Assembly (NCBI RefSeq): GCF_037042905.1
Contig: NC_087251.1
Coordinates: forward strand, 43,960,001-44,024,000
DNA: 64,000 nt
Direction of reading: 5' to 3'
DNA from: Lytechinus pictus
Taxonomy: Eukaryota
Shown: positions 1 to 64,000 of the stretch, in pieces
How positions within the stretch are numbered: position 1 is the stretch's first letter
Layout: each line of letters begins with the position of its first letter
Notes under the pieces: model-generated
Told to the model about the DNA's origin: nothing
The model's input: the letters and a program-made list of their open reading frames with translations, nothing else
Database searches by the model: none
Program-made: the position numbers and the translations under genes

Positions 1-243
1 CTCACTCTCTGAACGTACCGTACGTGCATATCGGGCTAGCCCAGGCGCCCAGCCTCGGCGGCCTAACCGTAGTGTCCAGTGCATGCCGCGCTGTGGTCGG
101 TCGTGCGTATGTAAGAATCGTTTACGGAGGCGGCCGCCACATCCGAGGGATCCGTACGACGAGAAGAAAGGGAATAAGATGGACATATAAAGTGCGGTCT
201 GACTCTTTTGTTTTCAATATTCGCTGTACAATAATCAACCAAG
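1..243 (+). promoter_or_regulatory. CpG-rich promoter/5'UTR region of LCLAT1
   Basis: Locally high GC and CpG content just upstream of the ATG, against an AT-rich background. Confidence 0.5.
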
Positions 244-414
244 ATGAATTACCTAAAATTGAAGGGTTTCGGGGCACTATTTCTTTCCTTTTCATCGGCG
301 TTTGTGGGTTCCGTTTTACTGATGGGCCCGGTGCTACCGCTCATGATCCTCGCCCCCCAGGTTTACCGGCGACTAACGGACCTAATCATTGGAATGTGGC
401 TCGCTTTGCCCATG
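244..414 (+). CDS. LCLAT1: LCLAT1-like acyltransferase, coding exon 1 (MNYLK...WLALPM, 57 codons, phase 0)
   Basis: ATG at 244. The hydrophobic N-terminus resembles that of LCLAT1 (..YRRLTDLIIGMWLALP). Strong donor ATG|GTAAGT at 415. CpG-rich upstream sequence. Confidence 0.9.
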
Positions 415-614
415 GTAAGTTATTCGGGTGAAAGTGCAATGATTGAAGTGTTGGATTTGAAATCAAACTGACATTTATTTTGATTATAATGACTCAAGTT
501 TAACATTATGTTTGCTAAAACTTCTAAAAGGAATAACAGTGTCTACCACTTGAACTTTGATTATCATAATAATATGAACTAGATTTTAATTCGTCATCAT
601 CGTCATGCAGACGA

Positions 615-2167
615 ATTAGGTGGTCTGTCGTAGAAAGATAAATATTGATTAACAGACATAATTATTTAAACAAATGGCATGAATGGGTAGATATTAGATT
701 GAAAGATAAATAGACAGTCAGATAGACATACATATTTAAACAGATACACATAAGAAAGATAGATAAATAGATGGATGGAGAGATAAATGATAAGTGGATA
801 GATGAATAATTAAAAGAAAGGTTGATAAATTATATCTTGATATATAGATAGACAGATAGATAGATAATGATTATGATTGATGACAAAAATTACGATGATG
901 ATGAGGATGATGATAATGTGGCGGTCCTCCGTCTTGGAACGGGTCCTGGATGCTGTAGCCAGGCGGCTTCTTGAGAGTAAAAATTATTTACTAACGTATG
1001 CTTACTCTCAATGAAGCCAGGGAGTCCTTCCTATTCATCTGCGTGTACCGCAAAAAACCCTGAAACTTTCGCCCCCGAGATTTCTACTTCTAAAACATCT
1101 AGCCATAAATCAAGTACATGGGATAAAAACTTAATTTCCGACATTTCTACGCTCTCGGTTTTATTTTTAAACAAGAATTCATTTTAAAAAATGAGAAAAA
1201 TATTGTGAAAAGACGGTTCAAGAGACTTGCCCGATGTTTACGCCGCCATCTTGTTTCCTATTGTACTTCCCCAACGTTACGCGATGCACGCGTCCTTGAA
1301 AATTTACCAATATTCAAGGAGTTAGAGCAAAATTTGCATAAATTTGATGACGTCATTTTTGACAAAATGAAATTTTCAGTTTAGGCGCGATTTTGATGAC
1401 GTCATGATCAAATTGAGGGACAATGGTGACATGTAATAAAATCTACAACTCATACTCTATCGATATGAAAAAAAAATTGGGGGTCAACGGACTATTTAAA
1501 GAGCTAAGTACAGTGAATTTTTAATAGGCATGTTTTGCCCATATAGAGCCTAAGGGAAGAGCTCGCGCGCACGCGTGCTGCAAACTTTGATGGGTGCTCA
1601 TTCCCTCATTAATGATCATAGAGAGCTGATCGAGGTATCAATTTGATCAGAATTATATCAATAACAAAACAGATACGCATAGAAAAAAGAGCAAATTTAT
1701 GCTGCGTAAGACCGTTACGCACGAAAACGCGCACATATGTGCGCACGCGCAAAATGTTGAAATGCTTAAAATGACCTGAAATGTACCCCAAAATTTGTAT
1801 AGGCCATTATGAGAATTTTTTAGCTTTGACACGCGCGTCATGACCTTTACATGACCTTTGATGACATTGACAGACGACCTTTGACCTTAAGTTTATTTGA
1901 TGTAAATATATGATTGATTATCCGTTATGTTGATATGATCAAATTAAGAATTTTACAAAATGGCGCGTAGATGATGTCATCATGACCAGATGACCTTGAA
2001 AAGCTTAGTATGCCGTCTCTATGATAGACTCTAAATATGACAGAAAAATCAGCCAAATTGATTCAGCCAATTTGGAGAAAAGTTGGCGACAAACATAGTT
2101 GCCAAGAATAAATAAAGAAAATTCTGACGAAATTAAGAGGTGATCTGTCATAGACAGACCACCTAAT
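615..2167. mobile_element. Non-autonomous Helentron/HINE (Pearl-like) or foldback element
   Basis: 15-bp inverted repeat ATTAGGTGGTCTGTC (615-629) / GACAGACCACCTAAT (2153-2167). Terminal hairpin AGGTGATCTGTC-ata-GACAGACCACCT. Degenerate (GATA)n at ~685-865 and TGACCTTTGACC-type motifs at ~1840-1890. Confidence 0.45.
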
Positions 2168-2979
2168 GAAACTGAAAGCAAAATTGAATTTCACGATAAA
2201 TAGCCGCCTGTCAGCCATTATATATTATTAGTCTACAATTTTAGATCTAGACTGCAAAAATAATTGTTCTCATCACTGCACACCATTGCACTTATATTCT
2301 TGTCAGCTTCCTTCATGCTGCAACAAGTTTAGGAGGCAGTGGGGCATGATGAATTTCACTTGAGATTAATCATGATCAGATGATTGTCTTTTTAATTTCA
2401 CAAACAATTAAGTTGATAATGTTCCTTATATTTTTAAGAGAAAGTGTGCCAAAAATCTCATAAAAGTTTGAGAGAAATACTGTACATGTACCGTATATGA
2501 TTTTCTTGTAAAGAACCTTTGCCAGTCATTTTCAGATTGAACAAAAAGATTGTGCTCCATGCATGTCTGAGCTGCGCACCCATTCTTTTTACACACAATT
2601 TGGGAATTTTGATGAGAAAGGCTGCATATTGAGGTGAAATGCCCAAAATTCATCATTTTTCCACCATTTTGAGTCAGATTTTTTAACGAATATCTTTCTT
2701 TGTAAGGTTTCAAAATTCAAAAAATGGTTATCCATTTCATTAAGTGATTGCAAGTTATTCTAGGAGTTTGAAAGTAGAAATATTATTCAGAAACATTTTC
2801 AATATTTCAGATTTAAATTCTAAGCTTTTTTTCTATGCCTTTGAATAGATACATGTAAGTTTAAATCATACATGTTTACGTGTAGTTAATATAAATCTGA
2901 AAGTTGTCGTGTGAGCCATACGTACCTCAGTTTTTAGCTGTACACGAAAATTGCTTGACTCGCTCGAATATAAGTCTGA

Positions 2980-3338
2980 TTTCATAAACCCAATTATGCG
3001 GCTAATAGCAGCATAATTTGGTCGTAAAATCGGAGGAGGACCAGAGTTATCCGCATTATTTTGATGCTGCAATTATCCGCATAATAGATTTTGACTTTAT
3101 GAACGCATTTTCAAATAATGCGGATAATTGCCATGGTGCAGTCACAAGGTCACCCTTTTCCAACACAACCGCATCGGAGGGGGCGTGTGCAGTTGTCATG
3201 ACGATTATCCGCCTTTTTCAGGACGGGCGCTCGTAAAAATAGTGCGGATTATTTTCGGAGTTTGTGAACGCAATTTTTATTGAATTATCCGCATTACTCT
3301 TAGGCGGCTAATTAGAGGATGGGTTTATGAAAGGGGTA
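2980..3338 (+). mobile_element. MITE family A, copy 1 (one TIR truncated), PIF/Harbinger-like
   Basis: Near-identical inverted copy of 11002-11399 and 20118-20517. TIR TACCCCTTTCATAAACCCA. Confidence 0.85.
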
Positions 3339-5384
3339 TGAAAGTCTTGTGAACCATACATGTACATGTTTTGTGTAAGAAGTAGTGTCTCCATGTTATA
3401 TTCTTAGTTGTACATGAAGATCGCTTGACTCGCTCAAAATTATTGCCTGGTGTACATGTACATGGAGCTTTTCAGTTTCACTTAATTAATTTCAGTGAGA
3501 GTGATGTACATGTACCGGTACTCTAAGTCGAATTGTGTGAGTCATTGCATACCGGTACATGTAGGATTTATGAGATGCTCATTCAGATGATTCAGAGATG
3601 ATATCATCATACCTGTATTGCCTTTAAATACTGCATCGATTGATTATTGAATTAAGCTCTTTGCTGCTTTAAATGAGATTAATGTTCTGACTCTTGGAAA
3701 TGCATTCCTATACGTAGTAAATGTACAGTGTAGGTAAATGGTTAACTCTTACTATGCCAGGCCCAATACCCCTCTAGTGCCAGGGATATTCGAGGGAATC
3801 CTAAATTGACCGAAACGTAAGCAGAGACTGATTTTAAAACGGTCATAACTCTTTACCCGTACGTTGTATAATGAAACCTTCTTCACATGAAATGATGCAT
3901 GGTTCATGGTCTTTATGATCATGTTATGACCTTTCATATTTGAAATCGGAAAAATTGAGAAAAGATGAAATATTTTACATCGTTTTTTTTCAATAAGTAA
4001 AACCTGAAAAAATATGATTTCATTAACATTTCAAAGAGTAAATAACCTGAGTAATTGTAGAGATACCAAAAAATTAAGAAGATAAAATGAAAGTTCAATG
4101 TTTACCCTTTCAAATGACGTATCTATTGATGAAATTGAACAAACAGAAATATGAAAAATAATGCTCTTTTTAATGAAATACTATTTTGCTATTCAAGTTA
4201 TTTCCTCTGAAATGTGAGAGGGTTTATACACACGAAATTGAAACCGACCTTTCCATAAAAGGGCATTGTCGTCGATCAAGTGACCAATCACAGCACAGCT
4301 GCGATCCCCACGCAAACACACATAATAATAGATTAGAGACATGTATCTTCACAGTGCAGCCAACCGTACCCTTACATTCGTGTAGTCTTCAAAACAAGAC
4401 CCTGTCATTTTTCAGAATGCGCGGTATTCCGAAACAACCGCTATGGGGGAAACAAAATTATTAGCGCAGTGTAAATTTTATGTCATTTCAATTCTTGTCA
4501 ATATTGTCGTACTGCAAAACATGTTTTAGAAAATCGTAACCTGGATACGATTTGTGGTGTGCGATGCACTCAACTATATACTGTTTTGGATAATGTAGGC
4601 GATTTCTATCCAGTGTCGGCAACAAACATTTGCGACCCACTCAACTGTCGTTCTAAAGCATGAATCAGTGTAAAGTTTGGTCATATTTTGTCAGGGTCGA
4701 TTCGTCGTACATACTATACGGGCTTTCGTACTGTAACAAAGTTATTGCCAGTCAGAAGGAGACAAAATATAGAAAACTAAAGATGATATATTGAAATATA
4801 GATAAAGAGGGATCGGACAGATTCAATACTAACAGGTTTGGGGTGTAAAATCCCACAACATAATATGGGCGTTCTTGGCAAAGTACACAGAACTAAGAAA
4901 AAAATGTTTATTTTTCGTGAATCAAGAAGAAGAAATGCAGATCAGTTACAAACTAAAAATTCAATACAAATTTTCAAAAAGAAAATAGGCCTATTGGTTC
5001 TATATTTCTGGTCTGACCCCCCCCCCCCCACCTCGCCTAAAAAAAATGTGAGGTCAGGTGGAAATGTTTATGTTGACTTTTAGCCCTTTTTGTGGTGACC
5101 AAGGTTGAATACAAAATTAAATGTATTTATTACAAAACATAATTCTAGCATAATATTCATACGTTATCATTATTACGTAACTAACTGATCTCACATCTCT
5201 CTCTCTCTTTCCATCTATCTATCTATACATCTCTCGTAATCTCTGGACTCTCTCTCCTTTCTTTTTCATCTCGTGTTTTTTTTTTTCACTTTTATTTTAC
5301 TTTTATACCTTTGCATAGATTCTGTGCTTTAATGATAAATGATAATTTACAGTGAGCTAATAAATTATAATGAGAGTATCAAAA

Positions 5385-5494
5385 CTACTACTACTACTAA
5401 CTACTACTACTACTACTATTACTACTACTACTACTACTACTTCTATTACTACTACTACTACTACAACCACTACTACTACTACTACTACTTCTAT

Positions 5495-5539
<45 letters not shown>

Positions 5540-5586
5540 CACTACTACTACTACTTCTACTACTACTACTACTACTACTACTACTA

Positions 5587-5652
<66 letters not shown>

Positions 5653-5703
5653 TACTACTACTATTACTACTACTACTACTACTACTACCACACTACAACT
5701 ACT
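5385..5703. repeat. (CTA)n microsatellite
   Basis: Directly visible. Source of the poly-Y/T/V ORFs. Confidence 0.97.
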
Positions 5704-7460
5704 TTTTACAGCAGTACAAAAACTGGGTGTCCTGGTCGGTCAAATGAATCGCTTAAAATATTATTAACGTTGATATTTGTGAACACTCATTTTAAAACTG
5801 TCTAAAAAATGTTAATGTTGAGCCGTTTTGAAGTAAGAGACCCCCCCCCCCCCCCCCCCCGGCTTCCAGGGTAACCAAAATTAAGATAAATATAATGAAC
5901 AATTACGCAATTAGAATTTTGTGATTACAGTCATTATAAGACTGGTATTCTGACAATTTAAAGACTGTAATCTGGGCCAACTATGCATCTCGTACATGCC
6001 AAGGAATGGACAATAGATGCCGGATATTCTTTTTCGTGTGGATAATATAATGCAATATAAATATGAAAATATAATGGCAATTTTAGACAAGAAAAGGGCC
6101 CCATTGCATATTATGTCTTTGAATAATTGATTATTTTCAAACTTTAGGCTTCATTCATTCCGCAAGCGAGCATACATAGCAAGCGGTTTGAAAAAAAGGC
6201 AACTGTCTACGTCGACATGCCAGGAAGCCCAATGGGATCTCTATTTGATATAAAATCGTAGCTGAACAGTGAAAGAACGATAAACAGAACAGGTAAAATT
6301 CACTCTGGATATTTCATGATGGGGGTGAAATATTAATTATATCTGCTTCGGTATTAAAAAGAATAATCTTCGACCAAAGTAACCACCTGTCTGATAGCGA
6401 CTACATTTTTATTGTTCATGCCACCAAGTCATGAACAATAGCTGCCCAGACTCCCTTTCATGAGGAATGTCTAATCCGCACTCCCTCCTGACCTATTATC
6501 GAGGAGAGCAATTTAGCACAGGATGTTCATAGAAATCGGGCCACGCGCGCGTCTTTTGATTTGACAATTTAATACTTTCAAAGGTTCCGATACGAACAAT
6601 AGCTTTTCTCTCCCCAACACCTTCCATTGACTTATTGCCATTAAAGTATATAGTTTTTATTCAAATATTTGTTTCGACTTTAAGACATTTAGCATCGACA
6701 ATATACGTCAAATGTCCTGTAATCTAAATGATGATGATGATGATGATGATAGGGATGATGGTAAAGATGGCATGGATAATGTCGAGAATGATAACAAGAA
6801 ATCACGGGGAAAACAAAACACCTCCACCACCACGACCACCAGCACAAACACTGGCATCGTTACTTCCACTTATCAAAAGCATAAAGAAAAACAAATAGTT
6901 TAAAATAATTAAATTTAATTGTAGCTGAAGCCTATTTTGCATATTTAGAAATAAAGGATAAAGATGAGATTTAAGATTGAAGAAATGTATAGGCTATAGT
7001 CCTTGACAAATCAAAAATACAGGAAATTGAAAGATAAAAGGGGAAACAGAAATAACGAAGCAATGGGGTGTGAAGGTAGAAATTACTAACAATTTGTAGA
7101 AATTTAGATCTTTATATTTTGTTGAACCTTATGATTGTTTATTCAAATAATATGTTTGTAATGGATCATCCGATATCAGAAAAGTAAGATATTGCTTTCG
7201 ACAATATCAGAAATTATATTTTCTACACCTCTTTATTTGTGATATTTATAATTACCCCGTCATTAAAAATATCAATCTAGTAAGGATTAATTTTACTTCC
7301 CCTTCCCTGAAATAAATTATTAAATGGACATTATTTGCTGTTCAAATGATATATAAGTGACACCACTAAATTTCTTTATACCGTGCATTGTCAATATTCA
7401 TGCGGTAGGACTTATGCACAATCATCATACTCGATAAGTTAGTACATATCACATTTCCAA

Positions 7461-8635
7461 TTATCAAATTTGCTTGATATATTATTATTTTTTTCATTTA
7501 GTAGTAATCCAGTTTATGCTTCCAGATTTACCATATGAGCTCAGCGTGTAGGGAAATATACCAATTATCTTTTTGCTGGCAAAAAGGGAGAAACAAAAGA
7601 AAGCGGAACATCGGAAGAAATTATGCATTGATTGATATAAATTATTTCTCGCTAATAAAACAAATGAGGAAGAATAAAAAAAAACGCATTACGGAAAATG
7701 CATGACATTCACAGAATTTTGTAATTAAAAGATCATGAAAAGTGCGTTTACTCGCTTGATTCGCTCACTCCCATTTTCTCTTTTTTTTTTCCTTACACAC
7801 ATCATACTTTTTATTTCGCCCTTGCCACATTGACAACATATATTTTGTTGATGCTCAAAATAATATTTAGGTTTCTTTCTGTAACCGATGCAAATTTGAT
7901 GTTTACTTTTTCCACCAAACTTGGTACGTAATTTGGTGTTGTTATCAAATTTGCTTGATTCATTTTTTCATTTAGTAGTATATGATATCAGATTTGACAT
8001 ATGAGCTCAGCGTGTAGGGGAATTTACCCATCATCTTTTTGCACGCAAAAAGGGAGAAAGAAAAGAAAGCGAATCATCGGAAGAAATTATACATTGATTA
8101 ATATACGTTATTTCTCGCTAATTAAACAAATGAGGAAGAATGGACAAAAAAAAACGCATTGCGGAAAATGCATGACATTCACAGAATTTTGTAAATAAAA
8201 GATCATGAAAAGTGCGTTTACTCGCTTGATTCGCTCACTCCCATTTTCTCCTTTTTTTTTCCTTACACACATCATACTTTTTATTTCGCCCTTGCCACAT
8301 TGACAACATATATTTTGTTGATGATCAAAATAATATTTAGGTTTCTTTCTGTAACCGATGCAAATTTGATGCTTATTTTTTCCACCAAACTTGGTACGTA
8401 ATTTGGTGTTGTTATCAAATTTGCTTGATTCATTTTTTTTCATTTAGTAGTATATGATATCAGATTTGACATAAGAGCTCAGCGTGTAGGGGAATTTACC
8501 CATCATCTTTTTGCTGGCATAAAGGGAGAAACAAAAGAAAGCGGATCATCGGAAGAAATTATACATTGATTAATATACGTTATTTCTCGCTAATAAAACA
8601 AATGAGGAAGAATGGACAAAAAAAAACGCATTGCA
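7461..8635. repeat. ~470-480-bp tandem repeat, ~2.5 copies
   Basis: TTATCAAATTTGCTTGAT recurs at 7461, 7942 and 8412 with near-identical downstream sequence. Confidence 0.9.
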
Positions 8636-8770
8636 AAATATTACTAAACTTTGAAACTCAATAACTTTGTTATTTGTTATCCGATTTTGATGAAATGTTC
8701 GGTATTTTGCTCAGTGAATTCTGCTTTGTATATAAAACTATAAATACATTCAGCCGGGACCATCCCTTTT
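8636..8770. mobile_element. Truncated Kolobok-like MITE family B end
   Basis: Matches the right end of 36070-36639 (…GGACCATCCCTTT). Confidence 0.7.
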
Positions 8771-11001
8771 ATACTAAGAAGAAGGTGAAAGAGAAGAATA
8801 ATGATAATAATAATTATAATAACAATAACAATAATGATAATAATAATTATAATAATAGTAATACTAATAGTGATAATATTAATAACAATAATAAATGAAT
8901 AAATAAATAATGAGTGTGATGATTGCAGTGCGCAGACGAGAGTTGGAAATGACAGGCTTCTTTACTCATATATTTATAACGAGAACAATTTTGTGACAAT
9001 GCTAAAAACAATGTATAAGACCTTTCCCCCGCCCCCCCCCCAAAAAAAAAAAAAATTTAAAAAAAAATCCCGAAACCGTGCACATTTGCAGGCAGAAAAA
9101 AGCCTTGACACAAGAATACTACCATACTGGCCTGCAAAAGACCCGATCGATAGCTCATGAATATTCATGTAACAATAGCGAATGGGCGAGTAGTGTTGGG
9201 TGAGGAACATCGTACCGCTCGGTCATTGGTCAATTCCGAGCTGAATGTCTTTGCACATTCGCCTTTGCTCTGCCCATAGAGGTACGTGTATTGCTACACA
9301 CAACCGTTATATCACACGTGTCAATAGGGGAAATCTTGATTCAGATCGCAGCAATATCCAAAATCAACTCTTGAAAATAATGATGCAAAAATACAATTTT
9401 ACTCAAAAAATGTCTATGTAAACCACTATTTTTCATATGATAAAATGAATTGTGAATTCCTGGTCAGTATAACAACATAAAAAACAGAGAATATGGTGTT
9501 GATTTTCTGGCTGTAAAATTGGTTAAAAAAAAAAAAGTTATCTGGGCACGTATACGTGCCAATGGCATTAGAGGGCTAAGGGCACGCATAGCTGCCAACG
9601 GCATTTAAAGAGTTAATGGTATTAAAAATGGTAGTGATTTTTTACCCGATTCCTAAGAAAGCAAGAATGGACATGTGCACATGTTTGTTTGATTAAAGGG
9701 GGAGTGAACTGTGTGTGGTCTCTCATTGACTGTGTGTTATAAATACATAGTCTTAAAATATACATTTTCAGATATCTACTACATGTAATACTTCAGAGAA
9801 TAAATTGACATATAATTGTATTTTGTTTAGAGAAACTAAAATGTTTTGAGAGGAAAAGTAATTGTTTTTCTACTTGGTATTACATAATTATTGCGGTATA
9901 AATGTATTGAGTAGTTAATTAGCATGTTGTCATTCAAGTGGGTCTATATTACTAGACTACATTAGCATTATGGGTCGGGACACTGGCCAGGTATGAGTAG
10001 TTGAGGACTCGAGATGGCGCTATTGGTTCGTATCTGCTTTAAGAGTGTTTATTATTCATAATCCATTTATTTATGAACCATTCACTTCCCCGAGACTGTT
10101 ACCGTTGCCATTTTGGAATAACTGTTAAAAATCTGAAACTGTGTACCATCTGCCCATCCAGAAAATGAAGGTCTGAAAACAATAGGGGGACCAAGCATTG
10201 TGGTTTCCTATGATCAGCTTAAGTACATGTAGCCTTGTCATTTTTATTTACTGATGGGATAATAGATGACCTTTGAATGAGCAGCGAGCACTGCATCTCT
10301 TCAGGGATGAGTCTGTAGTGTAGACCAATTGAATTCATTTGTTTATTCACCACTCATTGTTAGATCGGCCCTGTAAGGTAGCTATTTTTTTTTTTTTTTT
10401 TTTTTACAAAGGAACCCAATCCAAGGTAAATTATCAAGAAGCATTATTTTGAAAAACATTCATTCATTGTGTCATTGCTCTCATATTAAATTGCCTACAT
10501 GTATGCTTTGATTAATGCATCAAAATACTTAGAAGGAAAAAAACAACAATGAGAAAATATGAATTGTATGCAGATGAAGGTATTGATGTTTGAACAAATA
10601 AATTTGAGAGTATGCTTTAAAAAAATAATTCTTTTGTCAGAGCTCTTTATCTTGTACATGTACCTGTCTGGCTACGTGTACGGAACAGTGCGGAAATAGG
10701 GCATACATGTACATGTACATGTACATGTAGTGGTCAAATTTAGATATCTATCCATGGACAGTAAAATGTATTTTTACATAAAATTACAGTATTAGCACTC
10801 CATAACAAATGTTACCCTAACAAGTACAATTGCAACCCTTCTAATTTGTGCCGTGAAAGGGTCTACAACAAAGACAAGTATTCCATTAAGTCTTATGTAC
10901 ATTATTGAACATATCAACAACCTCTTTGTAAATACTACCTACGCCCCCAGTATGAAAGCAAAACCAGACACAAGCCTACAGTGTAATAAAAAGTAGTTTT
11001 A

Positions 11002-11399
11002 TACCCCGTTCATAAACCCAATAAAACCTCCTCCAATTAGCCGCCTAAGAGTGATGCGGATAATTCAATAAAAATTGCGTTCACAAACTCCGAAAATTAT
11101 CCGCATTATTTTTACGAGCGCCGGTCCTGAAAAAGGCGGATAATCGTCATGACAACTGGACACGCCCCCTCCGATGCGGTTGCGTTGGAAAAGGGTGACT
11201 TTGTGACCGCACCATGGCAATTATCCGCATTATTTGGAAATACGTTCATAAACTCAAAATCTTGTCCCGATGCCGCTATTATGCGGATAATAGCAGCATC
11301 AGAATAATGCGGATAACTCTTGTCCTCTTCTGATTTTACGACCAAATTATGCTGCTATTAGCCGCATAATTGGGTTTTATTGGGTTTATGAAAGGGGTA
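11002..11399 (-). mobile_element. MITE family A, copy 2
   Basis: TIRs TACCCCGTTCATAAACCCAATAAAACC / GGTTTTATTGGGTTTATGAAAGGGGTA. TNA-type flanks (TTA left, TGA right). Confidence 0.88.
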
Positions 11400-13654
11400 T
11401 GAGATTGTTAATGTAAATATCTGTACAAAGAAGTTAGAGAATATTAGGGGATTTTTATTCTTATTAAAGTGAATTGGTTGTGTGTGTGTGGGGGGGGGGA
11501 TGGTGTCTACCAATTTAGCTTTGAAAAATCTAATCAAATTAAAGATAATTAAAGTTGTTGTTTTTTGTGTGTGTGTTTTAGCGATGCAGCAAAAATGCTT
11601 ATTTTGGTCTGCATCAATTGCCTGTACAATATGAGAGCGTATTCCAAAAAGGGCCGAAATCCAACGAATATCACGTAGGCTCCTGTACATACAAATCTTG
11701 CTGTTCAATGTGAGACCATATTCAACTGTAATCAACTGTCAAGGTTGCATACATGTGCGAATGGTTGAAATAAACAATGCGTCCCACAATGAACGTGATG
11801 CGATGCACAGCATGTACTCAATGATGTCATAATTAAAATGAATAGTAATATAATAAATCGCATTTCAACGATCATATTTTTTCTTAATAGGAAATGAGTC
11901 CATATTCATAATTGTGGTACTTGCTCAATCAAAATTTTCCCTCGGGGGGGGGGGGGGGGTATAGATAATAATAATTATATTAGATGGCTGTATTTCATGG
12001 AATACCAGAAATATTCCACTCGTTTAGGGCCAATATTTGTTCAAACTCTTGAAATATTTCTGGTATTCCCTTCTGAGCCGTCCAATATAATGTAATTATT
12101 TCATACATTTTCTTCTGATATTAAACAATAAAAATATTAAAGAATGGTAATGGACTGTATATATGTACAGTACATTTAGAGGGGATGCTTGCTGTGATTG
12201 CTTCACAAATTTATGACCATTTTGTATGGATGTTTGTCAAACTTTCATGTACATCCAATGTTTAGAACTTTCATTTTTCTCCTTTTTTACCAGCCTGATG
12301 TAAGGATAAACTACCTGTTTATGATGTGGGTCAAACAATTTTGAACTTAGTTAAGTACTGTAATATCTGAAGAAAAATATGGAACTTGAATCATGAAATT
12401 TGCAAGAATAGCGCTCGTAAAAATGTGTTTGTACTTTGTAAACCGCTGTTTTTGAATTGCCAGATGAGACTTTGGGTGTGTCCATTCATTGAGGAAGTAC
12501 ATATGTATATGATCAGGAATGATTAGAGTGCAGTGACCCTTAAAAAATTTCACTGATCACAACCAAGATAAGCCAGTTCACCGATAGCTTATGAATATGA
12601 TAAACTTTTCTCAATGACCTTTCCAATTTTTCATTTGGATGACCAATTTATTGCTTATTTTGGTACAAAGTGTTGGTAATTCACTCAAGACTGAGACCAA
12701 TATGTTCCCTATTTATGACAACCCTTTTTCATAGGTACATATTGTTAGTGTACATATAAATAAAAATATTATTTTTTGTCTAAAGTGGAGAAATTATCAG
12801 TAGGCTAATTTAATCGGTACCAGTGTTCTACATTGTAGCTAGGGCCTTTTTAGTGGTGGTCGCAATTCATAGCAATACAATTTTTTTAGGCTGAGTTAGT
12901 GGTCTTAAAGTGGAAAGAAAAGGTACATCACGTACATGTAATGACACCTGACATAAGCAAATCTCTGAAAATAGTCTAATATTCATCAAATATAAGAATG
13001 TTTAGTGTAAATATTACAAATAAAACAAGATTATAGATGGAAATCAATGCAAGTGCAATTTTACTTTGCAAGCTAGGAGCTGTTTGAAACACTTTTCATT
13101 TGAAATTTTAGTAGTGGTCAGAAATAGTGTTTTCAATGATGAGTGGTGGTCAGAAATCTTCTGTGCCAGTTTGGCCGACCACTGTGGCTATATCACTGTC
13201 AGCTACAACTGTAAGAAAAACAAATTAATTTCATGTACACATCACATGTACAGTATGGATAAACTTTAAAATTCTTGCGCAAAGTATATTTTGTATTTTT
13301 GTAATCTGTTCTGCACTCCAACTTATTTGTGTACAAGTATCATGATGTGTGTTCTGCTCTTAATACTGAACCTTACATGTACATGTACCTTAAACTTTTT
13401 TTTTTTACACCAATACATTGTCATTTAAAAAAAAAATATGTGCCTTCACTTCAGCGTGGAAGAGATGAAGGGAAAGTTGGTCGGTTGGTAGGGGGTAGGG
13501 CAAAGAAAGCTTAACAAAAGCTGAATTGTTTAGTGAACAAAGCAACCATTGATTATTTTGCATCAATTCAGTGTTGTATGTATATAAAATTCTTTTTGTT
13601 GATTTTTTTGGCATCTCTCCAAATACATGTAGTATGTGAAATGTACATGTACAG

Positions 13655-13825
13655 GTGGGTGTTTCATAAAGCTGTTCGTAAGTTAAGAGCGACTTTAAGA
13701 ACGACTGGTGATCCTTTCTTGTGGTAAATGGTATATACATTGGCGATGGTTTAGCGCGTAACAAAGGATCACCAGTCATTCTTAAAGTCACTCTTAACTT
13801 ACGAACAGCTTTATGAAACGGCCCC
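13655..13825. mobile_element. Short palindromic MITE (PIF/Harbinger-like, CAG TSD)
   Basis: GTTTCATAAAGCTGTTCGTAAGTTAAGAG… / …CTCTTAACTTACGAACAGCTTTATGAAAC. Related copy at ~35998-36735. Confidence 0.85.
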
Positions 13826-14471
13826 CAGGAGTGTTATTCTAATACACTACTGCAGCCCAACCATTAGTTGGGTCTGATGACTGCTTTCCTGCTTCTATGA
13901 AATAAACTTCCAGAAAGTATTTCTGAATTAATACAAGAAAAGTGCATTTAATAGAGCAATTGTAAAACCTGTTGATACCAAAGACTATACATTTACATGT
14001 TTGCAGATTATTAGGGTAGGTGTAGTTGTGAAATATGATGTACATGTATGCATTGCATGTAATTGTCAATAGTGGATAGAAATTTGTGGTACATTAATTT
14101 GATGATCTGTGAACAATTGCTAGTTGTATTTTGCAAGCATAATCTTTGATTGGTACTCGACCATTGTAACTTGGTTACTTGGTAATAATTTTTTTCAAGA
14201 GCTGTTTTGGTCAGTCCTAATGATCATTTTATTTTGCGATGAACATGTATGCTTGGACTTGTGTGTAGGATACTCTTTTTTTCTTTGAAAGTTTTAAAGG
14301 GAAAAATAAGAAGTTAAGAACACTCAACTATAATAGAATTTATTATTGTTAATATAATAATAATGATAATAATATTATCATTATTATTATTATTTATAAT
14401 TACTAATACTATCATTATTACTATTATTATTATTATCATTATTATTAGTAGTAGTAGGAGTAGTAGGTGTA

Positions 14472-15547
14472 GGTCATGTGTTATGAGGGTGCCTACTTTT
14501 GCATCGCCTTTTTAACTTCAAAAGTTTCTATCTCACTATTACGTATACAACCTATGATACTTAAAGTATATATTTTTTTTAAGGAAATTGTTCAATGAAC
14601 CCAAATATGCACTCAGAAATAGCATTAGGTGTAAGGTGGAAGTGTAATATTGTGTTGAATAGAAAAATATTAATTTTCTAAGATCTCATATGCGATCATG
14701 ATAATTTGTATAATCCCCTATGACCAAAATACTCATATTTCTGTATAGTACAGAGTGAGACCTTTCTATCAATGTATAATTTTATTGGGTTTATGGGAAC
14801 TTATTATACATGTAATAAAAAAATAAGAAATGTATACATGTAGAGGTCTATTGTGTGCTCTATTTTTTCCTGCATTACCATTACATGGTCAATATGTCTA
14901 CTGTGTTTTCTGATTTTATGTATTAGACTACTTCTAAGATTCTCCACTCATGAATGTCTCTGACCTGTGTCATTTGACCTTTAAGATCTGTGACAAAATC
15001 AGGTATCACTGTCATCCTACAGAATAGTAGAAATCACATTGTCTGCTTTTACTAAAAACTATAATTAAATTAAGGATACACTGTAATACATGTAGTATAC
15101 ATACTTGTGTCAATACGGAAGAATTGTTGTGAAAAATGAGAAATTTTGACATTTTTTCTATTTCTTTTGACCTTGTTTTTTTTTTCATTTATGATAAACT
15201 TACTTTTCAATCAATCAGCAGTAAAGAAGAATGTTCTAGCTTTAATGTGATACCAAATTTATAGTTGGAAGTCAAGTTTTCACAAAAATATTAACGTTTT
15301 ACCCAAACTGACACAAAGTATTGAGAATACCCATTGACTTTGTGTTGGACTCAAGTTATATTTATCATAGAGCAATGAGAATTTAGATTATTAGCCAAAG
15401 AATTCAACTTTGAAATGATCAATATCAAACTTATTGGCATTGTTTCTTTCGTTCTGAAAATATTAAAGGAATAACTTGATAAATTAAGCAAAATACTGTA
15501 TGTAACAGCAGCGCCCTTTTTGATGGGCGACCTCTTGACACATGGCC
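14472..15547. mobile_element. ~1.1-kb degenerate DNA transposon inserted in an (ATT)n tract
   Basis: Imperfect TIR GGTCATGTGTTATGAGGGTGCC / GGCGACCTCTTGACACATGGCC, with ATT/TAG microsatellite on both sides. Confidence 0.55.
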
Positions 15548-15758
15548 ATTATTATTATTATTATTATCATCATCATCATATCATTATTATTAAAAAAATC
15601 TTGTTGCATTTCCTCTGAACATTGTCATGCAATATACTTCATAAAAGTCAGGATTTATTTACATTTTGTGGTTACATTTAATATTAATTTGTTCCCCCAT
15701 TTCTCCACTTTTCTTCCATGCCCTTTATTTGCTGACTCTGAATGATCAATCAATCCAG

Positions 15759-15768
15759 TCTTTGATGG
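15759..15768 (+). CDS. LCLAT1: LCLAT1 10-nt micro-exon (TCTTTGATGG = S-L-M + first base of E)
   Basis: ccag|TCTTTGATGG|gtaagt with a CTGAC branch-like motif at 15732-15736. Converts phase 0 (exon 1) to phase 1 (exon 3) and gives LPM-SLME-TLFG, colinear with vertebrate LPV-ALLE-TMFG as recalled. Confidence 0.85.
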
Positions 15769-16480
15769 GTAAGTTATTTTATAGTTGTACTGGTAAAAGC
15801 ATTTGATTTTTATTCGTATTATAGTCTAGACTCTAGAATGTAGAATTCTTGTCATGGATTTTTGATATAATTTCAGAAAATATTCATTACAACAGCAACC
15901 TGTATTCTGTTTTTCTTAGGATGCAAATTGATTTTAATGCTATATATGTCAGTACCAATTATTAAACATTTTTTTCTTTTATGAAAATAATTAATGTGGA
16001 TCAATGTTGATGTAATGATAATGATAATACAAACCATCAGTTTTGAGGAGTAGGTTATTTGTAGGCCTACGTCTGATATTAATGGACAATATTTGGCAGT
16101 CTTTTCAAATGTCTTGTCATCTGAATTAACACCTCATATCTGATTATTTATGTATTTATTCTAATGTCTCAAATAAACACTTGAATTTAATTTTAAAAAG
16201 CTTAAATTTTGCTCCCTCCCCCAAAGTACGTCCTTTCATCGTTGAACATTTTTATAGGGTGGACTTGACCTTTAATAATTTGAATGTTAAGAATCTCTAG
16301 AATTTTATAATGAATAAATTTCATATTTATCTATTTATTACAAATATACTGTAGTATAAGCATTTCATGCCGATGAATGTATGTTGAACGTGCATGATGT
16401 GCATTAATCTTTTCATTGTATATTCTTTATCTCTGCCATGTATTTTTATTCCATTTCCTATTGTGTGTTTTTGTTAACAG

Positions 16481-16669
16481 AGACCCTTTTCGGAACGCAA
16501 TTCAAAGCCATTGGTGACAAGCTGAAGCCGAACGAAAGAACTTTGTTCATCATGAACCATCGGACGAGGCTGGACTGGCTGTTCTTCATCGCTTGCTTGT
16601 TGAGACACACCCAGCCATCCAACCTTAAAATCATTCTTAAGAATCAGCTCAAATCATCTCCTTGTCTTG
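16481..16669 (+). CDS. LCLAT1: LCLAT1 coding exon 3, contains catalytic motif I NHRTRLD
   Basis: ttaacag| acceptor and G|GTAGGT donor. ETLFG...IMNHRTRLDWLF...LKNQLKSSPCLG contains the PlsC/AGPAT HX4D motif. Confidence 0.93.
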
Positions 16670-17492
16670 GTAGGTTCAACGACCGATCTTTTAAGAAGGA
16701 GAGGGAATTGTCATTGTTAGGTTGACATTGTAAAGGAAGTTCTTTCCTTTTTGAAAAAAAATAGAAAATCACTGATTTGTGTATTTCTGTATAGTGTGTC
16801 TATTTTGCATTTGTTCAAAAGTAAACCAGATATGTTTGAATAAACTTGCACATCATGGAAACCTCAATCGATTCAATGATGATTGTTTTGAATGACCCTA
16901 CCTTCATGGAATCAGCGTCAAATTCTGATCTAGAAATCTAATTTTGATGGGAAATGGTTGGAAGCAATCCTAGAGTGTTTTCCTTACGCTGCAATGCTTA
17001 TTTGGAACAGCAAAGTTTAATTAAAATGATTCAGACTTGTTTGACTTTATATTCCTTTCACATATGCTTTTGATGGTGTAGCTAACACTGGACACAACAT
17101 GTGGGAGCACAATATAATTAAATGAATGGGATTTTTCCAGTAATTTTTCTGATCTTCATTTGCTCATTACTAGAGCTGTAATTATAAATTTTCCTGAAAA
17201 AAACAATTTGGCAGATCTATATAATTTATTTATAAATTTTATAATTCTGTGTTACAATGTTTTTTTTCAATTCTGCCGTTTTATTTTTTTTTGTTATTAC
17301 CAGTACTTACCAGAGTTTATCTTTGATTCTGTCAGTCAGCATGCTTTGATTAGAGATACATGAATGCTTCAAATAAATTGAACACTAAAAAATGTGACTG
17401 ATGATTTCATTTTTTTTTAACAGTAGAACGTACATGTACAGTGAATGGTTTGATACAATATAAATTTGAATTGTGAATGTTCCGTTGTACAG

Positions 17493-17624
17493 GTTGGGCT
17501 ATGCAGGTAGCATGCTTTATCTTCTTAGCTCGTCAGTGGGCCAAGGATTGTGTGTGGTTGACTTCTGTGCTCAAGTACTTCTCAGAGATGCGTTATGACT
17601 TTCAGCTCCTTCTCTTCCCAGAAG
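17493..17624 (+). CDS. LCLAT1: LCLAT1 coding exon 4 (GWAMQVACFIFLARQW...QLLLFPE)
   Basis: gtacag| acceptor and G|GTAACT donor, phase 1-1. Carries AGPAT motif II (FIFLAR) and the start of motif III (FPEG). Confidence 0.93.
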
Positions 17625-17654
17625 GTAACTAGTGATCCTACTGTTATTTATCCT

Positions 17655-18690
17655 CTTCTGTCTCATTCTCCTCCCCACCCCTCACTATCCCATCCCACTC
17701 TGACTTCTCCTCTCACTCTACCTCACCTCCACCTCCCTTCTGCTCCCCCCTCCCTCCCTCCTTTCTCCCCCCCCCCCTTACTCTTTCTCCTACCTCATTC
17801 CTCCCCTCCTATTTTTTCTACCCCCTTCATCATTCCTCCCCTCCTTTGTACTCTCCTTCCCTTCGATCATTTCTTTTCTTCCTCCCCTCTTCACTTCTCC
17901 TCTCCTTTGCCCCCCTCCTTTGCCCCCTCCTTCCTCCACTTCTTTCTCACTTCCTTCCCCTCTCTTCTTTTACCCCTCCCCTCCCTCTTTCCACTCTCCA
18001 CTTCTACCCCTCCCCTCCTTCATCATCCCCTCATCCCCCCTTCCCCGCCCCTCCACTTCATTCTACTCTTCATTCATCCCCTCCTTGTCCTTTCTCATTC
18101 ACCCCCTTTTACCCCTCCCCTCCCTCATTCCCCCTTCCTCCTCTCACCCATTTTCTACCACTCCCCACCCTTATTTTTCCCCTCCTTCCTTATCTCTTCA
18201 TCCCTCTCCTCCACTTCATTCTACTCCTCCTCTTCATTCATCCCCTCCTTGTCCCTTCTCATTTACTCCCTTCTACCCCTCCCTCCTCTCCTCATTCCCC
18301 CTTCCCCTTGCCTCCACTTCCTTCTTCTCCCACCCCTTTCATACTTCCCCTCCTTCCTTCTCTCATCCATTCCCTTCTCCCCCATTCTTCCCTTCCTTCC
18401 TCCTCTCACCCATTCACCTCTTCTTCTTCTGCCCACCCTTATTCCTCCCCTCATTTGTCTTCCTCTTCTACCCCTTCCTCTTTCCTCCCCACTCTTTAAT
18501 CCTTCCCCTCCCTCCTTCTTCCCCTCCCTCCTTCTTCCCCTTCTTCCTCCCACTCTTCTCACCCTCACTTCTTTCCCTCCTCCTTCCTCCACTTCTTCTC
18601 CTCCTCCCCTTCGTTCCTCCCCTCTTTTTCCCCTCTCCACTCCCTTTTTAACACTCCTTCCCTCCTTCCTCCTTGCATCTACTCCTCTGA
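17655..18690. repeat. ~1-kb polypyrimidine (C/T) low-complexity tract in intron 4
   Basis: Almost exclusively C/T on the + strand, with internal duplicated blocks. Source of the spurious P/L/S/F ORFs. Confidence 0.95.
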
Positions 18691-19419
18691 CCCACCATTA
18701 TGTGTGACCACTTGTAGGTCATGTATTAATAGGTCAACTTTTTTTGTGATTTCTGATAATCTAGGAATCTTGATTGTTCAAACGATTCAATTGTTTACCC
18801 TGGTAAACAATCAAATAGCAAAAAGGTCCCAGGCCTGCTATCAAATCAACCCATTCCAGCTCCTCTCCTTATCATCCTCGTCTTAATTAGAGTTCTAAAT
18901 AAAGTACCATTTCATTTTGGTGGCAGTAATTTTTTAGTTTACCCCAATTGCTATTAAGAATAAGTTTGAATGCTCTTAAAGAAACGACTAGAGGACTTAC
19001 TTCTCAACATCCTCTCCCATGCACCTGGTAATAGTGTACTAGTGCATGACTTGGTATCAAACCTGGGTCATCAGATTACAAGACCACGGATCCACGAACT
19101 CTGCCATCATTTCTTCTTTCATATTATTTAATTCACTGTGAAAATATAATTGATAATGAAAAATAATTTAAATTGAAGTTCTCCTTGAAGAAGGTCATGA
19201 CATACACATGTGCTTGTGATATACGCGTGCCGGTGAGCTGAAATCTTGCAAAGTCTTTGGATGAGGAGCAAAGTGGACTTTGACTGTCCTTCTCTCTTTC
19301 TTGTGTTTGTTCTTATGATCAATTTCAGATTTGATATGCTACTGAAGTGCCTAGTACACATAGGTAGCAATGAAATGTAATCAGTTATTCAACTTTGAAA
19401 ACTGATGAGATATGTCTAT

Positions 19420-19895
19420 AGGCGGTTTCAAACCGCCTCGATCACAAGAATCCCCGTTAAATTACGAGAACATTTTTGGGCTAAAAAATACCCATTAATT
19501 ATTCCTGCATTCACACCGCCCCGAAACATACCCTTCGGGATAAATTCCTGAAGTTAGGAGTATGCGCAGTATGGTCTAATAAGCAGGCAAGGCGCGAGAT
19601 TCAAAACCACTAGCCCAGCAGCCACCCACGGCGCCCGTGCCCAACAACACGCTGGGCTAAAAGTTCCCGTAAATTGCTTTCACATTGCCAAAATACCTGC
19701 GACCTTGGAAAAATCCCCGCGAAAGTTCTCGTAATTTCGCCAAGTACCTACTATTTAGCGGGTATTTTCTTTCGGGGAAATTACGCGTAGTTTGCTTTCA
19801 CATTACCAAAATACCTGGTATTTTCTGATCGGGGTAAATTTCCCGATCAGAGAATACCTGGAACTGACGAACTTCGAGGCGGTCTGAAACCACCT
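19420..19895 (+). mobile_element. MITE family E, copy 1 (3-bp TSD TAT)
   Basis: TIR AGGCGGTTTCAAACCGCCTCGA / TCGAGGCGGTCTGAAACCACCT. Near-identical to 21552-22021. Confidence 0.9.
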
Positions 19896-20117
19896 TATGA
19901 ATCATTTTTCCGTCGATTCTCCAGGGTACTTGTAAATGAAATCAAGTTGATAAGATGCTATTATACATTGTGGTTAATAGTGTGAGAGAGATTGACAGGT
20001 AGTAGGGGGGGGGGGCAGGAACAGAATATTACTCAGTAGGCCCTTCAAACATTCTGCCGAAGGTTTATATTCAAAATTTGTAAATTCTGAAATTTGCGCC
20101 ATTCAAAGACATACTAA

Positions 20118-20517
20118 TACCCCTTTCATAAACCCAATAAAACCTATCCTCCAATTAGCCGCCTAAGAGTAATGCGGATAATTCAATAAAAATTGCGTTC
20201 ACAAACTCCGAAAATTATCCGCATTATTTTTACGAGCGCCCGTCCTGAAAAAGGCGGATAATCGTCATGACAACTGGACACGCCCCCTCCGATGCGGTTG
20301 TGTTGGAAAAGGGTGACCTTGTGACCGCACCATGGCAATTATCCGCATTATTTGGAAATATGTTCATAAACTCAAAATCTTGTCCCGATGCCGCTATTAT
20401 GTGGATAATAGCAGCATCAGAATAATGCGGATAACTCTTGTCCTCCTCTGATTTTACGACCAAATTATGCTGCTATTAGCCGTATAATTGGTTTTTATTG
20501 GGTTTATGAAAGGGGTA
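20118..20517 (-). mobile_element. MITE family A, copy 3
   Basis: Same TIRs as 11002-11399. TAA/TTA flanks. Confidence 0.88.
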
Positions 20518-20644
20518 TTATACTTCTCATTTTGTGTACCAACCACTTTTCTTCATACATGTACTATGTCAGTGGCGTAATGAGCAAAACATTTTGATGG
20601 GACCAGACTTGGCATATTTTTAGATAGGGTCAAAATTTGTATTA

Positions 20645-21131
20645 AACCAAAGCAAGCGAGCTGGCAAAAAAAAATTGGGCAGTGTACTGTATATTAATTG
20701 TTTGCATTTTCTACGTGTGTCTCCCCTCGGGGAGGCTATACCTGTATGAATATAATGATGATAAAATAACCAAAGCAAGCGAGCTGGCAAAAAAAATTGG
20801 GCAGTGTACTGTATATTAATTGTTTGCATTTCTACGTGTGTATCCCCTCGGGGAGGCTATACCTGTATGAATATAATGATTATAAAATTACCAAAGCAAG
20901 CGAGCTGGCAAAAAAAATTGGGTAGTGTACTGTATATTAATTGTTTGCATTTTATACGTGTGTCTCCCTTCGGGGAGGCTATACCTGTATAAATATAATG
21001 ATGATAAAATAACCAAAGCAAGCGAGCTGGCAAAAAAAAATGGGCAGTGTACTGTATATTAATTGTTTGCATTTTATACGTGTGTCTCCCTTCAGGGAGG
21101 TTATACCTGTATGAATATAATGATGATAAAA
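20645..21131. repeat. ~122-bp minisatellite, 4 copies, each with a GC-rich hairpin
   Basis: Units start at ~20645, 20768, 20889 and 21011. Preceded by a CAGTGGCGTA hAT-like end at 20570. Confidence 0.92.
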
Positions 21132-21551
21132 CATGGATTGTATTTGTAATATGGTGGCATTTCACCGTCTGTCTACATACAATCTATTCCAAAGATGAGG
21201 CGCGCTATTATTATGTTGATAGACTCCGTATCTTTTTGTGCAAGTACAACAGTAAAACATGGCTTATGTAATTAACATATAGAAGCTGGATGGCTTGATG
21301 CAAGACGTTCATTGTCTTTATAAAATTGTTTATTCCACTCCTTTTACAATTGTTTGATTGAAGAGCATTGACGCGGGAGATTACTCATTCTATACAAGCC
21401 GTTGAGGTGAGCATTGAATATTGTATTATGCTAATTCCATAAATACAAAGTCATATCACATTCTGTCCCGTGGAGTTTATCCACCCATATACCGTACCCA
21501 TGCATACCGTGAGACCTATTGCTCCTCACTATCCCAGGGAAAGCTGTACAT

Positions 21552-22021
21552 AGGCGGACCGCCTCGATCACAAGAATCCCCGTTAAATTACGAGAACATT
21601 TTTAGGCTAAAAAATACCCATTAATTATTCCTGCATTCACACCGCCCCGAAACATACCCTTCGGGATAAATTCCTGAAGTTAGGAGCATGCGCAGTATGG
21701 TCTAATAAGCAGGCAAGGCGCGAGATTCAAAACCACTAGCCCAGCAGCCACCCACGGCGCCCGCGCCTAACGACACGCTAGGCTAAAAGTTCCCGTAAAT
21801 TGCTTTCACATTGCCAAAATACCTGCGACCTTGGAAAAATCCCCGCGAAAGTTCTCGTAATTTCGCCAAGTACCTACTATTTAGCGGGTATTTTCTTTCG
21901 GAGAAATTACGCGTAGTTTGCTTTCACATTACCAAAATACCTGGTATTTTCTGATCGGGGTAACTTTCCCGATCAGAGAATACCTGGAACTGACGAACTT
22001 CAAGGCGGTCTGAAACCACCT
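21552..22021 (+). mobile_element. MITE family E, copy 2 (3-bp TSD CAT)
   Basis: Near-identical to 19420-19895, with a small deletion in the left TIR. Confidence 0.9.
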
Positions 22022-22615
22022 CATGTCTCTGGCTCTACAGTACATGTACCATGGCTTTACTCGTAGGTCCTTGGCTCTATGCATGAGTAAATACTGAGCT
22101 GATATTGAAACACAATGAAATATTAGCCTGTACATAGTTTATTTATCAGAAAGAATTTTTTTTTTAAACCACAGATCTATTACAGGTTTGAAAATGTGTA
22201 TCACATCACAAGTTAATTGTTAAAATACCTGGCGTTGTAACATCTGTAGATAAAGTACTCGTACTTTAAATTCATGTGATTCACAATACATGCAGCCAGC
22301 CATAAGCATTGGGATGTCACTGTTTAGCATCAATCCTGAGAGATTGGTCGACCACTTGCATCAACTCTAAATGCATTAATCAGAATGTTTCTCTTTCAAA
22401 GTGACTAAGTTAGCAATAATACACTTCAGTATTCCTGGGATCTCACATCTCCCTCTCACGTCCTTGGCTCTACTGATTTTAAATCCCTTTTCTTCCCTGC
22501 GCTGGGATTCATTGTTTAGCAAAATAATTCTTTTCAATAATTTTTCATTTTCATGTTCAACTCGTGCTACATGTATTTTAGAAAAAGTGATTGACCCACA
22601 AGCTGCTCTTAATAG

Positions 22616-22800
22616 CAGGGGTGTGAGAGTTCAGATTTTTATCTGATTTCAGATTTTTTTTGTTTTGATTTTCAGCTTAATTTCAGCTTATTTTTGGCCT
22701 TCCTCTGTACAAAAAGTATGGGAGCTCTTTCTATTTCAGACTTTTTCAACACTCTTCAGCTTTTTTCAGATCTTTTTATTTGTGACCACTCACACCCCTG
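22616..22800. mobile_element. Short hAT-like MITE (6-bp TSD TAATAG)
   Basis: TIR CAGGGGTGTGAG / CTCACACCCCTG flanked by TAATAG on both sides. Confidence 0.8.
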
Positions 22801-22854
22801 TAATAGTGAGTGCTTGTGGCACATGCTTTATGAAATGTACGTGTAGATTGTCAT

Positions 22855-23160
22855 CAGGGGTGGATCCAGGAATTTCCAAGGGGGGGGGCATTTAGTACAG
22901 GAAAAATTTGACAACCTCCCCCCCATAAAAAAAGATCTCCACTACCAAAATCAAGGTCATTTATTCCACAAAATAAAAATTGACAAGCAAAAATGTCTTC
23001 ACTCTTGAATTTATGTCATTTTGTTTCATGAACAATTTGACGAGCAAAAAAAAAAGGAAAAGAAAAAAAAGGTCCTCACATGCCTAGATGCATTACATAT
23101 TTCACTAAAAGGCACGGGCCGGATGTGCCGCGGCCCCTACCCCCTGGATCCACACCACTG
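22855..23160. mobile_element. hAT-like MITE (CAGGGGTGGATCCAGG type)
   Basis: Imperfect TIRs. Degenerate 8-bp TSD ATTGTCAT/ATTGCCCT. Confidence 0.7.
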
Positions 23161-23269
23161 ATTGCCCTACATATATACAGTTATCTTTAATTCAACAAGT
23201 AACCATGAAGCTATTAATAGCTTCATGATGTAACCAGGTACAGTGGGAGTCGGCAATCTTTATCTTTGA

Positions 23270-23719
23270 GGCTGTTCTCACTACGTTCCTAAAACTAGTT
23301 TAGTGGAAACTAGTTTAACGCGTAGTGAGAACGGTCAAAGCGGTCTTGGAAGCGATCTTCCAAACCAGTTTGGAAAACCACCTCGCGATGTACCGTAGTT
23401 TTCAAGATCGCTTTGCCTCGTTAAACTGGTTTTAGCGTAAGTGAGGACACAACCGTTCTTCTTGAAGCGATCTTCGCACATTTTGAGCGCGCTACTCCAC
23501 ACGACAGGTGGAGAATGCCTATTCTGCGGTTTCGAATTTCGCGCGAAACGTGTCACCCCACTGAGAGCGTTTCCATAGCAACAAGAGCGCTTTACGTGAA
23601 GTGATTTTGAAAACCACTTTCGTGTGATCAAGTGGGAACGCTAGCAAAGCGATCTTCCAAAGTGGTTTCCTGAATCGGTTTCCAGTAAACTAGTTTTAGA
23701 AAGCGTAATGAGAACGGCC
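23270..23719. mobile_element. MITE with long imperfect TIRs (PIF/Harbinger-like)
   Basis: GGCTGTTCTCACTACGTTCCTAAAACTAGTTTA / TAAACTAGTTTTAGAAAGCGTAATGAGAACGGCC. Confidence 0.8.
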
Positions 23720-24290
23720 ACTTTGTAATTGCACTGGACTCGACGCTTAGGGCCAGAAAAATAGAGTGACCAAGCCAGAAAAATTGATTTACTGGAACAT
23801 TACTTTTGTTCTGGCTCCAAGTGTAAAGTTGAGTGTCCATGTCAGATATTGTCAAAGATTGCTGACTGGGTCTGAAAATTTGTTCTTCATTTACATCATC
23901 TATGTCTATTTCAAAATCATCAATAATTTCAGAAGCCATAAAATGTGATGACGTAGTATCTGTAGCATCATTTTAATATCATTACGTTGTTACGGTTACT
24001 ATTAGGTCATGTCAATTGCCACTCAAGATCTTGTGAAGCCCTCCCCTTTAAAACCCTGTATATGGCTGCCAAAGTTCCATGCTTTCAGACATGTGACCCA
24101 GGATTCTTTATCTTCTTCTAGTTTTTAACCAAACTCTTCATGTTTGTACATGCATACATGCGTTGTAATACATGTTTTTTAATTTGTATAACCACCAGAA
24201 AATATGTTTTTATGTATATATGATTTGAACTGATCTCTGTAATCTGTGTAGGGATCTTGACAGTATCATATTGTGAAATTAATAGTAGAT

Positions 24291-24560
24291 GGGCAATTTC
24301 ATAAAATATCTACGTCCGACCCCCTATATGTGGGACCTTCATAGACATGTCTGTCTCTGATTTCTTGTTCTTTTGACAGTCTGTAATGCTCTCAAATGAC
24401 CACGATTTGGTCAGTTTATAAAGTGAAGTAAACTTGAGAGAAATTGGGATCGGACGTATAAAAAGTTTGGAAAGTCAAAAGGGGCCTAAGCTTTCGATCC
24501 TAGCAGAATCTTCGTCGGAGGCAAAATGACAAACATATAAATTATTTTATGGAATTGCCC
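24291..24560. mobile_element. MITE with GGG termini and 4-bp TSD AGAT (Sola2-like)
   Basis: TIR GGGCAATTTCATAAAATA / TATTTTATGGAATTGCCC, with AGAT on both flanks. Confidence 0.7.
24484..24522 (-). ncRNA. Minimal type-I hammerhead ribozyme-like motif (Penelope-like element fragment)
   Basis: Minus strand reads GCCU-CCGACGA-A-GAUUCU-gcu-AGGAUC-GAAA-GC-UU-AGGC. Identical to the copies at 54800-54883. Confidence 0.65.
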
Positions 24561-25446
24561 AGATGCAAGTTCAATAACCTCCTACTTGGAGATGTACGTG
24601 CATTTAATCGCTGGGTTGGGGTGTTAAAACCATGTATCTCAGAATTAAGATAAAGAATTGATGGCAGCTATGAAAAAATATATATTTGATTTTTAGAAAT
24701 ATGGAATGGTGACAACTTGTCTGAAAACAATCTCCTAGTTCCAGTAGAGAACACTTTCAGGCAAATGAAGGTTGCTATTTACATGTAGGTCTATGTCATA
24801 TTGAAACCTTGAAAATTGAGCTTTTTTGAGGTGTCCTCAAAATTTTCAAATTTGTGATACAAGCTTATAACACCCGAGTGACATATCTGATACATACATG
24901 TAGTTTTGTTTACTCTAATCCAATGTTCCAATCATGACATCTCCTGTTTCGTATCAATTCTCATATTTGAGCTTGTTCATTTGTAACAGACAAATCCATG
25001 GAAAGCACTAGGGGTCACCAGTGATACAGGTTTTAATTTTGTTTTTGTTTAATGCTGCAAATTGTTGAATGGAAAACTAATTGAGGAACCCAGGTCCATC
25101 CATAATGCAGTGCAGGGAAAAATATTGCATGGGGCTCGGGGCAATTTTGCTCCCGAAAATCTTTTTGTTCTTTGCCTGATATTGCAGCACTTGGAGAAAA
25201 AGACCAAATGATGTACAAATAAACAGGAATCGCTAGAGTGCAAGATAGTAGAATTAGAAGATTTCTCATATGATTTTTGGAAGGTGAAGGGAGAAAAAGT
25301 AACAAAGCAAATTTAGATAATTTTTATGTTTTATTCTGATATCATTTTTTTTGGGGGGGAGGATTAATGGAGAAAATATTGCTCCATAAAGTGTAAAGGT
25401 CACATTGCATTTTAGGAGGGGAAAAACACTTGCAAGACACAGTTTT

Positions 25447-25932
25447 ATGCTTTTCACACTGCATTTCCTTAACCCCGGACTATCCTTAACCTCATACTAT
25501 CCTTTTTTCGATTCACACTGTCTTCTTAACCCCATACTATTTGCTTAGCCGGGGTTAATGCCTTACCCCGAACTATCACACAACTCATGAATATTGATGA
25601 TTTTACCAGACAGAGCGCGATTAATGTGCAATTTCGACTTCTGTGATTGGCTAATGCTTAGCCCACTTTTCCTTAGCCCTGTTTCGTTTCACACTGCATC
25701 TCTTAGCACTGCAATTGTGGTGCTAGCACCACAATAAGCCGGCTAACCCTGCCTTTTTGCAGGGCCAGATAGTACCATACTATTTACCGTGCTCGCCCAC
25801 TTTGCCAAAACATAGTGTGAAAACGAAGTGGGAAGCTAAGCTTAAACCCCGGGAAATTGGTGGGGCTAAGACCTCCCCTTAGCCCCACCAATTTCTCGGG
25901 GTTAAGGACAAAAAGTGCAGTGTGAAAAGCAT
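25447..25932. mobile_element. MITE (TIR ATGCTTTTCACACTGCA)
   Basis: ATGCTTTTCACACTGCA…CCTTAACCCCG / CGGGGTTAAGG…TGCAGTGTGAAAAGCAT. Confidence 0.82.
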
Positions 25933-26231
25933 ATTTGCGTTATATTTATTTCTTCATTAAAATGACTTTGGATTTAAACCGGATTCTACCTGACCCTGAT
26001 CATATTGTGGGACTGCATACATATTTGACAGCAGTCCAAATAGAAGACACTTTGTACCTAAAAGTTTGGCTTACCTTCAGTCAGAAAAAAAGTTTGCCGT
26101 GGCCTTGTGACTGTTTACAATATCAATTATGAGGTGAAATTTCCTGTCAGACGCTACGATCCAGTCAGATAATACAATGGTGTGCTGGAATGGAAATTCT
26201 ACTGTATGATCAACCATATGTAGTCTACATA

Positions 26232-26872
26232 CAGTTGAGGCCAGAAGTTTACATACATTGTACACCCAGGAAATTCAAAGAATAGTAGACATTTGCCAAA
26301 TATCATAAAATTTACTATTTCTTATAAAATATCTGTGCTATCATGACGAATTTGATATCAAACAAATGAGTGTGTCATGCGCCTTTCATCACATTGCTTT
26401 GTCATCAGGAGCTGAAAAATATTTATATGTCATGTTTCCCCCCAAACTCTTTACATTTTGTTTTCAGACAAATTGAAAATAAAAACTTAACAAAAACATT
26501 TCATATTTGTGCTAGTTACTTCTCAACACAAACATTTCAGATTACACTTTTTGTTCAGTGGTGACATACATATATCATGATGAAAAAAATGTAATATAAA
26601 TCATAGATTTGACATTTATATATTTCTGTGAAACAATGTTTGAAAATATAATAAACAATAGAATACATTTGGCACAAATATTATTTTTTTCTAATCCCAA
26701 CTTCATCGCAATCATGTGAAAAAGGTTGATAGTTAAATACGCTCTTTCATTTGATACCAAATTCGTCATGGTAGAATTTATATAATTTCTGAAGATATTG
26801 TAAATTTTACGATGTGTGGCAAGCGAAGAAATTTCACAGGATTCCATGGGTGTACACTTTTGGCCTCAACTG
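26232..26872. mobile_element. Non-autonomous Tc1/mariner element (TA TSD)
   Basis: TA-CAGTTGAGGCCAGAAGTTTACATAC … GTGTACACTTTTGGCCTCAACTG-TA. Termini resemble Tc1-like/Sleeping Beauty ends. Confidence 0.88.
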
Positions 26873-27181
26873 TATGTGTAAGATCTAAATCTAATGCAGT
26901 AGCTACTGTATGAGGGTGGTGAAGGCGAAAGGGGAGGGGGTGTTCTTTTACAACCATATTTTCTGCCCCTTCTGTGAAATAAGATTTGTGTGTATGATTT
27001 CATTTCATACCGCAGATGGAATGTGAATACAGAATTTGCTTTTCTCGACAATCCAATCACTTTCCATCTGAGATATTAGGAGCGTTGAGAGTATCAATGA
27101 AAGCACATTCATGTTCCAACTTTGTATTAATTCATTTCCAACAAAAATATAAAGCAAAATCATGACATGAAATAACATTCG

Positions 27182-27470
27182 ATAATAATAATAATAATAA
27201 TAGGCATTTATATAGCGCCATCTATCTAGAAATATTCTATTCCGAGGCACGTTGTTATTATTATTATTCCCCCGGCTTTAGCTCGAGCTGCCTTTCAGCG
27301 CTCATGCATTCAAGGAATTAATCCTGCCGGGTACCCATTCACCTCACCTGGGTCGAGTGCAGCACAACGTGGATAAATTTCTTGCTGAAGGAAATTACGC
27401 CATGGCTGGGATTCGAACCCACGACCCTCTGTTTCAAAGTCAGAAGACTTATCCACTGGGCCACAACGCC
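27182..27470 (-). mobile_element. tRNA-derived SINE with (TTA)n tail
   Basis: Minus strand: A box TGGCCCAGTGG, B box GGTTCGAATCC, central GCACTCGACCCAGGTGAGGTGAATGGGTACC domain, LINE-like 3' end GGCGCTATATAAATG followed by (TTA)n. Confidence 0.88.
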
Positions 27471-28566
27471 ACAACGATACTATAAAGGAAAATCAGCAGA
27501 TGAACAATGTGTACAAACTTAACAGATAAATAACATGTACAAACTTAGGTTATATTTTTTTATTTTATTACTGTACATAGATAATGATTTATAAATATAC
27601 ACACTGTAAAATAGAGATCTGTAATGATCCTTGTAAATATATTCAAACACAGAACTACCAAATATAGATCAAGCCTGGTTGACTCTGACCATTTATTTCG
27701 GATTGTGTCAGTAAACAGTGAGTACATGTAAAATTGCATGGGGGCTCGGGGCGAGTTTGCCCCCAAAATGTTCAAAAGAGCCCTGGATAGTTTTTTTAAA
27801 AAAAACTCCATTCACTGCAATGTTTTAAAAAGCTTTCAATTCAGCAAGTTTAGGCAGGAGGTTGTGAAAAGTTGCCCAAGAAAAAAAAAGTAATCTTATG
27901 CAATAATTACAGAAGGTTTGTTATTTTAGGAATAGGAACTACCGGTACCTGTATATTCTAATGAAATACTACATGTACATGTATACGATGTAGGATACAC
28001 AGATGGCAGCAAGCATTAAATCCTATCAAGGGATAGTTGACAAATCTTGACATCACAATCTTACAGATATTTTGCCGAATCCAAGCTGGATTATTCCATT
28101 GTCTTGGTTGTGAAATAATTTTATTATTTATTATTCATTTTATTTTAATTGATTTTTATTTTAGAGCAGGGCAGATATTTGCCACATCCTAGCTGAGAAG
28201 AAACTGTTTTACTACAATTTCTTTTCATCTCAAATGTTTAAATTTGGAAATAAGATGTATCTTTCATTGTGAAGTACAATAATCATATCTGAGCCATTCC
28301 CTTTTTTTTTTTTTTTTTTTTGTTTAATGCTAAAAATACTTACATTTAATTTATATGCATTTTTATTAAAGGTAATATGAATGATTTTGTGTAAGGTTAA
28401 AAATATTTTCATTTTTTTAATGTTAATTTTTACAAGTAATATGTATGATATGAGTTATGGTATTCTATATGTTTATGAATTGTTACAATGTGATTCTAGA
28501 TGGAAATATGTACATTTAACTGAAAACCTAATCTTTTCCTATTTATCTTTTTATCTTGCTATTTAG

Positions 28567-28698
28567 GAATCAACTTTTGTCGGACTGGACAGGAGATCAG
28601 CAATGCGTATGCCCAGAAACATGACCTACCACGTTATAAATATGTACTCCACCCTCACACTACTGGGTTTTCTTTTACTGTGGACTACCTAAGACAGA
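28567..28698 (+). CDS. LCLAT1: LCLAT1 coding exon 5 (GINFCRTGQEISNAYAQK...YVLHPHTTGFSFTVDYLRQ)
   Basis: Polypyrimidine tract plus tttag| acceptor, A|GTGAGT donor, phase 1-1. Matches the LCLAT1 YVLHPxTTGF segment. Confidence 0.92.
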
Positions 28699-29286
28699 GT
28701 GAGTACCTACCAATTAACTACTCTTTCAACATAATTGTTTGTTCTCTTTGAGTTTGAAGTTAACCCACTCGTGAAGACGAACAGTCAACCTGCCTGACAC
28801 GTCGAGTCTTCTCATCCGCTCACTGCTATACAACTCTACTCGCGGACGCAAGCAAGCCTTCTCTTATCTATCCAACTCAAACCAGCTTTCTCTCAAGCCT
28901 CTTTCAACTCAACCAGCCTTCCACTTAAGCCTCTCATTTGTCCTACTCCTTTTGGTTTACAGTCGTTTTAAGGACTACACTCATTTCCGGAGAGATACTC
29001 TACTTTCTTACCTCCATTTTCTTGCCTTTCCACTATACACTTCTACCTGTATCCACTTTCTCTTAGTCCTTTCCAGGACTTTACACCTGTTGTACTGTAA
29101 ACCACTTCTGTGATTGCACATCCTACCAACCAAACCTTAAAACATCATCTACATTAAGCCTATTCAACTGTATGTTCAATGATATCTGTGTCACAAAAAT
29201 ACCTTGAAGAAACAGTGTTATGAAATTTTTTTGCGTGATCATGTCTTGATGATATCGTATTTCCGTCGTTGTCTTACCCTTTTCAG

Positions 29287-29780
29287 CCAAGATGATCGAT
29301 ACCGTGTACGACGTGACAGTGGCTTACTGCGACACCGTCCCTGAGAAAGGTGAGATCGATATCTTCAGAGGCAACGTCCCCAAGGAGATGCAGTTCTTGA
29401 TCCACAAGTACCCCGTCAGCGCTCTCCCGCAGAACAAGGAAGACCTTGACAACTGGTGCGTCGAGAAGTGGAAGGAGAAGGAGCATCGTCTGGAGAAGTT
29501 CTACACCGGCAACAAGACCTTCGAGGGGCAGGAGGATGGAAAACTGGAGAACCTGTCGAGCCAGTCTGTCTGGAAAGTCTACTTCATTATTGCATGCTGG
29601 GTGTACGGTCTGTTGTTCTCTGCTTACCTTATGCTCACATCCTCCTTCGTGCTCTGGGGATCCGTCGTCATCATGACAGCGTACGTGGTCATTGGAAAGT
29701 ACTTTGGTGGAGTCGACAACATCTCGATTGCAAGTTTCAACTTCACGCAAGATCTGACGCATAAAGCGAGGACCACTTGA
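29287..29780 (+). CDS. LCLAT1: LCLAT1 terminal coding exon (acyltransferase C-terminal domain plus two hydrophobic segments)
   Basis: ttttcag| acceptor. IDTVYDVTVAY...WCVEKWKEKEHRLEKFY motif, TGA at 29778-29780. Exon lengths sum to 1128 nt = 375 aa + stop. Confidence 0.93.
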
Positions 29781-31555
29781 TAAGTTGTCTCATGTATCGT
29801 GTTTATCCATGACTCTTTATTAACACAGAACAGAGAGTATTTTTCACAAACGGTTCTTGTCAATGGCGCAGTCACACTTCCCCTATGGAGGGCGAATGGC
29901 AATTCAAAAACAGCCGTTTTATAAGTAAATCACGCTCTTTGTACCAGGTGGCTTATTAGAATTGAATAAAATAGCTGTTTTTTATCCACCATGTGGGCAC
30001 TGTAGGGGAAATCTGACCACAGTTTTGGAAGGGATGGGCATTCTCAGACTATATGATGTACCATAATCAATCATCGCTTTAGAAACTATACCTTAAGAAT
30101 ACTCTGTAGGGTAAAGACACTGGAAGATGTAATTGCAAGAAATATTTCCTTATCTAAAGCATTCTATATGGAATTTAAAAAAAAAATTAAATCATGGTAT
30201 GAATAAGTGGAGGGGGTTATATGTACAAAAATATTTGTGTCCACATTGTTGTTTATTGCAAAAGCAAACACTGGTATTATGATACCTCAGCCTCTTTTTA
30301 TGGTGAAATTGTATATAAATGAAGTTTATAGGTCAACAAGACTTTGATTAGAGATTTATAAAGCATTGGCCTGCCTCTTTCATTAAATGGTACTCTCTTG
30401 TTTTGTACTGATGTGCTGCTGTAATTGCAGAATATGAAGAAGTTTTATAGTCGATTGATCATTTCCTTGATTTTTGTATAACAACATTTTCTAATTTAAG
30501 TTTTGTATTGCATCCCATATTTGCTGCATTCTTATATGATGGTTTGAATAGAAAGGATATGATGATTTTTCCCTTCTCTATTTAAATACTATTAGGATTG
30601 AAAAACTAATCCTGGAAATATTCTCTGACGGATAATATTGAATGAAAAATTGTCATTTGGGACTATTTCTGATGATTATTGGAAAAATCTATTGAAGAAT
30701 ATTTATTCATGTCAATCGAATCTTTGCTCTATGATATTATCTGATAATGGATAACAATGAATAGACTATTAAACTGGGTCATGTTTATTATGGAAATCTG
30801 TTTCTAAACCCTCTCCCCCCCCCCCCCCCCCCCGCTTTTGTTGTCACCCAAAACTTTTTTTTCTATAATTACCAATTTCTTTCCTGTTGTGAATCACCAA
30901 ATACTATTTTCCCCCATCATTTCCTTCATGATATTGTATTGAAATTAATGTGATATAGTGTGACTTTTATTACAATATGAATTAATCATGTTCTATAGTC
31001 ATTGAGATAATGTATAGATATTAGAATGAATGGAAGACGTGATTTTATTTCAGAAATTGACAAGCTGAATGAAAAGTAAATGAAGAACACCTTGTTTTAA
31101 ACAAGGTTGTGACGATACTTGATTATGCATATGATCTTTTGAAATAACAATCTAATTAATCATGTTTGTATAAATCAGTGGCTGAATTGATATGCTTTTT
31201 ATGATGATATTATAATTGACGAATACGATTAATGATGACTTTTCATGTCTGATTCACCGCACTTTGATATATTCGATGTATGTATACTGTCTTGACTATT
31301 TTTGCTATTCTATTGTGGTATAATTCTAAGATTCTTAGTGATCATTTCCTGTGATTTCCACGTCCTATCACAAACAAGGATGGAAGTTCACTTATTTTCC
31401 TAACATGTAAGCATTCATGCAGATCAGACCAACGCTGCTTGAAATGCACTATGTGTTAAACTAGGCTTAGATACATGCATTTCATTCCTCCGTGTAATGT
31501 GAAGAAATGATTTTCTCGTTTTCGACTATGTCAAAACTAAATGTGAAATCCTTAA

Positions 31556-32139
31556 AGGAGAATGAAACTCTTGGAGCAAGTTAGCTTTTGTGAAAGCAGA
31601 CAAATCAAAGAATAAGATCAACAAAAGTTTGAGTAAATTAGGACTAGCAATAGAAGAGTTATGAGCATTTGAATGTCGAGATCATTAATGCTATGGAGAT
31701 CCTCCCATTGGCAATGCGACCAAGATCTATGATGTCACAGATGAACAACTCTCCCCTTTTGGACACTGAAAATATACCCCAAAACATCTCTTTTTGCTCA
31801 TTCTAATCATATGACAAACGATTCATCAATGATATAATGTTGTGAAACCTCTGTACTTGTCCTCTCATAAAGAGAACACCTCACCTTGTGATAGACTCTA
31901 TAAAAGTGAGAATATAAGTGAAATAAGTACTAAAGTAATGAGGGAGTTGTACGTGTGTGACATCACAGATCTTGGTCACATTGCCAATGGGAGGATCTAC
32001 ATGGCATTAGTGATCCCAATATTCAAATGCTCATAACTCTCTTATTATTCATTAAATCTTCCTCAAACTTTCAACAATATGTTTCTTTGATTTTTCTCTT
32101 TGATATGGATTCAGCTGGTTTCAAGGGTTTCATTCTCCT
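31556..32139 (+). mobile_element. Kolobok-like MITE family C, copy 1 (TTAA TSD)
   Basis: TTAA-AGGAGAATGAAAC … GTTTCATTCTCCT-TTAA. Near-identical to 61682-62264. Confidence 0.9.
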
Positions 32140-33067
32140 TTAAAGCATTTTTATTAATGAATAATTAGAAATCAGATTAGTCAGGTAAATTGTTCTGTGA
32201 AATCAATAAATAAATGAATAAAACAATTTCACAGATTTTCTCCACACGTGAAACTAATGATAAAATTTGATGAACAATTTAAGTGTTACTTTGATTAATT
32301 AACCTATTGTAAACAAACCGAATTAGCCACTTTAGCAAAGTATCATATAGGATGGAAATTAGTTTTGATACTTTAAAAAGAAGCATCTTGCCTTGAAATT
32401 TGAAGAGAAAGTTGCCATTGCTTTAATGCGAGCCCTCAAACTTGCTGCCGCACGGACTGGCCTTTATGTGTTGTAGAGTCAAAATCTATAAATCAAAGCG
32501 AAATATATATGTGTGTGTCTGTGTGTGTTTCCCAGTTTGTAAAATACTCATGGGAGTATATATCTTTCATCATCTAGAAGGCATTTTAGCCAATGTTCAA
32601 AAATTTGTTGTCGAGTTACAAAAGCAAATTTGAAAAAATACATAATAGTTTGCTATTGAAAGACTAATATGTCCCTTGCAAGTTTGAGTTATTGCATCGA
32701 AAATATGTTAGGTCGATCTCATGTTAGTGATAATTGTGAAAAAAACACTTTTGATTAATTCAATTTAGGTGAGTTAAAATGAAGAAATATGGTACTTCCT
32801 TATATGTGAACTAACTTAGGACAATTGGGTCCCGGTTATTCTCAAGATTCTTACTTGCTTGTGATATATCCAAATGTTTACTAAAATTATAGTATTCTTT
32901 GGGATACTGAGATTGAACAAAATGTTTTGTCATTTTTCAACCAACAACTTTCACGAATGTGAAAATATAACAAATATGCTTTTGTCTTCATTTATTTTAT
33001 ATTGTATTGAGAGTAAGTTGCATAATTTTACAATCTTTCTAAAAACTAATCTTGTATGTAATACTAA

Positions 33068-33393
33068 GGCTTCAGTCACAACTCAGAGCAGCGACCGACC
33101 GATTAGTAGCTTGCTCGGGCGCCGCTGGAATTGAGGCATCGCCAAACGATTTGTGTAGAAGTCAAGCGGGCTGTAAAAACTTATCCGTGGCCGAGCAGTG
33201 CCCTGTCGATTACGTCGGCGCCCGGACGGCAAACGTCCTGGCACCAAGCGTATTTAGGGCGGCGAGTGAAAAGTAAGCAGACTCCGCCACATTTGTAACT
33301 CTGTGTTAAATCTTGAGCTGCAACCGAGCGATGCCCCAAAAACCAGTGGTTCCCAGCCGAGCAGGCCTAATTTTGGGGGTTGTGACCTTAGCC
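33068..33393. mobile_element. PIF/Harbinger-like MITE (TAA TSD)
   Basis: TAA-GGCTTCAGTCACAAC … GTTGTGACCTTAGCC-TAA, with a GC-rich interior. Confidence 0.78.
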
Positions 33394-34414
33394 TAAGGTG
33401 GGTTTTGAAGGGGGAGATTTTCTATGAATTCAATTGCAAGTCTGAAATGATAATGATAGTTATCTGTGTCATGGCATGTTTACTTTCTGACTATGCAGTT
33501 CATTTTGGAATTTTCATTACTGGAGATATTATTACATTTGCGCATTACAAACGTTTATTTGAAATCTGAAAGAATCAAATGTATAGTTTTATTTTCTTAG
33601 ATATTACACATGCTGTGATAATGGTTTCTATGCTTGGTTTGTTATACGAGTCCCATGGCATACAGTTCAATTTCATGTACTGTAATCTATTCTTTCGGAT
33701 TTGCATTTTCACCATTTTATTTATCTTGAAGCAGTTATATGATTTTTTATATATTCATTAGTCAGTGCAGTTGTGAAATAACAGTATAATTTTGTCATGG
33801 GATGATGATAATAAATGATGATAGTTTAAGTGTCCTGTTGAATAAAAGTACTTTTTATCGTAAGTTTGCCACCCAATGTTAACTACCATGGTAACAATGC
33901 GTGACAGCCAATCAAAATCAAGGATTTTATTGAAGTTACCATTGCATGGCAATGATATCATAATAGTAACTTTTATGTATCGGACCCCATTTCTTTTTGT
34001 CTTTTTTTCAGTTTAAGATTTGTTCAGAAAACTCGCTAAAAACAATTATGGGGCTTGCAAAACAAAGTGTAGCGATTGATCATCCAGTTGAACTGTGTGC
34101 TTGATTGCATGTTGGGATCAATCATAAAAACCAGCTCTACAATCAAATGCTTCAATTTGTGATACAGGGCCCAGGATTGTGAATGTAATCAACAAGAGCT
34201 GAAACCTTACAAAGCTGTCACTTCATATTAAAGGGAGTTGATTACACAGTAGTTTCACTCTTGGATGAACTTTTCTTTCCAAATAGGCATCTGTCATATT
34301 TCATTGAGAGTATCGTCGGTAGCTGATCTTGTCTTGATGTGAAATGCTGAAGATACTTTCAAATTGTTTTCATAACTTGAGATCATTATTTTGTAAGACC
34401 TTTTGTACCTCTAT

Positions 34415-34834
34415 GGCCCGAATTCACAAAGGTGGTTTTTAAAACCCACGGCTGAATCCATGGATATGCAGATTTCCTGTATAAATTACGCTTAATTTAG
34501 TGCGTATCGGACACGTTAATAAAAAAATGTCCAATGCTGATGCGCGCTTTTATCACAGTGCCAAATTGACGCCTGTTACCATGGTTAGATACGCTATTTT
34601 ATTCACAAGTCCACTGCTTGAAGAGTGGACTCATTAATTCAAAACAGTGGACTCATGAGTAAAAAGCGTGGATAACCACGGCAACAGGCGTCAATTTTGT
34701 GCACTGACAAAAGCGCGCATCAGCATTGGACATTTTTTAATATACGCGGTAAAATAAGCGTAATTTATACGGGAAATCTGCATAAACCATGGACTCAACC
34801 ATGGTTTTCAAAACCACCTTTGTGAATTCGGGCC
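34415..34834. mobile_element. Foldback MITE with ~200-bp inverted arms
   Basis: GGCCCGAATTCACAAAGGTGGTTTT … AAAACCACCTTTGTGAATTCGGGCC, complementary along most of its length. Confidence 0.9.
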
Positions 34835-35067
34835 ATTGTGATTCGCTATTCAATCCCAAATATTTTGTTCTATGTAAAAGCTGAACTGCACCCAAACATC
34901 CATTGTGTCATCAGATGATTGCCATATTATTTCAAGGGGCCAGAGCTTACTTGTTTGAAGTGCTTCAAACCCATGCTTCGTTATGTTTGTTTTGATAGAC
35001 CAATTGTTTAGGAATGAAGTTTAAACTCTGATCCGATCCCTCGCACGCTCTCATACAAAGTGAACTA

Positions 35068-35460
35068 ACAGTCAGCCCCCCCCCCCCCCCCCCCCCCGCA
35101 CAGATACAGATTATCTTGTTCATAATGTGAAAAAATGATATTGCACTCCATTATTTACTGTAAAATATTGTTCAGTATTATGCTTGTGGTTTGGCTGATG
35201 GAAATTAAATGTAGGGTTCAGAAGTGGACCCCACCCCACCCACACAAGAAATTAACAGTCAGCCCTAGTTGCCCCCCCCCCCCTCCCTCCCTGTGCAGTC
35301 TTACCATCTTGTTCTTGTGAAATGTATTTACATTAAAATGTGAAAAATTATCATTGTACTACCGTCTACCGTATGTATTTACAGTAAAATGATTTTCAGT
35401 ATTATGTTTGTGATTTGGCCGATGGACATATTATAGTTATATGCAGGGTTCAGAAGTTGG
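35068..35460. repeat. Imperfect ~190-bp tandem duplication
   Basis: AACAGTCAGCCCC…AGGGTTCAGAAGT occurs twice (35068-35228 and 35254-35460). Confidence 0.7.
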
Positions 35461-36069
35461 CTGGAATGAGAGTGGCTGCGTATCAGTGTAAGAATCTATA
35501 TTCAGAAATGGCTAAGTTATGTTAAGTGTAATATTGTGAGTAGGTATCATACAAATAGCCAATGGGAATTCCATTCCCGCAAAGGTGTGTCCGATCCATG
35601 TGTGCCCTCTATGCGGGGGTTTGTTGGTAGAGATGAATGGAGCATTGCATAGATTTTGACGCTTTGTGTGATCATTTGAATTATTTTTCTTTTTAAGTCA
35701 GCCGAAAAAAAATGAGTGGAAAATCCAATTTTGTGATAAACTTTGAAAGATTATCACAAAATTTGATTTTTTTGGGGGTAAAATAAAATGTCTGAATATT
35801 TGCTCGCTCACTCAAAACTTTTCATAAATTTTATGTGACACGCCATACCTAGTCCCCTCAAAATTTTTGGCTCCCTGCGCCACTGATAAAAAGATATTCC
35901 AATGTGTACAGTAGTATTAGATTCAACTATATTACCCTGTTTGAATGATGATAATCATTATTGCTGTTCTCATCATCATCAATTATTAGGGGTAGTTGGG
36001 TGTTTCGTAAAGCTTTTCGTAAGTTACAAGCGACTTCACAAATGACTGATGACCTTCTCTTTTGGTTAA

Positions 36070-36639
36070 AGGGATGGTCCGGGCTGAAAGTATTTAAATA
36101 GAGTAGAATTCACTGAGCAAAATGCTTAAAATTTCATCAAAATCGGATAACAAATAACAAAGTTATTGAATTTTATAGTTTAGCAATATTTTGTGAAAAC
36201 AGTCATGAATATTCATTAGGTGGGCTGATGATGTCACATCCCCACTTGTTCTTTTGTATTTTATTATATGAAATTAGGTTTATTCAAATTTTTTCCTCCA
36301 AGAACTAGAAAAATTGGATTGACAACTAATTTAGTGCATTAGATATTTATTGCTGCAACTTATTTCATTATAAGGGAGACATATCATTCACACAAGTATG
36401 AAATAATAAAAAAAATACTGATTTTATGTAATAACATAAGAAAACGGAAAGTGGGGATGTGACATCATCAGCCCACCTAATGAATATTCATGACGACTGT
36501 TTTCACAAAATATTGCTAAACTTTAGACTTCAATAACATTATTATTTGTTAACCGATTTTGATGAAATTTTCGGCATTTTGCTCAGTGAATTCTACTCTA
36601 TGTATTAAGATATAAATATTTTCAGCCCGGACCATCCCT
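36070..36639. mobile_element. Kolobok-like MITE family B (TTAA TSD), nested in a copy of the 13655 MITE family (~35998-36735)
   Basis: TTAA-AGGGATGGTCCGGGCTGAAA … TTTCAGCCCGGACCATCCCT-TTAA, with long internal inverted arms. Confidence 0.9.
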
Positions 36640-38734
36640 TTAATGATAAAGGCCCCACACCAGATTTTCATTGAACTTGATTCAGTTCCAGTCACTCAAA
36701 GTAGTAATTTACGAACAGCTTTATGAAAACCCACCAGGATTGTTGGAGGATATTTGTCTTGGAGAGTGGTTGTCCCATTGGGTTGATGTCCTTGGAGTAC
36801 TTGTCCTGATTGTGGTTGTCCTTTAGGGAGTAGTTATCAAAGAGCCCCAAGGGGCAGGCCCATTTGGTAGGTCCTCTGGTCCGGGATGCCTTTCATAGAG
36901 CTTTGTAGTTGCCCTGGACTACATGGCCTACAGAAGGCGGATGTCCTTGGGGTTCTTCAAGTGTCTAGGCGTATATTTGTCCATGAGGTATGTGTCCTGA
37001 TATACAAACAGAAACAAAAGAAAGAATGAAAATCTGAAAAAGAAAATAAGAATAAAAACAAAAGGAAGAGAGAGAGAGATAGAGATATTACTACAATTGC
37101 CTTTGTACAATTGGACTCAACAATTTGATGGTGGCCCTTTTCAACTCCCTTTTACTTTGTTTTTTTCTTATTTAGTTATTTTTCTATGTACTTGCAGCAA
37201 AGCATTTCCCGTTGAGTACGTCATTTGGGCAACCCCCCCCCCCCCGATATGAAATACCCCAATAGGCCCTGTTTAATAATTTAGATATAATCATCCTTGG
37301 GTCATCAGACATCTCCCTCTCATTAAAAGATAATACTTTGACGTCACTCGGGCGAAGTTTTAGACCTTTTTTCTTTTGGGGGGGGGGGGGGCTTCTTGGG
37401 GTTTGAACTAAATAACCCAACAACAAAGCAAAGGGTCGATGCCAGAAGTGAATCAGTTCTTAAATCTCCAACACTATCCTGAATACATATATTACAAGCG
37501 TAACAGACGTGGAAGTACATTTTCGTGATGGAAGTTTTATCATTTCATGAAAACATCAGCGGCGTAACAGGGGTCGGTGGCCAGGGGGGGCAAGAGCCAA
37601 AAAATTCCCGGTCATATCATGGAACAGGCAATGGCGTAATAAGGCAAAAATTTTGAGGGGGCGATATGGCGTATCGGGCAAATATATAAGCGAGCGAGCG
37701 AAGCGAGCAAAAAATTTTGACATTTTTATTGCAAAAATACAATTTTGTGATAGGTTTTGACATAATGTTAAAAAGATGATATCATATTACACCCTCCTCT
37801 CTTTCCTTTTTTCTCTCTTTTTTTGTACGCCACGGTGAACAGGATTTTTGTTATGATTGTGAGCATCAGGGCGAAGCTCAATATGCTCGAGGGGGCTGAG
37901 TATGGCGCTTCTGGCAAGAAGTAGCTTAATATAGGTCCCGAGCGAGCGAAGCGAGTGAGATAAAAAAAGCACCTTTTCATGAGAATCTAACATGAAGATA
38001 GATTTTAACGTGATATTCAGACAAATATAATACACTTTCCTTTCTTTCCTCATTTTTTTTTGTTTGGTTGTAGAACTTTTGGGGGCCATGGTCCAAACTC
38101 ATCCATATAACAGTGCTTTATGGGTGGGGTCCAGGGCAGAGCCCCGGAACCTCTTGATATCAAAGCCATTTTAAACCTTACAGATGGCCACTTATTTTAA
38201 TCAAATTGCGTGTATATTTATATAGCTTTAACACAACACATAAATTCAATACTGTTGTGTATCGTAATCATCCAAATATTGTGAGGGGCACACCATAGCA
38301 AATGTGGGAAAATTTGTAAAAAGTCGCCAGCGAGCGAAGCGAGCCAGAAAAAAAATGGCCTGTTAAAATGAAATTCTAATTATGTGATAGATTTTTACAT
38401 CATTATAGCAAATATCATGTCATTTTTTTTTTCATTCATCTCATTTCGCTGCCTCCTTTATTTTCTTTTATTTCCCCTTGGCTGTGGAACCACCCCCCGG
38501 TACGCCAGTGCTTCAACGTAAAGCTTAATGCAGGAAGGGTCCATATAGGGGCCCGTTAGAGAACCCATTAAATGTTACAGATGAAGAACCCCCACTGCAC
38601 GGGGTCTTGACTCTTGGACAGAGCCTTTGGAGATTTAGCAAGTTTATGATATACTTTCATACGACATTATGCTATATACCATCCATTTTTTCTTCCCGCT
38701 CGTTATCTCAATCCTCGGCAGCCCGGTAGTGTAC

Positions 38735-39503
38735 TGTAACGAACTATGTTTCCGATTTAATGTCATAGAGATGTTATACGGTCTGTAAACGTAGACTATA
38801 TGGAAATCGTATGTGTAGACGTTCTATGATTTAACGAGAATTAGCCAAAATCGCACATTTTATAAACATGTTGGAGTTGTCATGAAACCTTTTGATTAAT
38901 TTATTATTAGCAAAGTTGCCTAAGCATTATCCAGTTGTTTTATTCGAGAAAGCTGGTTGATTAGCAAAGTTAATTAGGTTATTGTAGTTGTTGAAGTCAT
39001 CTTTAGTAACTGTTTTATCGAAGTGTTAAAAAATGCATAAATACGAGGAGCCAACTGCTTTTAAGGACGATCTGTGTTACGGCCCTTTACCGTAGTGCAA
39101 ATGCTGCCCTTCATCTCTTGTATCTCATTTTGCTCTGTACAATGATATATCTTTGAGAAATTAAAGGTAAAGATCAAGCATTGAACCTACACTCTGGACT
39201 ACGTTCTTTTGAGTGTTATAAAGGATCAAATGATTGGTGTACGGAACGAATGCTGGTGATTGAATAGTCGACGGATGTCCGATTGACTGAAATGAGACGA
39301 GAGAGGTGATCGATTGCAATCGACGGATTATCTGACTGGAGAAACCAGAGACGACGGTTGGTGATGGTTGTTAATCAGTCTTTTCCATAAACCATCAGCA
39401 ACGGTCATATACTTTGACCAAACGAACGCAACTGACGGTCAGGCACGGTGGCATCCTGACAAGAAAACCGTGTCAGCTGAAAGTTGGATTAGAGGCCGTC
39501 ACA
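38735..39503 (+). repeat. 5' LTR
   Basis: TGTAACG…CGTCACA. About 5 mismatches to the 3' LTR by eye. TATA-like CATAAATA near 39036. Confidence 0.97.
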
Positions 39504-39505
39504 CG

Positions 39506-39524
39506 TGGTGTCAGAAGTGGGATT
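39506..39524 (+). promoter_or_regulatory. Primer-binding site complementary to a tRNA-Leu 3' end
   Basis: TGGTGTCAGAAGTGGGATT, 2 nt after the LTR, is the complement of AATCCCACTTCTGACACCA, the 3' end of metazoan tRNA-Leu(CAA/CAG) as recalled. Confidence 0.85.
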
Positions 39525-39536
39525 GCTGCTGGTTTG

Positions 39537-39748
39537 ACTGGTTGGTGCAGAACTGGTTGGAGAAGGACTGGTTGGTCAGAACTGGTTGGATAAGAACTGG
39601 TTGGTGCAGAACTGGTTGGAGAAGGACTGGTTGGTGCAGAACTGGTTGGAGAAGGACTGGTTGGTGCAGAACTGGTTGGAGAAGGACTGGTTGGTGCAGA
39701 ACTAGTTGGCGAAGGACTGGTTGGTGCAGAACTGGTTGGCGAAGGACT
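39537..39748. repeat. 30-bp (2x15) tandem array in the retrotransposon leader
   Basis: (ACTGGTTGGTGCAGA-ACTGGTTGGAGAAGG)n. The array resumes at 44463 after the insertion. Confidence 0.93.
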
Positions 39749-39763
39749 CGTCGATGCAGATCG

Positions 39764-42700
39764 CCCAGGTAACAAGCCAACGTTGGTTCCACGTTGGAAA
39801 CTTGAAAGTCGTTGGATGTTGGAAAAACTTGATGGATTAACGTTGAATCGACGTTGGAAACTAGTTTGATGGAAAGATGATGGACAATCAACAATGACAC
39901 GACGTTGGCAACGTTGGAAACTTGTTAGTTGGAGAGTTATTGGACAGTCGACAATGTTACAATGTTGGAAACACGTTTGATTGGATAGTTGTTGAACAGC
40001 CAGCAAAGGCACAACGTTGGCAACGTTGGAAACTAGTTCGCTGGAAAGTTGTTGAACAACCGACAATGGCACAACGTTGACAAAGTTGGAAACTAGTTTG
40101 TTGGAGATTTGTTGGACGGTCGACAATGGCACAACGTTGGAGACTAGTAAGTTGGAGAGTTGTTGGACAGTCGACAATGTCACAACGTTGGAGACACGTT
40201 TGATTGGATAGTTGTTGACAGCCAGCAAAGGCACAACGTTGGCAACGTTGGAAACTAGTTCGCTGGAAAGTTGTTGAACAATCAACAATGACACGACGTT
40301 GCCAACGTTGGAAACTTGTTAGTTGGAGAGTTGTTGGACAGTCGACAATGGCACAACGATGGAAACTAGTAGGTTGGAGATTAGTTGGATAGTCGACGAT
40401 GACACAAGGTTGGCAACGTTGGAAACTAGTTCGATGGAAAGTTGTTGAACAACCAACTATGGCACAACGTTGTCAAAGATAGAAACTAGTTCGATGGAGA
40501 TTTGTTGGATAGTCGACGATGGCACAACGTTGGAAACTGGTAGATTGGAGATTAGTTAGATAGTATACAATGACACAACGTTGATAAAGCTGGAAACTAG
40601 TTAGATGGAAAGTTGTTGAACAACTGACACTGGCACAACGTTGGAAACTGGTAGATTGGAGATCAGTAGGATAGTCGACGATGACACAACGTTGGCAACG
40701 TTGGAAAGTTGTTGAACAACAGACAATGGCACAACATTGGAAACTAGTGTGTTGGAGATTTGTTGGACAGCCAACAACGTCACAACGTTGGAAACGCGTG
40801 TTTGATTGGATAGGTGTTGAACAGCCAACAAAGGCACAGCGTTGACTACGTCGGAAACTAGTTCGATGGAGAGTTGCTGAACAACCGACAAAGGAACAAC
40901 GTTGGAAACTATTTTTGGGAGATTTATTGGACAGTCGACAATGGCACAAAGTTGACAAAGTTGGAAACTAGTTTGATGGAGAGTTGTTGAACAACGGACA
41001 ATGGCACAACGTGGACAGCGTAATTGGAATAGTTTATTGGATAGTTGTTGACAGTTAACATTGACACAATGTTAGAAACTATAGTTTGTTGGATATTTGT
41101 TTGACAGTCAACATAATATCCCGGCATAATATACACAGTGTTGAGAACGTTAGAAACTGGTTCATTGGAGAATTGATAATGATATACAGACGACTACTTG
41201 CATAATTTCCAATGGGGCCAAGGGGGGGGGGGTCGATCAAGTAAGTTTGCTTGTCTATCCATGTCACCCTTGGTATCTCCCAGCAATAAGGGGAAAAGAA
41301 ATCGAGAGAGAAGGAAAATAATGGGAAGGGAAAGAGGAACTAAAACTAAGTCTAAGGGGATAACAAAAATAAAGATGGGGTAGAATAGAGAGGCTGCATG
41401 CACCGGGGGATGCAAATGTGTCGATTAATATAGAAAATAAAGGAGAAAAACAAGGAAAAAAATGTAGTTCAAGACCAGAATTTCCAGAAACGCCCTCGTC
41501 CTTTAATTTGCAGCTGGCTAGGCCTTTCACAGTAAGTACGAGATATGTCATAGGCCCACCGTCACATAACTATAGAAGAAATTGAAGAAGGAAATACAAG
41601 CATCAAATGTGCCTATTTAAAAATACCATACTATTCTGATGCGCATAATTAATCGCGACGTCGGACTCCTTCTGTCATGTCTGTGTAGTCTGCTTCCTTC
41701 AATTTTGAACTTGAAGAATCTGGCAGAATGTGGGCTGGATATAGACAATTAAATTCCAGAATATCTAGTGATCTGGAATAGTACTTATAAGCTGCATATT
41801 TAGGACCTACAATCTACAGTGGAATTTTCTTTGCACTTGCAAAGTCAGCTTCTGTGCGCGTACAGTCCGACGCTAGTATATTCGTGTAAGTAGTTGTAAA
41901 GTAGTACTGAACACCAGTCACTGCACAGTATAACATACTAACTAACCTCGTAATAAGCTTGTGTGAGTGACTAATACTAACCTCGCAATACGTGTGAGTG
42001 GGAACGAGTATGCGATACCAAGGCCAGGGCAAGGCAACAGTCATTGGGTGATTTCAATAATTTAAAGTACAGTGTTGAAATCTGGTGTTGGTGTTGTGAC
42101 AACACCGTACTTGAATCAGGCTGGTGTTGAGATTGACCTCAGAAAATATGGTGTATTTCCGGCAGTTTGTGTTGAAGGCTGGTGTTGATTGTCATCTGCT
42201 GAACCCAACACTGCACTGTGGCTGCATGGTGTTGATGATATCTACATGCAATTTCCCCATTCAGCAACACCGACCCCCAGGGATTGGGAGAATCGTGATT
42301 TAAAGTTCAGTGTTGGCGTTGATGAACTGTAGCTCACGAACAGGGGGCGAACACGACGAACCATCTCCGTAAAATTATCTTTTACATTTAAGATGAGAGC
42401 AAATCATTGGAGTTTTAATACAATTCAATGAAAAATAATATTACGCTTGGTGTTGGAGCTCAGTTCAGCAGCCCTTTCACGCTCTTAACACCGTACACCG
42501 TACTTGAAATCACCCAAATGACTTGCTACCTGGCATTCCTGCCTTATTTATTATACGCTGCCTTGAATTGACCTGGTCGGTCCTGCCTGGCCTAGCCTGG
42601 ACCGAGTGTTTTCAAACTGCAGTCAAACCTGTAGTTGCTATGTGAGGCATGCTACACTTGACGCTGAAATATCATTTAATAGTTATGGCACGAGCGAGAC

Positions 42701-44460
42701 TAGGCCATGGCCATGCATATTGAGATATCAGTTGACTTCTATCTTAATCAAAAAGAGTCAGTAGCTACGTTACTCTGAGTGAGGCCAAGTTACGCGACCT
42801 CCTTTTTAGATTTTGTAAATACTGAGAGACTGCAATTACACATGTGAGTTTTTGTGATGATTACTGACGTACGTTGCAATTGGCATTGCATACCGAGTCA
42901 TTAAACCATTGTAGACAGAAACAGAGATTGCAACTCGCAAGAAAATGTAATACATGTACATCTTAATTCTTATTACATATGCATATGTTTTTTTGGTATT
43001 AGTCTTGTTTGAGAAAAAGAGGATGTCAAAAAAGTTTGAATGCTACAAAGGCCTCAATAAATATCACACGTAATTATCTTGATTCCTCTTAATTATGTGA
43101 AGAGACTTGTAACAGAAAGAATGAAAAGAAATGAATAGCTGTAATAATAGTTGTGATGTTTTGATAGAATCATGAACAGGTTACAGATGATGATGGCACA
43201 GTGTTGAAAACTGTTTGATGGAGATGGCGCATCGTTGGATTTGTTTAAAATTAGACCAACAAAGAATCAACGTTACAACAACATTTAACCGATATTAGAC
43301 AAACATTGAATCAACGTTTACGCCAACGTTGAACTAACATTGGACTAAAGTTGAATCAACTTTCCATCAACATTGGACCAACATTATACCAACGTTGGAT
43401 CAACGTCACCCAACGTTGGACCAACATTGAACCAACGCTGCCATACCTGCCTCATCTGGACATAATGATTATGCACTCATGAATATTCATTACATCAGTA
43501 AATGACCAAAATTTTAGGTAATATTGCTATAATAATTAGAGTATTTATGTTTATTCAATATTTCCACCATGAAAAGTTTCAGAAAAGTATGTGGCTCCAT
43601 TACCATATCATTTATGATAAAAACATATTATTCTAAGTGAAATTTTCAAGGTTAAGTGTGGAAAATGATATTAACTGTATTCTGCCAAGTATAGCAAAGT
43701 TGCTCTATATATAGGAGTCAATGACAGGATACAGTGGATAGGTGTAGGATGATAGGAATAGGATATAGGATTAGGATGTAGGATTTTAGGATAGGATAAG
43801 ACATGATGATAAAGATTAGAGTGTAGAGTTGTAATGGTGGACTTCACCTTGAAACCAATTAATGTTTTGTTAATTACTGCCATACGTTGGAATTACGTTG
43901 GAGCAATGTTGGAGCAACGTTGTGACAACGTTGTAACAATGTTGGAGCAATGTTGCCAGACAACGTTGGAGCATTGTTGCTGGACAGCGTTGAACCAACG
44001 TTGTAAACATAGTTGGACTGACGATGTATGCACGTGCACGTCCATCGCTGCTTCGACGTTGCCCATCAACGTTGCAGCAACGCTGTTATTGATGACTCAG
44101 CCGACATTATACCAACGTTGGAGCATTGATGGTGGACAACGTTGAACTGACGTTGGAAATGTTGTTGGTCTGACGATGTATGGACGTGCACTTCTATCGA
44201 TGATGCAACGTTGCTTACCAACGTTGTAGCAATGTTGTATTTGACTATTTAGCCAACATTGGATAAACGTTGCCAGACAACGTTGAAACATTGTTGCTGG
44301 ACAACGTTGAACTGACGTTGGAAATGTTGTTGGTCTGACGATGTATGCGCGTGCACTTCTATCGATGATGCAACGTTTGCCTGCCAACGTTGAGGCAACG
44401 TTGGGAAAAAATTTCCCAACGTTGATCCAACGTTGGTCCAACGCTGTATTGTTACCTGGG
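39764..44460. mobile_element. 4.7-kb non-autonomous CMC/EnSpm-like DNA transposon inserted in the LTR-element leader
   Basis: 12-bp TIR CCCAGGTAACAA / TTGTTACCTGGG. Massive subterminal arrays of the palindrome CAACGTTG (39776-41160 and 43240-44448). No transposase ORF and no clean TSD. Confidence 0.8.
42046..42515. mobile_element. MITE (TIR GGGTGATTTCAA) nested in the CMC-like element
   Basis: GGGTGATTTCAA … TTGAAATCACCC. Same termini as 56100-56339. Confidence 0.78.
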
Positions 44461-44560
44461 GAACTGGTTGGCGAAGGACTTGGTTGGAGCAAAAATTGGA
44501 GAAAGATCAATCGGTTTACAACAGTTGACAATCACCATTTTCTGAATTAAGCTGTCGAAC

Positions 44561-47500
44561 ATGGAAGCAGTACAGGGGAATCCTGCTTATCATTTAACAC
44601 CTGCGGAGCTGATCCAACAAGTGGAAGACCATATTACAGAAATCAACGAACAACTCACTGATTTGCACCGAACATCTGGGTCTCCACTGCCACGTCGTCA
44701 CTCACAGCAGAGCACTCCGCTCTTCCAACATTCTGGTGATACAGGGATTGCTAGCATGCCTCCCACTGGCGTTAGGACATCGGCTATGAATGACGGAGTG
44801 CGAGAAACAGAACCATCTCTTCAACCGAGAAGGCTGATCAGAGGGAGTACCGCACATGAGATTGCGGCTGACTCAACAACTCCTATCGGTTATCCCCGCA
44901 TGCCGCCTGTAGGAAATTCCCACCAAACATTTGATAACTTGCCTACGACGTCTGACCACACAGTAGAGGGAATTCGGCAGAGCCCTCGAGTCAACGCGCC
45001 CCTTCCCCGGCCTTCCTTTCCTGGGTCATATAGTCCTCAGATGTACCAACAGTTTCCAGTTAGGGATGAAACTGCCTCAAACTATCAATTCCCTGGCCGA
45101 ATGAGCGACCACCATGATCGATTTAATAATCGACCATCTTTCAAAGGACAAACAGAGGACATTAATGCAAAGCCTTGCATGTTACCAGATCGCTTCGACG
45201 GGAAGGCTCCAATCCTTGATTACTTGGAGCATTTCGAGGCATGTGCTGTCATCAACAACTGGACGGACAGGCAGGCATCACATTTCCTGGCAGCTAGTTT
45301 GAGGGGTCCGGCACTGAAACTTTTGGCGAAGCATGGTGAGATGGAGCTGCCATATCAGGAGTTGGTCAACAGGCTTAAACAACGTTTTGGTCCTTCAGGG
45401 AAGGCTGATGTATTTCTAGCAGAGCTAAGAGCACGACGTAGGAAGCCACAAGAGACACTCCAAGAACTTGGGCAAAGCATCCGAGACCTGGCAGGGATGG
45501 CCTATCAAGAGTTTGACCCAGATGGTCAAGATAAACTAGCCCGAAGTCATTTCATGGATGCAGTGGTGAACCCGGCAATTCGAGAAGGTCTGTTTCGAGC
45601 TCAACCACGTACCTTGGATGAGGCCATACAGGCAGCTCTGAACACAGAGGCATTCCTTAAGATGGAGACAGAGCGAAGCGAATTCAGACATTCTCCCCGG
45701 CACAGTCATAGTCGGGCACTGACCAACAATGAGCAGCCGCAGAGCCCTGCTAGCCCCAATACAGCAGAAGTCGTCAGAAAGATGGAAAAGATGCTAGCTG
45801 ATCTTACAGCTAGGTTGGATTTGCTAACCAAATATGTAAGCAGTGCGTCACAGGGAGGCAACACCGGACCGCAACTCCAAAAGAGACGACAGTATGACGG
45901 AATCTGCTATAACTGCGGACAGCAGGGACATTTCGCCCGAAATTGTCCTTATGAAGAGAAAGACACCAAACGCTGTCACCTTTGTCATGGAACCGGACAT
46001 TTCAAGAAGGACTGCCCAAATAATCTACTAGATATTGAGAGGGGGCAATCCAGTCATTCCAGTCCAGATGGAAAAGATTCAGGAGGGAACAGACAGCAAA
46101 CATCTAGACCGGATGGCCAACCAGGAGCTGGACACGTTCGAGTTGGTACGTCAGGAAACGTCAAGCGGCAAGGCATTTTCATTGAGTCTAAAGTCAATGG
46201 GCAGTCAGTAACATTCCTGATTGATACTGGATCGTCGCAATCTTTTATTGCCGACAATGTTTTCAACATGATCGACAAGGAAAAGCAGCCAGTCTTGGAG
46301 GAAATGAATAACACGGTGCAGCAGGCTGATGGATCACCTTTAGACACAAGGGGAAAAGCCGCGATGGAACTGCACATTGGAGGATTGGTCTTCATGGTCG
46401 AACTGACCGTGGCTACATTGAAGAATGAGGGTATCATCGGTCTTGACCTGTTAATTCAGATGCATGCTGAACTAGATTGCCATAAGATGGAACTTCGAAC
46501 ACCCTGGCAATCCATCCCATGTAAAGACCAGGAGGGCAGACACTTTTGCTGCAGAGTCGTGGCCTCCGAAACCAGTATCGTCCCTGCCGGGCATGAGGTT
46601 GTTCTCAAAGGAGAAGTGGCTGGATGTAACTCCATGACCATTAGCGGGGTCGGATTGTTGGAAGCCCCTACCAGTTCGACAGAATTGAGCAAGAAGGGCC
46701 TCCTAGTAGCCAGGGCTGTGGTTCCAGCAGATGCAGAAACTTTGCCAATAAGGATCTTCAACTCAACTAGAAGGCAAACCACTGTCAAGAAGGGCATGAT
46801 GGTGGCAAGTTTGAGTTCGATTCAAGAAGTAGAAGATATGGAGGAAGCCCGCTGTCCCCAATCTGACCAGATGTCGAACTCTGTACCAAAACATCTAGAA
46901 AATCTGTATCAACGAAGTACAGAGCAACTCCCTGAGCACCAGCGTGAAAAAGTGGTGGCATTGCTACAGGATTTTGCAGACATCTTTGCACAAAGTGCAA
47001 ATGACCTGGGGAAGACCAGCCTGGTACAGCATTCGATCAACACAGGGGATGCAAGACCGGTAAAACAGCCAGCAAGACGACATCCAGCAGGCCAGAGGGA
47101 AGAGATCGACAGGCAACTTGGTGACTTACTGACTAAAGGGCTGGTCGAACCGGTGTCAGGTCCATGGTCGTCTAATGTTGTTCTGGTTACCAAGAAGGAT
47201 GGCACCAAGCGGTTCTGTATAGATTACCGTCAACTGAACGAGGTGACAGTGAAGGACGCATACCCCCTACCCAGGATTGACGACACCCTGGATTCCTTAA
47301 GTGGTGCCAAGTGGTTTTCAACTCTAGATCTTGCCAGTGGTTATTGGCAAGTCCAGTTGGATGAACAAGCCAAGTTGAAGTCAGCATTCATGGCCAATGG
47401 TGGGTTGTATGGATGGCGTGTCATGCCCTTTGGACTGTGCAATGCGCCCGCCACCTTTGAACGGCTGATGGATAGAGTACTGTCCGGGTTGACATGGAAG

Positions 47501-49609
47501 ATGTTGCTTGTTTACTTAGATGACATCATCGTGTATGGGGAGACGGTTGAGGAGGAACTAGCTAGACTAAGAATTGTCTTCCAACGTTTGAGGGAATCTG
47601 GATTGAAGCTAAAACCGTCAAAGTGTCATCTGTTCCGGACCAGTGTCGTCTATCTGGGGCATGTGGTATCAGCAGATGGAGTCACAACAGACCCAGAAAA
47701 GACAGAAGCCATCAGAAATTGGCCAACTCCACGGTCCGTTAAAGAAGTCCGAAGCTTTATTGGACTAATGTCCTACTATCGACGCTTTGTGAAGGGATTT
47801 GCAATGGTGGCAAAACCATTACATCAATTGACGGAGAAGAACCGAGAATTTGAGTGGACAAAAGAGTGTCAGGAAGCGTTTGAAGAGCTGAAACGGAGAC
47901 TGATTACTCCACCTATCCTTGCTTATCCATCTGCAGAAGGGCGCTACATCTTGGACACCGATGCTAGTGACATGGGCATAGGGGCTGTCCTTTCTCAAGT
48001 GCAAGGAGGTGTCGAGAAGGTGATTGCCTATGCTAGTCGCACTCTACACAAGACAGAGCTGAACTACTGTGTCACCAGGAAGGAGCTTTTGGCAGTGGTG
48101 GTATTCCTGAGGCAGTTCCGCCAATACTTATATGGCCGACATGTCACCATCAGAACAGACCATGGATCTCTGCAATGGCTGGTTCACTTTAAAGATCCAA
48201 GAGGCCAGTTTGCTAGATGGATGGAGATTATAGCTGAGTACGACTTTGACATCCAACATAGGCAGGGACGGAGTCATGCGAATGCTGATGGTCTTTCCCG
48301 GAAACCTTGTTTGCAGTGCTGCCGGGAGGATGAAGGTTGTGTTGGACAGATTATGGCTACATGGGAGGTTGCACCCGAGCCAGCAACAAACATTGGTGAC
48401 TTACAACGAGAAGACGAGAATATCAGCCCTGTGCTGAATGCAAAGACCTCAGCAACCAAACCTTTGGAGGAAGAAAGTGCATCATGGTCAGTTAAAGCTA
48501 GAAGACTCCTTGAACACTGGGGAGCACTTGTTGTCACCGATGGGGTACTCTACCGACGCTGGGAATCTGAGGATGGAGCAACAATTCGCCGGCAGTTGGT
48601 CGTCCCAAAAGTCATGATCAAGGACATCATCCAGGAGACTCATGCAACCTTAACTGGAGGTCATTTTGGCGTGGAAAAGTCAATGGGAAGGGCTAGACTA
48701 AAGTATTACTGGGTCGGAATGAAAGAGGATTTCCGTTCTGCTCTAAGAGAATGTGACATCTGTGCTAGACGGAAAGTACATGGCCAAACAAGACGAGCCC
48801 CCTTGCAGCAAAGAATAAGTGGTTCACCCATGGAGAGGATTGCTTTAGACATCCTTGGCCCTCTACCCAAGACCGACAATGGCAACAAGTATGTTCTTGT
48901 CGTTGGGGATTACTTCACAAAATGGATGGAGGCATACCCAATCCCCGATGAGAGAGCTGAGACGGTGGCAGAGAAACTTGTCACAGAGTTTACATGTCGG
49001 TTTGGGGTTCCTAGGTATATCCATTCAGACCAGGGGCGCAACTTCGTGTCTGAAGTCTTCACAGAAGTCTGCAAGATCCTGGGAGTCACCAAAACCAGAA
49101 CCACTGCCTATAATCCCAAGTCCGATGGGCTAGTCGAAAGGTACAACCGTACCCTGGTGGATACAATCGCTGCATTCCTGGACATGGATGGAGAAAGGAA
49201 TTGGGATCAATTCATCCCCTTCGCTACATGTGCTTATAGAAGTTGCCCCCAGGGATCAACCGGTGAAACACCCAACATGTTAATGTTAGGGCGAGAAACA
49301 ACCATGCCTATGGACTGGGATCTCCCTCCTCCTGAGACCGCCGAATATGATGACCAGACAGACTACAGTACGTGCCAGGCTCCGGAATCGTCTAGAAAGA
49401 GCTCACAAGGTAGCAAGAGAATCCTTGAAGACAGCGAGTCGTCGGCAGAAGTCGTTCTACGACAGGAAGGTGCATACAGCTCTTTATGCTGTGGGACAAT
49501 TTGTATGGCTACGAAAGAAAACCAGAGAAAAGGGCCGCTGCCCGAAACTGCAACCACGATGGCTTGGCCCTTACCTAGTTGTTACTCGCCTGTCAGATGT
49601 CACAGTTAG
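44561..49609 (+). CDS. Gag-Pol polyprotein (capsid, 2 CCHC knuckles, protease, RT, RNase H, integrase core); out of frame after ~49367
   Basis: CYNCGQQGHFARNC and CHLCHGTGHFKKDC knuckles, LIDTGS protease, YPLPRID/MPFGL/YLDD RT, LDTDASD RNase H, and HHCC plus LDILG/HSDQG/GLVER integrase motifs. Confidence 0.97.
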   Translation: MEAVQGNPAYHLTPAELIQQVEDHITEINEQLTDLHRTSGSPLPRRHSQQSTPLFQHSGDTGIASMPPTGVRTSAMNDGVRETEPSLQPRRLIRGSTAHEIAADSTTPIGYPRMPPVGNSHQTFDNLPTTSDHTVEGIRQSPRVNAPLPRPSFPGSYSPQMYQQFPVRDETASNYQFPGRMSDHHDRFNNRPSFKGQTEDINAKPCMLPDRFDGKAPILDYLEHFEACAVINNWTDRQASHFLAASLRGPALKLLAKHGEMELPYQELVNRLKQRFGPSGKADVFLAELRARRRKPQETLQELGQSIRDLAGMAYQEFDPDGQDKLARSHFMDAVVNPAIREGLFRAQPRTLDEAIQAALNTEAFLKMETERSEFRHSPRHSHSRALTNNEQPQSPASPNTAEVVRKMEKMLADLTARLDLLTKYVSSASQGGNTGPQLQKRRQYDGICYNCGQQGHFARNCPYEEKDTKRCHLCHGTGHFKKDCPNNLLDIERGQSSHSSPDGKDSGGNRQQTSRPDGQPGAGHVRVGTSGNVKRQGIFIESKVNGQSVTFLIDTGSSQSFIADNVFNMIDKEKQPVLEEMNNTVQQADGSPLDTRGKAAMELHIGGLVFMVELTVATLKNEGIIGLDLLIQMHAELDCHKMELRTPWQSIPCKDQEGRHFCCRVVASETSIVPAGHEVVLKGEVAGCNSMTISGVGLLEAPTSSTELSKKGLLVARAVVPADAETLPIRIFNSTRRQTTVKKGMMVASLSSIQEVEDMEEARCPQSDQMSNSVPKHLENLYQRSTEQLPEHQREKVVALLQDFADIFAQSANDLGKTSLVQHSINTGDARPVKQPARRHPAGQREEIDRQLGDLLTKGLVEPVSGPWSSNVVLVTKKDGTKRFCIDYRQLNEVTVKDAYPLPRIDDTLDSLSGAKWFSTLDLASGYWQVQLDEQAKLKSAFMANGGLYGWRVMPFGLCNAPATFERLMDRVLSGLTWKMLLVYLDDIIVYGETVEEELARLRIVFQRLRESGLKLKPSKCHLFRTSVVYLGHVVSADGVTTDPEKTEAIRNWPTPRSVKEVRSFIGLMSYYRRFVKGFAMVAKPLHQLTEKNREFEWTKECQEAFEELKRRLITPPILAYPSAEGRYILDTDASDMGIGAVLSQVQGGVEKVIAYASRTLHKTELNYCVTRKELLAVVVFLRQFRQYLYGRHVTIRTDHGSLQWLVHFKDPRGQFARWMEIIAEYDFDIQHRQGRSHANADGLSRKPCLQCCREDEGCVGQIMATWEVAPEPATNIGDLQREDENISPVLNAKTSATKPLEEESASWSVKARRLLEHWGALVVTDGVLYRRWESEDGATIRRQLVVPKVMIKDIIQETHATLTGGHFGVEKSMGRARLKYYWVGMKEDFRSALRECDICARRKVHGQTRRAPLQQRISGSPMERIALDILGPLPKTDNGNKYVLVVGDYFTKWMEAYPIPDERAETVAEKLVTEFTCRFGVPRYIHSDQGRNFVSEVFTEVCKILGVTKTRTTAYNPKSDGLVERYNRTLVDTIAAFLDMDGERNWDQFIPFATCAYRSCPQGSTGETPNMLMLGRETTMPMDWDLPPPETAEYDDQTDYSTCQAPESSRKSSQGSKRILEDSESSAEVVLRQEGAYSSLCCGTICMATKENQRKGPLPETATTMAWPLPSCYSPVRCHS

Positions 49610-50267
49610 GATTCAACAGTCACGGAGGTCTAAACCACTGGTCGTACACATTGACAGGCTGAAGCCCTATCAAGGCGTAAGGCTTCCCACTTGGGAATTC
49701 AGACCCGCTGGAGAAGACTTGGTCCCGGAGAATTCAGCGGATGAAGAATCAGGACAAAGTTCGCCAAGTAGTGCCAACAGGCATGACACAACCGACTCCC
49801 CAGCAGACATCCTGCCAGATGTTGATGTGCCTGGAGACCCACCAGACCAGACGCCAGCAGGTGAAGACGCATCTGATAGACCAGAAGATGACACGTTAAC
49901 AACTGACCATGATACTGAAAGTTCCCCAGAAGACGTTATGCCAGATGTTGATGTGCCTGGAGATCCACCAGACAGAAGCCATGCCGCAGATGATACCCTT
50001 GCAGGTGAACCACATGAAGCTTCGGCGGACGACCACACTTTGGAAAGCTCCTCAGGAGACATTCCACCCAATGACGATGTACCTGGAGAGCCACCAGACA
50101 ACAGTCCAGCAGACGCAACAGATGGAGCAACAGCAGGGGGTACAACTAATGAACAATTACCCACTGCTACAGGAGAAACCACACCTGAAAAAGAAACTTC
50201 AGCCAGACGGTATCCCTCCCGTGACAGACGACCTGCTACATACCTGCGGGATTATTTTGTGACATGA
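49368..50267 (+). pseudogene. Integrase C-terminal part (GPY/F domain plus acidic repeats), frameshifted +1 relative to gag-pol
   Basis: RLRNRLERAH…QKSFYDRK…KLQPRWLGPYLV…VVHIDRLKPY, three DVPG(D/E)PPD repeats, terminal RRYPSRDRRPATYLRDY. Confidence 0.9.
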
Positions 50268-50589
50268 GTTTCCTACAACTTTAACCAGGACTAAGTTACC
50301 AGTTCTGAAGGATACATGATAATGAACTCAATTGCAATCTTCAAGCTTTTTACGGATACCGGACGTCAAAAATATTGACTTTTGTGGTCTTTAATCAATG
50401 CATAATTTCAGTGTTGCTTTGCATTGTATAAAAAAAAGTTGTACTGAATTACCTGTTACAAGAAACTATATGACAAAGTCTTTATTGTGTTTCGAAACTT
50501 AAAGTTGAAATTATGTTGTTTTGAAGTTTTTCGTTACCTTCTGTTTAGTAGTTGACAGTTTGTTATTAATTAGCTTGGGGACCAAGCTC

Positions 50590-50603
50590 GAGAGAGGAGG
50601 GAG
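50590..50603 (+). promoter_or_regulatory. Polypurine tract
   Basis: GAGAGAGGAGGGAG, 3 nt upstream of the 3' LTR. Confidence 0.88.
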
Positions 50604-50606
50604 TCG

Positions 50607-51375
50607 TGTAACGAACTATGTTTCCGATTTAATGTCATAGAGATGTTATACGGTCTGTAAACGTAGACTATATGGAAATCGTATGTGTAGACGTTCTATG
50701 ATTTAACGAGAATTAGCCAAAATCGCACATTTTATAAACATGTTGGAGTTGTCATGAAACCTTTTGATTAATTTATTATTAGCAAAGTTGCCTAAGCATT
50801 ATCCAGTTGTTTTATTCGAGAAAGCTGGTTGATTAGCAAAGTTAATTAGGTTATTGTAGTTGTTGAAGTCATCTTTAGTAACTGTTTTATCGAAGTGTTA
50901 AAAAATGCATAAATACGAGGAGCCAACTGCTATGAAGGACGTTCTGTGTTACGGCCCTTTATCGTAGTGCAAATGCTGCCCTTCATCTCTTGTATCTCAT
51001 TTTGCTCTGTACAATGATATATCTTTGAGAAATTAAAGGTAAAGATCAAGCATTGAACCTACACTCTGGACTACGTTCTTTTGAGTGTTATAAAGGATCA
51101 AATGATTGGTGTACGGAACGAATGCTGGTGATTGAATGGTCGACGGATGTCCGATTGACTGAAATGAGACGAGAGAGGTGATCGATTGCAATCGACGGAT
51201 TATCTGACTGGAGAAACCAGAGACGACGGTTGGTGATGGTTGTTAATCAGTCTTTTCCATAAACCATCAGCAACGGTCATATACTTTGACCAAACGAACG
51301 CAACTGACGGTCAGGCACGGTGGCATCCTGACAAGAAAACCGTGTCAGCTGAAAGTTGGATTAGAGGCCGTCACA
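50607..51375 (+). repeat. 3' LTR
   Basis: 769-bp direct repeat of 38735-39503. Confidence 0.97.
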
Positions 51376-53154
51376 GTACGTTATCTTGTCCCTATTCTTT
51401 ATTTTCCAATTTAGATTTTGGCTAATTCCATTCTGCCTTTATTTCCCGCTTTTGTTTGCCTTTTTGTCATCTTTAATTTATTTCCCTGTCTTACTAATCA
51501 TGCTAATGTATTTGTATATCGGGGCGAATTGTTCTTTCTCACTTGTTCTTTTTTCCTTCCTTTTCCCGTTATCTTTCCGTTGTCCCTTTTTATGTTTTTT
51601 CTTAGTTTTCTTTTCCCTTTCCCTTCCCTCCCCCCTTTTTTTTTCCCCCGTTTTTTTTTATTTTCCCGGTGAGCTCCGCCAGGGGGGGCAGCTTGCCCCC
51701 CCCCCCCCCCCCGCCTGTTACGCCACTGGAAAACATGCCATGAATAATGTTTCATTACATTCAGCCAACTTTTTTGCTGAATTTATTTGCTTTCTGAAAA
51801 AACAATTCAAGTTTATTCAACCCTATACGGGCTATAGGGCTCCTCAATTTTTGGTTTATGGTAAGAGTCGTCGTACTCGAAGGACTTGAATTTCTTTTCT
51901 AGTAAATTATTAGGCCTACTTTGTACCTCAGTAAAAAAAAAAAAAGCAAATTATGACGGGTCCGTTGACCTGTAATAGATTATCATCTTTAAATATTATT
52001 ATATGGTTACCGCACTTGCTGAATTTATTTTTTCTTTTCAATAACCCTCATCTTGATATGTGAGTGGGTGCATGGAGAGTGAGGTAAAATTAATAGGCAT
52101 TTTTCAATAAAAAAATACAATAAACATAAGTAGGAAATATATCTTTTCAATCACTAGATGGGTGCCAAATAGACTCTTTTTTGTCCACAAATATTGATCA
52201 TGGCCGTTATCTTATTTAGTGGGAGAGGGATACTTGAATATCCCCGTGCCCCTGACCAGGCGCCAGTGCTTCAAGCATCGCTGACTGGTGGTTTTGTTCC
52301 GTGTTTGAGGCTGACAGGTTTATCAATTTCGCTGACATAATTTGAAGGGCGCCAGCTATATATTCAATCTTCTCGTATTATAATTTTAATGCCTTTTTTA
52401 AATCGAAGTTTTGTTTTTATTCATTAGCGTCTTGCAATAGGGACACACCATTAGATACCCCGGGAGGGGGGGGGGGAGTTTGGGTTGATGCAATTTTTTT
52501 CCTTTCTTCTTTGAGCAAAGTTTTTTTTCCGTACTATATTGAGACAATTCTTTTTTTTTGCACCTTTCAGATGATTTGTCAGTGGACCAAGTTTTTTTTT
52601 TTTACTTTGATGGTGAGTCAATTTTTTTTGGTGCTCGTATAGCAAGTCAAGTTTCTTTTGTGGGGGGGGGGGGGCTTCCGCCCCCCCCTTCGGATATCTA
52701 ATGATGCGTCCCTTAAGGGTCATGCCAGCACAAACCACAAGTTGATTTTAAAAAAACATAGAAAACTGAAACGAGTCAGTATACAACTTACACAATTTCA
52801 TTAAAATTGAATGTAAAATAAGAAAGTTATGATATTAAAAGTTTTTCTTGATTTCACCAGGAAGGTGATACAAAATCATGTGATTTTGATTGTTTTAGTG
52901 TTGATATTTTGTCTTTATGTTGTTCTTTAATATTCATCAACCCCCGCCCCCAGTGCCCTTCCCTTGAACCGCACCAGGCGCCATTGTTGGCTTTAAGCAT
53001 TAATTTTAGCTGAAAAAGGCTGACAGGTTGTCTTAATAAAGTTATTTTACACATACTAAGCAATAAGGTGCTACTTCTAAATGTTATGAGCGCTAAAAGT
53101 GCAAAAAAGTGCAACTTGCAAATAAGGTACAACTTTGGATCTTAATGGGTACTT

Positions 53155-53374
53155 CAGGCGCGGATCCAGAGTTGAAATTTTACGGGGTGCATGCTAAAGG
53201 ATCCAGGATTTTTAAAAAGGGGTGGCACATTTTACCCGTTGGAAATTGGCCCCCCCCCCCCAAAAAAAAGGTTTTCACCTATATTTAAGCTCAATTCGTC
53301 TACTTTTATTTTTAATCCTACGGAGGGCTACCACACCTTCAGCCCCCCCCCCCCCCCCTCTGGATCCGCGCCTG
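53155..53374. mobile_element. MITE (5-bp TSD TACTT) inserted in a ~36-bp minisatellite (~53085-53497)
   Basis: TIR CAGGCGCGGATCCAGAG / CTCTGGATCCGCGCCTG. AAATAAGGT(G/A)CAAC units on both sides. Confidence 0.82.
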
Positions 53375-53816
53375 TACTTAAAATGTAAATAAGGTGCAAC
53401 TTTGGACCTTTAAGGATGCTAAAAATGAAAATAAGGTGCAACTTTGGGTCTTTAAGGGTACTAAAAATGCAAATAAGGTGCAACATTTGATCTTTCAGGA
53501 CGATTTTAAGGAGAAGAGAAAAAAAGAAGGAGGAGAAGGATTTGATTTTGATTTATTTCATTTAAACACGGTAAAAAGCCCTCGATCAGCCAATGGCTGG
53601 TGTTCAGAGAGGCCGTGCCATATACAAACAATTACAAAGAATAACAAATCATAACAAAATAAACTAAGTAAAACAAAACATATATACAAAACCAAAGAGG
53701 GGGATGAAACAAAACAGAAACAAAATCAAAGCAGAAAACAAAAACACAATTGTAACAAAAATAAAATAAGTTGGGTAAAAAAGGATAATCAAGATTGCAG
53801 GATTTTTTCGATTTCA

Positions 53817-54041
53817 CACTGTAAAAACTGCGGTGTTAAAACTGACACCAGTTTGTGTTAATAGAGGACCACACCCCGAGGTGTTAAAATTACACCCTAG
53901 AGATTGAACAGAACACCAATGAGTGTAAATGTAACAACCAAAGGTGTTGTAATAACACCTATAGGTGTAAAACTAACACTGGTGTAAAATAACTGGTGTG
54001 GTCCTCTATGTACACCGGTTAACACCACAGTTTTTGCTGTG
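53817..54041. mobile_element. CAC-terminal (CMC-like) MITE, 2-bp TSD CA
   Basis: CACTGTAAAAACTGCGGTGTTAA … TTAACACCACAGTTTTTGCTGTG. Second copy at ~56602-56841. Confidence 0.82.
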
Positions 54042-54457
54042 CAGATTCAATAAATTTAGATTTGATAAAGTGCGAATACGTTCTGCCCATGAATTAAAAT
54101 CAAGTATGGCAAAATATAGGCTTCTATGACGTGAAAAGTCTGTTTTGGGTGTTTTTAAGTTCATCATATTGTTTGAATAGAACTGTGTGGGTAGTATGAT
54201 GCTTAAGACTAATCCTATTACATATAAAATGTGGTAAAAGCTTATTGAGTAACATAAATATTAATACAAGTGCTTGTTTTTTTTTTCATCTGATGACGAT
54301 TGGTTCAGCATTTAATTTGGTGTATAATGCTGAATTTGAATTAAGGGCCCTATTCTGCGTTACAATGAAACGATTAATTTGGGTTTTCTCTGCATTTCTC
54401 CAAATTATGAACAATAAAAAATGACATAGCAGTTTGAGATATAATTATGGTCTCACA

Positions 54458-54612
54458 CACTGGCGGATACAGGGGGGGGGGGCACAGTCAAATTTTTTCG
54501 TGGACGAAATACCCTTAATTTTTGGTTAAACAATTTCTTTTTTTGCTTGTCAAATTTTTCCTCGGGAAAGTGTGCCCCCCCCCCCCTTCGAAAAATCCTG
54601 GATCCACCCCTG
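54458..54612. mobile_element. hAT-like MITE, 8-bp TSD GTCTCAC(A/G)
   Basis: CACTGGCGGATACAGG / CCTGGATCCACCCCTG with flanking duplication. Confidence 0.75.
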
Positions 54613-54789
54613 GTCTCACGCGTTTTAAACAGTAGGCCTATATAGACTTGAAGTAATTTTGCTTTTCATCTTTAGGAATGGTGTCAAAAGACTTAACGAT
54701 GTCAAGCTCAGTCAGTGATTATTTTGGCAAAAAGAAGCTGCAGAAAACTGCTTATCTAATAAAAGAGAGCCAATGGAGTAAATTAGAAA

Positions 54790-54893
54790 GTCAAAAGGGG
54801 CCTAAGCTTTCGATCCTAGCAGAATCTTCGTCGGAGGCAAAAATGCCTCCGACGAAGATTCTGCTAGGATCGAAAGCTTAGGCCCCTTTTGAC
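54790..54893. ncRNA. Perfect inverted repeat (50-bp arms, 4-nt loop) made of two hammerhead-like motifs (54800-54838 minus, 54845-54883 plus)
   Basis: The arms are exact reverse complements. Each contains stem I, a CCGACGA core, stem II, GAAA, palindromic AGCU and UH. Confidence 0.7.
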
Positions 54894-55235
54894 CCAGTGA
54901 TTATTTTGTAAGAAAGAAAAGACAGTCTCCGTTTTATCGAGATATTGTGAGCAAATTAGCAAGTTTTAGGTTTTAGATACGTCCACAAATGAATTATTCA
55001 TAACATTTGCAATATCTTTATGGTTTACAAAATCAGTATTTCCGCATTGAATGCAATTTATTGACTGATTCGACTTTGCCATCAGAGTTCGTAAGAGTTT
55101 CCAAATTTCTGAAGGTTTGCCTTTATTTTTCAATATACAGTAGTTTTAGTAAAATAGTCTCTCTTATATTTGCGAATAACAGTTGTTACATAGTTTCGAG
55201 ATGATTTATACGTATTCCAATCACTCTGTAATTGA

Positions 55236-55837
55236 AGGACAAGTCCACCCCAACAAAAAGTTGATTTGAATAAAAAGAGAAAAATCCAACAAGCATAACA
55301 CTGAAAATTTCATCAAAATCGGATGTAAAATAAGAAAGTTATGACATTTTAAAGTTTCGCTTAATTTCACAAAACATATGCACATCCTGGTCGGTATGCA
55401 AATGAGGAGACTGATGACGTCACCCCTCACTATTTCTTTTGTATTTTATTATATGAAATAGCGAACATTCTATTTTTCTCCTCATTGTCAAGTGATACAA
55501 AGATTAATTCCTCCCTGAACATGTGGAATTATTATTGTTTAAAACTTTAAAACTATATGGTTCAGTCAAGTTGCTCCTTATTGTCAAATCTATGAAAAGT
55601 GAAATATTGTATAATAAAAAATTCAAACAATAAAAAACAAAAGAAATAGTGAGTGATGGACATCATCGACTGACTCACCTAGTTGTGCATATCACTGTTT
55701 TGTGAAAAATAAGCGAAACTTTAAGATGTCATAACTTTCTTATTTTACATCCGATTTTGATGAAATTTTCAGCACTATGCTCGTTTGATTTTTCTCTATT
55801 TATTCAAGTCAGCATTTTCCTTGGGTGGACTTGACCT
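55236..55837. mobile_element. Kolobok-like MITE family D
   Basis: TTGA-AGGACAAGTCCACCC … GGGTGGACTTGACCT-TTAA. Partial copy at ~63255-63572. Confidence 0.85.
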
Positions 55838-56099
55838 TTAAGTTACTCGAGCTTTTGCTATATGTTTGTCCCTTTCTCTCACGAGCATTCTTATTTCATC
55901 ATTCATCCAAGGGGCACCTTCCTTCTAAACGCGCCTGCGTTTTAGGGGAGCATGTTTATCAATAATTTTCCGAAAAGCAGTGTACCATTTACTGTAAGAA
56001 TTTGAAACATCATTCGTACTTAGTGTTTCACACCAAGATTCAGCATATAAATCATTACATAGGCTGTTGAAATTAATGTTTTTCAGGTTTCGAGATTCA

Positions 56100-56339
56100 G
56101 GGTGATTTCAAGTTCAGTGTTGACCTTTTGGTGTTGGTGTTAGGTCAATTTTTACACGATTATAACACCAAAAATAACATGAAGATGGTCCCGAAAAGTC
56201 ATTCACTAGTTGTTAAGATGTCAATCATGTGATCTGGATAAATTTTACAAAATCTGAATTAGTTTTGGAGCTAGGGGAAGCAATCCAAATTTCAACACTA
56301 ACACCAACACCAAGGCCAACACCGGACTTGAAATCACCC
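56100..56339. mobile_element. MITE (TIR GGGTGATTTCAAGT)
   Basis: GGGTGATTTCAAGTTCAGTGTTG / CAACACCGGACTTGAAATCACCC. Confidence 0.8.
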
Positions 56340-56601
56340 ATAGGGTTTTAGTTTGGAGCCTTACATTATTTTATACCAACGGCAGCTACAACCATGTAGT
56401 ATGGTCGCTAAGACTGATTGGTACAAAGTCATTATTTGATGATGACATAAACAAATCAATAATACTACAATAATGTACTAGTTTCAGATGTTATTCTCGT
56501 TGGCTTAGAAATGAATTTTCGTCATCCATACTCGTTTGAAAGATACAATAGTTTCTTTATATGACTGGATGGCTCACTTTTCATAACATCACAGTTTAGG
56601 T

Positions 56602-56841
56602 CACCGATAAAAACTGCGGTGTTAAAACTTACACCAGTTGGTGTTAATAGAGGACCACACCCCGAGGTGTTAAAATTACACCCTAGAGATTGAACACAAC
56701 ACCAAAGAGTGTAAATGTAACCACCAAAGGTGTTGTAATAACACCTATAGGTGTAAAACTAACACCACAAATTTAACACCGGTGTAAAATAACTGGTGTG
56801 GTCCTCTATGTACACCGGTTAACACCACAGTTTTTGCTGTG
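56602..56841. mobile_element. CMC-like MITE, second copy of the 53817 family
   Basis: Near-identical sequence to 53817-54041. Confidence 0.82.
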
Positions 56842-57237
56842 TATAATCTTTGGTTTTTTTAATCTAGATACTTTGAGACATTTTCAAATTCTACAAAACA
56901 ACTCGTTAGTCGTTAAGGCCAATATAAAACGGTTTTAACGCAGAGTCATTCAACGTTACATTTTAGTTCATTAATAACTGAATATCTAATTGAATTCCGT
57001 ATATAAAATACAATACATCCTCCTTGTCTATTTCTATAACTAAACGAATTGTGTTCCATCTACATCGAGCGCGCAGTCATTTATGTTGTCATCCAGTCTG
57101 GTTTCATGCAAAGTGAATACATCGATACTCTGAAGGGTACTTCTTCGAGATTCTTTAAAAGGGAGCAAACTTTAAAATGGCAGATCTTCAAGCCATGATG
57201 CATACTTAAGTTTCTAAATACTGATTTACTAATCCTG

Positions 57238-57474
57238 CACTGCAAAAACTCTGGTGTTGATTTAACACCAGCCCGGAATCTATATATGTCCACACCAGAG
57301 AAGTATTGAAACAACATCAGTTTGGAATCAAACCAATGTTGTTTTAATACTAATTGGTGCTGTATAAACACCTTTCTGGTGTTAGACCAAAACGAAACTG
57401 GTGTTGTCTAACACTTCTCTGGTGTGGACTAGATTCCGGGCTGGTGTTAAATCAACACCGGAGTTTTTGCAGTG
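57238..57474. mobile_element. CACTG-terminal (CMC-like) MITE, 2-bp TSD TG
   Basis: CACTGCAAAAACTCTGGTGTTGATTTAACACCAGCCCGGAATCTA and its reverse complement at the right end. Confidence 0.85.
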
Positions 57475-59665
57475 TGAGGAGGAGGAGATGGAGAAGGAGG
57501 AGATGATAAAAATGAAAAAATGAATCGGTGATGATAAATTATAAGAAAGGAGGACAAAAGAGAGAGAAAGGGAAAAAGAAAAAGAAGAATTTCTTCCTAT
57601 TTTGTTCCCCCGTTTCCTTTCCTTTTCCCCTTCCTATTCTTTTATCCTTCGTTTCATCCGTCTTCTAAATTGGTCGATTCTGTTGGTTAACAGCAGCAAT
57701 GTTGACAAGCGTTTGAGCAGGGCTGTCACATGACACACTGTGACCAATCATAAATAGGATACGTCAGCGGGGATTCCCCTCTGCTGTAAAGCATAGTCTT
57801 TTCACCGAGCTCCATTATAAATGAGTGGGAAAATACTATTGTAGCAGTGGTTATGGAGATGGGGCTTGGTAAGAAGACTATAGGTCTCTCAAATGATCAG
57901 GAAATGAAATTAAAGTGGTATACTGATATGGTCTTATTGTATTGTAAAATTATTGTGGTATACCAAATAATTACCAATGTTGCTTGTTTTATAATATGAA
58001 GCAGGCCTATACTGTTTCATGTAAATGTACTATGTAGGTTATCAATTTAACTCACTTCATAATATTTTTGATTGCAGGATGAACTGCATGATAAAGCTGA
58101 ATACTATCTCTGAGGCTCTAAGCGTGAACAAATTCTTACATTGTATGTCATCATATCAATTTCTCTGTTGTATTCTCTATTTGCCGAATAAATAATGACA
58201 CCAAGTAAATAATATTAATTCATATCTCATAGTGTAGTAAATGTGTAAATTGAAGAATCATTTTAATAGGAAATGATTGAAGGGGGAGAATTAGGAGTTT
58301 AGTTGAATTTTTAAAAGGGGGTTGTATGGAGCCCTCGATTAAAGGACTGGGCTTTTCTAATTCAACTTGACATTTACTTGTCACTTTTCAAACTTTCCTA
58401 CCAAGCTTTCTTGAAAGTTCGATCTATTTGCAATTTCATTTTCATTGATCTATGACACAAATTTACTTGAACTGTTGAGTATTGATGTTATAAAATTGGC
58501 CTGGGTGAGGGTTAAAATGGCACTTGCGACTACGAAAAGTGTTTTATGACTGATTTTGAATCCAGTTTTGAATGTGTGTGTCCTGTGTTAAAAACCAAAC
58601 TCAAATTGATCAAATAGCATTTAGGGTCTGTGCTCAAAGACTGTTAATGTGCAGCGGAGAAAGAGCGAGCTAGCTCGAGCATATGATATACATACACACG
58701 CAACTTCATGTGTACACATGAAGTTGCGCTGATATACCGGTACTAGTATGATACGTAAGTACTACCGTATATACGGTATATATACCGCTGCTTCATCGTG
58801 TTATGATCTGGCGCGCCGATCCCTCGATTAGTACGGTAGATGTTTCGAAATTAATGTTTGACTGATCACTCTCATTTTGCAATTTCGGGACTTCTCCCTC
58901 GACATTAGTTTCTGAATTGCGCAACATCAAAGAAGATGACAGAACGAGGTACGTATCGCATTGATGAGTAATTTTGTTGCGAAAGTGAATGTGTTGGATG
59001 AACTAAGTAAGTAAGGCTGAGCTGAATAGTCAACAAAGTCAAACAATTTTACTGCATCGTGCCGGGCGGATGTGCAGGACCAGTGCTCAGCTCAAGGGCA
59101 AGGGCAGGGGTCTTTATGAATATGATTCGTTGACAGCTGCCTGAGGGAGTGAAAGTGAGAGACTATAATATTCAGTTTTCATTTTAGTAAACAAATCAAC
59201 CTTTTATTAAGTTTTAACGTTAGACTACACTGCCGCAAGCTGCACACCTGCCTGAGCTGAAATGACATTAAATTAACGCCTCCTGAGTCCTGATCATCCA
59301 GTACTAGTAGTAGACCTTGATCATAAATAAATTAAAGAGGCAATTCAATATCAAATTGTTTGTTGATGCCTGATTGTGAAAGTTAAGTTGAACTGGACCT
59401 GGTACTGGTGGAAGTGGAACAGGTTAAACATGGTGAAGATTTGGCGGACCAGAGACTGCCACAGTAAGGCTCCATCGTCGGACTCTTTGATAATTATTGA
59501 TACGTCCAATACCAGAGACGGAGCTTACTAGAATTTTTATTTGGAGCATTCAGATTAGAAAGATTTATGCAAGCAAAGCAGCATGATTTTGTTGATGAAT
59601 GTACAGTGGGCCTGTACTGTGGTGTAAATCTTCAATTGGTAACTAAAGATTCTGTATTATTAATT

Positions 59666-59780
59666 ATGCCTGGGAAGAGGACAAGTCGTAAGCGTAAGAT
59701 TATTAAGACAGAAAATCATGATGATGCTGTTGTGGAAATGAATATTGTAAATGGGCACAGTCAGAGTGAATCTAAAAAGG
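59666..59780 (+). CDS. Possible first coding exon of an unidentified downstream gene (MPGKRTSRKRKIIKTENHDD…SESKK)
   Basis: ATG, a basic NLS-like peptide and a strong donor G|GTAAGT at 59781. CpG-rich region upstream with another donor, GAG|GTACGT, at 58949. No recognisable family. Confidence 0.4.
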
Positions 59781-60410
59781 GTAAGTGTGTTTTGTTGCTA
59801 ATAATGTAGCGATAAAGCATGGTAAAAAAAAGTTACTTTCATGTCTTTGCATGGCATTTTGCCCCTCGTATGCACGCTAGCGTATCTGCGCAATTCTGAT
59901 CAAAGAAGATGCCCAATGATCGCAAACCTTACATGTAGGCCTACATGTATAATATTGCATCTATAATTTTGACAGATATAATTTAAATTTCAGGCATTTC
60001 ACCAAAAAGACCTCCAAATACCGTCTCTCTTTTAAAAACCACTGAATTGTTTGTAAAGTGAATTGATATGCATGCTTTGTGCACCTGTCACCATGTTTTG
60101 AGAAATTAGGCCAAACATTAAAAAATTCACTTATTTTACTTCCAATTTTTATGAAATGTTTGTTGATTTTTTTTGTTTATCCAAAGCGATATTTTGTTGT
60201 GGTCAATATGACCTTTAGGACACACAACTTGGCAATTGTCACTGCAATGGCAAATAAACTTTAGCTGTACTTGGTAACATTAAAATGTGTCTTCAGAAAA
60301 TCACGTTGTAAAAAGTTCAAATGCCAAGGTCTCAAGTTCAAGCTTAGCTGCACTGTTGCAACAAGGGAAAGTGCATGTAGGTGAAACTATATATTAAAGG
60401 GAGACTTAAT

Positions 60411-60720
60411 GGCCCGTATTCTGAAGTCGGGTTTAACTTAAACTCAGGTTTAAAGTTGTGGTTTAAGTATGGACAGCCAATTGTTACATAATCACTAACA
60501 GTAGAGATATCATACGTCAGCTCATTCGGCTCTCATATCATTTATAATTGTGTAGGAAGTATAAATAGATGATTGTCTTCACCATCAATGAATCAGGAAA
60601 GAGCACAGTAAACATAAGAAACATACAACTTAATAAAAATTTTGATACTTTTGGCTTCCCATATTTAAACCACAACTTTAAACCTGAGTTTAAATTAAAC
60701 CCGACTTCAGAATACGGGCC
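60411..60720. mobile_element. PIF/Harbinger-like MITE (AAT TSD)
   Basis: GGCCCGTATTCTGAAGTCGGGTTTAA … TTAAACCCGACTTCAGAATACGGGCC. Confidence 0.88.
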
Positions 60721-61681
60721 AATGTATGTAGCCCTTTCTAGAATATGGGCATTTTCACCACAGATGGACACAGAGGCAAAAAAATCAAATTGATATTCAT
60801 GTCAAATGCTTTATGTTTTTTAATAAAACAAGACCTGAAGTTTCTGAGACAAAATTTTTTTCCGACTCTGGCAGCCATTTTTTATTTCAAAATGGCTGCC
60901 AAAGTATGGATACAAATTAGTGTTGAAAATAGTATATTGATACATATTTTGTTTTGACAGATTTTTAAAGAACAGGTTTGATCATGATGTTTTTGCCTGT
61001 GATTTAGCTTGCTATTATAACACTTTTTAAAATCCCACAGAAAGAAACACCAGTAATTCATTCATCTGATAAAAAAACATTGATGAAGTATGTGATATGG
61101 TATGTAATGTCAGTTACCGAAAACATTAACTTTTTTTTCTCATTTCCTGGAAAAGAGGATATATTATATGAAACTTGGTAGATTTCCTCTCTAGGTAACA
61201 CCCCTCCCTTCTACACCAAAATTAAAGATTACCAATTAACAATGAAGCCATAGGGTACCATTAAATATATGTAATGTCAGTTACCAAGTGGAAAATGTAA
61301 TGTCAGTTACCGAGATGTAATGTCAGTTACCATGATAAAACGTTGGTTACCAATATTGAAATGCAAATATGTGGTCAATTTTATGGTGAAGAAATATTGT
61401 ATACTTGTTATTTAAGTCTTTCACTTTAAAAGTCACACCAGAAGGAGCTTGCTATTGACTTTTAAAAGGTATAGTTCACAAGGAATACTATATGAAATTA
61501 TGAAGGAAGTTGCATTCCCATCGTGCAAAAAAATTACTATGAAATTGTTTTGTACATGAACTTACCAAGTACCTAATTGTTTGTATCAGACAATTTTTTT
61601 TTTTTTTTTTTTTTTTGGGGGGGGGGAAGGGGGTACTTTTCCCAACCTATTGCCTAAATTTGCAACATTTTTTAAGCTTAA

Positions 61682-62264
61682 AGGAGAATGAAACTCTTGG
61701 AGCAAGTTAGCTTTTGTGAAAGCAGAAAAATCAAAGAATAAGATCAACAAAACTTTGAGTAAAATAGGACAAGCAAAAAAAGAGTTATGAGCATTTTAAT
61801 GTCGAGATCACTAATGCTATGGAGATCCTCCCATTGGCAATGCGACCAAGATCTGTGATGTCACACACGTACAACTCTCCCATTTGGACACTGAAAATAT
61901 ACCCCAAAACATCTCTTTTTGCTCATTCTAATCATATGACAAACGATTCATCAATGATATAATGTTGTGAAACCTCTGTACTTGTCATCTCATAAAGAGA
62001 ACACCTCACCTTGTGATAGACTCTATAAAAGTGAGAATATAAGTGAAATAAGTACTAAAGTAATGAGGGAGTTGTACGTGTGTGATATCACAGATCTTGG
62101 TCGCATTGCCGTTGGGAGGATCTACATGGCACTAGTGATCTCAATATTCGAATGCTCATAACTTTCTTATTATTCATTCAATCTTCCTCAAACTTTCAAC
62201 AATATGTTTCTTTGATTTTTCTCTTTGATATGGATTCAGCTGGTTTCAAGGGTTTCATTCTCCT
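61682..62264 (+). mobile_element. Kolobok-like MITE family C, copy 2 (TTAA TSD)
   Basis: Near-identical to 31556-32139. Confidence 0.9.
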
Positions 62265-63254
62265 TTAACATTGTGATGAAGGGGATTTCCAGGGTCCCTT
62301 TTTTAGTTTCTAGGATTCTTTTGAGCATTGCCTCGCTAAAAGTAAATTCCTAGTTTTTATACCTGTTAGTAGTGTGGATGTGTGATACAATTTTGTTTTT
62401 GGTTTACAAGTATAGATGAAAAGTGAAATTTGACAGTTCTGATCAATGTTGCATGGATCTACTAAAACTGGTTTTTTTCTAATTTACAAATAGTTCAGTT
62501 TCAGTTTAGAAGCTGGAGTTTATTTTTTGTTGACAGCTTAAAAAAGAAATTAGCAAAGAAAATGATTAAACAAATTATGAAGAGAATTGAAATCCGACAG
62601 ATATGAACAAGCATTGCTTGCACTGACCAGAATAGAAATCAATAAAACTACATGGCTGCATGCAGGGTTGGCGCGTTTTAAACGGTGTGTTTTAAAACAT
62701 GTTTTAAAACGCGTTTTAAAACACCCGTTTTTTTTACAAAAAAAACGTGTTTTAAAACACCTCATAGACTCGTGTGTTATAAATATGCAGGGATGTGATT
62801 TTACATGAATTTATTTTTTATACTTTTATTTCTTAATTAGTTTATTATTTTCTTCTAACTAAATCTCTTTCTCAACACCACTCTTTTTCTCCTCTCTCTT
62901 TCCCCCCTTATTCTCCCTTTCTCCATTGCTTTGTCATGTTCCTTTCCTCCTGTTCAATTGTGCACATCAATCCATATTTAAGAATATTCTCATTTTAACA
63001 AACATCTGAGTGTTGTGCTCACTTTTAGACAGGGAAAGAAACACTATTTAAAATGAGCTCAAATATGTAATAGTAGTACTTGAATGAAATGGAAGTGTTG
63101 CACAAACATAATAATATTTTGCAAATAGACTGTACATGTATATCTGACATTGTAACCTTGAGGTACACACGAAATTAGGTGAAACTTTGCGCTTCGTAAA
63201 GATGAAGAAAAGTAATTTAATTCAGTATAAGATAATCAGCTAGCAAACCTTTTT

Positions 63255-63572
63255 TTCCTCCCTGAACATGTGTGGAACTACCATTGTTTTAACATTTTTT
63301 GGTTCAGTCAAGTTGGTCATTATTATCAAATCTGTAAAAATTGAAATATTGTATTGTTCAAACAATTAAAAAAAAATAGTGAGGGGCATTATCAACTCTC
63401 TCATTTGCACATCACTGAGTTGTAATAAATGTTTTGTGAAAAATAAGCGAAATTTTAAAATGTTATAACTTTCTTATTTTACATCCGATTTTGATGTAAT
63501 TTTCAGCATTATGCTTGTTTGAATTTTTTCTACTGATTCAAATCAAACATTTTTCTGGGGTGGACTTGACCT
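63255..63572. mobile_element. Truncated Kolobok-like MITE family D
   Basis: Matches the right half of 55236-55837 and ends GGGTGGACTTGACCT-TTAA. Followed by a TTAA-CCCT piggyBac-like start. Confidence 0.75.
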
Positions 63573-64000
63573 TTAACCCTCCTAACACTCCCAGGGGACC
63601 GTAATGGCCCCCTTAAAAATTTCTATGATAAATCCATAAGCACAACAGGGCCACGCCATATTGTTCAAGACTTTTTTTTGGATACATGCATGGATATGTG
63701 GTTATGATATTACCATGGAGCTATCAACACATTAATAGCTCAATGATATTACAAGTGCATGACAGACCAGAATTGCTCAATATCGTGATTTCATGTATAA
63801 AGCCAATGCTAATTTTTCGCCAACATTTTTATCTGTATCAATATTTGTACTTTTTGTTAATGATTGGAAAATTATTGCCAATAATTTCCATTAAAAAACT
63901 GATAAAAAAAACACAAAAGTAACCACAAAACTGTAGATAAGAAATATGTAAAAAAAAACAGTTAAAACAAACATTAAAAAAACAATTTGATCAGAATTCC

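Follow-up and report, generated by a model that had tools for sequence, protein, structure and literature searches.

The LCLAT1-like gene and its reading frame

The window, i.e., the whole stretch of 64,000 nucleotides of Lytechinus pictus DNA that was analysed, carries an LCLAT1-like gene (paralogue A) with six coding exons amounting to 1128 nt, which correspond to 375 amino acids and a stop codon. Assignment to the LCLAT1/LYCAT family was based on the Acyltransferase (PF01553) and Acyltransf_C (PF16076) domains, read on the L. variegatus orthologue P0008, on the NHRxxxD and FPEG motifs, and on LCLAT1 proteins as the nearest named records; the name lysophospholipid acyltransferase is given by homology only. 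The last exon was 99% identical to an L. pictus LCLAT1-like record. The coding exons and the intron following the second of them are located as follows:

244..414, plus strand: coding exon 1, 171 nt (57 codons), with a phase-0 donor gtaagt and an RNA joint at 414
15759..15768, plus strand: micro-exon (exon 2), 10 nt, coding for Ser-Leu-Met and the first base of Glu
15769..16480, plus strand: intron after the micro-exon, 712 nt, splitting the Glu codon, with a consensus donor gtaagt
16481..16669, plus strand: exon 3, 189 nt, with the NHRTRLD motif
17493..17624, plus strand: exon 4, 132 nt
28567..28698, plus strand: exon 5, 132 nt
29287..29780, plus strand: last coding exon, closing the six-exon CDS

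Positions 15755-15774 read ccag, TCTTTGATGG and gtaagt. Exon 1 ends in phase 0, the acceptor after the micro-exon opens at 16481 in phase 1, and the 10 nt bridge the two. With the micro-exon included, the product reads ...LPM-SLME-TLFG. Skipping to 16481 leads to a premature TGA at 16523-16525, inside exon 3 and 144 nt upstream of the next junction, i.e., eligible for nonsense-mediated decay (NMD), while an acceptor with the exon start at 16483 would keep the frame and remove SLME. Both the micro-exon as the element that fixes the frame and the TGA had been proposed in a sequence-only reading of this DNA; the former is borne out by sequence phase and by the RNA joints described below, and the latter is confirmed. 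The 16-kb interval holds 36 candidates of the form YAG, 1-60 nt, GTRAG, six of which were frame-restoring and stop-free; homologue-like residues came from 15759-15768 only, and the 35 others were discarded. The 712-nt intron is single copy except for a short repeat near 16245-16290. A transposon origin was rejected for this intron, as its internal repeat covers 30-45 nt only and its ends are unique.

At the protein level, residues 58-61 fall within a predicted helix (residues 38-64) of the L. variegatus orthologue with a pLDDT of 97-98 (mean 96.9). In the middle of this helix, the micro-exon supplies three residues as well as the base that opens a conserved Glu codon. Among 61 full-length homologues that we selected and aligned, all kept the length of the segment and 51 had the Glu. 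Losing four residues would roughly keep the helical phase, and the model alone is therefore no proof that an in-frame skip is harmful.

Public records handle this spot unevenly. The L. pictus record XP_054758207.1 has its first residue within exon 3, S. purpuratus XP_030855063.1 lacks two residues at the micro-exon, Diadema XP_071506274.1 has a foreign N-terminus joined at the micro-exon, and Apostichopus XP_071832771.1 begins just after the Glu. The expectation that automated annotation misses the micro-exon holds for several records but not for L. variegatus XP_041468050.1, in which it is correct.

Elsewhere in the window, an LTR retrotransposon with a gypsy-like domain order occupies positions 44546-50264 of the plus strand; zinc knuckles, protease, RT, RNase H, and integrase are encoded in one open frame of 1687 aa, and the integrase C-terminal domain lies in a second frame that overlaps it. 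A long tandem array at 39365-41071 has open frames on both strands, and a short, very high-copy element at 13650-13830 showed many opposite-strand joints in reads.

Micro-exon inclusion and a probable back-spliced junction in RNA

Two sets of contigs (X1 and X15), which are spliced though neither is on record as RNA, and raw reads from three runs chosen by species label (X19, X20, and X21) were aligned first to positions 200-16900, where 43 weaker joints went unlisted and negatives hold among the listed ones, and then to 16360-16800, where every joint was listed. The 414-to-16480 joint with the micro-exon letters inside was present in a 1526-nt X1 contig (depth 103) and in four raw X19 reads. 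The sequence ahead of 16480 corresponded to exon 1 plus the micro-exon in six X19 reads (agreement 0.92) and in one 4194-nt X15 contig. The exon 1 to micro-exon to exon 3 junctions by which the sequence-only reading had suggested checking its proposal are thus seen in X1, X15, and X19, and the joins it had set against the micro-exon, 414>16483 and 427>16481, were unlisted in either alignment, the micro-exon letters being present. The micro-exon occurred in all four runs with a listed junction form (X1 and X15 contigs; X19 and X20 reads), while X21 had reads below the listing threshold in the 16360-16800 alignment. A synonymous allele of the micro-exon Leu codon was found in X19 and X20. The feature is therefore an internal exon within the 3-30 nt range, with AG/GT ends, present in mRNA and of a length that is not a multiple of three.

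Fewer than 20 informative reads were available, and among them no skip, 427-donor, or second-AG (16483) form was listed, a form being listed only when carried by at least 3 reads. The reads examined amount to about 6% of each raw run, rare forms are lost from contigs, and the three runs, of unspecified tissue and stage, placed 17 reads in total over the start of exon 3. Given the three-read threshold and the fraction read, a skip rate of 10-15% would still be compatible with these data. Depth over 16480-16494 was exactly 8, 7, and 2 in the three runs, and we read this constancy as showing no read starting at 16482-16483. The use of the AG 2 nt downstream, considered in the sequence-only reading, was dropped on these grounds, the second AG and the alternative donor at 427 both being absent among reads over 16360-16800 and the segment length being kept in the 61 chosen homologues. 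The X19 agreement of 0.92 compares with an expected 0.94 with one back-splice read and 0.87 with one skip read, and leaves room for one read of another form.

In X20, three reads ran from the last base of exon 4 (17624) into the start of the micro-exon (15759), a join that the sequence-only reading had not foreseen, and these made up all 3 of 3 listed junction reads of that run. Their ends had a median length of 94 nt and an agreement of 0.99, and the part preceding the micro-exon mapped to 17604-17624, a target with a single match both in the window and in the genome assembly (G000). The junction lies exactly at a canonical donor and a canonical acceptor, with 2 nt shared between the sides; a downstream donor is joined to an upstream acceptor (17624>15759), as in an exonic circle. 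The corresponding circle would be composed of the micro-exon, exon 3, and exon 4, for a total of 331 nt, and the introns flanking it measure 15.3 kb and 10.9 kb. Three copies of a repeat lie within these introns:

2986..3339, minus strand: MITE-like repeat, inverted relative to the 20114-20527 copy, 89% over 379 nt (partner span 20117-20495)
11001..11400, plus strand: second copy of the MITE-like repeat, in the same orientation as the downstream copy, 97%
20114..20527, plus strand: MITE-like repeat of ~400 nt, located in the intron that follows exon 4 and bounded by terminal inverted repeats

The copies at 2986-3339 and 20114-20527 are possible pairing partners across the circle, and the copy at 11001-11400 could compete for pairing. 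As the genome is rich in repeats, we count the inverted pair as weak support for a circle. Directly after the exon-4 donor lies ~1.2 kb of C/T-rich low-complexity sequence (17636-18883).

We consider that the reads joining exon 4 to the micro-exon probably represent a circular RNA. The same reads would arise from a tandem duplication of the region from the micro-exon to exon 4 in that animal, from trans-splicing, or from template switching, an origin to which we give clearly less credit. The junction was seen in one run and three reads; moreover, XP_054759640.1, an older record for L. pictus, is made up of just exons 3-4, which hints at a partial duplicate in another haplotype or assembly. Against such an origin stand the single copy of the micro-exon to exon 4 region in G000, the exact coincidence of the junction with canonical splice sites, where the two sides have no more than 2 nt in common, the rRNA-depleted X20 library, a type that retains circles, and the long flanking introns with their inverted repeat pair.

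Circular RNAs from this gene family are also on record in vertebrates. We take the human LCLAT1 circle to consist of the start-codon exon and the following exon, and so to use a junction other than that of the urchin, which is carried by three reads. A chicken circLCLAT1 (3:7968008|8004191) was validated by divergent PCR (PMC7450580), which also speaks against an artefact here, and a human LCLAT1 circle is listed at 2:30525587-30533314 (PMC7815690); in the parts of these sources consulted, the likeness is that the same host gene family yields back-spliced RNA. Equating the urchin circle with a vertebrate one was rejected, since coordinates were found and shared exon content was not established. 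A coding role for the micro-exon ATG or for the frame of the circle (~136 aa over the junction) was judged incidental, the ATG being discounted because L. variegatus has Leu there. A literature search covering little of the subscription journals and not VastDB returned no paper on this micro-exon or on a sea-urchin LCLAT1 circle.

Distribution and age of the split exon

The L. pictus genome bears three LCLAT1-like copies, two of them split (paralogues A and B) and one intronless. The intronless retrocopy (G000:C5:51157873-51161055; L002:742-1869, minus strand) is intact, encodes 375 aa without CDS introns, is 74% identical to paralogue A, and, with 1128 nt in both genes, retains the 10 nt in register. 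An acceptor-like sequence stands just before its start codon. It has orthologues in S. purpuratus and L. variegatus, and its presence in S. purpuratus implies that the micro-exon-included form predates the split of these genera. Paralogue B (G000:C7, ~23949000-23963100, minus strand) shows the same six-exon map and is 40% identical to paralogue A, as determined via its S. purpuratus orthologue. Its acceptor lies within the same Glu codon, and a single 10-nt candidate at 23960840-23960831 is predicted to read Phe-Phe-Leu-Glu, a position at which S. purpuratus paralogue-B records read Leu-Leu-Leu-Glu. This candidate is U-rich, ends in AG followed by GT, and resembles a recursive splice site.

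A scan of metagenome contigs yielded 61 LCLAT1 loci, many of them near-duplicates (47 distinct sequences), which were classified by eye from acceptor positions. In 46 of the 61 loci the exon is whole, with an AG directly before the 10 nt; in six, belonging to three distinct genes (L015, L041, and L066/67/69/71), it is split, with the AG inside the Glu codon, and in the remaining nine the frame is open through both sites. L047 and L059 were not split. Each split metagenome gene has one upstream 10-nt candidate with a predicted phase-1 split as in the window. The pattern AG, 10 nt, GTRAG, reading x-hydrophobic-hydrophobic-Glu, occurred once upstream in 5/5 split-type genes, and was absent from 96,687 bases upstream of the 46 whole-type loci and from ~110 kb of control window sequence, the residue filter having been set after the candidates were seen.

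L041 (4430-6329) is a compact animal-type LCLAT1 in which exon 1 (phase 0) is followed by 61 nt, the first intron, then by the 10-nt candidate and exon 3, with no introns beyond the neighbour of exon 3; we guess that it belongs to a sponge. The closest protein to the L066-type locus comes from Ciona (74% over 149 aa); besides its main candidate, this locus offers a weaker one at 926-935, and its contig does not contain exon 1. L015 is echinoderm-like and groups weakly with paralogue B (85/83). Among whole-type loci, L016 and L043 are nearest to annelid records (52-62%), and the fish-like L019, which matches pipefish and frog at 94%, carries a whole, unsplit exon on a contig that also includes exon 1. 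The tree built on exon 3 comprises 64 columns and cannot order the phyla.

Lancelet records also bear on the micro-exon. In XP_066281335.1 and XP_078675398.1, exon 1 matched in a shifted frame at 57/57 residues with exactly 10 nt missing (other offsets gave at most 2 matches and shuffles at most 4), and a third record resembles the two as judged by eye. The loss could reflect a skipped or a missed micro-exon, or an alternative acceptor within a whole exon; if it is real skipping, then skipping does happen.

From these comparisons, the micro-exon likely goes back at least to the ancestor shared by echinoderms and chordates, and vertebrates likely lost the intron, the latter on the basis of one fish-like locus and of the human LCLAT1 gene structure. 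The split in L041 would reflect either an older origin or a parallel gain. A recent gain of the intron after the micro-exon, or its repeated gain in parallel at a favourable site, would suit the patchy presence of the split, the whole exon in 46 of the 61 metagenome loci across about seven clades of the exon tree, and the sharing of the split by L041, far as it is from all named records. We hold such a gain to be improbable: the same base position is used in paralogues A and B, L015, and the Ciona-like locus and is implied in lancelets, the intron contains no transposon trace, and the upstream layout described below is common to 4/5 split genes. If its candidate is real, the split in paralogue B suffices on its own to exclude a gain confined to Lytechinus. 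The lineage-specific intron gain put forward in the sequence-only reading accordingly gives way, given the same split in a paralogue of 40% identity and in the Ciona-like and other animal loci, with lancelets implied, to likely inheritance from an old ancestor.

Upstream layout, possible splicing control, and significance

Two elements precede the micro-exon:

15685..15729, plus strand: pyrimidine tract, displaced upstream of a putative branch point
15730..15736, plus strand: branch-point-like TGCTGAC, with the A at -24 and containing UGC; its role is suggested by sequence

Pyrimidines make up 0.82 of the sequence at -55..-28 and 0.53 at -22..-4, which agrees with the earlier description of a tract upstream of TGCTGAC and a pyrimidine-poor AG-proximal part. 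The zone upstream of the micro-exon is free of AG for 105 nt and has TGC at -40 and at -29, the latter overlapping the branch-point-like TGCTGAC. A displaced tract was found at 4/5 micro-exon acceptors versus 1/11 other acceptors (p 0.027), the exception being L041, with its 61-nt intron. UGC occurs between tract and AG in two of the four displaced-tract homologues (the window and L015) and is absent in paralogue B and L066. An 11-nt motif at 15712-15722 is common to the window and L015 (6/300 local shuffles, for one of 10 pairs compared). In 4/5 split genes (window, L015, L066, and paralogue B), the micro-exon lies downstream of a pyrimidine run with CATG at its end, and only the window-L015 pair beat shuffles.

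The sequence-only reading took this layout for an on/off switch of the SRRM3/4 type. Were the micro-exon an SRRM3/4 (eMIC)-dependent or otherwise regulated cassette, paralogue A would be switched through NMD. The weak AG-proximal region, AG-free zone, TGCs, and consensus donor are features of eMIC targets (bioRxiv 10.1101/2021.02.24.432780, as far as its accessible text goes), the stop codon of the skip form is NMD-eligible, lancelet records carry the form lacking 10 nt, and the 11-nt motif shared with L015 contains UGC. NMD would conceal skip products, and the retrocopy and the second paralogue could cover the loss of paralogue A. Nevertheless, the micro-exon was included in all four informative runs, no skip form was listed, and UGC, missing from paralogue B and L066, overlaps the branch-point-like motif in the window. 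By definition, SRRM4 targets show low inclusion when the factor is missing (PMC10250204), and ~81% of human micro-exons are constitutive (PMC4317164). The same layout occurs at a constitutive 4-nt exon of MPC1, which depends on pyrimidine-rich sequence between -67 and -43 together with a donor of 6 nt (PMC9929638), so that a displaced tract alone is no sign of SRRM3/4 control. Of the SRRM3/4 targets, 74-79% have UGC, which is thus common among them without being a strict requirement (bioRxiv 10.1101/2024.09.17.613571), and SRRM3/4 regulation is here unsupported but conceivable. We judge a regulated cassette very unlikely; inclusion is obligatory for the frame, and constitutive use is likely.

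Taken together, a real, RNA-confirmed 10-nt exon keeps paralogue A in frame, and we propose with good confidence that it is likely constitutive and likely old, dating at least from the echinoderm-chordate ancestor, and that in vertebrates it likely fused with the following exon when the intron was lost. The consensus donor and the pyrimidine tract upstream of the branch point would let both ends of the tiny exon be recognised, as for MPC1. The short downstream intron is probably removed first, and the acceptor behind the 15-kb intron would for that reason have to wait. While waiting, it may sometimes be captured by the exon-4 donor, giving the 331-nt circle as a by-product, possibly with the help of the inverted repeats in the two long flanking introns. 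Short microexons whose acceptors are weak have been reported to lose the downstream intron first (PMC10250204), and in plants the intron upstream of constitutive microexons is reported to be removed with a delay (PMC8831610); applying these findings on intron order to the present exon and its back-splice is our own inference by analogy.

The closest known systems, compared through the consulted portions of the respective papers, each share part of this picture. The human MPC1 exon (Koh et al. 2023, PMC9929638) likewise has a length not divisible by three, is needed to keep a housekeeping gene in frame, and is equipped with a far-upstream pyrimidine stretch and a consensus donor. In contrast, the urchin exon has 10 nt, belongs to an invertebrate, lies behind a 15-kb intron, and has an acceptor that appears to be back-spliced; its dependence on the stretch is suggested by layout only, and the urchin-type micro-exon is absent from the one vertebrate-like locus seen. 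Plant micro-exons of at most 15 nt (Yu et al. 2022, PMC8831610) are similarly old, coding, missed by annotation, and merged by intron loss in some lineages, with intronless copies beside split ones and a delayed upstream intron, whereas here the gene is an animal one and whole-type lineages lose the downstream intron only. Neural microexons under SRRM3/4 (eMIC) control resemble it in size, long AG-free zone, weak AG-proximal region, strong donor, and upstream UGC (bioRxiv 10.1101/2024.09.17.613571, 10.1101/2021.02.24.432780, PMC10250204), but in the urchin inclusion is obligatory and found in every informative run, UGC is not kept in homologues, and there is no sign of neural restriction.

A bolder reading would make the micro-exon a splicing control point preserved for over half a billion years (pre-bilaterian if L041 is sponge-grade), at which a conserved upstream element sets the choice among the full-length form, an NMD-bound skip of the kind annotated in lancelets, and an abundant circle, and which vertebrates dropped through one intron loss; we regard it as a long shot. 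As a likely constitutive exon, the 10-nt element is a new, RNA-supported addition to the constitutive frame-shifting micro-exons. LCLAT1 gene models are corrected by it in several model invertebrates. It also provides a natural experiment in which identical coding positions make up an independent 10-nt exon in certain animals but belong to a long exon elsewhere. This contrast between split and whole exons, together with three copies in one genome (two split and one intronless), makes obligatory micro-exon definition without neural factors easy to test, and it bears on why such an intron persists and on whether micro-exon acceptors behind long introns favour back-splicing.

Follow-up and report, generated by a model that had tools for sequence, protein, structure and literature searches.

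Features of the locus

The window, that is, the whole 64-kb stretch of Lytechinus pictus DNA analyzed here, contains a lysocardiolipin acyltransferase 1-like gene on the + strand (16552 to 29777; exons at about 16552 to 16671, 17486 to 17626, 28566 to 28745, and 29286 to 29777). An exon of this gene matches at 98% a L. pictus lysocardiolipin acyltransferase 1-like protein, the only named match out of five. A young Gypsy-type LTR retrotransposon occupies 38735 to 51375, with 769-bp LTRs (38735 to 39503 and 50607 to 51375) that are 99.35% identical. Its gag-pol frame spans 1,687 aa (44546 to 49606), the C-terminal domain of its integrase is encoded in a different frame (49290 to 50264), and a degenerate 1.3-kb tandem array is found inside the element (39778 to 41113). 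MITE-type inverted-repeat elements are present at 34413 to 34836, 36066 to 36643, 55228 to 55846, 57238 to 57474, and 60410 to 60721, with further copies of this type at 53822 to 54048, 56608 to 56848, and 63255 to 63576. Near-identical dispersed or tandem repeats of 470 to 715 bp (92 to 98%) occur at 31551 to 32143 and 61677 to 62268, at 19432 to 19899 and 21558 to 22025, and at 7461 to 8639.

A perfect palindrome within a 168-bp insertion

At 54790 to 54893 lies a 104-base palindrome, the arms of which (54790 to 54839 and 54844 to 54893) are complementary at 50 of 50 positions and enclose a 4-nt loop, AAAA, as a preliminary description of this DNA had claimed. Among the perfect inverted repeats of the window with loops of up to 30 nt, no other has arms this long, the runner-up reaching 18 nt. 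The predicted hairpin, at −101.8 kcal/mol (z = −24.7), was equaled in stability by none of 200 shuffled sequences.

The 14-mer CAGTGATTATTTTG at 54713 to 54726 is repeated exactly at 54895 to 54908 on the + strand, a match with a chance of about 1e-8 per site. The preliminary description had proposed this direct repeat as a possible target-site duplication, and its position at the very boundary of the repeat family described below agrees with that proposal; it is likely a target-site duplication around the whole unit. That unit is larger than had been described. The 63 bp that separate the first duplication from the palindrome are element tail, so the insertion comprises 168 bp (54727 to 54894), arranged in the order duplication, tail, arm, inverted arm, duplication.

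The tail, a 63-nt 3' extension read on the minus strand (54727 to 54789), is attached to the left arm only. The left arm bears a hammerhead-like motif on the minus strand (54838 to 54800, predicted cut after 54804), and the right arm bears it on the + strand (54845 to 54883, core CCGACGA at 54849 to 54855, predicted cut after 54879). The two meet head to head at 54840 to 54843, where the AAAA loop, closed by CA/TG, lies 2 to 6 nt upstream of stem I. The right arm has no tail and stops 10 nt past stem I. It is followed by a single C (54894), which differs both from the next element base and from the base preceding the left duplication and is either untemplated or mutated. At the other boundary the 3' ends of the family align up to 54725, and the last 2 nt of the left 14-mer fit the element end too, an overlap that is possibly microhomology.

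BLAST within the window revealed a solo copy of the element end at 24467 to 24541 on the minus strand (motif, 24522 to 24484), antisense within an intron of the lysocardiolipin acyltransferase-like gene. Its positions 24467 to 24526 are identical to 54783 to 54842 at 59 of 60 sites. It has no tail and has one A fewer at the position of the loop, after which upstream element sequence follows (15 extra bases), and no duplication of more than 6 nt surrounds it. Since this copy carries a single motif, the arm is a repeat unit in its own right that also occurs without a mirrored partner. No longer upstream piece of the element was found in the window. A Pfam scan of 105 of the 138 stop-to-stop frames of at least 70 aa in the window (the other 33 comprised 11 of low complexity and 22 that overlap the Gypsy open reading frame, the tandem array, or the acyltransferase exon) detected no GIY-YIG domain and thus no frame combining it with a reverse transcriptase; the only reverse transcriptase was that of the Gypsy-type pol, which is unrelated to the palindrome.

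The repeat family in related organisms

Four sequencing runs from two related organisms (X1, X8, X21, and X24) were aligned to 54600 to 54843, a 244-bp stretch covering the left flank and one arm. The runs come from relatives and do not hold this exact locus (best word share, 0.18). A total of 1,234 contigs from X1 and 242 from X8 aligned, as did 736 of 8.7 million reads from X21 and 675 of 12.9 million reads from X24. Hardly anything aligns left of 54717, with no X21 read and at most one X24 read in the flank from 54600 to 54716, whereas depth stands at repeat level from 54725 to 54842. This step at 54725 shows that the 63 bp preceding the palindrome, back to the first 14-mer, are element sequence, and that 54725 to 54842 represents the 3' terminus of a high-copy sea urchin repeat, which is dispersed and continues upstream. 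The tail of the window copy has a private change at 54742, where 236 of 236 X21 reads differ from it. No empty target site was seen in the four runs over the aligned stretch. The repeat is present at two loci in the window, and 97 to 98% of its RNA reads continue into unlike sequence. Unlike flanks, together with both strands being read about equally, are as expected for dispersed copies that are transcribed passively.

Among the ends listed, the 3' ends of the family fall into two groups in all four runs. The distal group lies at 54725, with loose ends just before this position (17, 5, 124, and 90 across the runs), and the proximal group lies at 54779 to 54793 (for example, 67 ends at 54782 in X21 and 91 at 54785 in X24). 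The family thus has two preferred 3' ends, in keeping with an optional one-sided 3' tail. The left arm of the palindrome uses the distal end, and the right arm stops at the equivalent of 54790, inside the proximal group. Ends at 54789 and 54793 are probably in part alignment breaks, where a variant (54788) and an insertion (54792) interrupt the match, so that the proximal group is uncertain by several bases and does not separate the two routes of synthesis discussed below.

Most copies are single-armed: 50, 15, 283 (X21), and 328 (X24) records in the four runs extend past 54842 in the manner of the solo copy. Opposite-strand joints were assessable within the aligned stretch, which ends at 54843, and those seen in RNA only may be library artifacts. 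A joint from 54840 to 54842 is present in one X1 DNA contig (depth, 17.8) and in three X24 reads, and a joint from 54842 to 54842 is present in nine X24 reads with eight different starts, all from one of the two relatives (organism A); none is found among the joints listed for X8 and X21. Head-to-head inverted copies are therefore seen at the palindrome and again in organism A. As both joints of organism A differ from the junction in the window, head-to-head joining just upstream of stem I seems to have happened more than once, and none of the three junctions is more than about 6 nt away from the 5' edge of this stem.

On the minus strand, the tail from 54789 to 54738 resembles the 3' end of an intron, with what we take to be a branch-point-like CUAAU, a pyrimidine tract, and an acceptor-like UUUUCAG (in the family consensus; 54742 differs in the window copy). 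The proximal group of 3' ends falls on the CUAAU. No splice joint in the tail is among the joints listed for the four runs.

A minimal hammerhead-like motif with a C4 core

Positions 54845 to 54883 can be parsed as stem I GCCU/AGGC, core CCGACGA, an unpaired A, stem II, GAAA, GC, and UU, with six pairs in stem II, two of them G-U, and a stem II loop of 3 nt. The parse given in the preliminary description is correct as it stood, and the motif is present on each strand. The minimal type I layout that was claimed for it also fits the published consensus, except at core position 4. Minimal hammerheads (min-HHRs) are defined, in the sections of PMC4209133 consulted here, by an unpaired base after A9, a G10.1-C11.1 pair, a long stem II, a short stem I, and palindromic 15.2-16.2. 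The window motif has a U-rich lead, a 4-bp stem I, the unpaired 9.1, G10.1-C11.1, a long stem II, GAAA, palindromic 15.2-16.2, and UH. With the min-HHRs of metazoan Penelope-like elements (PLEs) in the same sections it shares the U-rich lead, the 4-bp stem I, the 6-bp stem II, the absence of loop 3, the palindromic AGCU, and the UH site. It differs in having C4, whereas all 56 of the 56 listed representatives have U4, a count that is biased because the search descriptor fixed the core.

A descriptor of the published min-HHR consensus that allowed at most one core mismatch, composed after the motif had been seen, matched three sites in the window (54849 on the + strand and 54834 and 24518 on the minus strand) and none in 60 random 64-kb sequences of equal dinucleotide makeup. 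Rfam recognizes no hammerhead: there were no matches in the whole window at the gathering threshold, only sub-threshold hairpin models at the palindrome when ranked by E value, and no matches on the solo copy at E values of up to 10. The 39-mer motif is about as stable as its shuffled versions (z = −0.28).

All three window copies have C at core position 4, a departure from the CUGANGA core (U4). The preliminary description had noted this atypical base, which turns out to be a trait of the whole family and not damage in this copy, C4 being the consensus in both related organisms, with no U4 at 3% or more in the four runs. A C4 core is predicted to weaken self-cleavage, and from its sequence the motif is a doubtful ribozyme. 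There was no pile-up of read ends at the predicted cut among the ends listed, which is a weak test in fragmented RNA-seq of relatives. A designed double hammerhead between two RNAs (−16.1 kcal/mol, against −25.4 kcal/mol for the best dimer fold) is not preferred. Within one read-through transcript, the hairpin would outcompete the ribozyme fold, as had been claimed (−101.8 against −9.4 kcal/mol).

The only common variant within the 39-nt motif is at N7, a free core position (279 of 468 X24 reads, about half of the depth in X1, and 2 of 458 in X21). Other changes in the motif are below 10% each, several of them at CpG sites. No compensatory stem changes were seen in the four runs, for which the data are per-site variants from copies that are mostly at least 95% alike, too similar for covariation to be tested. 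Sites varying at 15% or more in X24 number 0 of 38 among the non-N7 motif positions and 6 of 73 downstream, a difference that is not significant (P = 0.09). Among the X1 variants listed, G-to-A changes at the three CpG sites of the motif, in the sense strand of the element, are found in 28, 20, and 16 contigs at 54811, 54829, and 54832, respectively, and C-to-T changes at the partner positions (54812, 54830, and 54833) are found only at 54812, in 10 contigs. The change of C4 to U, which would restore the canonical core, is below 3% among the same variants.

The insertion as a probable product of Penelope-like retrotransposition

Most probably, the palindrome belongs to a 168-bp insertion in which two ends of a dispersed repeat lie head to head, the repeat being likely the hammerhead-bearing 3' end of a PLE and the insertion the result of a single abortive integration. 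PLE insertions carry inverted pLTRs head to head, an optional one-sided tail of 30 to 40 bp, duplications, and palindromic junctions, according to the parts of PMC3846280 and PMC8557442 consulted. This published layout supports the earlier suggestion of a tiny Penelope-like footprint. Compared with the units of endonuclease-positive PLEs in these parts of the two papers, the insertion is alike in its head-to-head end repeats, palindromic junction, one-sided extension, likely target-site duplication around the whole, and strong 5' truncation. It is unlike them in being only 168 bp long, with no remnant of an open reading frame, and in belonging to a repeat known without its parent element. Its tail of about 55 to 65 nt also exceeds the published range, and its duplication of 14 bp exceeds the 8 to 10 bp reported for rotifer PLEs in the portion of Arkhipova et al. 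(2013, PMC3846280) seen. These two departures count against a PLE origin, as do the lack of a reverse transcriptase/GIY-YIG frame tied to the family among the frames scanned, the absence of true relatives from the viral, metagenome, and prokaryote collections scanned, the failure to see an empty site or compensatory stem changes in the four runs, and the nonconsensus position 4. We regard the PLE-type insertion layout as well supported and the assignment to the PLE family, made from the repeat end and not from a coding parent, as putative.

Within a PLE origin, the insertion could have formed as follows. The element endonuclease would nick the target strands at points 14 bp from each other, and both of the resulting target 3' ends would act as primers for reverse transcription of element RNA, with one start at the distal site (giving the arm with the tail) and the other at the proximal site (giving the arm without it). 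Both cDNAs would halt just past the hammerhead and be joined head to head through a 2-nt CA/TG match, and fill-in would yield the 14-bp duplication. Such a two-primer route, which we hold to have slightly better than an even chance if the PLE origin is right, is modestly favored because the right arm terminates inside the proximal group of ends, at the position equivalent to 54790. The loop-free joint in organism A also fits the annealing of two strands. Under the same assumption, a single cDNA folding back on itself is nearly as credible, somewhat short of even, and the exact 2-bp stem with its A loop fits such a fold-back equally well. Arkhipova et al. (PMC3846280, in the part consulted) explain the inverted repeats by self-priming on an antisense template.

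Biochemical work on PAc, the Poseidon element of Anolis carolinensis, bears on these steps. As described in the sections of Frangieh et al. (2024, PMC11167929) available here, the PAc protein nicks and extends both strands in vitro, reverse transcription starts at two internal sites that bound the tail, and hammerhead cleavage is not needed for insertion in vitro. The window family resembles PAc in that two 3' ends are preferred beyond the hammerhead, in its AT-rich target, and in the possible priming on both strands; it differs in the wider spacing of the two ends and in being known from sequence alone.

The insertion contains no open reading frame and is predicted to be inert, since its motifs are on opposite strands, no double hammerhead can form within one transcript, and read-through would give a 50-bp hairpin. 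Min-HHR pairs in opposite strands 100 to 700 bp apart are on record, as is low cleavage even in dimers (Cervera and De la Peña 2014, PMC4209133, sections consulted).

It is tempting to go one step further and suppose that a PLE family has spread in two sea urchin genomes with a C4-fixed hammerhead core that is disabled or nearly so, the fold having been kept as a landmark and not as a catalyst. This proposal is tentative and, in our estimate, rather unlikely. The fold would be kept because reverse transcription halts shortly beyond stem I, at the place where the mirror half is joined on. The same core change has been described in a viroid hammerhead, in which U4C considerably lowered activity in vitro while infectivity was retained (cited in the part of Perreault et al. 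2011, PMC3088659, consulted). There it is a rare variant of a full hammerhead with tertiary contacts, whereas here two organisms have it as the consensus of a minimal motif that is present in high copy. That paper was the only source of a U4C hammerhead in our literature search, which returned no CCGANGA hammerheads and did not extend to Lunse et al. (RNA Biol 14:1499), the likeliest source of core variants.

Alternative origins

The repeat might instead be a noncoding, PLE-dependent element, similar to a retrozyme or a SINE, that uses PLE enzymes and has no coding parent with such an end; the palindrome would have arisen in the same way. The absence of a linked open reading frame among the window frames speaks for this alternative. 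Moreover, animal non-LTR retrozymes, which are short, noncoding, PLE related, and equipped with a type I hammerhead, have been proposed to be nonautonomous PLE derivatives (10.64898/2026.07.22.740005; see also PMC7229834; both as far as consulted), and a passenger might tolerate a weakened core more easily. Retrozymes are, however, defined in these sources by tandem head-to-tail units, and none is present at either window locus. Nor are there same-strand back-joints among the joints listed within the 244-bp stretch, from which a longer tandem unit would escape. Reads run into unlike flanks, and the motif is of the minimal PLE type, not the canonical type I of most metazoan tandem repeats (PMC4209133, sections consulted). 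Overall, we consider a nonautonomous origin improbable.

A MITE or fold-back DNA transposon that resembles a hammerhead by chance is far less probable still. The window is rich in inverted-repeat elements, Rfam finds no hammerhead, and the 39-mer is not unusually stable, all of which such an origin would accommodate. Against it, the duplication encloses the palindrome together with the 63-nt tail and not the palindrome alone, and the family is mostly single-armed, opposite-strand joints being confined to 12 X24 reads and one X1 contig among the joints listed. Terminal inverted repeats flanked directly by the duplication in most copies, as expected of a MITE, are thus not what the read alignment displays, and a MITE origin is largely refuted by it. 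Chance resemblance is also at odds with the absence of descriptor matches in 60 random windows and with pattern scans of other sequences. The pattern found 0 loci in metagenomes and, when relaxed, 23, and it found 51 loci in viral contigs; four pairs in both stems occurred in 0 of the 51 viral loci and in a single motif (2 of 23 loci) of the metagenomes, with a palindromic stem III in none of them.

Retention by the host as a hairpin RNA, a precursor of siRNA or microRNA that silences the family, appears very remote. A perfect 50-bp stem would be a Dicer-type substrate, the related junction from 54840 to 54842 is both present in the DNA of organism A and read through in its RNA, and Rfam microRNA models match below threshold. 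These matches, however, are generic hairpin scores far under gathering (for example, 56 versus 80 bits). The arms match one another and the solo copy exactly, which points to a very recent event and not to conservation, and the left flank is nearly devoid of reads. Finally, fold-back chimeras do occur in long-read and cDNA data, and the perfect symmetry and the low word share of the runs with the locus would allow for an artifact of sequencing or assembly, but the unique, nonmirrored flanks on both sides, the exact 14-bp duplication, the asymmetric ends that match the two end groups of the family, and the occurrence of a similar joint in a DNA contig from a different organism leave this explanation practically no probability.

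Implications of a C4-fixed family

If it stems from a PLE, the insertion is a commonplace product of retroelements of a known class, and what is of interest is that C4 is fixed in the core and that junctions lie at the edge of stem I. Some PLE clades have no hammerhead motif (PMC8557442, in the part consulted), and cleavage was dispensable for PAc insertion in vitro (PMC11167929). A successful family with U4C fixed may bear on whether cleavage matters; if the fold does serve as a landmark, this family would offer a ready-made natural test of whether cutting by PLE hammerheads is necessary. Many minimal two-armed insertions of this kind could reveal how head-to-head halves are made. CUGANGA-based searches and Rfam overlook families such as this C4 repeat.

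An exact 24-mer of the family was found neither in prokaryote genomes nor in viral contigs. In two metagenome contigs that share the same stretch (L055, 1994 to 2033; L061, 1471 to 1510), a motif with a CCGA core has a stem II of four pairs, a stem I of five pairs, and a nonpalindromic stem III, and it is compatible with chance.
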